Shown: positions 1 through 42,013 of the stretch, piece by piece
How the letters are laid out: each line of letters starts with the position of its first letter
Numbering within the stretch: the first letter of the stretch is position 1
Virus record (IMG/VR): IMGVR_UViG_3300027796_000005
Direction: 5' to 3' (one strand)
Source: a virus
Length of the DNA: 42,013 nt
Position numbers and translations under genes: made by a program
Notes under the pieces: model-generated
Told to the model about the DNA's origin: nothing
Seen by the model: only the letters and a program-made list of their open reading frames with translations
The model's database searches: none

Positions 1-75
1 GCATCACAATTACCGATGGTGTAATATCGGCCACAACAGGTGGAAGCGGTACTGTTACCAGTGTGGCCGCTGGCA
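1..75. repeat. Terminal assembly overlap (copy 1), identical to 41939..42013
   Basis: Base-by-base comparison of the first 75 nt with the last 75 nt gives an exact match. Confidence 0.95.
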
Positions 76-890
76 ACGGAATGACCTTCACAACTATCAC
101 TGGCACGGGTACCGTTACAATGGGCACACCGTCAACAATTACGAATGCCACAACCAACTCGGTAAGTACAGGCACCCATACCCACGCGCTAACGCTTCCA
201 ACAGCAACAACAACCGTTTTGGGTTGTGTGAAAGTCGACGGTACAAGCATCACAATTACCGATGGTATAATATCGGCCACAACAGGAGGAAGCGGAACAG
301 TTACTTCTGTTGCTGCTGGCAACGGAATGACCTTCACAACCATTACCGGCACTGGCACGGTTACAATGGGCACTCCATCAAACATTACAAGTACAAGCAC
401 TAATTCGGTAGCCTCGGGCACGCATACCCACGCCCTCGATAACAGCGGTGTTACGGCAGGAAGCTATAAAAATGCGAATATAACCGTAGACGCGAAAGGT
501 CGCATTACTACATCGGCCTCGGGGTATGTCGAAAGACCATTTGCATGTTCGGATGAAAAAACTGCACTAACTGCTAGTGAAAGTGTAGCTAAGATATCTT
601 TTCGTATGCCGTTTGCAATGACACTTTCTGCTGTCCGTGCAAATGTTAATATAGCCCCTACAGGCAGCAATTTAATTGTTGATATACACAAATCAGGAAC
701 ATCAATTATGACAACAACCAAATTGTCAATTGATGCGGGAGAAACAACTTCAACAACAGCTGCAACAGCAGCAATATTAACCGATACATCGCTGGCCGAT
801 GATGAAGAGATATCTGTTTTTGTCGACCAAATAGGCAGCACGGTTGCCGGTGCAGGTTTGAAGCTTACTTTTATAGGTATTAAATCTTAA
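1..890 (+). CDS. Tail fibre protein 1, 3' part (continues 41431..42013; joined product about 465 aa)
   Basis: Same codon phase as the open ORF at 41431..42013 across the overlap. Carries tandem ~83-aa modules GGSGTVTSVAAGNGMTFTTITGTGTVTMGTPS..NSVS.GTHTHAL and an ITVDAKGRIT fibre-type motif. Stop TAA is at 888-890. The track start at 63 is only an in-frame GTG. Confidence 0.8.
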   Translation, partial: ITITDGVISATTGGSGTVTSVAAGNGMTFTTITGTGTVTMGTPSTITNATTNSVSTGTHTHALTLPTATTTVLGCVKVDGTSITITDGIISATTGGSGTVTSVAAGNGMTFTTITGTGTVTMGTPSNITSTSTNSVASGTHTHALDNSGVTAGSYKNANITVDAKGRITTSASGYVERPFACSDEKTALTASESVAKISFRMPFAMTLSAVRANVNIAPTGSNLIVDIHKSGTSIMTTTKLSIDAGETTSTTAATAAILTDTSLADDEEISVFVDQIGSTVAGAGLKLTFIGIKS

Positions 891-900
891 ATTATATATT

Positions 901-1431
901 ATGAAAGCAGTTTTGATTAATAAAAACACAGGAGAGATAATTAAACACGATGAGTACCCTCGTGAAGACATGCAACCAGTTGTAGGGTTAGACCCTTCAC
1001 TTGAGTGGCTCGTAAAGCATACCCCGTATATTCAACCCGACTACGATAGTCGCATTTTCGTTCTCTCAACTACCGAAGAGGTAACAACCAATCCTCATCC
1101 GGACTACCCGTACCTTAACCAGTACCGCATTACCTATACGCTTCAAAAAAGAGAAGCCGATGAAATAGAGTTGGCTATCGACAATGCCGAACGCGAAGCT
1201 AATGAGGCAGTATTCAACACCACCGAGCAACTGAAATCGCTTACTCTGGTAGTTGCCGCGCTTATTCGAGCTTCAAAAAAGTTAGAATTAACTGCCGCAG
1301 AGCAACAAGAATGGGAAAAACTAAGCGGCATCGCTGTAAAGTTTTGGAAGAATCACGAAAACAAGAAAACAAAAAAGGCTCAACTAATTGCAGGGCAAGA
1401 ACCCGAAATTGATGCGTCATGGGAGAGGTAA
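901..1431 (+). CDS. Hypothetical protein in the fibre module (possible fibre accessory/assembly protein)
   Basis: 176-aa ORF starting 11 nt after the fibre stop. No motif recognised; the functional suggestion is positional only. Confidence 0.6.
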   Translation: MKAVLINKNTGEIIKHDEYPREDMQPVVGLDPSLEWLVKHTPYIQPDYDSRIFVLSTTEEVTTNPHPDYPYLNQYRITYTLQKREADEIELAIDNAEREANEAVFNTTEQLKSLTLVVAALIRASKKLELTAAEQQEWEKLSGIAVKFWKNHENKKTKKAQLIAGQEPEIDASWER

Positions 1432-2192
1432 TAATAAATCCGCTTTTAAATGTTTTAAAAAATTACAAAAGTATGAACATAGTAAATCCATATAGGTTTG
1501 CAGGCTCTCTTCGAGATAAAGCACTCGCATGTTGGAATTTTGATGAAACGACAGGAACAGCAGTGAGCGATAAATTAGGCACATACAGTGGCACGGCCAA
1601 TAATATAACCATGAACCAAACCGGCATTACAAACGTAACGCCATGTTTTAGTTTCAATGGATCATCAAGCTATGTTAATTTTGGTAATGTGCTCGGTTTT
1701 GAAAACACCGACTCATTTTCCATAGCTGTATGGATTAATCAAACAAATTCATCCGTTAGTAGGGAAATTATCTGTAAGGCAGAAGGTTCTCCCAATTATA
1801 GAGGGTTTGAGCTGTATCTTCCATACAGCGCCACCGACAGTTTTCCAACATTTATATTAAGAAATAGCACAACAAATGCGTTGATCGTTCAATGTTCATC
1901 AAGTATATCTAAGGGAGTGTTTCATCACCTTGGCGTTACTTACGATGGAAGCAAAACACCAGAAGGTGTTAAATTTTATATCGACGGTGTTTTAAAAACC
2001 CATTCTACTTCTCAAAATAATTTAACAGCCACAATATTAAATACACAAAATTTAACCGTTGGAGGAAAAGGAGCATCTGTTTTATATTATGGCAAAATGA
2101 TGCAGGTAGGTATTTTAAATAGTGTAATTGCTGAAGCTGATTTTCTGCATCTATACAATTTAGGCAATGGTTTAGCTTTTGAAAATTGGTAA
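1419..2192 (+). CDS. LamG / concanavalin-A-like lectin-fold protein (Laminin_G_3-like)
   Basis: Pattern CWNFDE..G....D..G...G...N......G......FNGSSSYVNFGN...FENTDSFSIAVWI......REIICK...GFELYL....FHHLGVTYDG....KFYIDG is typical of LamG-type domains. An alternative start at 1473 (MNIVNPYRF) avoids overlap with the upstream ORF. Confidence 0.7.
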   Translation: MGEVIINPLLNVLKNYKSMNIVNPYRFAGSLRDKALACWNFDETTGTAVSDKLGTYSGTANNITMNQTGITNVTPCFSFNGSSSYVNFGNVLGFENTDSFSIAVWINQTNSSVSREIICKAEGSPNYRGFELYLPYSATDSFPTFILRNSTTNALIVQCSSSISKGVFHHLGVTYDGSKTPEGVKFYIDGVLKTHSTSQNNLTATILNTQNLTVGGKGASVLYYGKMMQVGILNSVIAEADFLHLYNLGNGLAFENW

Positions 2193-2195
2193 AAG

Positions 2196-3563
2196 ATGGC
2201 AGATAAATTACCCATACACGAAATCAACATCCAGTCGAATTACGAAGGGACAGGTTACATTGGCCCCGAGGGTGAAATTACAAGCGATAACCTGCTGCAT
2301 ACACTATCGCACCACGACGGCTTAACCCCTAACGGCATAACCGTGAAAGTTGATGTTGATAACGTATTACGGCTGAACGATTTTCTTACTGGCCATGTTG
2401 TATCAGGTAATGGAATGAGTTTTACAACAATAACACAAGGGGTTGTAACGGTTACAATGGGCACACCATCTAATATCACAAGCTCCAGTACCAACTCGGT
2501 AAGCACTGGCACCCATACCCATGCCCTCGATAACTCGGGCGTTACAGCCGGTAGCTACACAAATGCAAGCATAACTGTGGATGCTAAAGGCCGCGTTACA
2601 GCAGCAAGCAACGGCAGCGCCGGCGCTGGAACTGTTACCAGTGTTGCCGCTGGTAACGGAATGACCTTTACAACCATTAGCGGAACCGGCACAGTTACAA
2701 TGGGTACTCCATCAAACATTACCAGCTCATCAACCAACTCGGTAGCCTCTGGCACGCATACACATGCCCTCGATAACAGCGGCGTTACAGCCGGAACTTA
2801 TCGCTCTGTAACTGTCGATGCAAAAGGTCGCGTAACAGCAGGCACAAACCCAACCACAATTGCTGGTTACGGGCTAACGTTTGTCGTGCAGCCATACAGC
2901 GAAGAACTGTCCACCATAGCATCGTTAACCGGAACTGGAATGCTCAAACGTACAGGAACAAATACCTGGGCATTCGACTCAAACAGTTATGCCCTGTCGA
3001 GTCATACTCACAGCTACCTTGGTGTATACCTTGCTTCTGCAAGATTATTTGTAGGCTCAAGTGGGAATGTGGCTACAGGTGTAGCCTTAAGTGGCGATGC
3101 GTCTATAAGCAATTCAGGAGCGTTAACGCTTGCAAACTCAGGTGTATCAGCCGGTAGTTACACCCTTGCATCGATAACTGTCGATGCAAAAGGCCGTGTA
3201 ACAGCAGCAAGTTCCGGATCAGCATCAAGCCAGTGGATTAACGACAGCTATGGCCTTCATTATAACTCAAATGTTGGGATTGGTGCAAATTCGGACGATA
3301 CTTATAAATTATATGTTAATGGGAGCATTTTTTCAAGTGCAGGTATACAAGCAGCTGGAGATATGAATTTGGGTGGATATTTATCATGTACGCTTGTAAC
3401 TGCTTTTGGAATTACGATAAATGGTTCATCAGGTCTAGTAATAGGAACCACTACACGCATAAGCTCAGCAGGTGTTTTCACACCATCAAATGGGTTCTCA
3501 GGAACAGGTAATTATAACTCTTTTACATTTTTAAATGGAATATGTACAGCAGCAAGTGTTTAA
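2196..3563 (+). CDS. Tail fibre protein 2
   Basis: 455 aa. Has two copies of the GNGM(T/S)FTTI..GTVTMGTPSNITSSSTNSV.(S/T)GTHTHALDNSGVTAG module shared with fibre 1, at roughly 85% nt identity by eye. Has four (I/V)TVDAKGRVTA(A/G) repeats and a further HTH motif (SSHTHSYL). Confidence 0.8.
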   Translation: MADKLPIHEINIQSNYEGTGYIGPEGEITSDNLLHTLSHHDGLTPNGITVKVDVDNVLRLNDFLTGHVVSGNGMSFTTITQGVVTVTMGTPSNITSSSTNSVSTGTHTHALDNSGVTAGSYTNASITVDAKGRVTAASNGSAGAGTVTSVAAGNGMTFTTISGTGTVTMGTPSNITSSSTNSVASGTHTHALDNSGVTAGTYRSVTVDAKGRVTAGTNPTTIAGYGLTFVVQPYSEELSTIASLTGTGMLKRTGTNTWAFDSNSYALSSHTHSYLGVYLASARLFVGSSGNVATGVALSGDASISNSGALTLANSGVSAGSYTLASITVDAKGRVTAASSGSASSQWINDSYGLHYNSNVGIGANSDDTYKLYVNGSIFSSAGIQAAGDMNLGGYLSCTLVTAFGITINGSSGLVIGTTTRISSAGVFTPSNGFSGTGNYNSFTFLNGICTAASV

Positions 3564-3584
3564 CAAACTAAATTTTAATAAACT

Positions 3585-4007
3585 ATGAAAAACATTGAAG
3601 TAATAAATCTTTACAAACTTCTCTTCGAGTCGGTTACCATTGGAGATAACAAACCGGTTCTCGCCGCAATCAATGAAATACGTTGCTCGCGCCTTCAATG
3701 GTGGAAAGATCGGAACATACCATTAATCAGAAAAGAGTTTTCTGAAATAATGGAGGGGATAAACAAATTGAAACCTGAAGAACTACTCAATGCCGAAAAG
3801 GAAATGAATGAAAAACGCACCGAAAAAGAGCTTCGCGAATTCAACAACAAGATGAAGGCAATCTACGAAGCTTTTGAAATGCGTCCCGATATTATCGAAA
3901 TATTCAACGAAGAAAGCCGGCTGGAGATAACAAAAATAAAATTTGACGATCTGCCCGGCGATCTCAACGGTATTCAAAAAAGCATCATCGACTGGATGGT
4001 CGAATAA
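3585..4007 (+). CDS. Hypothetical protein
   Basis: 140-aa ORF, tightly packed and co-oriented with its neighbours. No motif recognised. Confidence 0.6.
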   Translation: MKNIEVINLYKLLFESVTIGDNKPVLAAINEIRCSRLQWWKDRNIPLIRKEFSEIMEGINKLKPEELLNAEKEMNEKRTEKELREFNNKMKAIYEAFEMRPDIIEIFNEESRLEITKIKFDDLPGDLNGIQKSIIDWMVE

Positions 4008-4016
4008 AATAGAAAA

Positions 4017-5807
4017 ATGATTACCGCGCACCTATATAATGATTACCTGGTACTTCCCGAATCTTTTGAGTGGGATCTTATTCGCTACTCGCAGTTGCTC
4101 AGCTTCGATAAGCTTGTCGATTGCGTTGTGCCAGCAATCAACTTCCCCGATGATGAGAATGGCCACAACCGCGCGGTACTTAACCAGCCAAACCGCTTTA
4201 CGCTGGTTCGAAAAACAATGAAAAAATATGCGGGTTTTGAGCTGCGCTCGAATGGTTATTGTATGATCAGGGGCACTCTTTTGCTCAAAGAAGGGTTCAA
4301 CGGATCGGTTTACGGCGTTGCCGGTAAGCTTTCCGAACTTAACCAGGATAAACTGATTTCAGATTATAACCTGCCCGAAGTAACTTTCGAAAACAAAGCC
4401 GATTATTCACCCGATGCCGATGATTACGCTTGTGCAACAATTAAGAATCAGCAGTTCTTTCAAGGCATCGGAAACTCAGAAACTTATACCGATGCCGATG
4501 AAAACGAGGTTGAAGAAACAATACTTCAGTTGAAACACAAAAACATAGGTTATAGGGTTAATGAGCAAGGAGTTAACGGTGTAAGCATCAACAACGAAAA
4601 CCTTACGTTTACGCTAACTTCAGCCGAAAACTACCGCTTAACGGTGGTTTCACCCTTTTTGTTCCTTTTTTCAACCGTCGAAAAATTACTCAAGGAAAAT
4701 GGAATATACCTTCGTTCAAATGAAATAGCTACCGATGCCGAATTAATGAAACTATTGATATACAACAATGTGGACATCAACAAAACAGGCATCGGCTCAA
4801 CCTATGTTAAATTGGGAAAAGAGACAAAAAACGGGTCTATTTGGGCAATCTGGGCCGGATATATTACAGCGCTAACCCGCTCAATATCTACATTTCAATA
4901 TTCAAAGATGCTTTCAAAAACAAGCATTAAGGATTACATATTAGGAATTCAAAACCTCCTGAACATCGCTTTTGTCTTCAACAACGATGACACCTACGCA
5001 ATTGTCGACCGCGAAGCTGCATTGTTAGGACCATCAACCGATATTGACAAATTCATGTCCGGATCTTGGGAGTTAGGCGAAAAGAAAGATGTTTCGTTGA
5101 AATTCACTCAAATTCACGACGATAACGATGCACTGTTTTCCGATTCTTATGTCGATCTCTCTGATAGGTTGGCTGATTTTGGAGAAGATGTTCTTATGGA
5201 ATCTGTATTGCCATACATTGAAGGCTCAAAAATTGGAGAATTACGGCGTGTACTCCCAACCCAACGAATATACGAATGGACGATGACCACCACAACGAAT
5301 CGATACGGCATCGAAATACCTGCATTTGCCTGGACATTCATTTCCTCAAACTACCAACCCGGCTGGGTTAATTATGCTGCCGAAAAAGAAGTTGAAGAAA
5401 TAACAACATGCTTTTCAACCCTCTGTGGCGATGATACTTCCGAAAATCCCAAAACCGAACAGTCGGGTCAAAGCGAATTAAGGAAGTCGACCGAAGCGCC
5501 ATTCACTCCCAGGTTGCTATTCTACACAGGAGATCTGACTTGTAACAACCAAACCAATAATTATAGCTTGAAATTCACTGGAGCCAACAACATGATTGAC
5601 ACGCGTTGGAAGAATTTTGCACCATGGTGGGCCAAACGCCAGGCAGTAACTGGCTATGCGAAATTTACCGATAGCTTTTTCAAGAATTTCAACATTAATA
5701 AAAAGGTCAGCAACCGCGAAGGAGAGGTAATGCCTCTCCAAACCACTACCAGAATTACAAATTCAGGTTTACAACAGACTAAAATTGAAGGTTTCAAAGT
5801 AGAATAA
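4017..5807 (+). CDS. Hypothetical large structural-module protein
   Basis: 596-aa uninterrupted ORF at the end of the fibre module. No motif recognised. Confidence 0.65.
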   Translation: MITAHLYNDYLVLPESFEWDLIRYSQLLSFDKLVDCVVPAINFPDDENGHNRAVLNQPNRFTLVRKTMKKYAGFELRSNGYCMIRGTLLLKEGFNGSVYGVAGKLSELNQDKLISDYNLPEVTFENKADYSPDADDYACATIKNQQFFQGIGNSETYTDADENEVEETILQLKHKNIGYRVNEQGVNGVSINNENLTFTLTSAENYRLTVVSPFLFLFSTVEKLLKENGIYLRSNEIATDAELMKLLIYNNVDINKTGIGSTYVKLGKETKNGSIWAIWAGYITALTRSISTFQYSKMLSKTSIKDYILGIQNLLNIAFVFNNDDTYAIVDREAALLGPSTDIDKFMSGSWELGEKKDVSLKFTQIHDDNDALFSDSYVDLSDRLADFGEDVLMESVLPYIEGSKIGELRRVLPTQRIYEWTMTTTTNRYGIEIPAFAWTFISSNYQPGWVNYAAEKEVEEITTCFSTLCGDDTSENPKTEQSGQSELRKSTEAPFTPRLLFYTGDLTCNNQTNNYSLKFTGANNMIDTRWKNFAPWWAKRQAVTGYAKFTDSFFKNFNINKKVSNREGEVMPLQTTTRITNSGLQQTKIEGFKVE

Positions 5808-5870
5808 ACCCTACCAACCCTGTCCTTTTCTGGTATGCGTAAACCGCTTAATTTTCAAAAAAAAACGGAT

Positions 5871-5963
5871 ATGAAAACAGTCGTAATAATTTTAATAATC
5901 GCACTCATCGGAACGATTACTATTCTCGTCAAAATATTTGGCAACGGACCCCTGTACAAATAA
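5871..5963 (+). CDS. Small single-pass membrane protein (30 aa)
   Basis: Hand translation gives MKTVVIILIIALIGTITILVKIFGNGPLYK*. Sits just upstream of the holin/endolysin genes and is below the ORF-track size cutoff. Confidence 0.4.
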   Translation: MKTVVIILIIALIGTITILVKIFGNGPLYK

Positions 5964-5969
5964 ACTGTT

Positions 5970-6155
5970 ATGGACAAGATTAAAGACTTCTTTCAAAACC
6001 CCATCGTTGGAGTTGTAACCCCGGTTAGTTCAGCAGCCATAGCCGAATTTTGTAACAATCTCATTCCTGTAATGACATTTATAAGTTTGGGGATCGGGAT
6101 ATTGGTAGGCATAACAAGTTTGTATTTAAACATCAAAAAAAGCCGAAAATCATGA
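5970..6155 (+). CDS. Putative holin
   Basis: 61 aa with two hydrophobic segments and a basic C-terminal tail (KKSRKS). Its stop overlaps the endolysin start (ATGA at 6152-6155). Confidence 0.6.
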   Translation: MDKIKDFFQNPIVGVVTPVSSAAIAEFCNNLIPVMTFISLGIGILVGITSLYLNIKKSRKS

Positions 6156-6577
6156 ATCGCATCGTTCTGACAAAGAATTTATTTCTCGACGAATACATTC
6201 CAAGGGAATTATACAACAGGTATATAGGCCGTGAACACATCTTAATAAGCCTGTTAGATGAGCGGCTAATTAAAGCTGATCAGGCATTGCGGGATAAGTT
6301 TGGCCCGGTAACAATCAATAACTGGTTCACCGGTGGAAATCGCAATTGGAGCGGTTTACGAATGCCCGAAAGTCCTGATTATTCACTCACAAGCCAGCAT
6401 TCATTTGGCCGTGCCTCCGATAAGATTTTCAGTTTGGAGCCTGCAAATGTTATCCAAGATTACATCCTATCAAACTGGCGTGAATTGGGCATCACTGGGC
6501 TGGAACTTAACACCAGTTGGGTTCATACCGATGTACGCAATGCAGGTAACATAAGGCTTATAACCTTCAAAGCATGA
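6152..6577 (+). CDS. Endolysin, zinc peptidase M15 family (Peptidase_M15_3 / VanY-like fold)
   Basis: Contains the SQHSFGRASD (H-x-x-G-x-A-x-D) motif and a distal WVHTDVR histidine motif. About 140 aa and located after the holin. Confidence 0.75.
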   Translation: MNRIVLTKNLFLDEYIPRELYNRYIGREHILISLLDERLIKADQALRDKFGPVTINNWFTGGNRNWSGLRMPESPDYSLTSQHSFGRASDKIFSLEPANVIQDYILSNWRELGITGLELNTSWVHTDVRNAGNIRLITFKA

Positions 6578-6711
6578 TTGTCGATCGCATAAAAAAAGCA
6601 ACCGTAAAGGTCAATATTTGGCCGGCAATTAAGTTCCTGTCAAAAAAGGAAAACAGGATTAGGTTACAAAAGAAAATCATTTTGGCAATAGCAAAACCGT
6701 CTTTAAAATAG
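6574..6711 (+). CDS. Possible small basic protein (45 aa)
   Basis: ATG at 6574 overlaps the endolysin stop (ATGA). Hand translation gives MIVDRIKKATVKVNIWPAIKFLSKKENRIRLQKKIILAIAKPSLK*. No homology recognised. Confidence 0.3.
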   Translation: MIVDRIKKATVKVNIWPAIKFLSKKENRIRLQKKIILAIAKPSLK

Positions 6712-6729
6712 ACACTTAAATAATTATTT

Positions 6730-7191
6730 ATGAGAAACATTTTAATTTCATTCGTTTTCGCGCTGATGATGGTAGCATATCTACCTGTTCCAGCAGCGAA
6801 TATCGACACCGGTGACCAGGTTGCCTATTGTGTCGACCAAATTGCCGATCTCCAGGCTGTGCCTGCAGTTGAAAACATTTTGCCAGCTTTGGGTTATAAG
6901 TGCATCCCGGCTTGTGAAATTGATGCGATTGTGCCTGTCGGTAAAGTACCTTTAATCTGCCTGGACAATCCTCCTGAAATGATATATCTATGTGGGGTTG
7001 ATGTTAATACAGATGCGGCTAAGACTACAATCAAAGAGCTATTTGGCTGGTTTGGTTCAAACCTTTGGTGGATAGCATCTATTCTCCTGGTAATATCCGA
7101 AGGACTTGGTCTTACCGACAAGATAGAATCAAACGGGATACTGAGTTTTATTTTTAAATGGCTGAAAAAGAAAGCAGTCAAACCAAATTAG
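6730..7191 (+). CDS. Secreted/membrane-anchored protein, last gene of the lysis cassette
   Basis: 153 aa with an N-terminal signal-like segment (MRNILISFVFALMMVAYLPVPAA) and a C-terminal TM segment (LWWIASILLVISEGLGL). Possible spanin-like or lysis accessory protein, by position only. Confidence 0.55.
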   Translation: MRNILISFVFALMMVAYLPVPAANIDTGDQVAYCVDQIADLQAVPAVENILPALGYKCIPACEIDAIVPVGKVPLICLDNPPEMIYLCGVDVNTDAAKTTIKELFGWFGSNLWWIASILLVISEGLGLTDKIESNGILSFIFKWLKKKAVKPN

Positions 7192-7236
7192 CAAGTATAT
7201 TTTTTCATAAGTTTTAGGTTTAGTTAGATTGGTTGG

Positions 7237-7261
7237 CCCCCCGAGAGATCGGGGGGTTTTT
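7237..7261 (+). terminator. Intrinsic terminator
   Basis: Stem CCCCCCGA (7237-7244) pairs with TCGGGGGG (7249-7256) around loop GAGA, followed by TTTTT. Located between convergent genes. Confidence 0.8.
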
Positions 7262-8532
7262 CAATTTAATCCTGGCTTCGGAAAATCAATCGCCGTTATT
7301 TTCTTGACAACCGGATCCGGAAAGTGATTAATCACCTTATCGTTTCTCTCACCAAAATGCCGCTTCACATAGGCTTGAGTATCTGAAATATCCTTATGCC
7401 TGAGATGTTTCTGCACTTCAACCAGCGTAGCGCCACTCTCAAGTAGATTTCCTGCGCCTGTATGCTTGCATGAGTAAAACTTGTACTTTTTCGACAAACC
7501 CAGCGCATCACGGTACCGGTTAAACCGGTCGCGCATGGTATTTGTTCCCATTGCTTCAGGTCCGGGTGCGCGGTTTCTTCCAAAAATGTAAAAATCTGGT
7601 TGATAGGTTTGCAACTGGTATCTCTCAACACATAGTTTCTTCAACTGCACCGGCATGTCAACAGTTTCGTGCCTCTCTTTTTTGCTATCAATATCGTTCA
7701 TTGTTACCGATCCATTGTACAAGTCGAGATCCTCGATCTTCAGCAACCGCAATTCAGTTCCTGGGCGAATGGCTGCATAATATTGAAACATACAAGCAAG
7801 GTACAATTGAGGCTCTTTAAACTCAATAGCGTTAAGCAACAGTTCTAAATCGGTTTGAATAAATGGCCGTGCAGCATTGTCAACCTTCTTAACCGGGATC
7901 ATCACATCAACAACCGGGTTTTCCTTTACAAACTTCTGTTTGATAGCAAACTCGAACATTGCATGAATATTCTGCTTGTACTTCTTTACGGTGAGTTTAT
8001 CCAGGTTTTTTTCAACGCAGAGATAAACAAAGAAATCTTGAATGTTTTTCTGAGTAATACAACTTATATCCAGCTCACTAAGCTTATTCAGTTCACACCA
8101 GGAAACCAGCAGCCTACATTTACTCAAGTAACTATTGTACGATTTTGGTTTGCACCTGGGCTTAATATCATCGAAGAATTTTGAAGCAACGAACCTGATG
8201 GTTCGCTTGCTTTTTTTCAGCCGTCCATAAACTTTTGCGGCGTTGTGGTACTCAAGGCTGTCGAGGAACTCGACCTCATAATCAGAAACTGGAGTCCAAC
8301 CAGCTTTAATTTTCTTCTCAAGTAATATGATTTTCTTTTTCGCGACGGCATACCTTTCCTTTCGGGTACCTTCATCGTTATCCAGGATAAAGTTCAATCC
8401 CTCGGAAAAACGTTGCCTGATCAACACGTCAGAGCGCGGATCCCTGAACTGGATTTCGATATACCAGTCCTTCGACAAGTCACCACCCCTATCCTTCAGA
8501 ACAGGGGGCTTAAAAATTGTTTTTCGTCTCAT
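7261..8532 (-). CDS. int: Tyrosine recombinase / phage integrase
   Basis: 423 aa. C-terminal catalytic signature is AIRPGTELRLL (Arg), KHTGAGNLL...LRHKD (H-x-x-R) and TQAYVKRH (Tyr). The N-terminal part is SAM-like. Confidence 0.9.
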   Translation of the reverse strand: MRRKTIFKPPVLKDRGGDLSKDWYIEIQFRDPRSDVLIRQRFSEGLNFILDNDEGTRKERYAVAKKKIILLEKKIKAGWTPVSDYEVEFLDSLEYHNAAKVYGRLKKSKRTIRFVASKFFDDIKPRCKPKSYNSYLSKCRLLVSWCELNKLSELDISCITQKNIQDFFVYLCVEKNLDKLTVKKYKQNIHAMFEFAIKQKFVKENPVVDVMIPVKKVDNAARPFIQTDLELLLNAIEFKEPQLYLACMFQYYAAIRPGTELRLLKIEDLDLYNGSVTMNDIDSKKERHETVDMPVQLKKLCVERYQLQTYQPDFYIFGRNRAPGPEAMGTNTMRDRFNRYRDALGLSKKYKFYSCKHTGAGNLLESGATLVEVQKHLRHKDISDTQAYVKRHFGERNDKVINHFPDPVVKKITAIDFPKPGLN

Positions 8533-8598
8533 ACACAGTTTGCTTATGTTCCCAGCATTTGCAAAACCGTGAATAACAACATGATAGTTTCAGTAAGT

Positions 8599-8637
8599 TG
8601 TACGAAAGTGTACATTTTAAAAAATACACTTTGTACA
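8599..8637. promoter_or_regulatory. Imperfect 39-bp inverted repeat upstream of int (operator, promoter or attP arm-type candidate)
   Basis: TGTACGAAAGTGTACA...TACACTTTGTACA. AAAGTGTA pairs with TACACTTT across an A/T-rich centre. Confidence 0.4.
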
Positions 8638-8765
8638 TAATTAAAAATCAATCACTTAGATAGAACTTGTGGAGCTGCCGGGACTCCCTCCCCTCCCCCA
8701 TATTCATTGTTATTCAATTTTTTGCAAACTGTAATTTTTGTATTTTCTATATTTTTTGTAAGATA

Positions 8766-8984
8766 TCAATGGTCCGTACAGTTATCGTTTTCGTACAGGG
8801 TTGAGACTTCAACATCAAAGAAATGAGCATATTTCAAGGCATATTCATACTTCAGGTTTACCGATTTAGCGCTCTCAAGCTTGTATATAACCTGTTTCGT
8901 TAAACCCAGCTCTTTACCCATTTTAGACAAGCTAAGTGATTTATCTTTACGTAGTTCAATCAATAAATTATTGTTGTAAGTCAT
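8766..8984 (-). CDS. XRE-family helix-turn-helix regulator
   Basis: 72 aa. LSLSKMGKELGLTKQVIYKLESAK fits the HTH_3 pattern. Confidence 0.75.
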   Translation of the reverse strand: MTYNNNLLIELRKDKSLSLSKMGKELGLTKQVIYKLESAKSVNLKYEYALKYAHFFDVEVSTLYENDNCTDH

Positions 8985-9038
8985 CTTAATTGAAGTTTAT
9001 TCTTAACTGATCTGGCGTTATGTTTTTTTTGCGATGCA

Positions 9039-9443
9039 CTACCCGCATTGTTGTTTGAGGTTGCCTTCGGTAGTTAAATCTTTTAAGGTTATGTACTTAT
9101 CTTGTATTTCAACCAGCTTTGCATTTAACCTGTTTATCTCATTTTGTTTTTCAATGCAATCGGGACAAGAATACCTTACCACTTTAGGTTCCTGAATCGC
9201 ATCCGGTTCTCTATTTTGTTGCTCATATCTTGACTTTTCTTCCAAGAAATAACCAGGCTGTTTGTTCGAATAATGTAACAAATTCAGGAAGTACTCAAAC
9301 TTCATAGTCTTATTTTTCACCATATTTGAGTAAGCCGATTTGTTTTTAAGTCCCATAATTTCAGCCATTTCGGTTTGATTCAACTTTAATGTCTTACGAT
9401 AAGACTCAATGCTACTATATACTTGCTCCTCATTTAGAATCAT
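9039..9443 (-). CDS. Putative CI-like repressor (HTH plus coiled-coil C-terminus)
   Basis: 134 aa. N-terminal LKLNQTEMAEIMGLKNKSAYSNMVK looks like an HTH. Transcribed divergently from the Cro-like gene. Confidence 0.6.
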   Translation of the reverse strand: MILNEEQVYSSIESYRKTLKLNQTEMAEIMGLKNKSAYSNMVKNKTMKFEYFLNLLHYSNKQPGYFLEEKSRYEQQNREPDAIQEPKVVRYSCPDCIEKQNEINRLNAKLVEIQDKYITLKDLTTEGNLKQQCG

Positions 9444-9541
9444 TATAAATTATTTTTTTTGACTAAAAAGTTATTAAAATCTTGACTTATGTTGTCTTTT
9501 TCTTTACATTTGCTTTCAGAAATTTACAAAACAATTCAGAA
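9444..9541. promoter_or_regulatory. Divergent lysis/lysogeny switch region
   Basis: 98-bp AT-rich gap between divergent regulator genes. TACATTTG at 9505-9512 matches the Bacteroidota -7 consensus TAnnTTTG for rightward transcription. Confidence 0.5.
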
Positions 9542-9769
9542 ATGAACGAACAAATTAAAGAATATCAACAAAAAACCGACTTCAAAGCCTATTACGAAGG
9601 TTTAAAAAAACAACCCTCTGAATTGAGGGACCTTATTTGCGATAAATTAGGTATTAGCACTGAAACATTTTATGTCAGGCTCAGGAGTAACTCGTTTGGC
9701 TATCCTCAGCAGGTAGTGATCTCTCAAATTCTCGAACGTCCAATCAATGAATTATTCCCGGAATTATGA
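9542..9769 (+). CDS. Cro-like / small DNA-binding early regulator
   Basis: Internal ATG (MNEQIKEY...) of track ORF 9482..9769. The hydrophobic N-terminal extension from 9482 lies in the promoter region. LGISTETFYVRLRSN resembles an HTH. Confidence 0.55.
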   Translation: MNEQIKEYQQKTDFKAYYEGLKKQPSELRDLICDKLGISTETFYVRLRSNSFGYPQQVVISQILERPINELFPEL

Positions 9770-10314
9770 AAGAGATATATTGGGATACTACGCGCGAAAT
9801 GATGCTTCTTGAAGATCTGGAAAAGCATACAGTTAACAGATTCGATGAGCTTCCTCAATCTTTTTTCATCAATATCGATGCAAAAATTAAGTTTAAATAT
9901 CCCGAACAACATGCTGAGCTGGTTCAGCTTATTGGCAGGGTAGGTTGCGAATATGGCCGTGTATATCAGTTTTGCGCCTGCAATTTTTCAACAAAAGATG
10001 GCCAGCCGGATATTGACGATGATGGGAATTTCATTTTTGAAAAAGTTTCATGCCCGGTCAGGCTTACCTGCAAACGAACAACGTGTAGGATTAATGCCGA
10101 ATCTCTGCTATCGAAGAGAGAAATAGAGGTGATTAAATATTTCACCTTAGGTAAAAGCGAGGAAGAAATTGCTGACTGCCTTTTTATCTCAAAATCAACC
10201 GTTCACAATCATATCAATAACATATATCACAAGCTTCAACTAACTGGCGCGGCTAATCCCGACAGGCTGTTAGTTGCTTATGCTATTAAAAATAAGATTG
10301 CCCAGCATTTGTAA
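9766..10314 (+). CDS. LuxR/GerE-family transcriptional regulator with Cys-rich N-terminal domain
   Basis: The C-terminal LSKREIEVIKYFTLGKSEEEIADCLFISKSTVHNHINNIYHKL is a canonical GerE HTH. The start overlaps the upstream stop (ATGA). Confidence 0.8.
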   Translation: MKEIYWDTTREMMLLEDLEKHTVNRFDELPQSFFINIDAKIKFKYPEQHAELVQLIGRVGCEYGRVYQFCACNFSTKDGQPDIDDDGNFIFEKVSCPVRLTCKRTTCRINAESLLSKREIEVIKYFTLGKSEEEIADCLFISKSTVHNHINNIYHKLQLTGAANPDRLLVAYAIKNKIAQHL

Positions 10315-10390
10315 AATCAATAACTCACCGGTTGCGAAGGTCACTGAGCCTGTCGAAGTGATCAAAGCAGCCGGTTTAAACCTAAAAAAA

Positions 10391-10588
10391 ATGAAAGTCA
10401 GATTAAAAGGAAAAATACACCCGGAATTGGAATCAATTGGACTAAAGGCAGGTGATGAAATTGAAGTTTATAAGGATACTACTTCTGAAGTTGGATGCTG
10501 CCATTTCACTAAGTACGTTGAAAAACGTATATATGATTGCAGTATTTGGCCTGAAAATTATGAAATAATTGAACCCTTAAAATCTTAA
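10391..10588 (+). CDS. Hypothetical protein (65 aa)
   Basis: Internal ATG of track ORF 10274..10588, chosen because the longer form overlaps the LuxR gene by 41 nt. Confidence 0.45.
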   Translation: MKVRLKGKIHPELESIGLKAGDEIEVYKDTTSEVGCCHFTKYVEKRIYDCSIWPENYEIIEPLKS

Positions 10589-10590
10589 TA

Positions 10591-10944
10591 ATGAAAGTCT
10601 TTATCATCGGTAAAATTTCAGGACTAACCTACCTCGAATCTTTCGAAAAATTTGCAATGACTGAAAAATACCTGTTAAAAATAGGTGTTACAGAGGTGTT
10701 TAACCCAATAAGGGAGATTGATATAACTCTTTTCGAACGCGAATACAGGGAATATGTAAGCATCTGTATTTCAAATCTCAAAACGTGCGATTTACTTTTA
10801 TTGCAAAACGACTGGAACGAAGATCCTATCGGGCACGAGATCTTAATTATTGCTCAAAAATTTCAAAAACATATACGATATGACAGGCCTACCGACTACC
10901 GCGACATCGAATTGATGTTACGGCGTGCGATTCGGCCTGAGTGA
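10591..10944 (+). CDS. DUF4406-like (nucleoside 2-deoxyribosyltransferase-like fold) protein
   Basis: MKVFIIGKISGL...FEKFA..E..L...G..EVFNP.......CDLLLLQNDWNEDPIGHEILIIAQKF matches the DUF4406 layout as remembered. Confidence 0.5.
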   Translation: MKVFIIGKISGLTYLESFEKFAMTEKYLLKIGVTEVFNPIREIDITLFEREYREYVSICISNLKTCDLLLLQNDWNEDPIGHEILIIAQKFQKHIRYDRPTDYRDIELMLRRAIRPE

Positions 10945-10966
10945 TGGGGGTTAGTTTGGTGTTTTA

Positions 10967-11013
10967 GCCCCGGGATCTTTCATGGTGGATACGCGTTCGA
11001 TCGCGCCCGGGGC
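10967..11013 (+). other. GC-rich nested hairpin (tRNA-minihelix-like)
   Basis: GCCCCGGG (10967-10974) pairs with CCCGGGGC (11006-11013). It encloses CGCG-TTCGAT-CGCG and is followed by ACAATTTGTTTT. Confidence 0.5.
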
Positions 11014-11040
11014 ACAATTTGTTTTAGAAGTTTTTTCGTG

Positions 11041-11123
11041 GCGAACCCGGTTAACCAGACTGGCGCCACTGGTCTTAGTTAAGTAGCGAATCCCGGTTAA
11101 CCAGACCGGCGCTACTGGTCTTA
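11041..11123 (+). repeat. Two tandem ~37-nt direct repeats, each with a small hairpin
   Basis: GCGAA(C/T)CCCGGTTAACCAGAC(T/C)GGCGC(C/T)ACTGGTCTTA occurs at 11041-11077 and 11086-11123. Each copy can form AGACY/GGUCU with a 9-nt loop and carries the palindrome GGTTAACC. Confidence 0.7.
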
Positions 11124-11143
11124 ATTGCGATTTTCTATTTTGT

Positions 11144-11178
11144 CCGGCTGATCCGGAAACGAATCAGCCGGTTTTTTT
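11144..11178 (+). terminator. Intrinsic terminator
   Basis: CCGGCTGAT (11144-11152) pairs with ATCAGCCGG (11163-11171), followed by TTTTTTT. It ends 13 nt before the next ATG. Confidence 0.8.
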
Positions 11179-11191
11179 CAAAAGATTAACA

Positions 11192-11377
11192 ATGATAACA
11201 TTTTCCATAAGCGATCCTTCAAAGTATGAACTGCTAATTAACGCAATTCACACAGCCGCCAACCATGAGCCGGAAAAAAAGGAAGAATATGGAAAACTCA
11301 TCGACGAAATTAACCAAAGTCTCAGAAGCGGATCAGTTCCGGAGAGAGGCAATCAAATTTATAGGAAATGTGGTTAA
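11192..11377 (+). CDS. Hypothetical protein (61 aa), overlaps the next ORF
   Basis: ORF begins just after the terminator. It overlaps 11265..11606 by 113 nt in another frame, and an A7 tract at 11273-11279 sits in the overlap. Confidence 0.3.
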   Translation: MITFSISDPSKYELLINAIHTAANHEPEKKEEYGKLIDEINQSLRSGSVPERGNQIYRKCG

Positions 11378-11606
11378 GGCGCGGAGCTACTGTTTGAAGC
11401 AGGGAATTGGGAAACAAGTTTCACGCGAAAAGTTTAAGCACTTCAAAACCAGCTTTTACACATACCGATTCAGGTGGACAGTTGCAGGAGTGGCCAAATA
11501 TATTTTAAACCGGCAGGAAGATCTTCTCGACTTTCTACCAGGCGGAGAAAAAGAGTTAAGAAAATTCATTGAGTTATTAGAAACAGCTAAAAAATACGCA
11601 GTATGA
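11265..11606 (+). CDS. Hypothetical protein (113 aa, or shorter from ATG 11289)
   Basis: Its stop overlaps the start of the next gene (ATGA at 11603-11606), which supports this frame. Confidence 0.5.
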   Translation: MSRKKRKNMENSSTKLTKVSEADQFRREAIKFIGNVVKARSYCLKQGIGKQVSREKFKHFKTSFYTYRFRWTVAGVAKYILNRQEDLLDFLPGGEKELRKFIELLETAKKYAV

Positions 11607-11869
11607 CCCGATTCGATTCCGATGCACTTGAAATTATCAAAGCCGCTGTATTTCAGAACAAGCCATTTCTGGTTCTTACAATTGCGGGAAAAGATGAAAT
11701 GAAACTCACATTCCGTGGCGATGAAGATATGCTGGTTGCGGCCATTAAGAATGCTCTGGAACACGACAAAGATTTCAACCGCATCATTAACCGCGCCATC
11801 AAGAAAAAACAGGACTCGGAATACCTGAAGAAAAACCGTACACTTCAATTTTCACTCGATATAAACTAA
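11603..11869 (+). CDS. Hypothetical protein
   Basis: 88-aa ORF, translationally coupled to the upstream gene. Confidence 0.55.
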   Translation: MTRFDSDALEIIKAAVFQNKPFLVLTIAGKDEMKLTFRGDEDMLVAAIKNALEHDKDFNRIINRAIKKKQDSEYLKKNRTLQFSLDIN

Positions 11870-11876
11870 ACCACAA

Positions 11877-12611
11877 ATGACACAAATTACACAAATTAAC
11901 GAACACCCAGTCCTTTTTAGCACTCCAATGGTTCAGGCTATTTTGGAAGGTCGCAAAACAATGACCAGGAGAATAGTGAAAGGAATAAAAGCTTCTGATG
12001 AAATAAAAGGTACTGTTAATTTTCCTTCCGATTCTCTTCATCCAGGATTCAGGGCATATTTCACAGACTCTGCCACTAATAAAGAAATTAGAAGAAAATG
12101 TCCTCACGGCCAGCCTGGTGATCTGCTTTGGGTAAGAGAAAAATTCTCGTTTCTCGAAGGGAAATTCGAACCTGAAGATACTTATAGCTATTTCGCTGAT
12201 AATTTTCACTGGAGTTTTGCCCGGGGCGAATCGCCCAATGGTAAAACAAAAATTCAATGGCACGATCCTGATTTATGTGAGGAATTAAAATGGAAATCCT
12301 CCATCCACATGCCAAAAGCTGCAGCCCGTATTTGGTTGAAAATTACCTCTATCAAAGTTGAACTGTTGCAGGATATTTCTGAAGAAGATGCTCTTAAAGA
12401 AGGTGTTTCTTTTATTGACACTATGTCAGGTCGTTATTTCAAGAATTATAATTCCAGAAAAATTTCTTTTCCTTTTACAACTGCAAAAGAATCTTTCGAA
12501 TCGCTATGGATTAAAATAAATAGCCGCGAAAGCTGGAAAGCAAATCCCTGGGTATGGGCTATCGAATTCGAAATTCTTTCTACAACCGGTAAACCCTTTC
12601 CAAATGACTAA
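11877..12611 (+). CDS. ASCH-like (PUA-fold) domain protein
   Basis: The N-terminal PVLFSTPMVQAILEGRKTMTRRIV resembles the FS.PMV.AIL.G.KT.TRR signature of phage ASCH-type proteins. Recognition is from memory only. Confidence 0.45.
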   Translation: MTQITQINEHPVLFSTPMVQAILEGRKTMTRRIVKGIKASDEIKGTVNFPSDSLHPGFRAYFTDSATNKEIRRKCPHGQPGDLLWVREKFSFLEGKFEPEDTYSYFADNFHWSFARGESPNGKTKIQWHDPDLCEELKWKSSIHMPKAAARIWLKITSIKVELLQDISEEDALKEGVSFIDTMSGRYFKNYNSRKISFPFTTAKESFESLWIKINSRESWKANPWVWAIEFEILSTTGKPFPND

Positions 12612-12732
12612 TGACTTTTTTCCAACCAATCACGAAACCTGGCACATCTGCCCCGTATGCGCGTGCGAGTACAACCTACATTTAAATAGAACCTGCCCAA
12701 ATTGTGGGCATATCTATAAACCTAATAAATAA
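12604..12732 (+). CDS. Zinc-ribbon mini-protein (42 aa)
   Basis: Hand translation gives MTNDFFPTNHETWHICPVCACEYNLHLNRTCPNCGHIYKPNK*, with CxxC...CxxC. It fills the gap between flanking genes. Confidence 0.45.
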   Translation: MTNDFFPTNHETWHICPVCACEYNLHLNRTCPNCGHIYKPNK

Positions 12733-12738
12733 ACAATT

Positions 12739-12996
12739 ATGTGTAACTGTATTGACCGAGTTGAAAAACAACTCACAGAAAAAATGATTGAACTGAACCC
12801 CGGATGCGAAGTTCTTGAAAATGTTGAGATTCAAAATAAATCATTTCTGTTTGAACGCGATGAAATTCGCCCTTACAACCCGGTACTGGGAAGATATAAA
12901 GTAGGCAATAAGGTTAGAAAATTCGAAACATCAATGATTTATACCTTTTGCCCTTTTTGTGGCCAAAAATACGAACCTGAAACAACTGAAAAATAA
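12739..12996 (+). CDS. Hypothetical Cys-containing protein (85 aa)
   Basis: Has an N-terminal CNC and a C-terminal CPFCG motif, so it may bind zinc. Confidence 0.55.
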   Translation: MCNCIDRVEKQLTEKMIELNPGCEVLENVEIQNKSFLFERDEIRPYNPVLGRYKVGNKVRKFETSMIYTFCPFCGQKYEPETTEK

Positions 12997-13000
12997 GCCT

Positions 13001-13378
13001 ATGAAACCGTTATTTTCCGACCTGTTACTACACATTGTAAGTACAATTATTGCCTTCGCCGTATTTTATCCAATTTACTTTCGAAGGTTGCGTAAAGAGC
13101 GCAAACTCATGCAAGAAGTACAAAAAGTTGTTACTGATGATCTTGAGGATTTAGTACGGATTGAAGATCAATTTTACTCAAAACTCAACACTATTATCGA
13201 TGATCTGCAAAAGCAACGAGAATCCAGAAACCAGAATTCAGAAACCAGTATCCAGTACAATTGCACCAATTGTGGTAGAACTATTCCGGTTGCTGGTTTT
13301 TGTAAAACATGCAATGACCGGCTTTTAGATATAGAATTAAATGTTGAAAAAGAAAACGCTAATCACTCTAATATCTAG
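13001..13378 (+). CDS. Membrane-anchored zinc-ribbon protein (125 aa)
   Basis: Internal ATG (MKPLFSDLL) of track ORF 12959..13378. Has an N-terminal TM segment and a C-terminal CTNCG...CKTCN. Confidence 0.5.
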   Translation: MKPLFSDLLLHIVSTIIAFAVFYPIYFRRLRKERKLMQEVQKVVTDDLEDLVRIEDQFYSKLNTIIDDLQKQRESRNQNSETSIQYNCTNCGRTIPVAGFCKTCNDRLLDIELNVEKENANHSNI

Positions 13379-13383
13379 CAATC

Positions 13384-13719
13384 ATGCCAACCGAACCCTT
13401 TCAACACGGAATTCCTCATCACGATTACTTTCTTATTGCAGCGCCTCCATCGCTCGTTCAACCAACGGTTCGATCCATGGATCCCGATTATGTGAAGCCA
13501 ATCATACAGCTTCAGGATCCCGGAACTAAAGAGACCATTCAGGCAGAGGTAAACGCCATTTGGACAGTGCCACTCGATGAAATGGAAGACTACAAGAACT
13601 TCTGTCTCATAGCCTATGGCCTTGAGTGGCCAAAGCTGCTCAACGTTCTGAAAAGGCGTTATCCGGAAGTAGAGTCAAAACAAAAATTTCGTTTCATCCT
13701 TCTGAAAAAAATCGCATAA
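13384..13719 (+). CDS. Hypothetical protein
   Basis: 111-aa ORF. Its stop overlaps the primase start (TAATG). Confidence 0.55.
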   Translation: MPTEPFQHGIPHHDYFLIAAPPSLVQPTVRSMDPDYVKPIIQLQDPGTKETIQAEVNAIWTVPLDEMEDYKNFCLIAYGLEWPKLLNVLKRRYPEVESKQKFRFILLKKIA

Positions 13720-16700
13720 TGAAGTATATCGATGCTGAAAAAATATTCGAGGCAACCGACAACGGGTTGTCCGTATTTACATTCTATTTCCCTGGGGAAG
13801 ATCTCACCAAACCAAAGCATAGTTTCAAGATCAGGAAAGATGAGAAAACAGCATCGGCTCAGCTTTCACTGTTTAAAGGCCGCTGGCGGATCACCGACTT
13901 TGGCAACCAGGGAGAAGTAAACAGCCTCGATGCCGTTGCCTTTGTTATGTGGCGTGAAAACCTCATGTATATCGATGCATTGCGCTTCATCGAGGAGGTG
14001 ATCCTGAAACATTCTGTTGAAAGCGAAGGTTTTCGCCATCCGGTTTATAAGGCCGATTATAGCTGGAGAGAAGTTGGGCCCACCGACAAAAAAGGGGAAT
14101 ACAAATTCATATTCAAGTTAACACCAACCGGCAGTGATCTCGCCTCCATCGGGCGCTATGTTACTGCTGAATTGCTTGACCATTTCAATTTTAAAAGTGT
14201 CGAAAGCTATTCACTTTGCAGCTATTCAGATAAGTACAAGAAAGATATAGTACATGTTTTCACAGCTACCGATGATTATCCAATCTTCCTGCTTTCACCC
14301 GAAGATCAGCCTTTTCAAAAATTATACAAACCCCACGAAGTGGACAAAAAATTCCGCTTCAGTTATGTAGGCAAAAAACCGGCTAATTTCATTTTCGGAC
14401 TCCGACAACTTCAGGAGATTGAAAACGAGTTTGTCGATGATAATGGCAATTACAATTTTGAAGGATCTGATTATAAAACACCCCACATTAAGGACCTGAT
14501 CCGCTGCTCGGGTGAAAGCGATGCCCTCAATGTGGCCAGCCTCGGATTTCATGTTTACTGGCTAAACAGTGAGAGTGCTAAAATCGACAAACAACAGTTC
14601 CGTGAGCTTGATGATATGTGCGAGAACCATTACCAGTTGATGGATCTCGACGAAACCGGCAAACGTGAGGCGATGAAACTGGCTCACCAGCACATGAACC
14701 TGTTCACTATTCAGCTTCCGGAATGGATTCGCTTGAAAAAAGACTGGAGAGGAAACCCATGCAAAGACATCAAAGATTTTGTGAATATTGTTGGCGATAA
14801 CCAGGATGACACCAACAGCCAGTTTTGCGTTCTCAAGCGCCGGGCTTTCCCAATGAAATTCTGGACAAAATCTATCGATAAGGATAAGAAAACAGTCAAT
14901 TATAACCTGAACCTCGAGAACTATTATTACTTTCTCGAGAGCAATGGCTTTTACGTTACCGACTCAAAATACCACCGAAAAGCCGGTTACTGTTATGTGA
15001 AGATCGACGGGAAAACTGTTGAGCTTATCAATCCTGAACAAATTAAAAAGATCATCAAGCGGTTTACGAAAAACTGGATCCGCTCTAAGAACCTTCTCGA
15101 TGAGAATGCCATCCTGAATAAAATAAACTCAAGCAACCAGATTAGCGAAAACAACCTGCAGGAACTGCGCCAGGTAGAACTCGAATTTCGCAACCATAAA
15201 AAAGGGTTGGAGTGGATACACTTCAAAAATGGCAGTCTTAAAATTACAGCCGATACAATTGAGAAGGCAAAGCACGATGATGTTCCAAACTACATCCTGG
15301 GTAAACTGGAGGTGAACGATACCACCATATCGCATCTTATTGATCAAAATATAAGGGTTGAGAGTAAGCCAGCCATCGAGATCAGTACAACTGCCGAATA
15401 CGGTGCGATTCTCGACCGGTTGAAAAACGCAAAAACTACCGAGGATCGCGAAAACATCAATGTTGAAGTTGCAAACTTCCCGGAATTGGACCGTTACCAG
15501 GTCACGATCAATGATGATGAGTTTATTTGGGTCCGCTTTCTGAAGGATCTCGCACACATACACTGGAGAAAAGAGACCGAATTGAAAAAGGAACTTACGC
15601 CCGAGGAAAAGAAAAATTTACTTACACCAGAGGAAAAGAAAGAACAGGATCTGTTGCTGGTCAACATCATGTTTGTTCTCGGTTGGATGACTTCTGAATA
15701 TAAGAATCCTGGTAAACCGTGGATGGTGTATTTACAAGATTATCTTATCAGTGATATTGGTAAATCGGCCGGCCGGTCAGGAAAGTCTCTTTTGGGTGTG
15801 GCAATGGAAAAAGTAAGAGCATTGTTCTATATCGGCGGCAGAAGGAAGGATATCACTGAGAAAACAGAATTTATATACGATGGATACACCAGATTTCACA
15901 GGATCATTGAGGTAGATGACCTCAATGAATTTGCGGATATAAATTTTTTTTACACCCAAATTACAGGCAAGAGAGAGATAAACTCAAAACACATATCAAA
16001 ACAGATTCTCGACTACGACGAATCAGGCAAGATGATTGTTATCACTAATTTCGAACTTCCAAATACTGACAGCTCAACCATTGCGCGGTTATTAAATTGC
16101 GCTGTTTCCGACTACTACCACGAAAAAACAAAGTATAACGATTACAAGGAGACACGCTCTCCGCTGTCGAAATATGGCCGTATGCTGTTCGACGAATTCA
16201 CCGATGAGGAGTGGATTAAGTTCTACAACTTCATGGCTTACTGCATCCAGCTTCAAATGCGCTTTTTCAAGATTCAACCACCGATGCAAAACCTTGAAAA
16301 GAGGCAGCTCAGGCGCTTAATGATCAAAGGTGTTACAAAATCAGAAGAGTTCTTCAAATGGGCCAACAATTACTTTATTGTCTGCCCCGACAAAGAACGG
16401 CCTGAAATCAGCCCCGATGAAGCGGGCTATTTCAACGTACTATTCAGGCGCGAAGCTGCTTTCATCAATTTCAAATCGACCCTCACCGATATGCACGAGC
16501 GCAAGTATACGGCCAGCCAGTTCCGTACAAGTCTCGAAGCCTGGTCTGAATACTGGGGTTATGAATTTAACCCGCTGCCGTTATGCACCGGCGCCAATGC
16601 AGCCACTGAGCGCCGTATACTTAAAACCATCGATAACAAAACTACCGAACTTTTCTACATCTCAACCGCACCTTACCAGGTTAGCGAAGATGAGATAGCT

Positions 16701-16730
16701 CCGGATGAAGAAGATAAATTACCATTTTAA
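13719..16730 (+). CDS. DNA primase (DnaG-like Toprim) fused to a P-loop NTPase/helicase-like domain
   Basis: 1003 aa from ATG 13719. KDEKTASAQLSLFKGRWRITDFGNQGEVNSLDAVAFV resembles the DnaG zinc-binding region but lacks the Cys/His ligands. Toprim signature is CSGESDALN...LMDLDETGKREA. Walker A is GKSAGRSGKSLLG and Walker B-like is RIIEVDD. Confidence 0.8.
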   Translation: MKYIDAEKIFEATDNGLSVFTFYFPGEDLTKPKHSFKIRKDEKTASAQLSLFKGRWRITDFGNQGEVNSLDAVAFVMWRENLMYIDALRFIEEVILKHSVESEGFRHPVYKADYSWREVGPTDKKGEYKFIFKLTPTGSDLASIGRYVTAELLDHFNFKSVESYSLCSYSDKYKKDIVHVFTATDDYPIFLLSPEDQPFQKLYKPHEVDKKFRFSYVGKKPANFIFGLRQLQEIENEFVDDNGNYNFEGSDYKTPHIKDLIRCSGESDALNVASLGFHVYWLNSESAKIDKQQFRELDDMCENHYQLMDLDETGKREAMKLAHQHMNLFTIQLPEWIRLKKDWRGNPCKDIKDFVNIVGDNQDDTNSQFCVLKRRAFPMKFWTKSIDKDKKTVNYNLNLENYYYFLESNGFYVTDSKYHRKAGYCYVKIDGKTVELINPEQIKKIIKRFTKNWIRSKNLLDENAILNKINSSNQISENNLQELRQVELEFRNHKKGLEWIHFKNGSLKITADTIEKAKHDDVPNYILGKLEVNDTTISHLIDQNIRVESKPAIEISTTAEYGAILDRLKNAKTTEDRENINVEVANFPELDRYQVTINDDEFIWVRFLKDLAHIHWRKETELKKELTPEEKKNLLTPEEKKEQDLLLVNIMFVLGWMTSEYKNPGKPWMVYLQDYLISDIGKSAGRSGKSLLGVAMEKVRALFYIGGRRKDITEKTEFIYDGYTRFHRIIEVDDLNEFADINFFYTQITGKREINSKHISKQILDYDESGKMIVITNFELPNTDSSTIARLLNCAVSDYYHEKTKYNDYKETRSPLSKYGRMLFDEFTDEEWIKFYNFMAYCIQLQMRFFKIQPPMQNLEKRQLRRLMIKGVTKSEEFFKWANNYFIVCPDKERPEISPDEAGYFNVLFRREAAFINFKSTLTDMHERKYTASQFRTSLEAWSEYWGYEFNPLPLCTGANAATERRILKTIDNKTTELFYISTAPYQVSEDEIAPDEEDKLPF

Positions 16731-16742
16731 ACCTAAATAAGT

Positions 16743-17147
16743 ATGAATAAACAAAAAGTTGATTGGATGGACATTGAGGAATTAGCCGCAAATGTCTGTG
16801 GTATAGAATCTGAAGATAGTTCAGAGATTGAAAACGCACTGTACGAAAAGTATGAAGTCAGTTCAGAGCAATTTGAAAAAATCGTAACCGATCTTTTTCA
16901 TAAGCTTGATTTTTGCGTGAGTTTCTTAAGCTTTGAAGCATTTGTAGGGTTTGGAGATAAAGGGTTATGGTTGTTGAAAAAAGAAGTCAATCAGCAATTT
17001 ATTGCCGGGTTAATTGCATGGGCCACTGAAGGCGAAGAATTCAAAAAAGATACTAAGGGTTTCAGCCGGATCATTACCAAAAAAGGTAAACCCGAATTTG
17101 AAATCACTATTAAACGGGCATCGCCTGAAACAGAACAATCTAAATAA
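16743..17147 (+). CDS. Hypothetical protein
   Basis: 134-aa ORF. No motif recognised. Confidence 0.55.
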   Translation: MNKQKVDWMDIEELAANVCGIESEDSSEIENALYEKYEVSSEQFEKIVTDLFHKLDFCVSFLSFEAFVGFGDKGLWLLKKEVNQQFIAGLIAWATEGEEFKKDTKGFSRIITKKGKPEFEITIKRASPETEQSK

Positions 17148-17153
17148 TTAATT

Positions 17154-17639
17154 ATGAATAATAAAGAAGCATTTAAAAGGTTCGTTCAGACCAATGGGGT
17201 CATGATCGAAAAACTATTCTGGATTGCGGGATCCCTCGACAGTTCAGAATTAAAAGAGTTGTTTTCATACAATTGCGAAAATGAAAAATTCGAGAGTATT
17301 TTTCCCGGATTAGAGAAAATCGATTTAGATTTCAGATCGGATGATTTGTCCGATTACCTTATAGACCTGGAAAAACTCGGTTTTGTAGCCGAAATACATA
17401 TTCCCACATGCGATCATTTTAGTTTTGAAAATGATAGTCCAAAGAGCTGGGCTACTCACAAAGGAATATGCCGGATTGAATTTACCTATGCCGAATCTAC
17501 CGATGAACTACTCTCTGAAATTGAGATAATATTCGGAAAAGTATTCCATGAATTTGTAACCAAAGCAAGAAAGGAGAAATCAGCGATTGAAAATTTTATT
17601 CAAAATGATTTAAATCAAACAATAAAGGTAAAATCATGA
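17154..17639 (+). CDS. Hypothetical protein
   Basis: 161-aa ORF. No motif recognised. Confidence 0.55.
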   Translation: MNNKEAFKRFVQTNGVMIEKLFWIAGSLDSSELKELFSYNCENEKFESIFPGLEKIDLDFRSDDLSDYLIDLEKLGFVAEIHIPTCDHFSFENDSPKSWATHKGICRIEFTYAESTDELLSEIEIIFGKVFHEFVTKARKEKSAIENFIQNDLNQTIKVKS

Positions 17640-18076
17640 ACAAACTATTTTTAAAAGTGAGCAGCCTTTCAGCTGCCAACAAAGCTCATGAGGAGCTTCA
17701 GATCATTGCCAGTAAATGGCATCACGTTCTGGTTGATGGTAAAGTGCTTGAGAATCTCGTGGTTGAACTTCAACAGGAGATTGCACGCATTAATGAGAAG
17801 TACACGCGCTGTAAAGACATCACAATGAATGTATCACGGAATACACATGGCTTCACCGGTGAATACAAAGGCATTTACAATATCTCCGTTGATGGTAACT
17901 TCTACATTTCTGTTCACGAGGTTAAAAGTGAAGTGTTGACAAATGATCCGCTTATAATGCTTCTAACGTTACAGCAAAGTGTTTTTCAAAATTTTGATAA
18001 TGGAAAAATGAAGAAGGATCGGTTCATTCGAATAACTAAAGACGTAATCAACTCAATAATAAAGGAAAAATTATGA
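17636..18076 (+). CDS. Hypothetical protein
   Basis: 146-aa ORF with an ATGA overlap to the upstream gene. Confidence 0.55.
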   Translation: MNKLFLKVSSLSAANKAHEELQIIASKWHHVLVDGKVLENLVVELQQEIARINEKYTRCKDITMNVSRNTHGFTGEYKGIYNISVDGNFYISVHEVKSEVLTNDPLIMLLTLQQSVFQNFDNGKMKKDRFIRITKDVINSIIKEKL

Positions 18077-18216
18077 ACGAAGAACTAAAAGGGTCAAATG
18101 ACCAACTTATTGAAAAGTTTATTAAAGACAACGACTTGTCATTATTGGATTTGGAATTGTTTTTGTGTGCACGAGGAATTGTTTGCGTTTCAGATGATGA
18201 AATCATTAATAAATGA
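18073..18216 (+). CDS. Hypothetical small protein (47 aa)
   Basis: ATG at 18073 overlaps the upstream stop (ATGA). Hand translation gives MNEELKGSNDQLIEKFIKDNDLSLLDLELFLCARGIVCVSDDEIINK*. Confidence 0.4.
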   Translation: MNEELKGSNDQLIEKFIKDNDLSLLDLELFLCARGIVCVSDDEIINK

Positions 18217-18222
18217 ATTACA

Positions 18223-18588
18223 ATGAGAATACCAATTTCAAAAGCAAAGAAGATCCGCGAAGAATTAAACCTTACTCACCTGGTTATATTCGGGATCGAC
18301 AACGATGGTATTAACCATGTAGTAACTCACGGAGGATCGCTAAAACAAGCTAAAGAAGCAGCCGATTATGGCAACAATATAAAAAGGTTATTAGGCTGGC
18401 CATTACAATTATGTAAGGAAACTCCACTAGAAAGGATCTGTGAGAATTGCGCTATTTGGCGCCGCCATCAAATCAATCACAATAGCATATCGCCTGGACC
18501 ATATTCTGGTTTATGCTTTTATGGTCCTGTTAAGGTAGAGCGATACTCAAACGATATAGCATGTAATCACTTTGAACCAAAAATATAG
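18223..18588 (+). CDS. Hypothetical Cys-rich protein
   Basis: 121-aa ORF. No family recognised. Confidence 0.55.
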   Translation: MRIPISKAKKIREELNLTHLVIFGIDNDGINHVVTHGGSLKQAKEAADYGNNIKRLLGWPLQLCKETPLERICENCAIWRRHQINHNSISPGPYSGLCFYGPVKVERYSNDIACNHFEPKI

Positions 18589-18621
18589 CCTTGGGCAGGC
18601 TTTGTAAAACCCTAATTTAAT

Positions 18622-18969
18622 ATGGAAGAAAATTTGAGTTTTGGACATGCAATCGAAGCCTTGAAGCAAGGCAAAAGAGTAGCAAGACAAGGGTGGAATG
18701 GCAAAGGCATGTTTATTTTCATGCGCCCTGCCGATCAGTTGAACGTAGAGTTTGTTGTTGATAAAGTAAAATCACTTCCTAAAAGTGTAAAAGATTACTA
18801 TTTGAATGACATTATCGACGAAAATGGAGAAAGAGTTCCTGTCGCAGAAGATGATGTTGTACAGTTTACAGCATACCTTTGTCTAAAAGCTGCTGATGGT
18901 ACTATTGTAAACGGATGGCTTGCGACACAAACAGACATCCTTGCGGAGGACTGGACAATTATTGACTAA
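18622..18969 (+). CDS. DUF2829-family protein (Tad2-like candidate anti-Thoeris sponge)
   Basis: The N-terminal FGHAIEALKQGKRVARQGWNGKGMFIF and the C-terminal NGWLATQTDILAEDWTI are the two hallmark blocks of DUF2829. Confidence 0.75.
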   Translation: MEENLSFGHAIEALKQGKRVARQGWNGKGMFIFMRPADQLNVEFVVDKVKSLPKSVKDYYLNDIIDENGERVPVAEDDVVQFTAYLCLKAADGTIVNGWLATQTDILAEDWTIID

Positions 18970-18978
18970 TCCATTCGC

Positions 18979-19310
18979 GAGCGCCGGCGTGAGCCGTAAT
19001 GAACCGTATCCCGGTTTGAGAGTACCGCTCCAGGCGGTATGATCAGATCGGGATTCCTTATTCTATACCTCCCTACGAAGTGCCTCCCTACGCATACGCG
19101 CCCGTTAGGGCTATTAAATTCATCCGGGATAGTGTGCCTGCCCTTTGCAGAATGCTGCCCCGGATTCCTTATATCCCCTCCTCGGAGGGGCAGGGGTGGG
19201 TTACCTCCGCGAAGCTCCGGCCAACCTCCGGTGGAATACCCTGCGAGCGGTTGACTATGTTTTTAGTCATCCGGCGCCCTCCCTTCCTTCTCCCTTCAAC
19301 CCTATTTTTT
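18979..19310. ncRNA. Candidate structured non-coding element (GC-rich, duplicated hairpin modules)
   Basis: No credible ORF; all three plus frames are open by composition. Nested helices are 19008-13/19049-54 around 19023-28/19034-39, then 19122-28/19159-65. Hairpins lie at 19175-19190 and 19252-19269. A possible closing helix joins 18981-87 to 19271-77. GGATTCCTTAT follows both outer helices. Confidence 0.35.
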
Positions 19311-19318
19311 CAAAAAAA

Positions 19319-19593
19319 GTTGTAATCTGTAATTTTTATATATATTCTCCGAAGAATCAAGCAAATAGAAGATTACAAAAAAATTACAACTTTAATTTGA
19401 ATTTGTAATTTAAAAAGATGTAAATATCCTTTATTGCCTCCTGTTCTTACAAATTACAGAAATTACAAACTTTTTTCAGTTTTGTAACACCTGAAAATCA
19501 ATTCATTACAAACTCTTTCAAAACCTTCTGTAATTTCAAAACCGATTGAATATGAATATGTTGTAAGGGCGAAAAACAAGAAATTACAACTTT
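19319..19593. repeat. Iteron-like array of ATTACA/TGTAAT motifs (consensus about AAATTACAA)
   Basis: Ten exact hexamers at 19321, 19328, 19372, 19383, 19404, 19453, 19462, 19505, 19529 and 19583, plus three one-mismatch copies. AAATTACAACTTT occurs exactly at 19381 and 19581. Confidence 0.75.
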
Positions 19594-19723
19594 TTGCCGA
19601 TTTTTGCCCAAAAAATAGGGGTATGGTTTTTTTAGCGGTTTTCCCATCAATGCAATTTTGCTTCCCGTATTGTGAAATATTCTTTCATTTTTTTCGTAAA
19701 TTCGTTTCCTAATCGTTTACGAT

Positions 19724-20284
19724 ATGATTCAGGAACCAGAAACCAATATTCCAACTGTCACTTTCGATTTACCTCCTATACTTGAAGCATACTGCCGTTT
19801 TGCGTTAGAAATACCTGTCGATCAGGAGATAATTACAGTTAATCGTACCAATGACATAGGTAAAGCCTTGAGCGGATTTTTAACAAAAACAAAATTAAAA
19901 ACAAAATTACCATTGATTATCAATCCGGTAACTTTTACTGTACCTGTTACCAGGTATAATTACTATTCATTGCAATCAAATTTTTTTTATATCTCAGCTG
20001 AAAATCAACAGCAAATTGAAGATGTAATTGAGGTTCTCTTCAATTGTTGGCTCGACGTTTTTTTCAGTGATGGATATAAAATGAATCTAACACAGCTCGA
20101 CATTATCGAATGTGTTCTCGATGTATTAAATATACGTATGAATGCAGCAAATTTCGACCAAATTAAAAAACGTGACTACCGAAAAGGCAAGTCGGATATA
20201 CGTGTACGGTCGCAACTTATTCTAAAACAAAGATTATCAGCCGTTTCAAACAATAAAAAATATTTTTCTCACATTCAGGCCTAA
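19724..20284 (+). CDS. Hypothetical protein, first gene after the iteron region
   Basis: 186-aa ORF. No motif recognised. Confidence 0.55.
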   Translation: MIQEPETNIPTVTFDLPPILEAYCRFALEIPVDQEIITVNRTNDIGKALSGFLTKTKLKTKLPLIINPVTFTVPVTRYNYYSLQSNFFYISAENQQQIEDVIEVLFNCWLDVFFSDGYKMNLTQLDIIECVLDVLNIRMNAANFDQIKKRDYRKGKSDIRVRSQLILKQRLSAVSNNKKYFSHIQA

Positions 20285-20345
20285 AAAAGCGATATAAATG
20301 AGAAAAACTGAGGTTCAATATATTAAGAACATAAAATAAAATAAA

Positions 20346-20726
20346 ATGAGCAACTCCGGGATCATCACCAAAATTGAATTCAAATACCAGGAATCCGATT
20401 CGTATACACAGATCGGTTTCATTCCTGAAAGTGCCAAACTCTACCAAACTGCCCAAAAAGAGGCAGGCGGATGGGTATATACTACCAAAGTGCCGTTCAA
20501 AATTGCCAAAAACGAAGCTTCAACGGTTGAACCCATTGTAACCCTATTGCGCCGGAAGGCAATTTACAAGCTCACCGATGGCAATGGCACCACATACACA
20601 ATAGGTAACGATGAGATAAAAGCCTCGCTGGGATTAACCATTGGCGTTGGTGGAAGCGCCGGTTCATTCAATGGCCGTGAGGTAGAAATCGCCTGTACTT
20701 CTGATACAATGCTGGTAATTGCCTGA
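20346..20726 (+). CDS. Hypothetical protein followed by its own strong terminator
   Basis: 126-aa ORF. The terminator lies at 20763-20795. Confidence 0.6.
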   Translation: MSNSGIITKIEFKYQESDSYTQIGFIPESAKLYQTAQKEAGGWVYTTKVPFKIAKNEASTVEPIVTLLRRKAIYKLTDGNGTTYTIGNDEIKASLGLTIGVGGSAGSFNGREVEIACTSDTMLVIA

Positions 20727-20762
20727 GAAAATAAGTCCTTTAAAAGCCCTACATACTAATGT

Positions 20763-20795
20763 AACCTTGTATTCTACCAAAATACAAGGTTTTTT
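20763..20795 (+). terminator. Intrinsic terminator
   Basis: AACCTTGTATT pairs with AATACAAGGTT (11 bp) around loop CTACCAA, followed by TTTT. It ends at the ATG of the protease gene. Confidence 0.8.
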
Positions 20796-21845
20796 ATGGC
20801 CAAAAAATCAAAACAGAAGTACTATGATTTAATAGTAGACAAGGAAAATAAAACCACCGAAATCCTTATTTATGGGGTTATTGGTGACAGTTGGTTTGAA
20901 GAATCAACAACTGCAAAACAATTTGTTGCCGATTTCCGCAATGCCGAAAAGGATTCAGACCGGATCAACATTCGTCTTAACTCACCAGGTGGATCGGTTT
21001 TCGACGGATTGGCAATATTTAACGCAATTTCAGCCAGCACAAAAGAAATACACACCTATAATGATGGAGTTTGTGCAAGCATGGCCGCTGTATTGCTTTT
21101 ATCAGTTGCAGGGAAAAATGTACATCCAGCATTCAACAGCCTTATCATGCTCCATTCGCCTTCAACCTGTGCATGTGGTAACAAATCACAACTTCAGGCT
21201 GCTATTGACATTCTTGACAAATGCCAGTCAGCACTGGTTAGTTCAATTTGTAAAAATACCGGGTTGGATGCAAAGGATGTTGAAAAGAAGTATTTCGACA
21301 ATAAAGATCATTGGTTTACTGCCGATGAAGCTCTACAGGAAGGATTTTACTCGCAAATTGAAGATGATGTGGCCGAAAATGTTCCTGAGAATGCTTCAAC
21401 CATGAAATTCTCAGACCTCATTAAATATTTCGATCCAAAGAACTCGATTATGTGGCCCAAAGATGAAGAATCATCTGAGGAAGATGAGGAAGAAACTACC
21501 GAAGAAATTTTAGATCAAATAGATATGGATATTAAAAAACTAACGGCGGCTTATAAGTTGCCTGAAGACAGCACTGAGGATGCCATTGTTGCACACGTTG
21601 CAAAGCGTGAGCAGGAAATTGCAGACCTCACCACAGCCAAAACAAAGGCTGAAACCGACCTCGCTACAGCTAACCAAACCATTGTGGACAAAGATGCTGT
21701 AATAGCTACTCTCAAAAAAGAACCAGGCGAAAAAACAGCCACGGTTACTACTGATACCGACACATCAAAAGGAACATCAAAAGATGAACCCAATGATTTT
21801 TGGACTGCGTTACATGCAAATCTTGAAATTGTAAATTCGAAATAA
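20796..21845 (+). CDS. ClpP-like (S14/S49) prohead protease fused to an acidic coiled-coil scaffold-like region
   Basis: IRLNSPGGSVFDGLAIFNAI....NDGVCASMAAVLLL...MLHSPS is a Clp-type serine protease core. The C-terminal half is rich in E/D and coiled coil. Confidence 0.8.
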   Translation: MAKKSKQKYYDLIVDKENKTTEILIYGVIGDSWFEESTTAKQFVADFRNAEKDSDRINIRLNSPGGSVFDGLAIFNAISASTKEIHTYNDGVCASMAAVLLLSVAGKNVHPAFNSLIMLHSPSTCACGNKSQLQAAIDILDKCQSALVSSICKNTGLDAKDVEKKYFDNKDHWFTADEALQEGFYSQIEDDVAENVPENASTMKFSDLIKYFDPKNSIMWPKDEESSEEDEEETTEEILDQIDMDIKKLTAAYKLPEDSTEDAIVAHVAKREQEIADLTTAKTKAETDLATANQTIVDKDAVIATLKKEPGEKTATVTTDTDTSKGTSKDEPNDFWTALHANLEIVNSK

Positions 21846-21846
21846 A

Positions 21847-23082
21847 ATGATCGAAATTAATCAAGCTCTTATTGATGCTGGCATAAAGTACAAAAAACAG
21901 TTACTTTCAATGCCGGTTGCTGCCTTAGCCAAAGTATTCCCTTACATTACTATTGAACCAGGGATTCAAGGTAAAACAATGGGTGGAGTTCTCACTACTG
22001 ATGCGGAGTTAAGGCCATATCGCACTGAAAAAGGTGCAAGTGATAACACTACAATTACTCCATTTGAATGGGAAACCTATTTGGGTGATGTGGTGAAGGA
22101 ATTTGACCCATACAAATTAATGGGTTCATTGTACACCTCTCCTACTGCAACGAAACCTACAGAACAGGAAATTGCTAAACGGGTGGCTTTAGAAATGGCT
22201 AAAAAAGTAGGCCATGCACTTTATCTTCAGCTATTCAAGGCTGTTCGCAATTCTCTGGGTGAAAATACAGCAACCTTATTCAATGGTTATGCTACTCTCA
22301 TTCAAGGTCAGATTACAGCCGGAATCATCTCATTATTAAACGGCAATTATCTTGACATGTCAGGAACTCAAATGACTGTTGACAATGTAGGTGATATTCT
22401 TGTTGGTTTTTGGGAAGGTGCTCAAGAAGAATTAAAAGACATTGAATCATTTATGTACATTCCATCATTTGTTATTGAAATGTACAATAAATGGCATCAA
22501 ACAGAATATGGAGTTACAGCTCCGTGGTCGAATGGGAATGCACCCAAAGTACTTCCGGGAACAAACGACATGTGTACACTAGTTCCTTTAGGCAATATGG
22601 CTGGCACTCCATTTATTTTCATTTCGGTGAAGGAAAATGTGAAGATTGGTGTTGACCAGATGAGTGACACTGAAAAAGTAGAAATCAGAAGGTGCGACAA
22701 TCCTAAGCTTGTTCAATTTTTTATGACCTCATATTTTGGAGTTGGCTTCGAAACCTTCGACAAAACGTTATTCAAAGCAATGCGTTATACATCAAGCGCC
22801 ATTGTGCCTATTGCTAATTTGGCAAACAGCGCTAAAGCTGCTACCACAGCAACCTTTACCTGGACAGCTCCAACCGGGGCAACCACTCAGGTATTACAAC
22901 AGAGCCTCGATGGTTTGGCATGGGCCAACTGTGCAACTGCAGCCGCTATTACCGCAACCTCAGCAACCGCTCAGGCTACCGGCTTAACTGCCGAAACTGA
23001 ATACCAATTCAGGGTTGTTGTAACCGGTGGACAAAATGCCGGTGTATCGAATGTAGTAACCGTAACCACAAGCGCAGCATAG
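21847..23082 (+). CDS. Putative major capsid protein with C-terminal fibronectin-type-III-like domain
   Basis: 411 aa, immediately after the protease/scaffold gene. The C-terminal ATFTWTAPTGATTQVLQQS.DG..W......TGLTAETEYQFRVVV matches the Fn3 pattern. Confidence 0.6.
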   Translation: MIEINQALIDAGIKYKKQLLSMPVAALAKVFPYITIEPGIQGKTMGGVLTTDAELRPYRTEKGASDNTTITPFEWETYLGDVVKEFDPYKLMGSLYTSPTATKPTEQEIAKRVALEMAKKVGHALYLQLFKAVRNSLGENTATLFNGYATLIQGQITAGIISLLNGNYLDMSGTQMTVDNVGDILVGFWEGAQEELKDIESFMYIPSFVIEMYNKWHQTEYGVTAPWSNGNAPKVLPGTNDMCTLVPLGNMAGTPFIFISVKENVKIGVDQMSDTEKVEIRRCDNPKLVQFFMTSYFGVGFETFDKTLFKAMRYTSSAIVPIANLANSAKAATTATFTWTAPTGATTQVLQQSLDGLAWANCATAAAITATSATAQATGLTAETEYQFRVVVTGGQNAGVSNVVTVTTSAA

Positions 23083-23083
23083 T

Positions 23084-23674
23084 ATGTCACTATTTGAAAA
23101 TATGGGATGGACCGACGGACAAATAAACCCGTCGGGCATCGGTACCGAAGTGTACTACATCCCCAAATCTGATTTAGCTGTTGGAGGTTTTCCTTCAGTA
23201 GTTGCAGCTCCTGCAACTGCCGCTGAAAATGTTCAGCTAAGTGGTGATTTCACACTGAAGGCTCTCAAAACTTGGTTCCGTCTCCACTCTACCCAGGGTA
23301 AAGGTGATGTCACATTCGAGCCGGTTGGCGAAAAAGAATGCAAGATGGTGATCAACAAAGGGAAATTTTCTTTTCCTGACATTAGCAATGCGGCCAAAAG
23401 CCATGCAAAACAGGCATTGAATTCAAGCCTCATCTACTGTGTTAAATTACCACATCAGAGCGAAAAACGTTACCTTATTATTGGTGATGCCGATTATGAT
23501 ACCGAAAGTAAAGTAACAGGTAACTCTGGAGCTGAACCCGGAAGCGCTAAAGGATTAACATTCGAAGTCGAATGCCCATCGTTCACTCCGCTACCAGGTT
23601 ATACTGGTGACATCGTTTTAAGCGATGGTACGCTCGACTGTGCTACCGGTGTATTTACACCAACTGCAGGATAA
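23084..23674 (+). CDS. Hypothetical structural-module protein
   Basis: 196-aa ORF directly after the capsid gene and followed by a terminator. Confidence 0.55.
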   Translation: MSLFENMGWTDGQINPSGIGTEVYYIPKSDLAVGGFPSVVAAPATAAENVQLSGDFTLKALKTWFRLHSTQGKGDVTFEPVGEKECKMVINKGKFSFPDISNAAKSHAKQALNSSLIYCVKLPHQSEKRYLIIGDADYDTESKVTGNSGAEPGSAKGLTFEVECPSFTPLPGYTGDIVLSDGTLDCATGVFTPTAG

Positions 23675-23700
23675 GTAACTTTAAAAACTTAAATAATAAA

Positions 23701-23745
23701 CCCCGGCTCGTCCGCGATGACTATCGGGATCGGGCTGGGGTTTTT
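23701..23745 (+). terminator. Intrinsic terminator
   Basis: CCCCGGCTCG (23701-10) pairs with CGGGCTGGGG (23731-40), including G-U wobbles, followed by TTTTT. Confidence 0.7.
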
Positions 23746-23757
23746 AATTCAAAGTGT

Positions 23758-24549
23758 ATGAATGATACAACAAAAACAACAGAATATCAGAAGGAAATCA
23801 ATGATTGGTTTGCTTCCGGCAGAGATTTCAACGAGGGCTACTTGCTTTTCGTTCGCTTCTCTCACAACCGCGCGTTAGCTATGCAGCTGGCCCGTAAGGG
23901 TGCAACAATGCAAAGTAAACTGGAGTATGAATTGACCAAGATACTCGAACGGGGATTGATAATCGAACGTCCTGTTTTGCCGATTGGCCAGGTAAAAAAA
24001 GTAGTTGCACCGGTAATTGAAAAGAAAGCTGCAATTGCTTCAGAGTTAGCTCCTATTGATAAAATCTTAAACAAACAGGAAAAAGTTCTGGTTTGGCACG
24101 ATGGGAAAGTAGACTATGAGTCACTTAGCGATCAGCAAAAAGCTTGGTACGATTCCAACCGCGATATGTATAAGGAAATGCGCAGCTGGCATGAAAAAAT
24201 GAAGCTGGCCACTACCGATGAGGAACGTGCCGGTTTCCGATCAAAAGTGGTTGAATTTGATGATCAAATTCGCGAAAACTGGAAACAGTTCGATGCAACG
24301 ATTGAAGTGCCGAAAGGATCTGCAGATGATAAAAAAGAGAAAAAAGAATCTGATCCGGTAAAGGCAATTACAAACGCCCGGTCCTACCTTTCTAAAAATC
24401 TTCCAAAGCTTGAAAATTTAACGGGTAAAAAACTCGATAAAATGAAAGCTGAATTGAAGGCACGCTATGAGTCAATTATTGCTGCCAGCCAGGCTGTCGA
24501 TGAAAAGACAATTGCAAAACTCAAATCCTGTGGAATTATCGTGGAATAA
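23758..24549 (+). CDS. Hypothetical protein
   Basis: 263-aa ORF, charged and helical. No motif recognised. Confidence 0.55.
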   Translation: MNDTTKTTEYQKEINDWFASGRDFNEGYLLFVRFSHNRALAMQLARKGATMQSKLEYELTKILERGLIIERPVLPIGQVKKVVAPVIEKKAAIASELAPIDKILNKQEKVLVWHDGKVDYESLSDQQKAWYDSNRDMYKEMRSWHEKMKLATTDEERAGFRSKVVEFDDQIRENWKQFDATIEVPKGSADDKKEKKESDPVKAITNARSYLSKNLPKLENLTGKKLDKMKAELKARYESIIAASQAVDEKTIAKLKSCGIIVE

Positions 24550-24988
24550 CGATATAGCTGTTAAGCTTTCACAGGATATACAGAGTCACGACGTTTTTGA
24601 TTTTATCCTGGATGAATGTAAAAGAGCTGATAAATTGATTATCGGCTCTTTTGCCATGAATGAAGCTTATGTGAGGCGGATCATCCGCAACCGGGAGAGG
24701 ATCTCTTCCCTTGAAGTGTTTCTCGACCTAACGGTTGCCGATCGGAGCCCGTCGAACACCATCTATATTTCAGAAAACGTCGATGCCCTGTACTTAACCA
24801 GCAACCATTCAAAATTTATTTACTGCCGTGGAGAAAAGCAGATGCTGGCCGTGATGAGCAACAATGCAACCAATAACCACCGGTTCGAACTTCAGGTATT
24901 TATACGTGAAAAAGGGTTGATTGCCGATTTCCTGCAACAATACGAAATTATGAAAGCTGAAAGTTTGCGCTATGGAGCTGACCAATGA
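24467..24988 (+). CDS. PLD-like (HKD-type) domain protein; start uncertain
   Basis: ADKLIIGSFAMNEAYV...LTSNHSKFIYCRGEKQMLAVMSNNATN resembles a single H-x-K...S-x-N PLD/Nuc motif with non-canonical spacing. The ATGs at 24467 and 24500 overlap the upstream gene, and GTG at 24530 is an alternative start. Confidence 0.4.
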   Translation: MSQLLLPARLSMKRQLQNSNPVELSWNNDIAVKLSQDIQSHDVFDFILDECKRADKLIIGSFAMNEAYVRRIIRNRERISSLEVFLDLTVADRSPSNTIYISENVDALYLTSNHSKFIYCRGEKQMLAVMSNNATNNHRFELQVFIREKGLIADFLQQYEIMKAESLRYGADQ

Positions 24989-25247
24989 CCAACTTACACA
25001 GATTGAAGAATACGCTTCGTTGTTCTGCAGCATCGATGAAATTGCGTTGCTTATCGATGTTCGCGAGGGTGATCTGCGTCGGGAGATCCGTAACAAAAAC
25101 AGCGATGCAGCCAGGTACTATTTCCGCGGAAAACTAACAACTCAAGTAAAACTAAGGCGGCAAACCAAACTATTCGCCGAAAAAGGAAGCCCCCAGGCTG
25201 AGCAGACCATGAAACAACTGTACGAAAAACAATCCAGCAATGAGTAG
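24972..25247 (+). CDS. Small HTH-like protein in the packaging module
   Basis: 91 aa. IEEYASLFCSIDEIALLIDVREGDLRREI resembles a DNA-binding HTH. Located upstream of the terminase genes. Confidence 0.4.
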   Translation: MELTNDQLTQIEEYASLFCSIDEIALLIDVREGDLRREIRNKNSDAARYYFRGKLTTQVKLRRQTKLFAEKGSPQAEQTMKQLYEKQSSNE

Positions 25248-25812
25248 AGAGCATCCAATAGATAGGTTTCGAAACGTGATGTTTAACAATGCGAAGGAAA
25301 CTGAACTTACTGAAGCTGAACAAAAACAGCTTACCAGATATAGAGATGCATTCGTTCAGAGCCTTGACAATCCACTGATTCGTGATACAGAACTGCGCGA
25401 TTACCTCATTAATAATTACCGGATCTCCGACTCTCAAGCTTACCGTGATCTGGCAAACATTCGCATTCTCCTGGGCAATGTCCGAAATGCCAATAAGGAA
25501 TGGGTACGCTATATGGTTATTGAAGGCTTAAAAAAGCAATACTTTGATGCCGATGCTGAAGGTAAGCAACGTGAAGCGATCATGGCACTTGATAAACTCG
25601 GTAAATACAATCGTCTCGACAAAGAAGATCTAGAGGAACTTCCATTTGATAAGGTGATCCCGGTCGACTGGGAAGCAACAACAGATATTTCAGTACTCGG
25701 AATCAAACCGATGGAAAACAGAAAGGAAGAAATTCAGAAGCTCCTTAAAAAATACGCTGATGATATCGAAATTGAAGATATCGACTACCAGGAAGTAACC
25801 GACAATGACTGA
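25240..25812 (+). CDS. Putative terminase small subunit (positional call)
   Basis: 190-aa ORF whose end overlaps the terL start by 8 nt. No diagnostic motif recognised. Confidence 0.4.
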   Translation: MSREHPIDRFRNVMFNNAKETELTEAEQKQLTRYRDAFVQSLDNPLIRDTELRDYLINNYRISDSQAYRDLANIRILLGNVRNANKEWVRYMVIEGLKKQYFDADAEGKQREAIMALDKLGKYNRLDKEDLEELPFDKVIPVDWEATTDISVLGIKPMENRKEEIQKLLKKYADDIEIEDIDYQEVTDND

Positions 25813-27415
25813 AAAGAAAAAGATATACTTCAATAACCCTCAGCTGGAGGTAATGGCCACAGCAGCTCACACCACCGTTTTTTTAGGCGGTCGCCGGTTG
25901 GGTAAAACGCATGGCATTGCCGCTCCCTGGTTACTTCGCATTACTCAAGCCATGCCCGGCTGTGCCATTGGTATAATTGGCGCCAGTTTTCAGCAGATCC
26001 TCACCCGTACGCTTCCAGGTACATTCAAGGCCCTCGAATCTATGGGCTATTACCGGAACGTTCACTATACCGTTGGCATTGTTCCTCCCAAAAGCTGGCG
26101 CGATAAGATGGTCAGGGAGCCGATTAAGTACGATCATGTTGTTTCCTGGTACAACGGAACTGTTTGGTACTTGATCTCTCAGGACATTCCCGGATCATCC
26201 AACTCGTTAACCCTGCAGGCCATCTTTGCCGATGAAGCCAAATTCCTCGATTTTGAAAAGCTGAAGGATGAAACCTTCCCGGCCAATGGCGGGTATAAAG
26301 GCCCGTGGAAAAATTGCCCCTGGTTAAATTCAATGCTTTTCATCTCGGATATGCCAACCAGCAAAAAAGGAAGCTGGCTGCTGAACTTCCGTGAAAAGAT
26401 GGACCGGAAAGTAATTGACGCAATTCACGATCTGGTTCGCGAAATAGACCGTTTACGAAAGCTTCCTGAAACAAAATACACTAAAAGAGAGCTGCGTAAT
26501 TGCAGGCTAGAAATAGCCAAATTGCGCAGCATTGCAGTTTATTACCGCGAAGTATCAACGCTCGAAAATCTTGAGATGCTGGGCAAAAAGTACATAGCTC
26601 AAATGAAGCGCGATCTTCCTCCGCTGGTATTCCTCACCTCCATACTTTGCATGCGCCCTGGGAAGTTGAAGGATGGCTTCTACCCATCGCTGACTGATGA
26701 CCATCTGTACAAGGCTTTCGATAATACCTACCTCAAAAGCCTTGAATATGACGTTGACAAGGCGAGGAAAGCTAAATGCCGGCAGGATGGCGATCTTGAT
26801 CCAAAGAAGCCTATATGCGTTGCATTCGACTACAATAGCAATATAAACTGGTTGGTAGCCGGTCAGGCCGATGGAACGAAAATAAAGGTCATCAAATCGT
26901 TCTACGTAAAGTATCAACGAAAGCTCCGGGAGCTGGTCGATGACTTCTGTGACTACTACCAATACCATCAAACCAGGGAAGTTGTTTTTTACTACGACAA
27001 TACAGCACTTGGAAGCAACTACGCTGTGAATGAGGAAGATTTTGCAACGGTTATAAAAGAACAGTTTGGGAAAAACGGATGGCGCGTACATGCTGTTTAC
27101 ATGGGCCAGCAACTCAGGCAGCATGAAAAATACACCATGATCGATCAGGCTTTCAAAGGTCAGAAATATAAGATGCCAATGATTAACGAACCCAATAATG
27201 AAGCGTTAATACTTGGTTTGCAACATGCCGGTGTTCGCATTGGCCGTCGTGGTTGGGAAAAGGATAAGACTGATGAGAAGAAAGAAGAAAATGAAGAGAG
27301 CCGCCTGGAACATCGTACCGATGGAACCGACGCCTTCGATACGTTAGTAATTGGAATGATTTTGTATCCTCACAGTGGGGTAAGTTCAGCGGTTGGGGGT
27401 AGTAGTTTCAAATAA
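25805..27415 (+). CDS. terL: Terminase large subunit
   Basis: 536 aa. Walker A is FLGGRRLGKTHG and Walker B-like is AIFADEAKF. Size and nuclease-half layout are typical of TerL. Confidence 0.8.
   Translation: MTEKKKIYFNNPQLEVMATAAHTTVFLGGRRLGKTHGIAAPWLLRITQAMPGCAIGIIGASFQQILTRTLPGTFKALESMGYYRNVHYTVGIVPPKSWRDKMVREPIKYDHVVSWYNGTVWYLISQDIPGSSNSLTLQAIFADEAKFLDFEKLKDETFPANGGYKGPWKNCPWLNSMLFISDMPTSKKGSWLLNFREKMDRKVIDAIHDLVREIDRLRKLPETKYTKRELRNCRLEIAKLRSIAVYYREVSTLENLEMLGKKYIAQMKRDLPPLVFLTSILCMRPGKLKDGFYPSLTDDHLYKAFDNTYLKSLEYDVDKARKAKCRQDGDLDPKKPICVAFDYNSNINWLVAGQADGTKIKVIKSFYVKYQRKLRELVDDFCDYYQYHQTREVVFYYDNTALGSNYAVNEEDFATVIKEQFGKNGWRVHAVYMGQQLRQHEKYTMIDQAFKGQKYKMPMINEPNNEALILGLQHAGVRIGRRGWEKDKTDEKKEENEESRLEHRTDGTDAFDTLVIGMILYPHSGVSSAVGGSSFK
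27383..27415 (+). repeat. 33-bp direct repeat, copy A (3' end of terL)
   Basis: AGTTCAGCGGTTGGGGGTAGTAGTTTCAAATAA matches 27778-27810 at 30 of 33 positions. Confidence 0.85.
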
Positions 27416-27752
27416 CTGGTGTAAAAGTATATTTTAATGTTATCCCAAAAGAGAAATCAGATAAAACAGGTTCTTCAAGGTATCCAAGTAAAGTTTCATT
27501 ATAGTATAATCCATTAATGTATGGATTATCGTCTACATGCCTCACTAAAAAAGTTTGCTTTGCATCATTTATTGTAGGCTCTCGTTTTAGATGAGCTCTA
27601 AGCGCGTCCATGATCAAATTTTCTTTTTGTAATAATAATTGCTTTACCGATTCTATATACAAATCACCCATTTTGAAGCCATATTCAAAATTAATATGAT
27701 GTTTATCAATTTCTTCTGGGGTGTAATTTTGATTGCCATTAATGGTTTCCAT
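27408..27752 (-). CDS. Hypothetical protein (114 aa), island cassette 1
   Basis: ORF convergent with terL, overlapping its end by 8 nt. Shares its leader and the first 8 nt (ATGGAAAC) with the next cassette. Confidence 0.55.
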   Translation of the reverse strand: METINGNQNYTPEEIDKHHINFEYGFKMGDLYIESVKQLLLQKENLIMDALRAHLKREPTINDAKQTFLVRHVDDNPYINGLYYNETLLGYLEEPVLSDFSFGITLKYTFTPVI

Positions 27753-27777
27753 AATTCAATTTTAATAATTATTAATT

Positions 27778-27810
27778 AGTTCAGCGGTTGGAGGTAGTAG
27801 CTTTAAATAA
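27778..27810 (+). repeat. 33-bp direct repeat, copy B (orphan copy of the terL 3' end including its stop)
   Basis: AGTTCAGCGGTTGGAGGTAGTAGCTTTAAATAA. It sits immediately 3' of the stop of the minus-strand ORF 27812..28117. Confidence 0.85.
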
Positions 27811-27811
27811 G

Positions 27812-28117
27812 TTACAGTCTATCTTTAAATTCAATATTCATTTTTATGATTCCAGCAATATGTAGAGCTAACTCTTTTACCTTATTGTTAAAATGCGCCT
27901 TAAAAATTGCTTTGATATAAACATCTCTTGAGTATCTCATATCTTTACCCCACTCAACATCTAAAAGCACAAATCTGATAGTATTATAATCCGTCAAATA
28001 AAAATCAACCTTGCCAAAATTTTTAGTTAAAATGTCACTAATCATTATAACGGCTTCACTAACATAATCTTCAAGTGTTTTCAATAATTCTTTTTGATCT
28101 TCAAAATAAGTTTCCAT
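27812..28117 (-). CDS. Hypothetical protein (101 aa), island cassette 2
   Basis: ORF with leader GATTCAAATTTATTAATTATT, similar to the leader of 27408..27752. No protein similarity between the two cassettes was seen by eye. Confidence 0.55.
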   Translation of the reverse strand: METYFEDQKELLKTLEDYVSEAVIMISDILTKNFGKVDFYLTDYNTIRFVLLDVEWGKDMRYSRDVYIKAIFKAHFNNKVKELALHIAGIIKMNIEFKDRL

Positions 28118-28147
28118 GATTCAAATTTATTAATTATTTTTCGTTCA

Positions 28148-28206
28148 CATTTTAATTAATGTTAATGAGGTCTCCACGTTTATGGGTTGCCGCCCTGTGG
28201 AGACCT
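28148..28206 (-). promoter_or_regulatory. Intergenic element: CATTTTAATTAATGTTAAT box plus 10-bp-stem hairpin containing GGTTGCCGCC
   Basis: AGGTCTCCAC (28168-77) pairs with GTGGAGACCT (28197-206). The box at 28148-66 duplicates the start region of the upstream gene, and on the minus strand reads ATTAACATTAATTAAAATG-TGA (start-stop). Confidence 0.55.
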
Positions 28207-28213
28207 TCATTAT

Positions 28214-28411
28214 TTAAGCTAGTTCACACTGAACTTCACCATCAATAGTCTCCAGCTTGAACAGGTAACACCCTTCCTCACTGAAATCTTTGTTCACTAT
28301 CACAGCATCGTTGTTGGTAGCTGCAATGTACACCGGTCCATCCGGTTTTGTTTTGCAATCGCCGTAACACTTTACAGCCAATTGCTTCGCTTCGAATACA
28401 TTCATTTTCAT
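28214..28411 (-). CDS. Hypothetical protein (65 aa)
   Basis: ORF between two repeated intergenic elements. Confidence 0.5.
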   Translation of the reverse strand: MKMNVFEAKQLAVKCYGDCKTKPDGPVYIAATNNDAVIVNKDFSEEGCYLFKLETIDGEVQCELA

Positions 28412-28442
28412 TTTATTAATGTTAATACTTCCGGTTGCCGCC
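28409..28442 (-). promoter_or_regulatory. Second copy of the TTAATGTTAAT + GGTTGCCGCC bipartite element
   Basis: CATTTTATTAATGTTAAT lies at 28409-26 and GGTTGCCGCC at 28433-42. Compare with 28148-66 and 28185-94. Confidence 0.55.
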
Positions 28443-28446
28443 GGGG

Positions 28447-28671
28447 TTAAAAAAGTTCTTTCAATTCTACCTCTAAGGCTTTCGAAATCTTGTAATAAAT
28501 ATCTATTCCGGTACTATACCGGCCCTTTTCGATACGAGAAACGTTTTGCTGATTTAACTCGGATAAAGCTCCAAGTTGATCAGCTGTCAGGTTCTTTTGC
28601 TTCCGTAGTTGTTCAATTCGCTGGCCAATACGTCGGCGGTTTTCGCGCAATTCAATTTCGTTAATCATCAT
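28447..28671 (-). CDS. XRE-family HTH regulator (Aca-like position)
   Basis: 74 aa. IGQRIEQLRKQKNLTADQLGALSELNQQNVSRIEKGR is a canonical HTH_3. Its start overlaps the stop of the upstream acidic ORF. Confidence 0.8.
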   Translation of the reverse strand: MMINEIELRENRRRIGQRIEQLRKQKNLTADQLGALSELNQQNVSRIEKGRYSTGIDIYYKISKALEVELKELF

Positions 28672-28978
28672 CTTCCTCCCATTCTTCTATGTCAATATCT
28701 GCCATGTCGTTTTCAAGCATCCGTTCATCTAGTGCCAGAAAGTTCCAAATGTCTGTAATTATGGCAATGTGTTCCTTCTCTGAAGGCCGCTCGCCATCGA
28801 TGTACTGCACTTCAGCAATGTTCGCAAAGAACTCATCAAAATCGGCAAAGTAGCCATCATCGAGAGAGTAGCGAACAAATACGCGCGGGTAATTCATTTT
28901 AAAAATGAATTCTTCATCAGGAAAAAACATCTTATTTTCTCCCACAAAATAGTTCTTAAATTTTTCTGGTATGTTCAT
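28661..28978 (-). CDS. Highly acidic small protein (105 aa)
   Basis: Internal ATG (MNIPEKF) chosen because the longer track form (to 29080) runs through a GC hairpin and into the upstream gene. Has a D/E-rich C-terminus (...DMADIDIEEWEEDDD). Confidence 0.5.
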   Translation of the reverse strand: MNIPEKFKNYFVGENKMFFPDEEFIFKMNYPRVFVRYSLDDGYFADFDEFFANIAEVQYIDGERPSEKEHIAIITDIWNFLALDERMLENDMADIDIEEWEEDDD

Positions 28979-28991
28979 ATTGAAAATGTTA

Positions 28992-29012
28992 GCCCCGGTG
29001 GTTAGCCGGGGC
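28992..29012 (-). other. Intergenic GC hairpin
   Basis: GCCCCGG pairs with CCGGGGC around a 7-nt loop, between the stop at 29022 and the start at 28978. Confidence 0.6.
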
Positions 29013-29021
29013 GGTTTGTTG

Positions 29022-29639
29022 TTATTTTTCTTCACCATATTCAAAGGTTGATTCATCGGTCCATGTGCCAACAAATTCAATCAAAGCACTGCGCCAGCTA
29101 TCTTTGACTTCATATACGAAGCTTACATTTTTGTCAGTTACACCTTCATTCATAATTTTAGAAATAGTTGATTCATAGGCTTGCATTTTGCTATCAGCTA
29201 ATATTTTGAATGAATATGTTTTAACTCCATCATTGCCTTTTATTTTTGAAACCAAAACATCTAAGGTCACTACATACCAACCTTTTTCTTGGTGATACAT
29301 ATCGGCTAAAGCTGCTTTTTCTGCTTTTTCTGCTTTTTGTTGTTTTTCGAATTCTGCTTTTACTTTGTTTTCAGCCACAATAATGTTATGCGCTTCTAAT
29401 GTTTTAGCCATTGCTGAATAGACGTTGATCCTGGTAGTCGAACAGTTAGTAGTTGCAAGCTCTGATTTTATTTCAACAGTACCATTAAAATAATTATTGA
29501 AAAAATTCTTGCAATAATCATTGCAAACTAACGGATAAGAATTTCCACGGAATTTTAAACTGTTTACGAAATTAACAGCTTCTTCTGCATTGCTTACTAA
29601 AGCTGTTTGATTGAAGTAATTGAGAACTAAATTTTTCAT
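29022..29639 (-). CDS. Hypothetical protein (205 aa)
   Basis: ORF with a central KAEFEKQQKAEKAEKAA helix. No family recognised. Confidence 0.55.
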   Translation of the reverse strand: MKNLVLNYFNQTALVSNAEEAVNFVNSLKFRGNSYPLVCNDYCKNFFNNYFNGTVEIKSELATTNCSTTRINVYSAMAKTLEAHNIIVAENKVKAEFEKQQKAEKAEKAALADMYHQEKGWYVVTLDVLVSKIKGNDGVKTYSFKILADSKMQAYESTISKIMNEGVTDKNVSFVYEVKDSWRSALIEFVGTWTDESTFEYGEEK

Positions 29640-29910
29640 TTTGTTTTGCCCGGTTGTTTATCCTGGTTGGCTCGACCAGTTTTAATTTATTAACATGGTG
29701 TAAAGATAACATCATATTTGATGTAAAACAATAGGCAAATGAAAATAATAAATCAAATTTGATGTGTTATAAAACACACAGTATTTTCGAGCGAGTTTTG
29801 AATAAGTAAATTTTCGTGTAGTTTTTTAAGGGAGAGGAATTTATGTTTCAAATCAAATGAAATTGTATGAGCGCTGATCTATCGTATAGATATTTTTAGA
29901 ATAAAAACAG

Positions 29911-30008
29911 AACCGGTACGGTACTGAAGCGCGAATTCCTTATCCAAGCGCCGGGGCCAGGCACAAGGCCTCCCCTTTGCGGTTGGTAAGGTCCAACATC
30001 AAACCCCC
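29911..30008. other. GC-rich structured segment inside a 449-bp non-coding gap
   Basis: Local GC is far above the flanks. GGGGCC...GGCC(T)CC forms a hairpin. Contains GAATTCCTTAT, the same ATTCCTTAT core as 19053 and 19164. Confidence 0.35.
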
Positions 30009-30088
30009 TATGTTCTTTCAGATTATCGGCACATTCTCAAAGAAAAGGGAAAGAAAACTAAGCCATCAAGTTTGCAAACTTCAATATT

Positions 30089-30529
30089 TTACATATAATC
30101 ATCAATCGTTGCCAGTTCCCGGGCGGGTATGGCTGCGCTCTCTGGTCTGTTTACCTTTTCACGGTGTTCTTTCATCTGATCGGCTGTAATTACCTGAGTA
30201 TTTGCAAACAGGTAACAGATAGGCCAGTACTTGTATTCTTCGGGTTCGTTGCTTCCTTCTGGTACTTGTTCACCTTGTCGGGGTTGTCCCCAAATAATAA
30301 AAGCCTTTTCACCTTTTCGCACGGTTGCGCCTTCCTGCTTCCATTGTCCAAAGGTTTTAAACTCCTCAATGTCGGGGTGTTGTTCCATATACATATCTTT
30401 TAAACCTTCGTTAACGCTGTCAATAGCGCCCTCTTTTACAAGTAATCGCAATGTTTGAGAAATAGCGATCAATCCTTTACGGTTGGTTAAGTATTGCTCT
30501 TTTCTTGTATTTTTTGTATTTTTATCCAT
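30089..30529 (-). CDS. ArdC-N-like (DUF1738-type) ssDNA-binding domain protein, stand-alone
   Basis: FKTFGQWKQEGATVRKGEKAFIIWG matches the F.T..QW...G..V.KGEK...I core of the ArdC N-terminal domain. There is no metalloprotease half. Confidence 0.5.
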   Translation of the reverse strand: MDKNTKNTRKEQYLTNRKGLIAISQTLRLLVKEGAIDSVNEGLKDMYMEQHPDIEEFKTFGQWKQEGATVRKGEKAFIIWGQPRQGEQVPEGSNEPEEYKYWPICYLFANTQVITADQMKEHREKVNRPESAAIPARELATIDDYM

Positions 30530-30595
30530 TGTTTTGAATTTTTAGGGTTAAACATTCTAAAAGTTTTTAAGAAAGCGGAGGCGGTCACCTCCGCT
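30530..30595 (-). promoter_or_regulatory. Re-used gene leader, copy A (TGTTTTGAATTTT / GTTAAAC / GGAGGCGGTCACC hairpin)
   Basis: AGCGGAGG (30574-81) pairs with CCTCCGCT (30588-95). The 13-mers TGTTTTGAATTTT and GGAGGCGGTCACC are repeated exactly at 31068 and 31100. Confidence 0.6.
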
Positions 30596-30604
30596 TTAAT
30601 TGTT

Positions 30605-31066
30605 TTAAGCTTCAATTTCTCTTTTAATTGCTTCCTCTTTTGTTTCAATCCTACCCAAAATAAAGGAAAGAACTTCACCAACAATCACCGGATTAGCAAT
30701 TTTGAAAACTTCATTGTCCCTATAGTTTTCTTTATCGGTAATAACAATGAAATAACGTTCATTAGAGAAATCGTTTGCGGCTGCTAATTGTGCAATGTTG
30801 TCAAGGTGTTTGAAAATACTTTCTTTATTGTCCTGAATTACTGCAAGTTTTCTAATCAAATCTTTCTTTCTATTGAAATACTGAATTTTATTCTCTAGGT
30901 CTGAAGGAATTACAGAAAGTTTCTGCTTTAGTTCCTCGTTTTCTTTTTGGAGTTCTTCCAATGATTTTGGAACTTCGGGTGTAGTTATTTCTTTGGCTGT
31001 TTCAGCCTGGGCATTGTTTACCCCTTTCGCAACCGTTAACGGTGCTTTTGAATTTTCTTTACTCAT
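30605..31066 (-). CDS. Hypothetical coiled-coil protein (153 aa), first gene of the island
   Basis: ORF with an LEELQKENEELKQKL segment. No family recognised. Confidence 0.55.
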   Translation of the reverse strand: MSKENSKAPLTVAKGVNNAQAETAKEITTPEVPKSLEELQKENEELKQKLSVIPSDLENKIQYFNRKKDLIRKLAVIQDNKESIFKHLDNIAQLAAANDFSNERYFIVITDKENYRDNEVFKIANPVIVGEVLSFILGRIETKEEAIKREIEA

Positions 31067-31112
31067 TTGTTTTGAATTTTACAGTTAAACTTCAATTTTG
31101 GAGGCGGTCACC
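31067..31112 (-). promoter_or_regulatory. Re-used gene leader, copy B
   Basis: TTGTTTTGAATTTTACAGTTAAAC...GGAGGCGGTCACC lies directly upstream (in the minus sense) of the ATG at 31066. Confidence 0.6.
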
Positions 31113-31404
31113 CCCTTAAATCGTTACACTAAATTACTAAATATCCAAACAAAAAACAAACTCAAATAACTGACTTACTGTATATTAACATAAATAAACT
31201 ATGTGTATAGTAACATCAAAATCAACATTGAACAGAAAAATATTTTTTGACTAAAAATTCATCTTATGTAGGGATCGTTCAAAATATCGCATCCCTCGCA
31301 TGAATTTTTTTATAATAATCTGATTTTCATTATTTTTTTTGGGGGTTAAGGGGCTTTTTCTCCCCTTCTGTCTAATAAGACCCCGCCCCGCCCTGTCCCA
31401 GTTT

Positions 31405-31571
31405 GGCAATTGCCTATTTTGTTTTTCTCGAAATATGCCTGACGGTTGCCAAAATTTCGGCAGTCGTCGTTATGGTGATCTCATGCGATAGCATTCCATA
31501 TTGATATGGCAATTGCCATTTTCAAACAAAACAAGGGGCTTCGTTATAGTGATCTTATGCGATAGCATTCC
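31405..31571. repeat. Operator-like repeats in the divergent control region
   Basis: Palindrome GGCAATTGCC occurs at 31405-14 and 31508-17. The 31-nt direct repeat TCGTTAT(G/A)GTGATCT(C/T)ATGCGATAGCATTCC occurs at 31467-97 and 31541-71. Confidence 0.7.
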
Positions 31572-31627
31572 TATTCTCTGTCCTTTTCCTGCCTCAATTA
31601 CCTTACTACATTCGATCAAAAAAGAAT

Positions 31628-31849
31628 ATGGTACATTCATCTGACTTACATAAGCTTGTAGAGAAAGGCGAATTCTCTTTTGAATATATTGAAAAAGACG
31701 GATCAGTATTGATTGGTGAACGGTGTATTTGCACAAGTTGGCACTCTGAAGGAACTACAATGAATGTAAAGTTCTGTGATAGTGGAGAAATAAGAACGCT
31801 TACACGTAAAGCTATAACTAAGTACAACGGGCAGGAGGTCTCAATCTAA
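31628..31849 (+). CDS. Hypothetical small protein preceding the portal gene
   Basis: 73-aa ORF whose stop overlaps the portal start (TAATG). Confidence 0.5.
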   Translation: MVHSSDLHKLVEKGEFSFEYIEKDGSVLIGERCICTSWHSEGTTMNVKFCDSGEIRTLTRKAITKYNGQEVSI

Positions 31850-33210
31850 TGGATATATTAACAGTAAACAATACAACTTACTTACCTGAGGCTAAGGCAA
31901 TCATCATTCAGACACCATCTATTGAGGCATTCAATGAGCCTGATAGTACGATTGATGTAGGTAAGTATAAGAAGATAGTTCCAAATGGAGTCAACAACGA
32001 TATGCCACAGCAGGTAATTGCTAAGGTAGAGAAGTGTGAGGTAGTTGGCTCTAACTTGCAATTCAACATCATGGCGGCTTATGGTCAGGGTATCAAAGCA
32101 TTCAGGAAAATTGGCAAAGGTAAGGATGCTACTTATGAGGAAATTGAGGAAGGTGAGATATACGACTTTCTATTAGACAACAACATCAATCTGTTTGCCC
32201 TTGAGTCATTCACTGATATGCATACCTTTTTCAATGTATACCCCGAAATCATCCTTTCGAAAGACTACTCTAAAATTGTTTCCTTACGAGCAAAAGAGGC
32301 GGCATTCAGTCGCTGGCAAAGTATGGATAAGAATACAGGTCGGATAATGAAACACTTCTATTGTGGAAAGTGGGATAATTCACCTACTGAAGATGACATC
32401 ACAGAAACAGATGTTCTTGACCGTTATAACCCATTACATGACCTGCAGCAGCGAATTGAAAAAAGAGGGGATGTACCTTATCGCTTCATTGTGCCTGTTT
32501 CCTTCTCTACTCCTGGTCGGTCATATTATCAGCGTGCTTATTGGTGGTCAATTTTCCTAAGTGGTTGGTACGATTATTTAATGATGGTTCCGAACTTTAA
32601 AAAGGCATTGATGAAAAATCAATTGGGAGTTCGTTACATCATCTATTTGACAGAAAAATATTGGGAACAACTTTTTGAAAATGAAAATATAGATATCAAT
32701 GACAAAGAGGCTGTAGCTACCAGAAAATTGCAGGAAAATACCAACTTTCAAAACTTCCTGACTGGTGAAGAAAATGCAGGCAAGGGAATTACTGCGCTGA
32801 AAAAAATGGTGCCCTCTGCAAATGGCTCTGTTGAAGAAAAATTCATCGAAATTATTGAAGTGCCTAACTCAATGAAAGGTGGTGAATTTATAGCCGATTC
32901 ACAAGAAGCCGCTTCAATCGTTTCGTATGCTATGCAGGTGCATCAACCGCTGATCGGCAACCCTCCGAAAGATTCAGGCTCGTTGTCAGGCTCGGATGCC
33001 CGTGAGCGTTTCATGATGAAAGTAGGTTTGATGGCTGTGTATCGCGATCAGATCCTAAGCGTTCTTCACCTGATCAGGCGTTTCAACAACTGGGGTAACG
33101 ACATCGTTTTCAAAATACCTGATTTCGAGTTCACAACGCTTGATGATAATAAATCAGGCAAACAACCTGTAATTCAAACTGCTCAAAAAGAAGAAAATGC
33201 TGGTAAATAA
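31849..33210 (+). CDS. Putative portal protein
   Basis: 453 aa and the first large plus-strand gene after terL (ignoring the island). Size and position fit a portal, but no diagnostic motif was recognised. Confidence 0.55.
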   Translation: MDILTVNNTTYLPEAKAIIIQTPSIEAFNEPDSTIDVGKYKKIVPNGVNNDMPQQVIAKVEKCEVVGSNLQFNIMAAYGQGIKAFRKIGKGKDATYEEIEEGEIYDFLLDNNINLFALESFTDMHTFFNVYPEIILSKDYSKIVSLRAKEAAFSRWQSMDKNTGRIMKHFYCGKWDNSPTEDDITETDVLDRYNPLHDLQQRIEKRGDVPYRFIVPVSFSTPGRSYYQRAYWWSIFLSGWYDYLMMVPNFKKALMKNQLGVRYIIYLTEKYWEQLFENENIDINDKEAVATRKLQENTNFQNFLTGEENAGKGITALKKMVPSANGSVEEKFIEIIEVPNSMKGGEFIADSQEAASIVSYAMQVHQPLIGNPPKDSGSLSGSDARERFMMKVGLMAVYRDQILSVLHLIRRFNNWGNDIVFKIPDFEFTTLDDNKSGKQPVIQTAQKEENAGK

Positions 33211-34072
33211 CATAAACACCTTAAAAAGTCACATCCCGACAATCGTATCGGGTGAGTTTGACAAATACTCGACCTATATGGCCGATGCCAATAACTATAT
33301 CAAGCGTGAACTGCTCGGATCAGACCTATACGAAGTAATCAAGGATCTCACTTCAACACCTCCTGAAGCTCCTGAGGGTGGTGGTGAAACTCCTGCCGAT
33401 CATTCAGCCCTGGTATTGCGGGCTGAGGCTGTTGTTTCTGCAAAAGGGTACATCGCTTGTATTCCATTCCTGGACCTTATTCAAACTGAGAGCGGTTTCG
33501 GAGTTACACGCACCGATAAGATTGCTCCGGCATCACCGGAAAGGGTAAAAGCACTCATTGCCGGTACCCAACAGAAACTCAGCGATGCAATTGAGGAATT
33601 GATTGACTACCTCGAAGAAACCGACACTTATCATGAGGACTGGAAGGGTTCACCTGCCTACACGCTGCTTTCTGATACCTACATCGAAACACTGCGCGAA
33701 TTTCGTGGTTATGCAGCATTTACTGGCAACCGGTTAGATTTCATCAAAGCAAAACCCCGGATGCTGGAGGCTATTAATTTCCGTATTTGCCCGGTCATCA
33801 GCCAGGAACTAAACGATGAAATAATTGAACAAATCCGCGATGAAGATCTCACCGATGACAACAAATCAATTCTCCCTCATCTCAAGTTTGCATTTGCACT
33901 TTTCACCATTGGTGAAGAAAAATCAGCTACCTCTTACCTTATGCGCGTTCGCAAAGTCATCACTACAACTCCCGATAACTACCCTACTTTCAAAACAAGC
34001 GCTCTCTATGCCACAATTCAGGCTCAAACAACAACCGAAAATTCAGGATCAATCTTCAGAACCCCGTTATGA
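33197..34072 (+). CDS. Hypothetical head-module protein
   Basis: 291-aa ORF overlapping the portal end by 14 nt. Confidence 0.55.
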   Translation: MLVNNINTLKSHIPTIVSGEFDKYSTYMADANNYIKRELLGSDLYEVIKDLTSTPPEAPEGGGETPADHSALVLRAEAVVSAKGYIACIPFLDLIQTESGFGVTRTDKIAPASPERVKALIAGTQQKLSDAIEELIDYLEETDTYHEDWKGSPAYTLLSDTYIETLREFRGYAAFTGNRLDFIKAKPRMLEAINFRICPVISQELNDEIIEQIRDEDLTDDNKSILPHLKFAFALFTIGEEKSATSYLMRVRKVITTTPDNYPTFKTSALYATIQAQTTTENSGSIFRTPL

Positions 34073-34836
34073 TAAAAATAATGTTGAAATCGGTCGAGGC
34101 TTGGGATAAGCTCACACCCAAACAACTGCTGATAGTTGCCAGTATTGCTTTACGTCCTAACTATGAGAAATCCTTCACCACAAAGGTTTTTCTCAGGCTT
34201 AACGGTTTACGTGTGAAAAAGGGTTACACCCTTATAATGACCGATGACGGCCACAACTTCAAATCGTACATCTTTCAAATGAACTGGAAGCGGCCCTTCA
34301 CCATTTCAGCCAACATTTTCGCATCGATGGTAAAAAAATTCGAGTGGCTTGAGCAAGATATCACCCTGTTTCACTGCCTTCCAAAGATTGGACGTTACCA
34401 GGCTTCCGATTACCGGCTATACAATTGCACCCTTGAGCAATATTTGTTTGCCGATAACCTTTATGGCGCTTATGCTTCAACCCGTCAACGTAAATACCTG
34501 AGACAGCTTACGGCTGTTTTTTATCATAAAGCAAAAGAATCATTCGATTCTTCAAAAGTTGCGGGGCGGTCCAGTCGTTTCAGGTTTACACAAATGAACC
34601 GGCTTTTTGCTACTTATCTCTGGTATACTGGAGTAAAGAAATGGATCATGAACAAATATCCTTACATTTTCGAAGGTGGTGGATCCGGAGCCACAATGCC
34701 TCCCGATGAGTCAATTCTCAACCTATTGTCGAACCTAAACCAGGGCGACATCACCAAAAACGAAATCATCTTGAAGACACACGTTCATGAGGCTCTTTAT
34801 CAATTGAACCTTTTTGCCAAAAAATCACAGGAATAA
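34069..34836 (+). CDS. Hypothetical protein
   Basis: 255-aa ORF with an ATGA overlap to the upstream gene. Confidence 0.55.
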   Translation: MIKIMLKSVEAWDKLTPKQLLIVASIALRPNYEKSFTTKVFLRLNGLRVKKGYTLIMTDDGHNFKSYIFQMNWKRPFTISANIFASMVKKFEWLEQDITLFHCLPKIGRYQASDYRLYNCTLEQYLFADNLYGAYASTRQRKYLRQLTAVFYHKAKESFDSSKVAGRSSRFRFTQMNRLFATYLWYTGVKKWIMNKYPYIFEGGGSGATMPPDESILNLLSNLNQGDITKNEIILKTHVHEALYQLNLFAKKSQE

Positions 34837-34979
34837 TGGATGGATTTAAACCGCTAGGCGATCTAAAAGAATGGCACGTATTTGCGGGCTTATTTCTTGG
34901 TTTATTAGGACTTATTAGTGTTATTATACTAGTTGTGAGAACATTTATTTGGATAATTAATCATGTAACAATTCAATAA
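34836..34979 (+). CDS. Small single-pass membrane protein (47 aa)
   Basis: TAATG overlaps at both ends (34834-38 and 34977-81). Hand translation gives MDGFKPLGDLKEWHVFAGLFLGLLGLISVIILVVRTFIWIINHVTIQ*. Confidence 0.55.
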   Translation: MDGFKPLGDLKEWHVFAGLFLGLLGLISVIILVVRTFIWIINHVTIQ

Positions 34980-35461
34980 TGTACGATCAATACACTGAAA
35001 TACAGAAAATCTTGACAAATGTCCCGGAAATCAAACAGATTCACCGGGCTTCAGGTATTGGAGAGCTTGAAGAAATTCTCCAGGAGAAACTCAGATCGCT
35101 TCAGCTACCTTTAATTGTTGTTGAAGATGATGGCAATGGCTTCTTTTCTTTAGAGGGAAGAAATCTCGACAGCAAGTATTTCTCATTCTTCATTCTCGAT
35201 CGTCCAACAGCCGGCAGTAGCTCAAGCCGAAAAGAAAAACTGTTGATATGCAGAAAGGCTGCACTCAAGCTATTTTCGAAAATGAAACCGTTGGCTGTTA
35301 ATTTTGGCGATCCCTTTTATGGAATAGACTTCTCCCGGATCGACTATTCCCAAATTGGCCCCATTGCCGATGGCTTGCATGGCTATTCGTTTAGCTACCT
35401 TATGCGCGACGAAAACTTTAACATGGTCGATCCTGAACCCGAACCAAATCCCGGACCATAA
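34979..35461 (+). CDS. Hypothetical head-tail/tail protein
   Basis: 160-aa ORF in the structural operon. Confidence 0.55.
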   Translation: MYDQYTEIQKILTNVPEIKQIHRASGIGELEEILQEKLRSLQLPLIVVEDDGNGFFSLEGRNLDSKYFSFFILDRPTAGSSSSRKEKLLICRKAALKLFSKMKPLAVNFGDPFYGIDFSRIDYSQIGPIADGLHGYSFSYLMRDENFNMVDPEPEPNPGP

Positions 35462-35832
35462 TGGAGCAAACCCAAACCGTTGAAGCGTGGGCTAAGTATG
35501 TTATTGAGCGCTGGGAGCTTGAGATCGTAAGGCTTGGGATCAACAATACCGGACAATTGCTTCGCAGTTTTACTTCAGAAATTATTACACAGGCAAATGG
35601 CAATGTAGATCGCATCATCTTCGCATTCGAATACTACGGCAAATTCATCGATATGGGTGTAGGTCGTGGGGTTACCGTTGCTGAAGTTGCTCAAAGTGGC
35701 CGTACTCCTAAGCCCTGGTACAATACGGTTTTCTTTGGACAGGTAAAAAGGCTTGGTGAGATTTTGGCGGAAAAATACAGCAAAGCAGCTATCATGGCAA
35801 TTGTTGAAAGCATTGAAATTGCAAAAGCTTAG
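35461..35832 (+). CDS. Hypothetical tail-module protein
   Basis: 123-aa ORF with a TAATG overlap to the upstream gene. Confidence 0.55.
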   Translation: MEQTQTVEAWAKYVIERWELEIVRLGINNTGQLLRSFTSEIITQANGNVDRIIFAFEYYGKFIDMGVGRGVTVAEVAQSGRTPKPWYNTVFFGQVKRLGEILAEKYSKAAIMAIVESIEIAKA

Positions 35833-35888
35833 TAGACCTTTCCTAATTTTTTTCTAAATTGCTCCCTAAACCAATTAAATAAACCACT

Positions 35889-36224
35889 ATGAAAAAATTA
35901 TTATTCCTGTTTCTTTTGTTGCCAACTTTTTGTTTTTCCCAACGAATACAGTCGGAAAAAGGTGATATTATTGATTTGAAATTAGATTCAAGTCAATATA
36001 TCAATGTTATTTTTGTTACAGGAGGTTTAGTTTCAAATCATACTGTAATTTTCAACAACAATTTGCCTTGGTCATTTATCGACAGCAATGACAAAAAAGA
36101 AAAATTTGCAAACATCACGTTATTAATGAATTATATGTATAAGTATGATTGGGAATTTCTTTGCTTCCTTCCAAAATCAGCAGAATCAACAGCAACAATC
36201 ATGACCTTTAAGCGAAAGAAGTAA
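35889..36224 (+). CDS. Secreted protein or lipoprotein encoded by a moron-like insert
   Basis: 111 aa with signal peptide MKKLLFLFLLLPTFCFSQ. The gene is AT-rich, has its own intergenic spacer upstream and a terminator downstream, and sits between tail genes and the tape measure gene. Confidence 0.6.
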   Translation: MKKLLFLFLLLPTFCFSQRIQSEKGDIIDLKLDSSQYINVIFVTGGLVSNHTVIFNNNLPWSFIDSNDKKEKFANITLLMNYMYKYDWEFLCFLPKSAESTATIMTFKRKK

Positions 36225-36242
36225 TATAATTTCATAAACCTA

Positions 36243-36270
36243 AGCCCTGGCACTCCACCGGGGCTTTTTT
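36243..36270 (+). terminator. Intrinsic terminator
   Basis: AGCCCTGG pairs with CCGGGGCT (one G-U wobble), followed by TTTTTT. Confidence 0.7.
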
Positions 36271-36354
36271 GTGCCTGCACGCCATAGCCGTAGGCGACGG
36301 CGTGTCCTTTTCCCCACCCCATCACCTTCTTACATTGCTGAAAATCTTACAGCA

Positions 36355-39300
36355 ATGGCAAACGAACGCGCAACCGCTCAAGTATTTCTCGATGGCAAAC
36401 AGGCCGAAGGGGTTATCGACATGCTCAAAACAAAAGCAAACCAGCTAAAGCAAGCAATTGTAGAAGCTGGTCAGGCTGGAGATCATGTGACAATGAAAAA
36501 GCTTGAGAAAGAACTCAAAGGGGTCAATTCTTCAATGAACACATTGAAGAAAGAAACCTTCGACGTTCAAAAAGTGCTCGACAACCTATCCGGCGCCTCC
36601 ATCAACGATCTGAACAAAGCGCTCAATAAAACAAATGCCGAAATGAAACGCATGGGCCGTCAGGATCCTGGCTACGGCGCATTGAAAACTCAGGCAAAAT
36701 TACTCAAGGCTGAATTGGCAGGGGTTAACAACGAAATGAAGGTTCAGCAATCGTGGATCTCACGGGTTGGTGATGGCTTCAATAAATATTTCGGCATCAT
36801 CACAGCTGGGGCGGCTTCGCTGGCGGGCGCCGTTATGGGCTTTAAAAAAGCGTCAGGTGCTTATGCTGAATTTACCGATGATGTTGCCGATGTACAAAAA
36901 ACTACGGGGCTTGCAAAAGATCAAGTAATTGAACTTGATCAAGCATTACAGCAGGTTGATACACGCACAGCGCAGGAAGATCTTTTGGGGTTAGCAAAAG
37001 TTGCCGGTAAATTAGGTATTTCGGCACAGGAAGATGTTGAAGGTTTTGTAAAAGCAGCCGATAAAATTGCAGTAGCACTTACAGAGGATTTGGGAGGGAA
37101 TATTGAAGAGTCAATTAATGACATTGGAAAACTAACCGACATTTTCCACCTAAAGGAAAATTACGGCATGGAGGAATCGATGCTTAAAGTTGGATCGGCA
37201 ATCAACAGCTTAGGAGCTGCCAGTACAGCCAATGAAGGCTATATTGTCGAATTTACCAAACGTATGGCAGGTGTTGCCCCTGCCGCGAATGTGTCAATTG
37301 ATCAGATAATGGGGTTGGGCGCCACCCTCGACCAGTTTGGACAAACAAGCGAAATCTCAAGTACAACTATTTCGGCAGTTTTGGTAGATATGTTCAAGTC
37401 TCCCGGTCAGTATGCCGAAATTGCAGGTATATCGATCAAAGATTTCAATACGTTGCTCAAAACCGATTCGAACGAAGCTTTTTTGAAATTTCTCGAAGGG
37501 CTAAAAGGCAACAATGGCGGCTTATCAGAAATGGCAAACAAGCTCGACGGCCTTGGACTGGAGGGAAAGCGTTCTATTTCTGTTTTGGGAGTTTTGTCGA
37601 ACAACACGCAAACACTGAGGGAGCAACAAGCTCTTTCATCACAGGAGTTTGAAAAAGGAACATCCCTCACCAACGAGTTCAACATTAAAAACGAAACAAC
37701 TCAGGCTAAACTCGATAAGTCGAGAAAAGAAATGGCTTTGATGACGCGTGAGCTTGGTGAAAACCTTTCTCCGGCTATGTTAGTAAGCACTAACGGGGTT
37801 ACTTACTTCATAAAAGGATTGTCAGCGCTCATTAAATTATTTAAAGAACATGGCACTGAAATTCTCCTAATTGCCGGGGCTATTGCCGCGTACACTATCG
37901 CATTGCAAGTAAATACAATTAAGAAAAAATTAAACAATACTGAATTGATTCTCAGTAACAGAGAATTAAAGCTTAATGCAATTTGGACAAAAGCTTCCTC
38001 TGCAGCGCAAAAAGCATGGGGAACAGCCGTTGCAGTTGCTACAGGTAAAATAACGATTGCTGAAATTGTTACAAAATTGTGGAACAATACCTTAAAAGCT
38101 AATCCAATTGGTGCTGTTATTGCGCTTATTATGCTCCTCGTTGCAGGCACTGTTTTGCTGGTCAAACACATGAACGCGCAAACAGTAGCTCAAAAAGCTG
38201 TAAACGATGTCACTGAACAGGCAAAGCGTGATATTGTAGAGCAAAAAGTAAAAACCGAGGAATTGCTGGCTGTTGCTAAAGACGAAAAGAAAAGCCTTGA
38301 TGAACGGAAGGCCGCTTTGGCAGAACTCAACAAAATATCTCCCGAATACTTTGGAAACCTGTCAATAGAAAAGAGCACTACCGAAGATCTCACCAAAGCC
38401 GGTGAAGCCTATATAGCCAATCTCGAGAAACAGGCATTGATAAAGGCAGCTCAAGCGAAAATAGACGATTTGCGCACAGCGAACGCGAACAAAGAAATTG
38501 ATATTCAGACTAAAAAAACAAAGTGGTGGGAGTCTGAAGCCGGAGCTGCTAAAAGGGCCAATAAGGCAATCGTCGAAAACAAAGATGCCATCAAAGCGCT
38601 CCAGGGAATTGTCGATAAGAATAAAAATAAAACCATTACCAGCACTGTAATTGCTTCAACCGAGCCAACTAACCCGGCCGATCCAACAAAACCAAAACCA
38701 GTTACTGATTACGAGGCTGCTAATAAGAAAGCTCTCGAAGCCCTTGAAACTGCCCATGCCAATGAGATACTTAACCTTAAAAAGTATTATTCCGATAAAG
38801 AAGACCTTGATAAAGAATTCAAAGCCCGGATGTTGGCTTCAGAGTTGGCTTATCTTCGGTTAAAAGATCAGATGGAACCCGATGAATTGAAGAAAATTGA
38901 ACTTCAATCACAAATAATTGACAAACAGAATGAATACACAGCAGCATTAAAAGAGGCTGCTCCCGCGATGCTTCAAAATCAAGATGCAACTCAAAAAACT
39001 AATGAAATATTACTTGAGTCATCTAAGTTAATGGGTGTGGCGGCAAAAAAACAATCTGATGCTACGTCTGCCCTCGATAAGTTAACCACTAAACAAAAAC
39101 AGCAAGCCGATACAATTCAAATGATTGGAAATGTCATGACTGATTATATCACATCTGCAATCGATGGTTCAACAGATCAATATCAAACATTTGGAAATAC
39201 ATTAATATTAATGTCTCTCCAGATATTAAAGAATATGGTTCCAGTTTGGGCTGCTCAAATACTTGGGCTTTCCCTTGCATCCGGTGAATCAGCCGCTACA

Positions 39301-39840
39301 TGGGGAATTGCGGGTATGGCCAAATTCGCTGTTGTATCGGGTTTAATGTACGCTGGTATTTCAGCTCTAGAGGGCCAGGTTAAAAAGAATATTGGAAATG
39401 GCAAAGCAGCAGGTGGTTTCGCCAATCCAGGCGGAAAGTACGATCCTGATGGAATCTATCACAAAGGAGAATTCATCAACGCCCAGGAATCGGTCAATAA
39501 CCCTACCGTCCGGCCGGTCCTTGATATCATCGATTTTGCCCAGAAAAACGGCACAGCGGCCAGTATCAACCTTCCCGCGGCAATGGCATCAAAAGGTTTG
39601 CTACCCGGCAAAGGGAAATCTTCAGGTGGGTTTGCTTCCTCTTCTGGATCCTCATCAGCTGAATCCGGCTCTGACTATTCCGGCAGCTACGATTCCGAAA
39701 CCAAAGCGATCATGAAGGGTGTTTTTAATTTTTTAGAAAAACTCGATAAGGATGGGGTAAAATCGAACATCAATACTCGCGAGATATTCAAATCTGAATC
39801 AGATTATCAGGACTCAATCAAAACCTCACAATTTTCATAA
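36355..39840 (+). CDS. Tail tape measure protein
   Basis: 1161 aa from ATG 36355. Has long coiled coils, TP901-type core-like segments (KVAGKLGISAQEDVEGFVKAADKIAVAL..DLGGN) and central TM segments. The track start at 36271 is a GTG inside the terminator region. Confidence 0.8.
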   Translation: MANERATAQVFLDGKQAEGVIDMLKTKANQLKQAIVEAGQAGDHVTMKKLEKELKGVNSSMNTLKKETFDVQKVLDNLSGASINDLNKALNKTNAEMKRMGRQDPGYGALKTQAKLLKAELAGVNNEMKVQQSWISRVGDGFNKYFGIITAGAASLAGAVMGFKKASGAYAEFTDDVADVQKTTGLAKDQVIELDQALQQVDTRTAQEDLLGLAKVAGKLGISAQEDVEGFVKAADKIAVALTEDLGGNIEESINDIGKLTDIFHLKENYGMEESMLKVGSAINSLGAASTANEGYIVEFTKRMAGVAPAANVSIDQIMGLGATLDQFGQTSEISSTTISAVLVDMFKSPGQYAEIAGISIKDFNTLLKTDSNEAFLKFLEGLKGNNGGLSEMANKLDGLGLEGKRSISVLGVLSNNTQTLREQQALSSQEFEKGTSLTNEFNIKNETTQAKLDKSRKEMALMTRELGENLSPAMLVSTNGVTYFIKGLSALIKLFKEHGTEILLIAGAIAAYTIALQVNTIKKKLNNTELILSNRELKLNAIWTKASSAAQKAWGTAVAVATGKITIAEIVTKLWNNTLKANPIGAVIALIMLLVAGTVLLVKHMNAQTVAQKAVNDVTEQAKRDIVEQKVKTEELLAVAKDEKKSLDERKAALAELNKISPEYFGNLSIEKSTTEDLTKAGEAYIANLEKQALIKAAQAKIDDLRTANANKEIDIQTKKTKWWESEAGAAKRANKAIVENKDAIKALQGIVDKNKNKTITSTVIASTEPTNPADPTKPKPVTDYEAANKKALEALETAHANEILNLKKYYSDKEDLDKEFKARMLASELAYLRLKDQMEPDELKKIELQSQIIDKQNEYTAALKEAAPAMLQNQDATQKTNEILLESSKLMGVAAKKQSDATSALDKLTTKQKQQADTIQMIGNVMTDYITSAIDGSTDQYQTFGNTLILMSLQILKNMVPVWAAQILGLSLASGESAATWGIAGMAKFAVVSGLMYAGISALEGQVKKNIGNGKAAGGFANPGGKYDPDGIYHKGEFINAQESVNNPTVRPVLDIIDFAQKNGTAASINLPAAMASKGLLPGKGKSSGGFASSSGSSSAESGSDYSGSYDSETKAIMKGVFNFLEKLDKDGVKSNINTREIFKSESDYQDSIKTSQFS

Positions 39841-39841
39841 T

Positions 39842-41182
39842 ATGAAAAACCTGATTTCAATCCTGCACCGCTTATTCCCTTTCCTTGGGAAAGGGTTAGG
39901 GATAGGCTTTTGTTTGTCCTTTCTCCTCTTCTTCTCCTGCACTACCTTTCCCGAAAATGAAAAGCAAGCTATGAGTTTCACCGTATCACTTCCCGGGGGC
40001 GCAGTACAATTAAGCGGCAACCCCATAAACGTAGTGGCCACAACCACCACCACAGGCAAAACAAACCATTTCATGCTATTCCACATCATTAGCACCGATG
40101 GTGCGAATCCTTATGGACCGTGGACCGAGTCAGTACCGGTTAACTCCGGAGGGGCAACACTCGACATTCATGCCCTGCTCGATGCCGATTTCAATTACGA
40201 TTTCTCGAAGGTATTCACCGCTGCAGCTGCAAAAGTGTATGAGCACGACCAGCTAGCCGCAAACTTCACAATTGAAATAGGCGAAACCTACATCGACACA
40301 AACGGCAGCCGTTTTGAAACCGATTTCGACGATGCTGGAGCCGTAATTGCTTCAACAACTATCACAGTTCTCAAAGGCGGGTTATCGACCGCTGAATACT
40401 GCATTTTAGAAGAAAATGGAAAAACGTTTTTTTCGGAATACATCACAAATCCACATTTTTTAACACGGCAACCAGGTGATCAAAAATTACCACTAACAGC
40501 ATGGTTGAAATTATGGTTCATCCCAAACGCTTCTACTCAATATACTATAGTAGTTACAGCAACGTATGCCGATGGAAGTACAATGCAAGAAACATTCATA
40601 CAAACGTGGTCATCGACAAAACTGTATGAAATCAATACAAACATTGCTTGTTGGACAGACATACCAGAAACTCATAATGAAACTACAATTGTAAAACATG
40701 TAATTTCTATCAGGAAAACATCTGGAGGAATTGGTAATGTTTTTGTGATAAACAACGATACAGTATATTACGAAACGATAAATGAATTCTATTATGTGAA
40801 CAATTCTGGAGGTGTCGATCTGTTGCATTGTACTGGCGAATTTTCAGAAGATCCTGAAACCTCTGGAGAAACCTACACCCGCCGCCTGCCGGTATCACCA
40901 ACATCGAAGGAAGCAACAAAAATCTCAGACCGGAAAACAATTGCCAGGCGGTTTAAATGCAACACAGGTTTCATGTCGCTTGAGCAACGCCGCGCACTTC
41001 TCGATTTCCTCAGCTCACCGTATGTATGGTGGAAAACCGATCGCTATATAATTAATTCAGTTACCGATTTCGCATTGCTACCGGTAATAATCAAACCAGG
41101 TACTTTCAGTATCGATACCACCTCCGAAGACCTGAAAGCAATTGAGTTTGAGTTTGAAATAGCACACGTAGACAAGTATTAA
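39842..41182 (+). CDS. Distal tail/baseplate protein candidate with lipoprotein-like N-terminus; start uncertain
   Basis: 446-aa ORF directly after the tape measure gene. The N-terminus MKNLISILHRLFPFLGKGLGIGFCLSFLLFFSC is signal/lipobox-like. The alternative ATG at 39971 (MSFTVSLPGG) follows a hairpin at 39877-95. Confidence 0.55.
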   Translation: MKNLISILHRLFPFLGKGLGIGFCLSFLLFFSCTTFPENEKQAMSFTVSLPGGAVQLSGNPINVVATTTTTGKTNHFMLFHIISTDGANPYGPWTESVPVNSGGATLDIHALLDADFNYDFSKVFTAAAAKVYEHDQLAANFTIEIGETYIDTNGSRFETDFDDAGAVIASTTITVLKGGLSTAEYCILEENGKTFFSEYITNPHFLTRQPGDQKLPLTAWLKLWFIPNASTQYTIVVTATYADGSTMQETFIQTWSSTKLYEINTNIACWTDIPETHNETTIVKHVISIRKTSGGIGNVFVINNDTVYYETINEFYYVNNSGGVDLLHCTGEFSEDPETSGETYTRRLPVSPTSKEATKISDRKTIARRFKCNTGFMSLEQRRALLDFLSSPYVWWKTDRYIINSVTDFALLPVIIKPGTFSIDTTSEDLKAIEFEFEIAHVDKY

Positions 41183-41424
41183 TGTCAATCAATTCCCGAC
41201 ATCGGCTAAAGCAGTTGTTCGAAGATCCTTCGAAACTAACAGCATCAAAGTTCAACGAGTTGATTGATGCCTTGTGGAATCGATCGGGTCGATACGAAAG
41301 TGCGGAGTGTATGAACGGGCCGGCAAACGGTTCTGTATTTCATCACCTTTCGTTTCGAAGCGATTTGCCATTATATGCCAGTACGATGATTTTTGAAGAT
41401 ATGACTGTTGAATGGGTTAATTAA
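41182..41424 (+). CDS. Hypothetical tail-module protein
   Basis: 80-aa ORF with a TAATG overlap to the upstream gene. Confidence 0.5.
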   Translation: MSINSRHRLKQLFEDPSKLTASKFNELIDALWNRSGRYESAECMNGPANGSVFHHLSFRSDLPLYASTMIFEDMTVEWVN

Positions 41425-41430
41425 ATAATT

Positions 41431-42013
41431 ATGAATAAAGTATTTCACAGCGGCGCGAATTTCGCAACCATATCTGGTCAAATCGACCAGAATTCGATAG
41501 AGCTTGCAAATCTCATCATGAGGTCGTATTATACAACATATAACCTCATTGGCTTTGCTGCAACCGACGATGAAACGCCAGCAACTCCCAGCGCCGATGA
41601 TTGCTATCTTGCTGCTGAAGATGGTACTATTTATGATTTAGTATCGGAAAAAAACGACATTCTTCATTACACCGGATCGGCGTGGGAAATTTTAGCCTAT
41701 AAAATTAATGAAATAGTTATTGGTGGTGGTGGTGGAAGCGGTACTGTTACCAGTGTTGCCGCTGGCAACGGAATGACCTTCACAACCATTACCGGCACTG
41801 GAACCGTTACAATGGGCACTCCATCAACAATTACGAATGCCACAACCAACTCGGTAAGTGCAGGCACTCACACCCACGCGCTAACGCTTCCAACAGCAAC
41901 AACAACCGTTTTGGGTTGTGTGAAAGTCGACGGTACAAGCATCACAATTACCGATGGTGTAATATCGGCCACAACAGGTGGAAGCGGTACTGTTACCAGT
42001 GTGGCCGCTGGCA
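41431..42013 (+). CDS. Tail fibre protein 1, 5' part (continues in frame into 1..890 through the circular junction)
   Basis: ATG at 41431. Hand translation gives MNKVFHSGANFATISGQ... with no stop before the window end. It is absent from the ORF track because it has no in-window stop. Confidence 0.8.
   Translation, partial: MNKVFHSGANFATISGQIDQNSIELANLIMRSYYTTYNLIGFAATDDETPATPSADDCYLAAEDGTIYDLVSEKNDILHYTGSAWEILAYKINEIVIGGGGGSGTVTSVAAGNGMTFTTITGTGTVTMGTPSTITNATTNSVSAGTHTHALTLPTATTTVLGCVKVDGTSITITDGVISATTGGSGTVTSVAAG
41939..42013. repeat. Terminal assembly overlap (copy 2), identical to 1..75
   Basis: Exact 75-nt match to the window start. It lies inside a tandemly repeated fibre module. Confidence 0.95.

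Follow-up and report, generated by a model that had tools for sequence, protein, structure and literature searches.

The interval between the large terminase gene (terL) and the portal gene in the 42,013-nucleotide viral DNA analysed here (the window) is a slot in which accessory genes are readily exchanged; it occurs lineage-wide in one group of temperate Bacteroidota siphophages. We consider it moderately probable that this slot houses two opposite-strand counter-defence units, the gene pair o153-o146 and the operon o205-o105-xre74-o65, the activity of which is predicted from sequence comparison and structure models. The host probably belongs to the Marinilabiliales.

The slot between terL and portal

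The left border of the slot is formed by terL (25805-27415, plus strand, 536 aa), which matches annotated large terminases in tblastn and PHROG 2 'terminase large subunit' at 5.4e-10. At the right border lies o73p (31628-31849, plus strand), a small conserved gene that opens the portal operon and that has a homologue directly 5' of portal in most relatives and in Bacteroides prophages. The portal gene itself (31849-33210, plus strand, 453 aa) had no match in Pfam or PHROG; by tblastn it is homologous to portal-annotated proteins of Polaribacter, Microcystis and Cellulophaga phages, and it is syntenic with a DUF6712 gene.

In the initial annotation the splitting of terL and portal by an insert was regarded as a peculiarity of this phage. 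The two genes are indeed split, but this is not special to the phage: among the 45 relatives recovered for terL, all 28 that have both genes contain a gap of 0.7-9 kb. The expectation that the junction is a variable hotspot was borne out by the comparison of related genomes. Around the gap, terS and terL, o73p and portal, and the two genes that follow are syntenic, and 116 of the 214 gap ORFs from 23 non-redundant genomes (54%) occur in one genome only, without homologue in the others. The GC content of the gap is usually below that of the rest of the locus, and its cargo in the relatives is rich in conflict genes: ArdC-N, antirepressor N-domains, KilA-N, HTH genes, a DEDDh exonuclease, PAPS reductase, N6 methylase, Panacea antitoxin, TerB and a type IV-B-like CRISPR-Cas effector, the last of these in L011. 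This type of locus is well known and the cargo found here is new; the supposition of an undescribed module has to be narrowed, part of the cargo belonging, though distantly, to a family already described, that of the anti-CRISPR and Cas9 inhibitor AcrIIC2.

The island in the window has the layout first described for it, with eight minus-strand ORFs (114, 101, 65, 74, 105, 205, 146 and 153 aa) spanning 27408-31066 and non-coding stretches of 449 bp (29640-30088) and 561 bp (31067-31627). Its GC content is 0.32-0.38 versus 0.42-0.46 in the flanks. Intergenic GC hairpins (28169-28205, 28992-29012, 29663-29679 and 30572-30597) and re-used leaders (47 nt for o114/o101, 27727-27773 versus 28092-28138, 77%; 23 nt for o146/o153, 83%) are present as annotated, but the number of terminator-like hairpins, six versus 4.2 +/- 2.0 expected, is not above chance. 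Their weight rests on the intergenic position and on the fact that two are conserved in the phage L056, not on their number. The island is no single recent insertion: o153-o146 is old and widespread, and only the part from o205 to o114 is genome-specific. The island consists of two layers, an old core (o153 and o146) and a mobile operon from o205 onward. PADLOC matched none of the island proteins except the XRE regulator (generic HTH models), and among named anti-defence families ArdcN gave the only match.

The o153-o146 pair

The gene o146 (30089-30529, minus strand) is the semi-conserved core of the slot, present in 11 of the 23 non-redundant genomes, and encodes a stand-alone ArdC-N protein. 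ArdC-N is an ssDNA-binding domain (PMC6222260). Its recognition in o146 was upheld by a Pfam ArdcN score of 24.5 bits versus a cut-off of 22.6, the match covering no more than the middle third of the model (positions 58-96 of 123), and by a large family of more than 110 clusters of about 140 aa, many of them flagged PF08401 or named ArdC. A sequence search with the o146 profile found no ArdC structure; this and the partial model coverage count against the reading. In gut Bacteroides prophages an ArdC-N gene occupies the same terL-portal slot and shares an operon with the gene for an N6 methyltransferase.

Just 5' of o146, and separated from it by the hairpin at 30572-30597 (minus strand), o153 (30605-31066, minus strand) encodes a coiled-coil protein with relatives in 102 representative clusters of about 150 aa. 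Family searches and a PDB sequence search with o153 were without match. It was found in eight of 28 relative loci, each time with o146 adjacent. The pair would most likely act against restriction: o146, with o153 as its constant partner, would shield phage DNA, or mark it, as this DNA enters the cell or replicates.

The o205 operon and its regulator

The second unit would be a mobile, self-regulated operon in which a promoter with two palindromic operators is followed by o205, a hairpin, o105, xre74 and o65. Its first gene, o205 (29022-29639, minus strand), is swappable cargo. The 17 homologues share a conserved C-terminal domain of some 90 aa but carry alternative domains at the N-terminus; the AF2 model (pLDDT 88.4) found no fold match in the PDB. 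Neighbours of the homologues include genes for SSB, full ArdC, N6_Mtase, DpnD-PcfM, DUF932, ArdC-N and SNF2/HNH. In L049 and L050 the gene immediately after the o205 homologue is an o105 homologue, and in L056 the place of o205 is taken by an unrelated 177-aa gene. We take o205 to be exchangeable first-position cargo and a candidate second inhibitor.

The regulator gene xre74 (28447-28671, minus strand) encodes an XRE-type HTH protein (Pfam HTH_3 at 3e-11). As was noticed at the outset, its start (28671) overlaps the stop (28661-28663) of an acidic 105-aa ORF, o105; coordinates and a pI of 4.05 agree. The same overlap of an o105-type stop and an XRE start occurs in L056 and in L058-60, and in L061 the partner overlapping the o105-family gene looks ribbon-helix-helix. 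Known Acas include both HTH and RHH types (PMC13551039). AcrIIC2 was discovered adjoining aca3, a 70-aa HTH gene (PMC6538845).

Two palindromic operator candidates lie within 29709-29765, ACATCATATTTGATGT (29709-29724) and AAATCAAATTTGATGT (29750-29765), 41 bp apart; at 0 or 1 mismatch they are the sole intergenic copies within the 42 kb. L056 carries TTATCAAATCTGATAA and TTATCAAATTTGATAG, likewise 41 bp apart, 5' of the homologous cassette. This phage is otherwise unrelated (its terL is just 23% identical), and it shares the whole cassette: the operators, the leader hairpin CTGGT-CGAGCC-AACCAG 5' of o205 (29663-29679, minus strand), the hairpin GCCCCGG...CCGGGGC between o205 and o105 (28992-29012, minus strand; same stem and position), o105 and the XRE gene. 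The HTH protein encoded after its o105 homologue is 56% identical to xre74, its first gene differs, and the operator flanks co-vary with the regulator. We infer that xre74 binds both candidate sites. In an Aca-like manner it would then turn off a strong promoter after an early burst. That the operators sit 5' of o205 and not directly 5' of o105 counts against an acr-aca reading, and the three ORFs after the regulator are unusual for acr-aca operons. Because a separate integrase and CI/Cro-like module is present at 7261-10314 (lysogeny switch 8766-10314), the main control of lysogeny does not fall to xre74.

Similarity of o105 to AcrIIC2

The start of o105 (28661-28978, minus strand) was set at the ATG at 28978, from which 21 homologues align; the ORF list had a TTG start and 139 aa. 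The protein has a net charge of -20, and its AF2 model is confident (pLDDT 84.8). When this model was compared with the PDB by Foldseek, AcrIIC2 made up all 15 best matches, with TM 0.50-0.56 over 106-119 aligned columns at 18-21% identity (83 columns and TM 0.40 for one chain), and the best BFVD match was 'AcrIIC2 protein'. Since the AcrIIC2 fold was without PDB neighbour at the time of its solution (PMC6594998), the match is specific. The Foldseek E-values of 0.13-0.85 count against homology, and a PDB-wide sequence search with the o105 profile (A5) did not find AcrIIC2. Pairwise BLASTP of the two proteins gave 4e-5, and hhalign 0.0017, over 23 columns only. Full-length alignment revealed a collinear similarity with z 8.4-9.1, a score reached by none of 2000 shuffles; across the phage/MGE branch of the o105 family z was 3.2-8.2, and unrelated island proteins, used as a control, gave z of about 0. 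The AcrIIC2 contact residues E17, E24, D108 and N112 (PMC6594998) align with E13, E23, E85 and E89/N90 of o105, of which E23 is invariant across the family. These comparisons support o105 as a remote AcrIIC2 homologue and a putative inhibitor. The acr/aca guess, made from the layout alone, is thereby backed by fold and collinear sequence similarity.

Members of the o105 family that are borne on mobile elements have a net charge of -10 to -20 versus near neutral for the chromosomal ones. The chromosomal branch is found in several Marinilabiliales genera and is syntenic in 14 of 20 genomic loci, next to a CPBP/Rce1-like protease, DUF6320, a 426-aa gene and often RelA_SpoT. Because of this syntenic branch, the fold may originally have had a role unrelated to CRISPR. 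In the phage, the acidic N-terminal hairpin and the C-terminal helix of o105 would attach to a host defence protein, on a basic surface that binds nucleic acid; the bridge helix of type II-C Cas9 is the prime candidate. In Bacteroidales, Cas9 systems of type II-C are active (PMC9367070).

The small ORFs next to terL

Downstream of xre74 lies the small ORFan o65 (28214-28411, minus strand), which is absent from the gene calls of the source, had no family match in Pfam, PHROG, PADLOC or NCBIfam and no relative in IMG/VR, and is the weakest gene call among the island ORFs. The hairpin GGTCTCCAC...GTGGAGACC on its 3' side (28169-28205, minus strand), read from the sequence, likely ends the o205-o65 transcription unit. 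The ORFans o101 (27812-28117, minus strand) and o114 (27408-27752, minus strand) were both called by the source and have a GC content of 0.27-0.30. No relatives of o101 were found in the terL loci or in a further homologue search. The end of o114, which is convergent with terL, overlaps that of terL by 8 bp; this ORF is a singleton at 90% clustering, with nothing in Pfam, PHROG, PADLOC or NCBIfam and relatives absent from 45 terL loci and IMG/VR. The leader and first codons of o101 resemble those of o114; paralogy of the two was rejected (BLASTP E 0.21). The final 33 nt of terL (27383-27415) are duplicated at 27778-27810 (plus strand; 91% identity, all three differences synonymous for ...SSAVGGSSFK*), so that direct repeats flank the o114 cassette. 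The terL C-termini differ in all 44 relatives. Next to the o205 operon, o101 and o114 would be two cassettes acquired separately; any activity of these two and of o65, like that of o205 and o153, is presumed.

Alternative explanations

Lysogen-expressed morons in temperate phages are likewise on the opposite strand and low in GC. With its integrase and CI/Cro-like module the phage is temperate, and the island has these two properties as well as its own regulator and hairpins. It could thus be transcribed in the prophage against a silent late operon and benefit the host, through exclusion of superinfection or protection from other phages or plasmids, instead of countering defence. True defence-type cargo does occur in the slot of relatives (the L011 effector, Panacea antitoxin, TerB). 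We nevertheless regard this as rather unlikely, as PADLOC recognized only the generic HTH of the XRE protein, the recognizable proteins (AcrIIC2-like and ArdC-N) point toward counter-defence, and o205 and o105 homologues elsewhere adjoin establishment or anti-restriction genes. The chance is smaller still that o105 and xre74 are a toxin-antitoxin or addiction pair in HigBA-like order, with the XRE antitoxin second, or a switch with o105 as anti-repressor, the other ORFs being passengers. The overlapping codons, the conserved two-gene unit, a DNA-binding partner that varies as in such families (XRE of 74 or 126 aa, RHH-like) and weak NCBIfam similarity of the XRE protein to the HipB and MqsA antitoxins would fit. 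Yet the pI of o105 is unlike that of RelE/HigB-type toxins, it matches no toxin family in Pfam, PADLOC or NCBIfam and its fold resembles an anti-CRISPR; moreover, a 74-aa XRE protein is too short for a toxin-neutralising domain, and in chromosomes the o105 family also occurs alone, without regulator.

It seems equally improbable that o153-o146, perhaps with o205, serve phage DNA metabolism by protecting ssDNA in replication, recombination or packaging. Such a function would agree with ssDNA binding by ArdC-N (PMC6222260), with the position of the pair, the most conserved part of the slot, beside the packaging genes, and with the SSB and SNF2/HNH genes near o205 homologues. However, the pair is missing in about half of the relatives and therefore dispensable, and the coupling of ArdC-N to an orphan N6 methyltransferase in the Bacteroides prophages is an anti-restriction signature, as is the arrangement in L046, where a full ArdC lies two genes away from an N6 methyltransferase. 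Lastly, o65, o101 and o114 might be not genes but spacer DNA decaying after recombination, of which the duplicated terL end would be the scar; all three lacked homologues in all searches made, the source passed over o65, and the GC content of the other two is very low. We hold this to be very improbable, for the ORFs tile the strand gaplessly, o114 and o101 have leader and start context in common and were called by the source, and ORFans are the norm in the slot (54%).

The region upstream of o73p

A conserved non-coding element at 31336-31446 (plus strand) consists of a hairpin followed by the boxes GACCCCGCnCCGCnCT, TTTGGyAATTrCC and CGtAATATGC. It is 72-86% identical in L031, L017, L040, L002, L011 and L008/9 and was also aligned in L015. 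A consensus RNA structure was sought for this element and none was found; it is putatively a terminator plus a promoter or regulator site. Between it and o73p, two 31-nt direct repeats (31467-31497 and 31541-31571, plus strand, 74 bp apart), not found in relatives, are 94% identical to each other, a match given by none of 100 shuffles.

A variable slot between terL and the portal gene

The first and last 75 bp of the 42,013-bp metagenomic contig are identical, and it is therefore probably a complete circular assembly. The phage is temperate and tailed, with a tyrosine integrase (7261-8532), a divergent HTH gene cluster (8766-10314), a ClpP-type prohead protease (20796-21845) and a tape-measure protein (36271-39840). 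The terL gene (25805-27415, plus strand) was identified through tblastn matches with annotated terminases and a match to PHROG 2. The 453-aa portal protein (31849-33210, plus strand), which has no Pfam or PHROG match, was assigned by homologues annotated as portal in Polaribacter, Microcystis and Cellulophaga phages. Near-identical DNA was not present among 50,697 phage records. The gene order at 20796-27415 is unusual, as terS-terL is preceded by the gene of the prohead protease and, after it, that of a 411-aa protein whose C-terminus is fn3-like, and is followed by the portal gene; in the Microcystis phage Mea-Yong924-1 protease, capsid, terS and terL have the same order and the portal gene is about 12 kb off.

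Between terL and the portal gene exactly those eight minus-strand ORFs were found that the initial annotation had listed (27408-31066; named here after their length in amino acids as o114, o101, o65, xre74, o105, o205, o146 and o153), together with non-coding stretches of 449 bp and 561 bp. A terL search yielded 45 related viral loci, of which 28 contain both terL and the portal gene. The view that these two genes are normally neighbours fails in this lineage, since they are separated by 0.7-9 kb in 28/28 of the relatives that hold both. The proposal that the junction is a variable hotspot was borne out: its content and presence vary among close relatives and the flanks are kept. Syntenic throughout are terS and terL on the left and, on the right, the small gene o73p (31628-31849, plus strand), the portal gene and the next two genes. 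The GC content of the island is 0.32-0.38 vs 0.42-0.46 in its flanks. For the whole gap it is 0.35 vs 0.41 for the genome, a trend shared by nearly all relatives; their gaps mostly have less GC than the remaining locus. Among the 214 gap ORFs of at least 50 aa in 23 non-redundant genomes, 116 (54%) had no homologue in any other genome; the commonest family was that of o146 (11/23 genomes). Minus-strand ORFs made up 24% of the gap ORFs overall vs 8/9 in the present genome, which is unusual. A structural role of the island proteins was rejected, because their genes are missing from most relatives.

When all island proteins were compared with Pfam, PHROG, PADLOC and NCBIfam, only the XRE and ArdcN domains were matched. 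A Pfam scan of 145 gap ORFs of the relatives revealed ArdcN in seven (seven relatives, best 1.6e-7), P22_AR_N in six, HTH_3 in four, RNase_T, DUF4468 and BRCT in three each, PAPS reductase, KilA-N and TerB in two each, and SocA/Panacea, HIRAN, N6_Mtase and DUF932 in one each. The slot of one relative (L011, IMGVR_UViG_3300027265_000045, 13246-16575) contains, according to PADLOC, Csf1, Cas11, Csf2/Cas7 (3.7e-76), a PAPS-reductase/cysH-like gene and Csf3/Cas5 (1e-47). This module, known here from its effector genes, is a predicted type IV-B-like CRISPR-Cas effector.

Morons are found in lambdoid phages, and acr loci lie within the head-gene cluster of Mu-like Pseudomonas phages. Like morons and hypervariable slots in phage morphogenesis modules, the island genes have their own control signals and a lower GC content, and the slot genes are inserted amid conserved late genes and are present or absent among close relatives. 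Unlike morons, the slot is filled in every relative, with up to 9 kb and an old semi-conserved core, and nearly all slot genes of the present genome are on the opposite strand.

A short ArdC-N protein and its coiled-coil partner

The portal-proximal part of the island consists of o153 and o146. The o146 protein matched Pfam ArdcN (PF08401) with 24.5 bits vs a curated cut-off of 22.6, over model positions 58-96 of 123, which is the central third only. Its family comprises more than 110 clusters of proteins of about 140 aa, most with PF08401 and some named ArdC at the source. Contig sizes of up to 7.4 Mb for some homologues point to prophages. We regard o146 as an ArdC-N protein; within its 146 aa Pfam detected no second domain, i.e. 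no C-terminal zincin-like metalloprotease. A full ArdcN plus MPTase-PolyVal protein occurred only in the locus L046, where it is found with SSB and N6_Mtase, adjoining homologues of o205 and o105. For o153, which encodes a coiled-coil protein, 102 representative clusters were found, each with a length of about 150 aa; in the relatives that carry it the gene is always directly upstream of o146, on either strand. Profiles of o146 and o153 gave no meaningful match against PDB sequences, the o153 matches being coiled-coil noise.

Like the anti-restriction ArdC proteins encoded by the conjugative plasmids pSa and R388 and the polyvalent-protein ArdC-N of phages and conjugative elements, o146 carries the ArdC-N ssDNA-binding domain. 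It also lies, as ArdC does, amid establishment and anti-restriction genes, and its relatives are coupled to orphan N6 methyltransferases, as in Bacteroides prophages. In contrast to ArdC it has no metalloprotease domain and matches only the central part of the ArdC-N model; it is phage-encoded rather than part of a plasmid leading region, and has the constant partner o153. This gene context links the o146 unit to a possible anti-restriction function.

Gut Bacteroides prophages represent a more distant lineage (terL and portal 35% identical) with the same slot plan. There, terS-terL is followed by a unit of opposite-strand genes. These encode, in order, a 171-aa protein, an ArdC-N protein with 44% identity to o146, an N6 methyltransferase and a 60-aa protein, and the methyltransferase start overlaps the stop of the ArdC-N gene. 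Next come an o73p-like gene, the portal gene and DUF6712. Because the same plan is shared with these distant prophages, the opposite-strand ArdC-N unit between terminase and portal is old. Similarity of the 171-aa partner to o153 was not significant. The unit of these prophages, with its translationally coupled ArdC-N and N6 DNA methyltransferase genes, is seen in a gut metagenome locus (L082, 6408-8278; protein named from Bacteroides nordii). The lineage is common, since the protein is indexed in 64 collection blocks.

The o105 protein resembles AcrIIC2

The o105 protein (28661-28978, minus strand) has a pI of 4.05 and a net charge of -20, and its ATG start, giving 105 aa, is backed by 21 homologues. 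It was modelled with confidence (pLDDT 84.8, pTM 0.74) as a beta-sheet followed by a long C-terminal helix. In a Foldseek search the best 15 PDB matches were all chains of AcrIIC2, the Neisseria anti-CRISPR protein, with TM scores of 0.50-0.56 over 106-119 aligned columns; one of these chains matched over 83 columns with a TM of 0.40. Identity was 18-21% and the probability reached 0.94, but E-values were 0.16-0.85. The top match in the independent BFVD library was also an 'AcrIIC2 protein', and over both libraries the E-values ranged from 0.13 to 0.85. The match is specific, because the AcrIIC2 fold was without a structural neighbour when it was solved (PMC6594998).

The AcrIIC2 reference sequence was checked against PDB 6JD7 and compared directly with o105. 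Pairwise BLASTP gave an E of 4e-5 over the N-terminal 46 residues and hhalign an E of 0.0017 over EFvvhtrYPRflaRksfDD. The full-length alignment had a z of 8.4-9.1, a score reached by 0/2000 shuffles. Across the phage and mobile-element (MGE) branch of the family the signal amounted to a z of 3.2-8.2; it was weaker in other branches and absent for unrelated island proteins. A PDB-wide search with the o105 profile returned nothing meaningful and did not find AcrIIC2. Taken together, it is moderately supported that o105 is a remote AcrIIC2 homologue.

AcrIIC2 holds the bridge helix of Cas9 by E17, E24, D108 and N112 (PMC6594998). These residues align with E13, E23, E85 and E89/N90 of o105, of which E23 is invariant in 22 family sequences, and we infer that they occupy equivalent contact positions. 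In the acrIIC2-acrIIC3-aca3 locus of Neisseria meningitidis prophages, AcrIIC2 is an acidic dimer of 123-aa subunits that attaches to the bridge helix of Cas9 and prevents guide RNA from being loaded. Similarly, o105 is small and acidic with the same predicted fold, a beta-sheet wrapping a C-terminal helix. It has the collinear motifs GE..EF..YPR..R.S.DD and then D.ML..D.AD..W.DD, and by alignment acidic residues at the Cas9-contacting positions. It is likewise prophage-borne and followed directly, in the same operon, by an HTH gene of about 70 aa. The differences are an identity of about 20%, with a kinship seen in sequence only by directed comparison, an origin in Bacteroidota and not Proteobacteria, the position of o205 between promoter and o105, the three ORFs after the regulator, and a family with a near-neutral chromosomal branch. 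In the literature searched, no description of AcrIIC-type inhibitors in Bacteroidetes was found.

The o105-XRE cassette and its candidate operators

The xre74 product is a plain 74-aa XRE HTH protein according to Pfam, and its start overlaps the o105 stop. The same arrangement was observed for o105 homologues elsewhere, followed by an overlapping XRE gene that is 56% identical to xre74 in the phage locus L056 and by an unrelated 126-aa XRE gene in L058-60. In L061 the homologue is overlapped by a 69-aa ORF that looks RHH-like by eye and has no Pfam match. AcrIIC2 itself was discovered via the adjoining 70-aa HTH gene aca3 (PMC6538845), and RHH-type anti-CRISPR-associated (Aca) regulators are now known (PMC13551039).

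Two palindromes, ACATCATATTTGATGT and AAATCAAATTTGATGT, 41 bp apart and starting about 70 bp upstream of o205, are candidate operators. They are the sole intergenic copies with 0 or 1 mismatch in the window. L056, whose terL is only 23% identical to that of the window, has TTATCAAATCTGATAA and TTATCAAATTTGATAG at the matching position (within 5392-6532), again 41 bp apart. It also shares the leader hairpin and the GGGCAAAACAAAATG start context, here ahead of a different first gene of 177 aa, after which the same GCCCCGG...CCGGGGC hairpin, the o105 homologue and the XRE gene follow in the same order as in the window. The palindrome core ATCA-N4-TGAT is kept between L056 and the window and the flanks change with the regulator, as expected if the XRE protein binds the palindromes. 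A sigma-70 promoter scan found 16 promoters vs 16.2 expected; it was uninformative, being the wrong promoter type for Bacteroidota.

In anti-defence operons controlled by an Aca protein, the acr promoter contains inverted repeats to which the regulator binds, as is the case for Aca1, Aca2, Aca10 and Aca14. The stretch from the palindromes through o205, the hairpin, o105, xre74 and o65 has, judged by its layout, the anatomy of such an operon, with a conserved control region, inhibitor and regulator and an exchangeable cargo position. As in Aca operons a small HTH regulator lies downstream and two inverted repeats upstream, the cargo is exchanged when regulator and promoter are conserved, and in one relative an RHH-type protein appears to replace the HTH protein. 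In contrast to Aca operons, operator binding and repression by xre74 are putative.

The cargo gene o205 has 17 unannotated homologues, with a common C-terminal domain of about 90 aa and alternative N-terminal domains. Its model is confident (pLDDT 88.4) and had no fold match in the PDB (best E 0.45). Neighbours of the homologues include SSB, ArdC, N6_Mtase, DpnD-PcfM, DUF932, DUF6908, stand-alone ArdC-N and HNH/SNF2 genes. In L049 and L050 the o205 homologue is directly followed by an o105 homologue, and in L047 an o146-like gene and an o205 homologue are found downstream of a distant terL. The 177-aa L056 protein, which has an acidic tail and is unrelated to o205, is another candidate cargo product; an ASCH-domain gene lies further downstream in that locus.

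A chromosomal branch of the o105 family

In a scan of one genome per species, o105 homologues were detected in 20 genomes, all Bacteroidota. Because most of these are Marinilabiliales (Marinifilum, Saccharicrinis, Labilibacter, Carboxylicivirga and Plebeiibacterium), this order is suggested as that of the host. The family is not confined to mobile elements, as 14/20 loci are a conserved chromosomal block of Marinilabiliales (L063, L065, L066, L068, L070-L077, L080 and L081). The block consists of the o105 homologue, a CPBP/Rce1-like protease, DUF6320, a 426-aa gene and often a RelA_SpoT protein of about 326 aa; no regulator gene adjoins the homologue. A toxSAS/antitoxin relation with RelA_SpoT was set aside, since the neighbour that never changes is the CPBP protease, with RelA_SpoT 2.8 kb away as a member of the larger block. 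The chromosomal proteins are near neutral (net charge 0 to -6) and are without the acidic C-terminal helix. The MGE-borne branches have a net charge of -10 to -20 and the motif ALDERxLExDL, resembling AADDLMLNEDAADL of AcrIIC2.

The o105 fold thus has a cellular relative. This lowers the confidence in Cas9 as the target and fits a model of capture by mobile elements and acidification. It is possible, though doubtful, that the AcrIIC2 fold has its origin in the near-neutral Marinilabiliales paralogue upstream of the CPBP/Rce1-like membrane protease and, jointly, that mobile elements captured this paralogue and added the acidic C-terminal helix, Aca-type control and a freely swapped first gene. 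If so, o205, the 177-aa L056 gene and o153 would be undescribed anti-defence families, and the terL-portal slot would be a ready source of new ones. The chromosomal branch makes the origin of an anti-CRISPR fold accessible to study, which is seldom the case.

A proposed function of the island

On phage entry or induction a strong promoter upstream of o205 would fire. Dimers of o105 would then attach to a host defence protein at a basic surface that binds nucleic acid, most likely the bridge helix of a type II-C Cas9; type II-C CRISPR systems are active in Bacteroidales (PMC9367070). As xre74 accumulates it would bind both operators and shut the operon off, and o153/o146 would attach to phage ssDNA and act against restriction. 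Relative to its neighbours, the island converges on terL and diverges from the portal operon. Early or lysogenic expression is favoured, because the island faces terL head-on and late transcription would oppose it.

That the island consists of defence or exclusion morons expressed in the lysogen is the serious rival, since the same slot holds a CRISPR-Cas effector in L011; we nevertheless regard it as unlikely. A toxin-antitoxin or switch module is a good deal less probable. The o105 protein with its pI of 4.05 does not suit a HigBA-like type II system, whose toxins are usually basic; moreover, it matched no toxin family and has an AcrIIC2-like fold. Equally little weight is given to the island products as helpers in DNA metabolism. 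For o65, o101 and o114 no relatives were detectable among the 45 terL loci or in IMG/VR, and it is very improbable that these three ORFans are non-genes. IMG/VR scans with o205, o105, o114, o101 and o65 returned no relatives in a collection that was without the window itself.

Anti-defence hotspots, acr-aca operons and ArdC-N domains are of kinds already known. New are a remote AcrIIC2-like family in Bacteroidota phages with its chromosomal branch and portable cassette, the partners o205 and o153, and the terL-portal slot as a site where conflict genes accumulate across a broad lineage of phages that extends from marine Marinilabiliales to Bacteroides of the gut. Because conflict genes gather in this slot, the o205 and o153 families are good screening targets. 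Among Bacteroidota phages the locus supplies concrete candidates for anti-defence: an AcrIIC2-like protein, whose contact residues are predicted, a likely regulator with its operators and a short ArdC-N module. Should these predictions fail, the region remains a clear example of an ordinary accessory hotspot.

Island tail and non-coding elements

The last 33 nt of terL (27383-27415) are duplicated 395 bp downstream at 27778-27810 with three differences, all synonymous, so that the o114 cassette is bracketed by direct repeats. The terL C-termini differ in all 44 relatives. Both o114 and o101 are preceded by a common 47-nt leader (27727-27773 and 28092-28138), and the two proteins are not paralogues (E 0.21). 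It follows that the units 27383-27777 and 27778-28142 share both ends and not their gene bodies, a pattern resembling a scar left when very close relatives shuffled cassettes.

No Rfam family and no tRNA was detected in the island. A match to CRISPR-DR32 within the coding sequence of o146 scored 26.8 bits, below the cut-off of 48, and was attributed to chance. A structured RNA in the 449-bp gap was rejected (z -1.05); only the o146-proximal 120 nt of this gap are conserved. In the control region, which holds two copies of the palindrome GGCAATTGCC, a conserved element at 31336-31446 consists of a hairpin with a T-run and then the boxes GACCCCGCnCCGCnCT, TTTGGyAATTrCC and CGtAATATGC. Copies are present in relatives (L031:11843-11885, L011:17068-17109, L017:16044-16140, L040:3857-3936, L002:5473-5534 and L008:13251-13330), without a consensus RNA structure. 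The element is possibly a terminator with a late or ECF-like promoter. These boxes might be recognised by a candidate late activator, the 182-aa protein encoded at 9766-10314 beside the lysogeny switch. Its N-terminus is rich in Cys, and the protein contains a LuxR/GerE-type HTH (4.9e-15) and faintly resembles sigma-70 region 4.

Just upstream of the o73p-portal operon lie two 31-nt direct repeats (31467-31497 and 31541-31571), which share 94% identity, are spaced by 74 bp and are confined to this genome. Another repeat, to which Tandem Repeats Finder was blind on the linear sequence, spans the contig junction (1-388 and 41731-42013). A unit of about 246 bp is present there in at least 2-3 tandem copies with 89-93% identity, which sit in or beside the ORF at 63-890.
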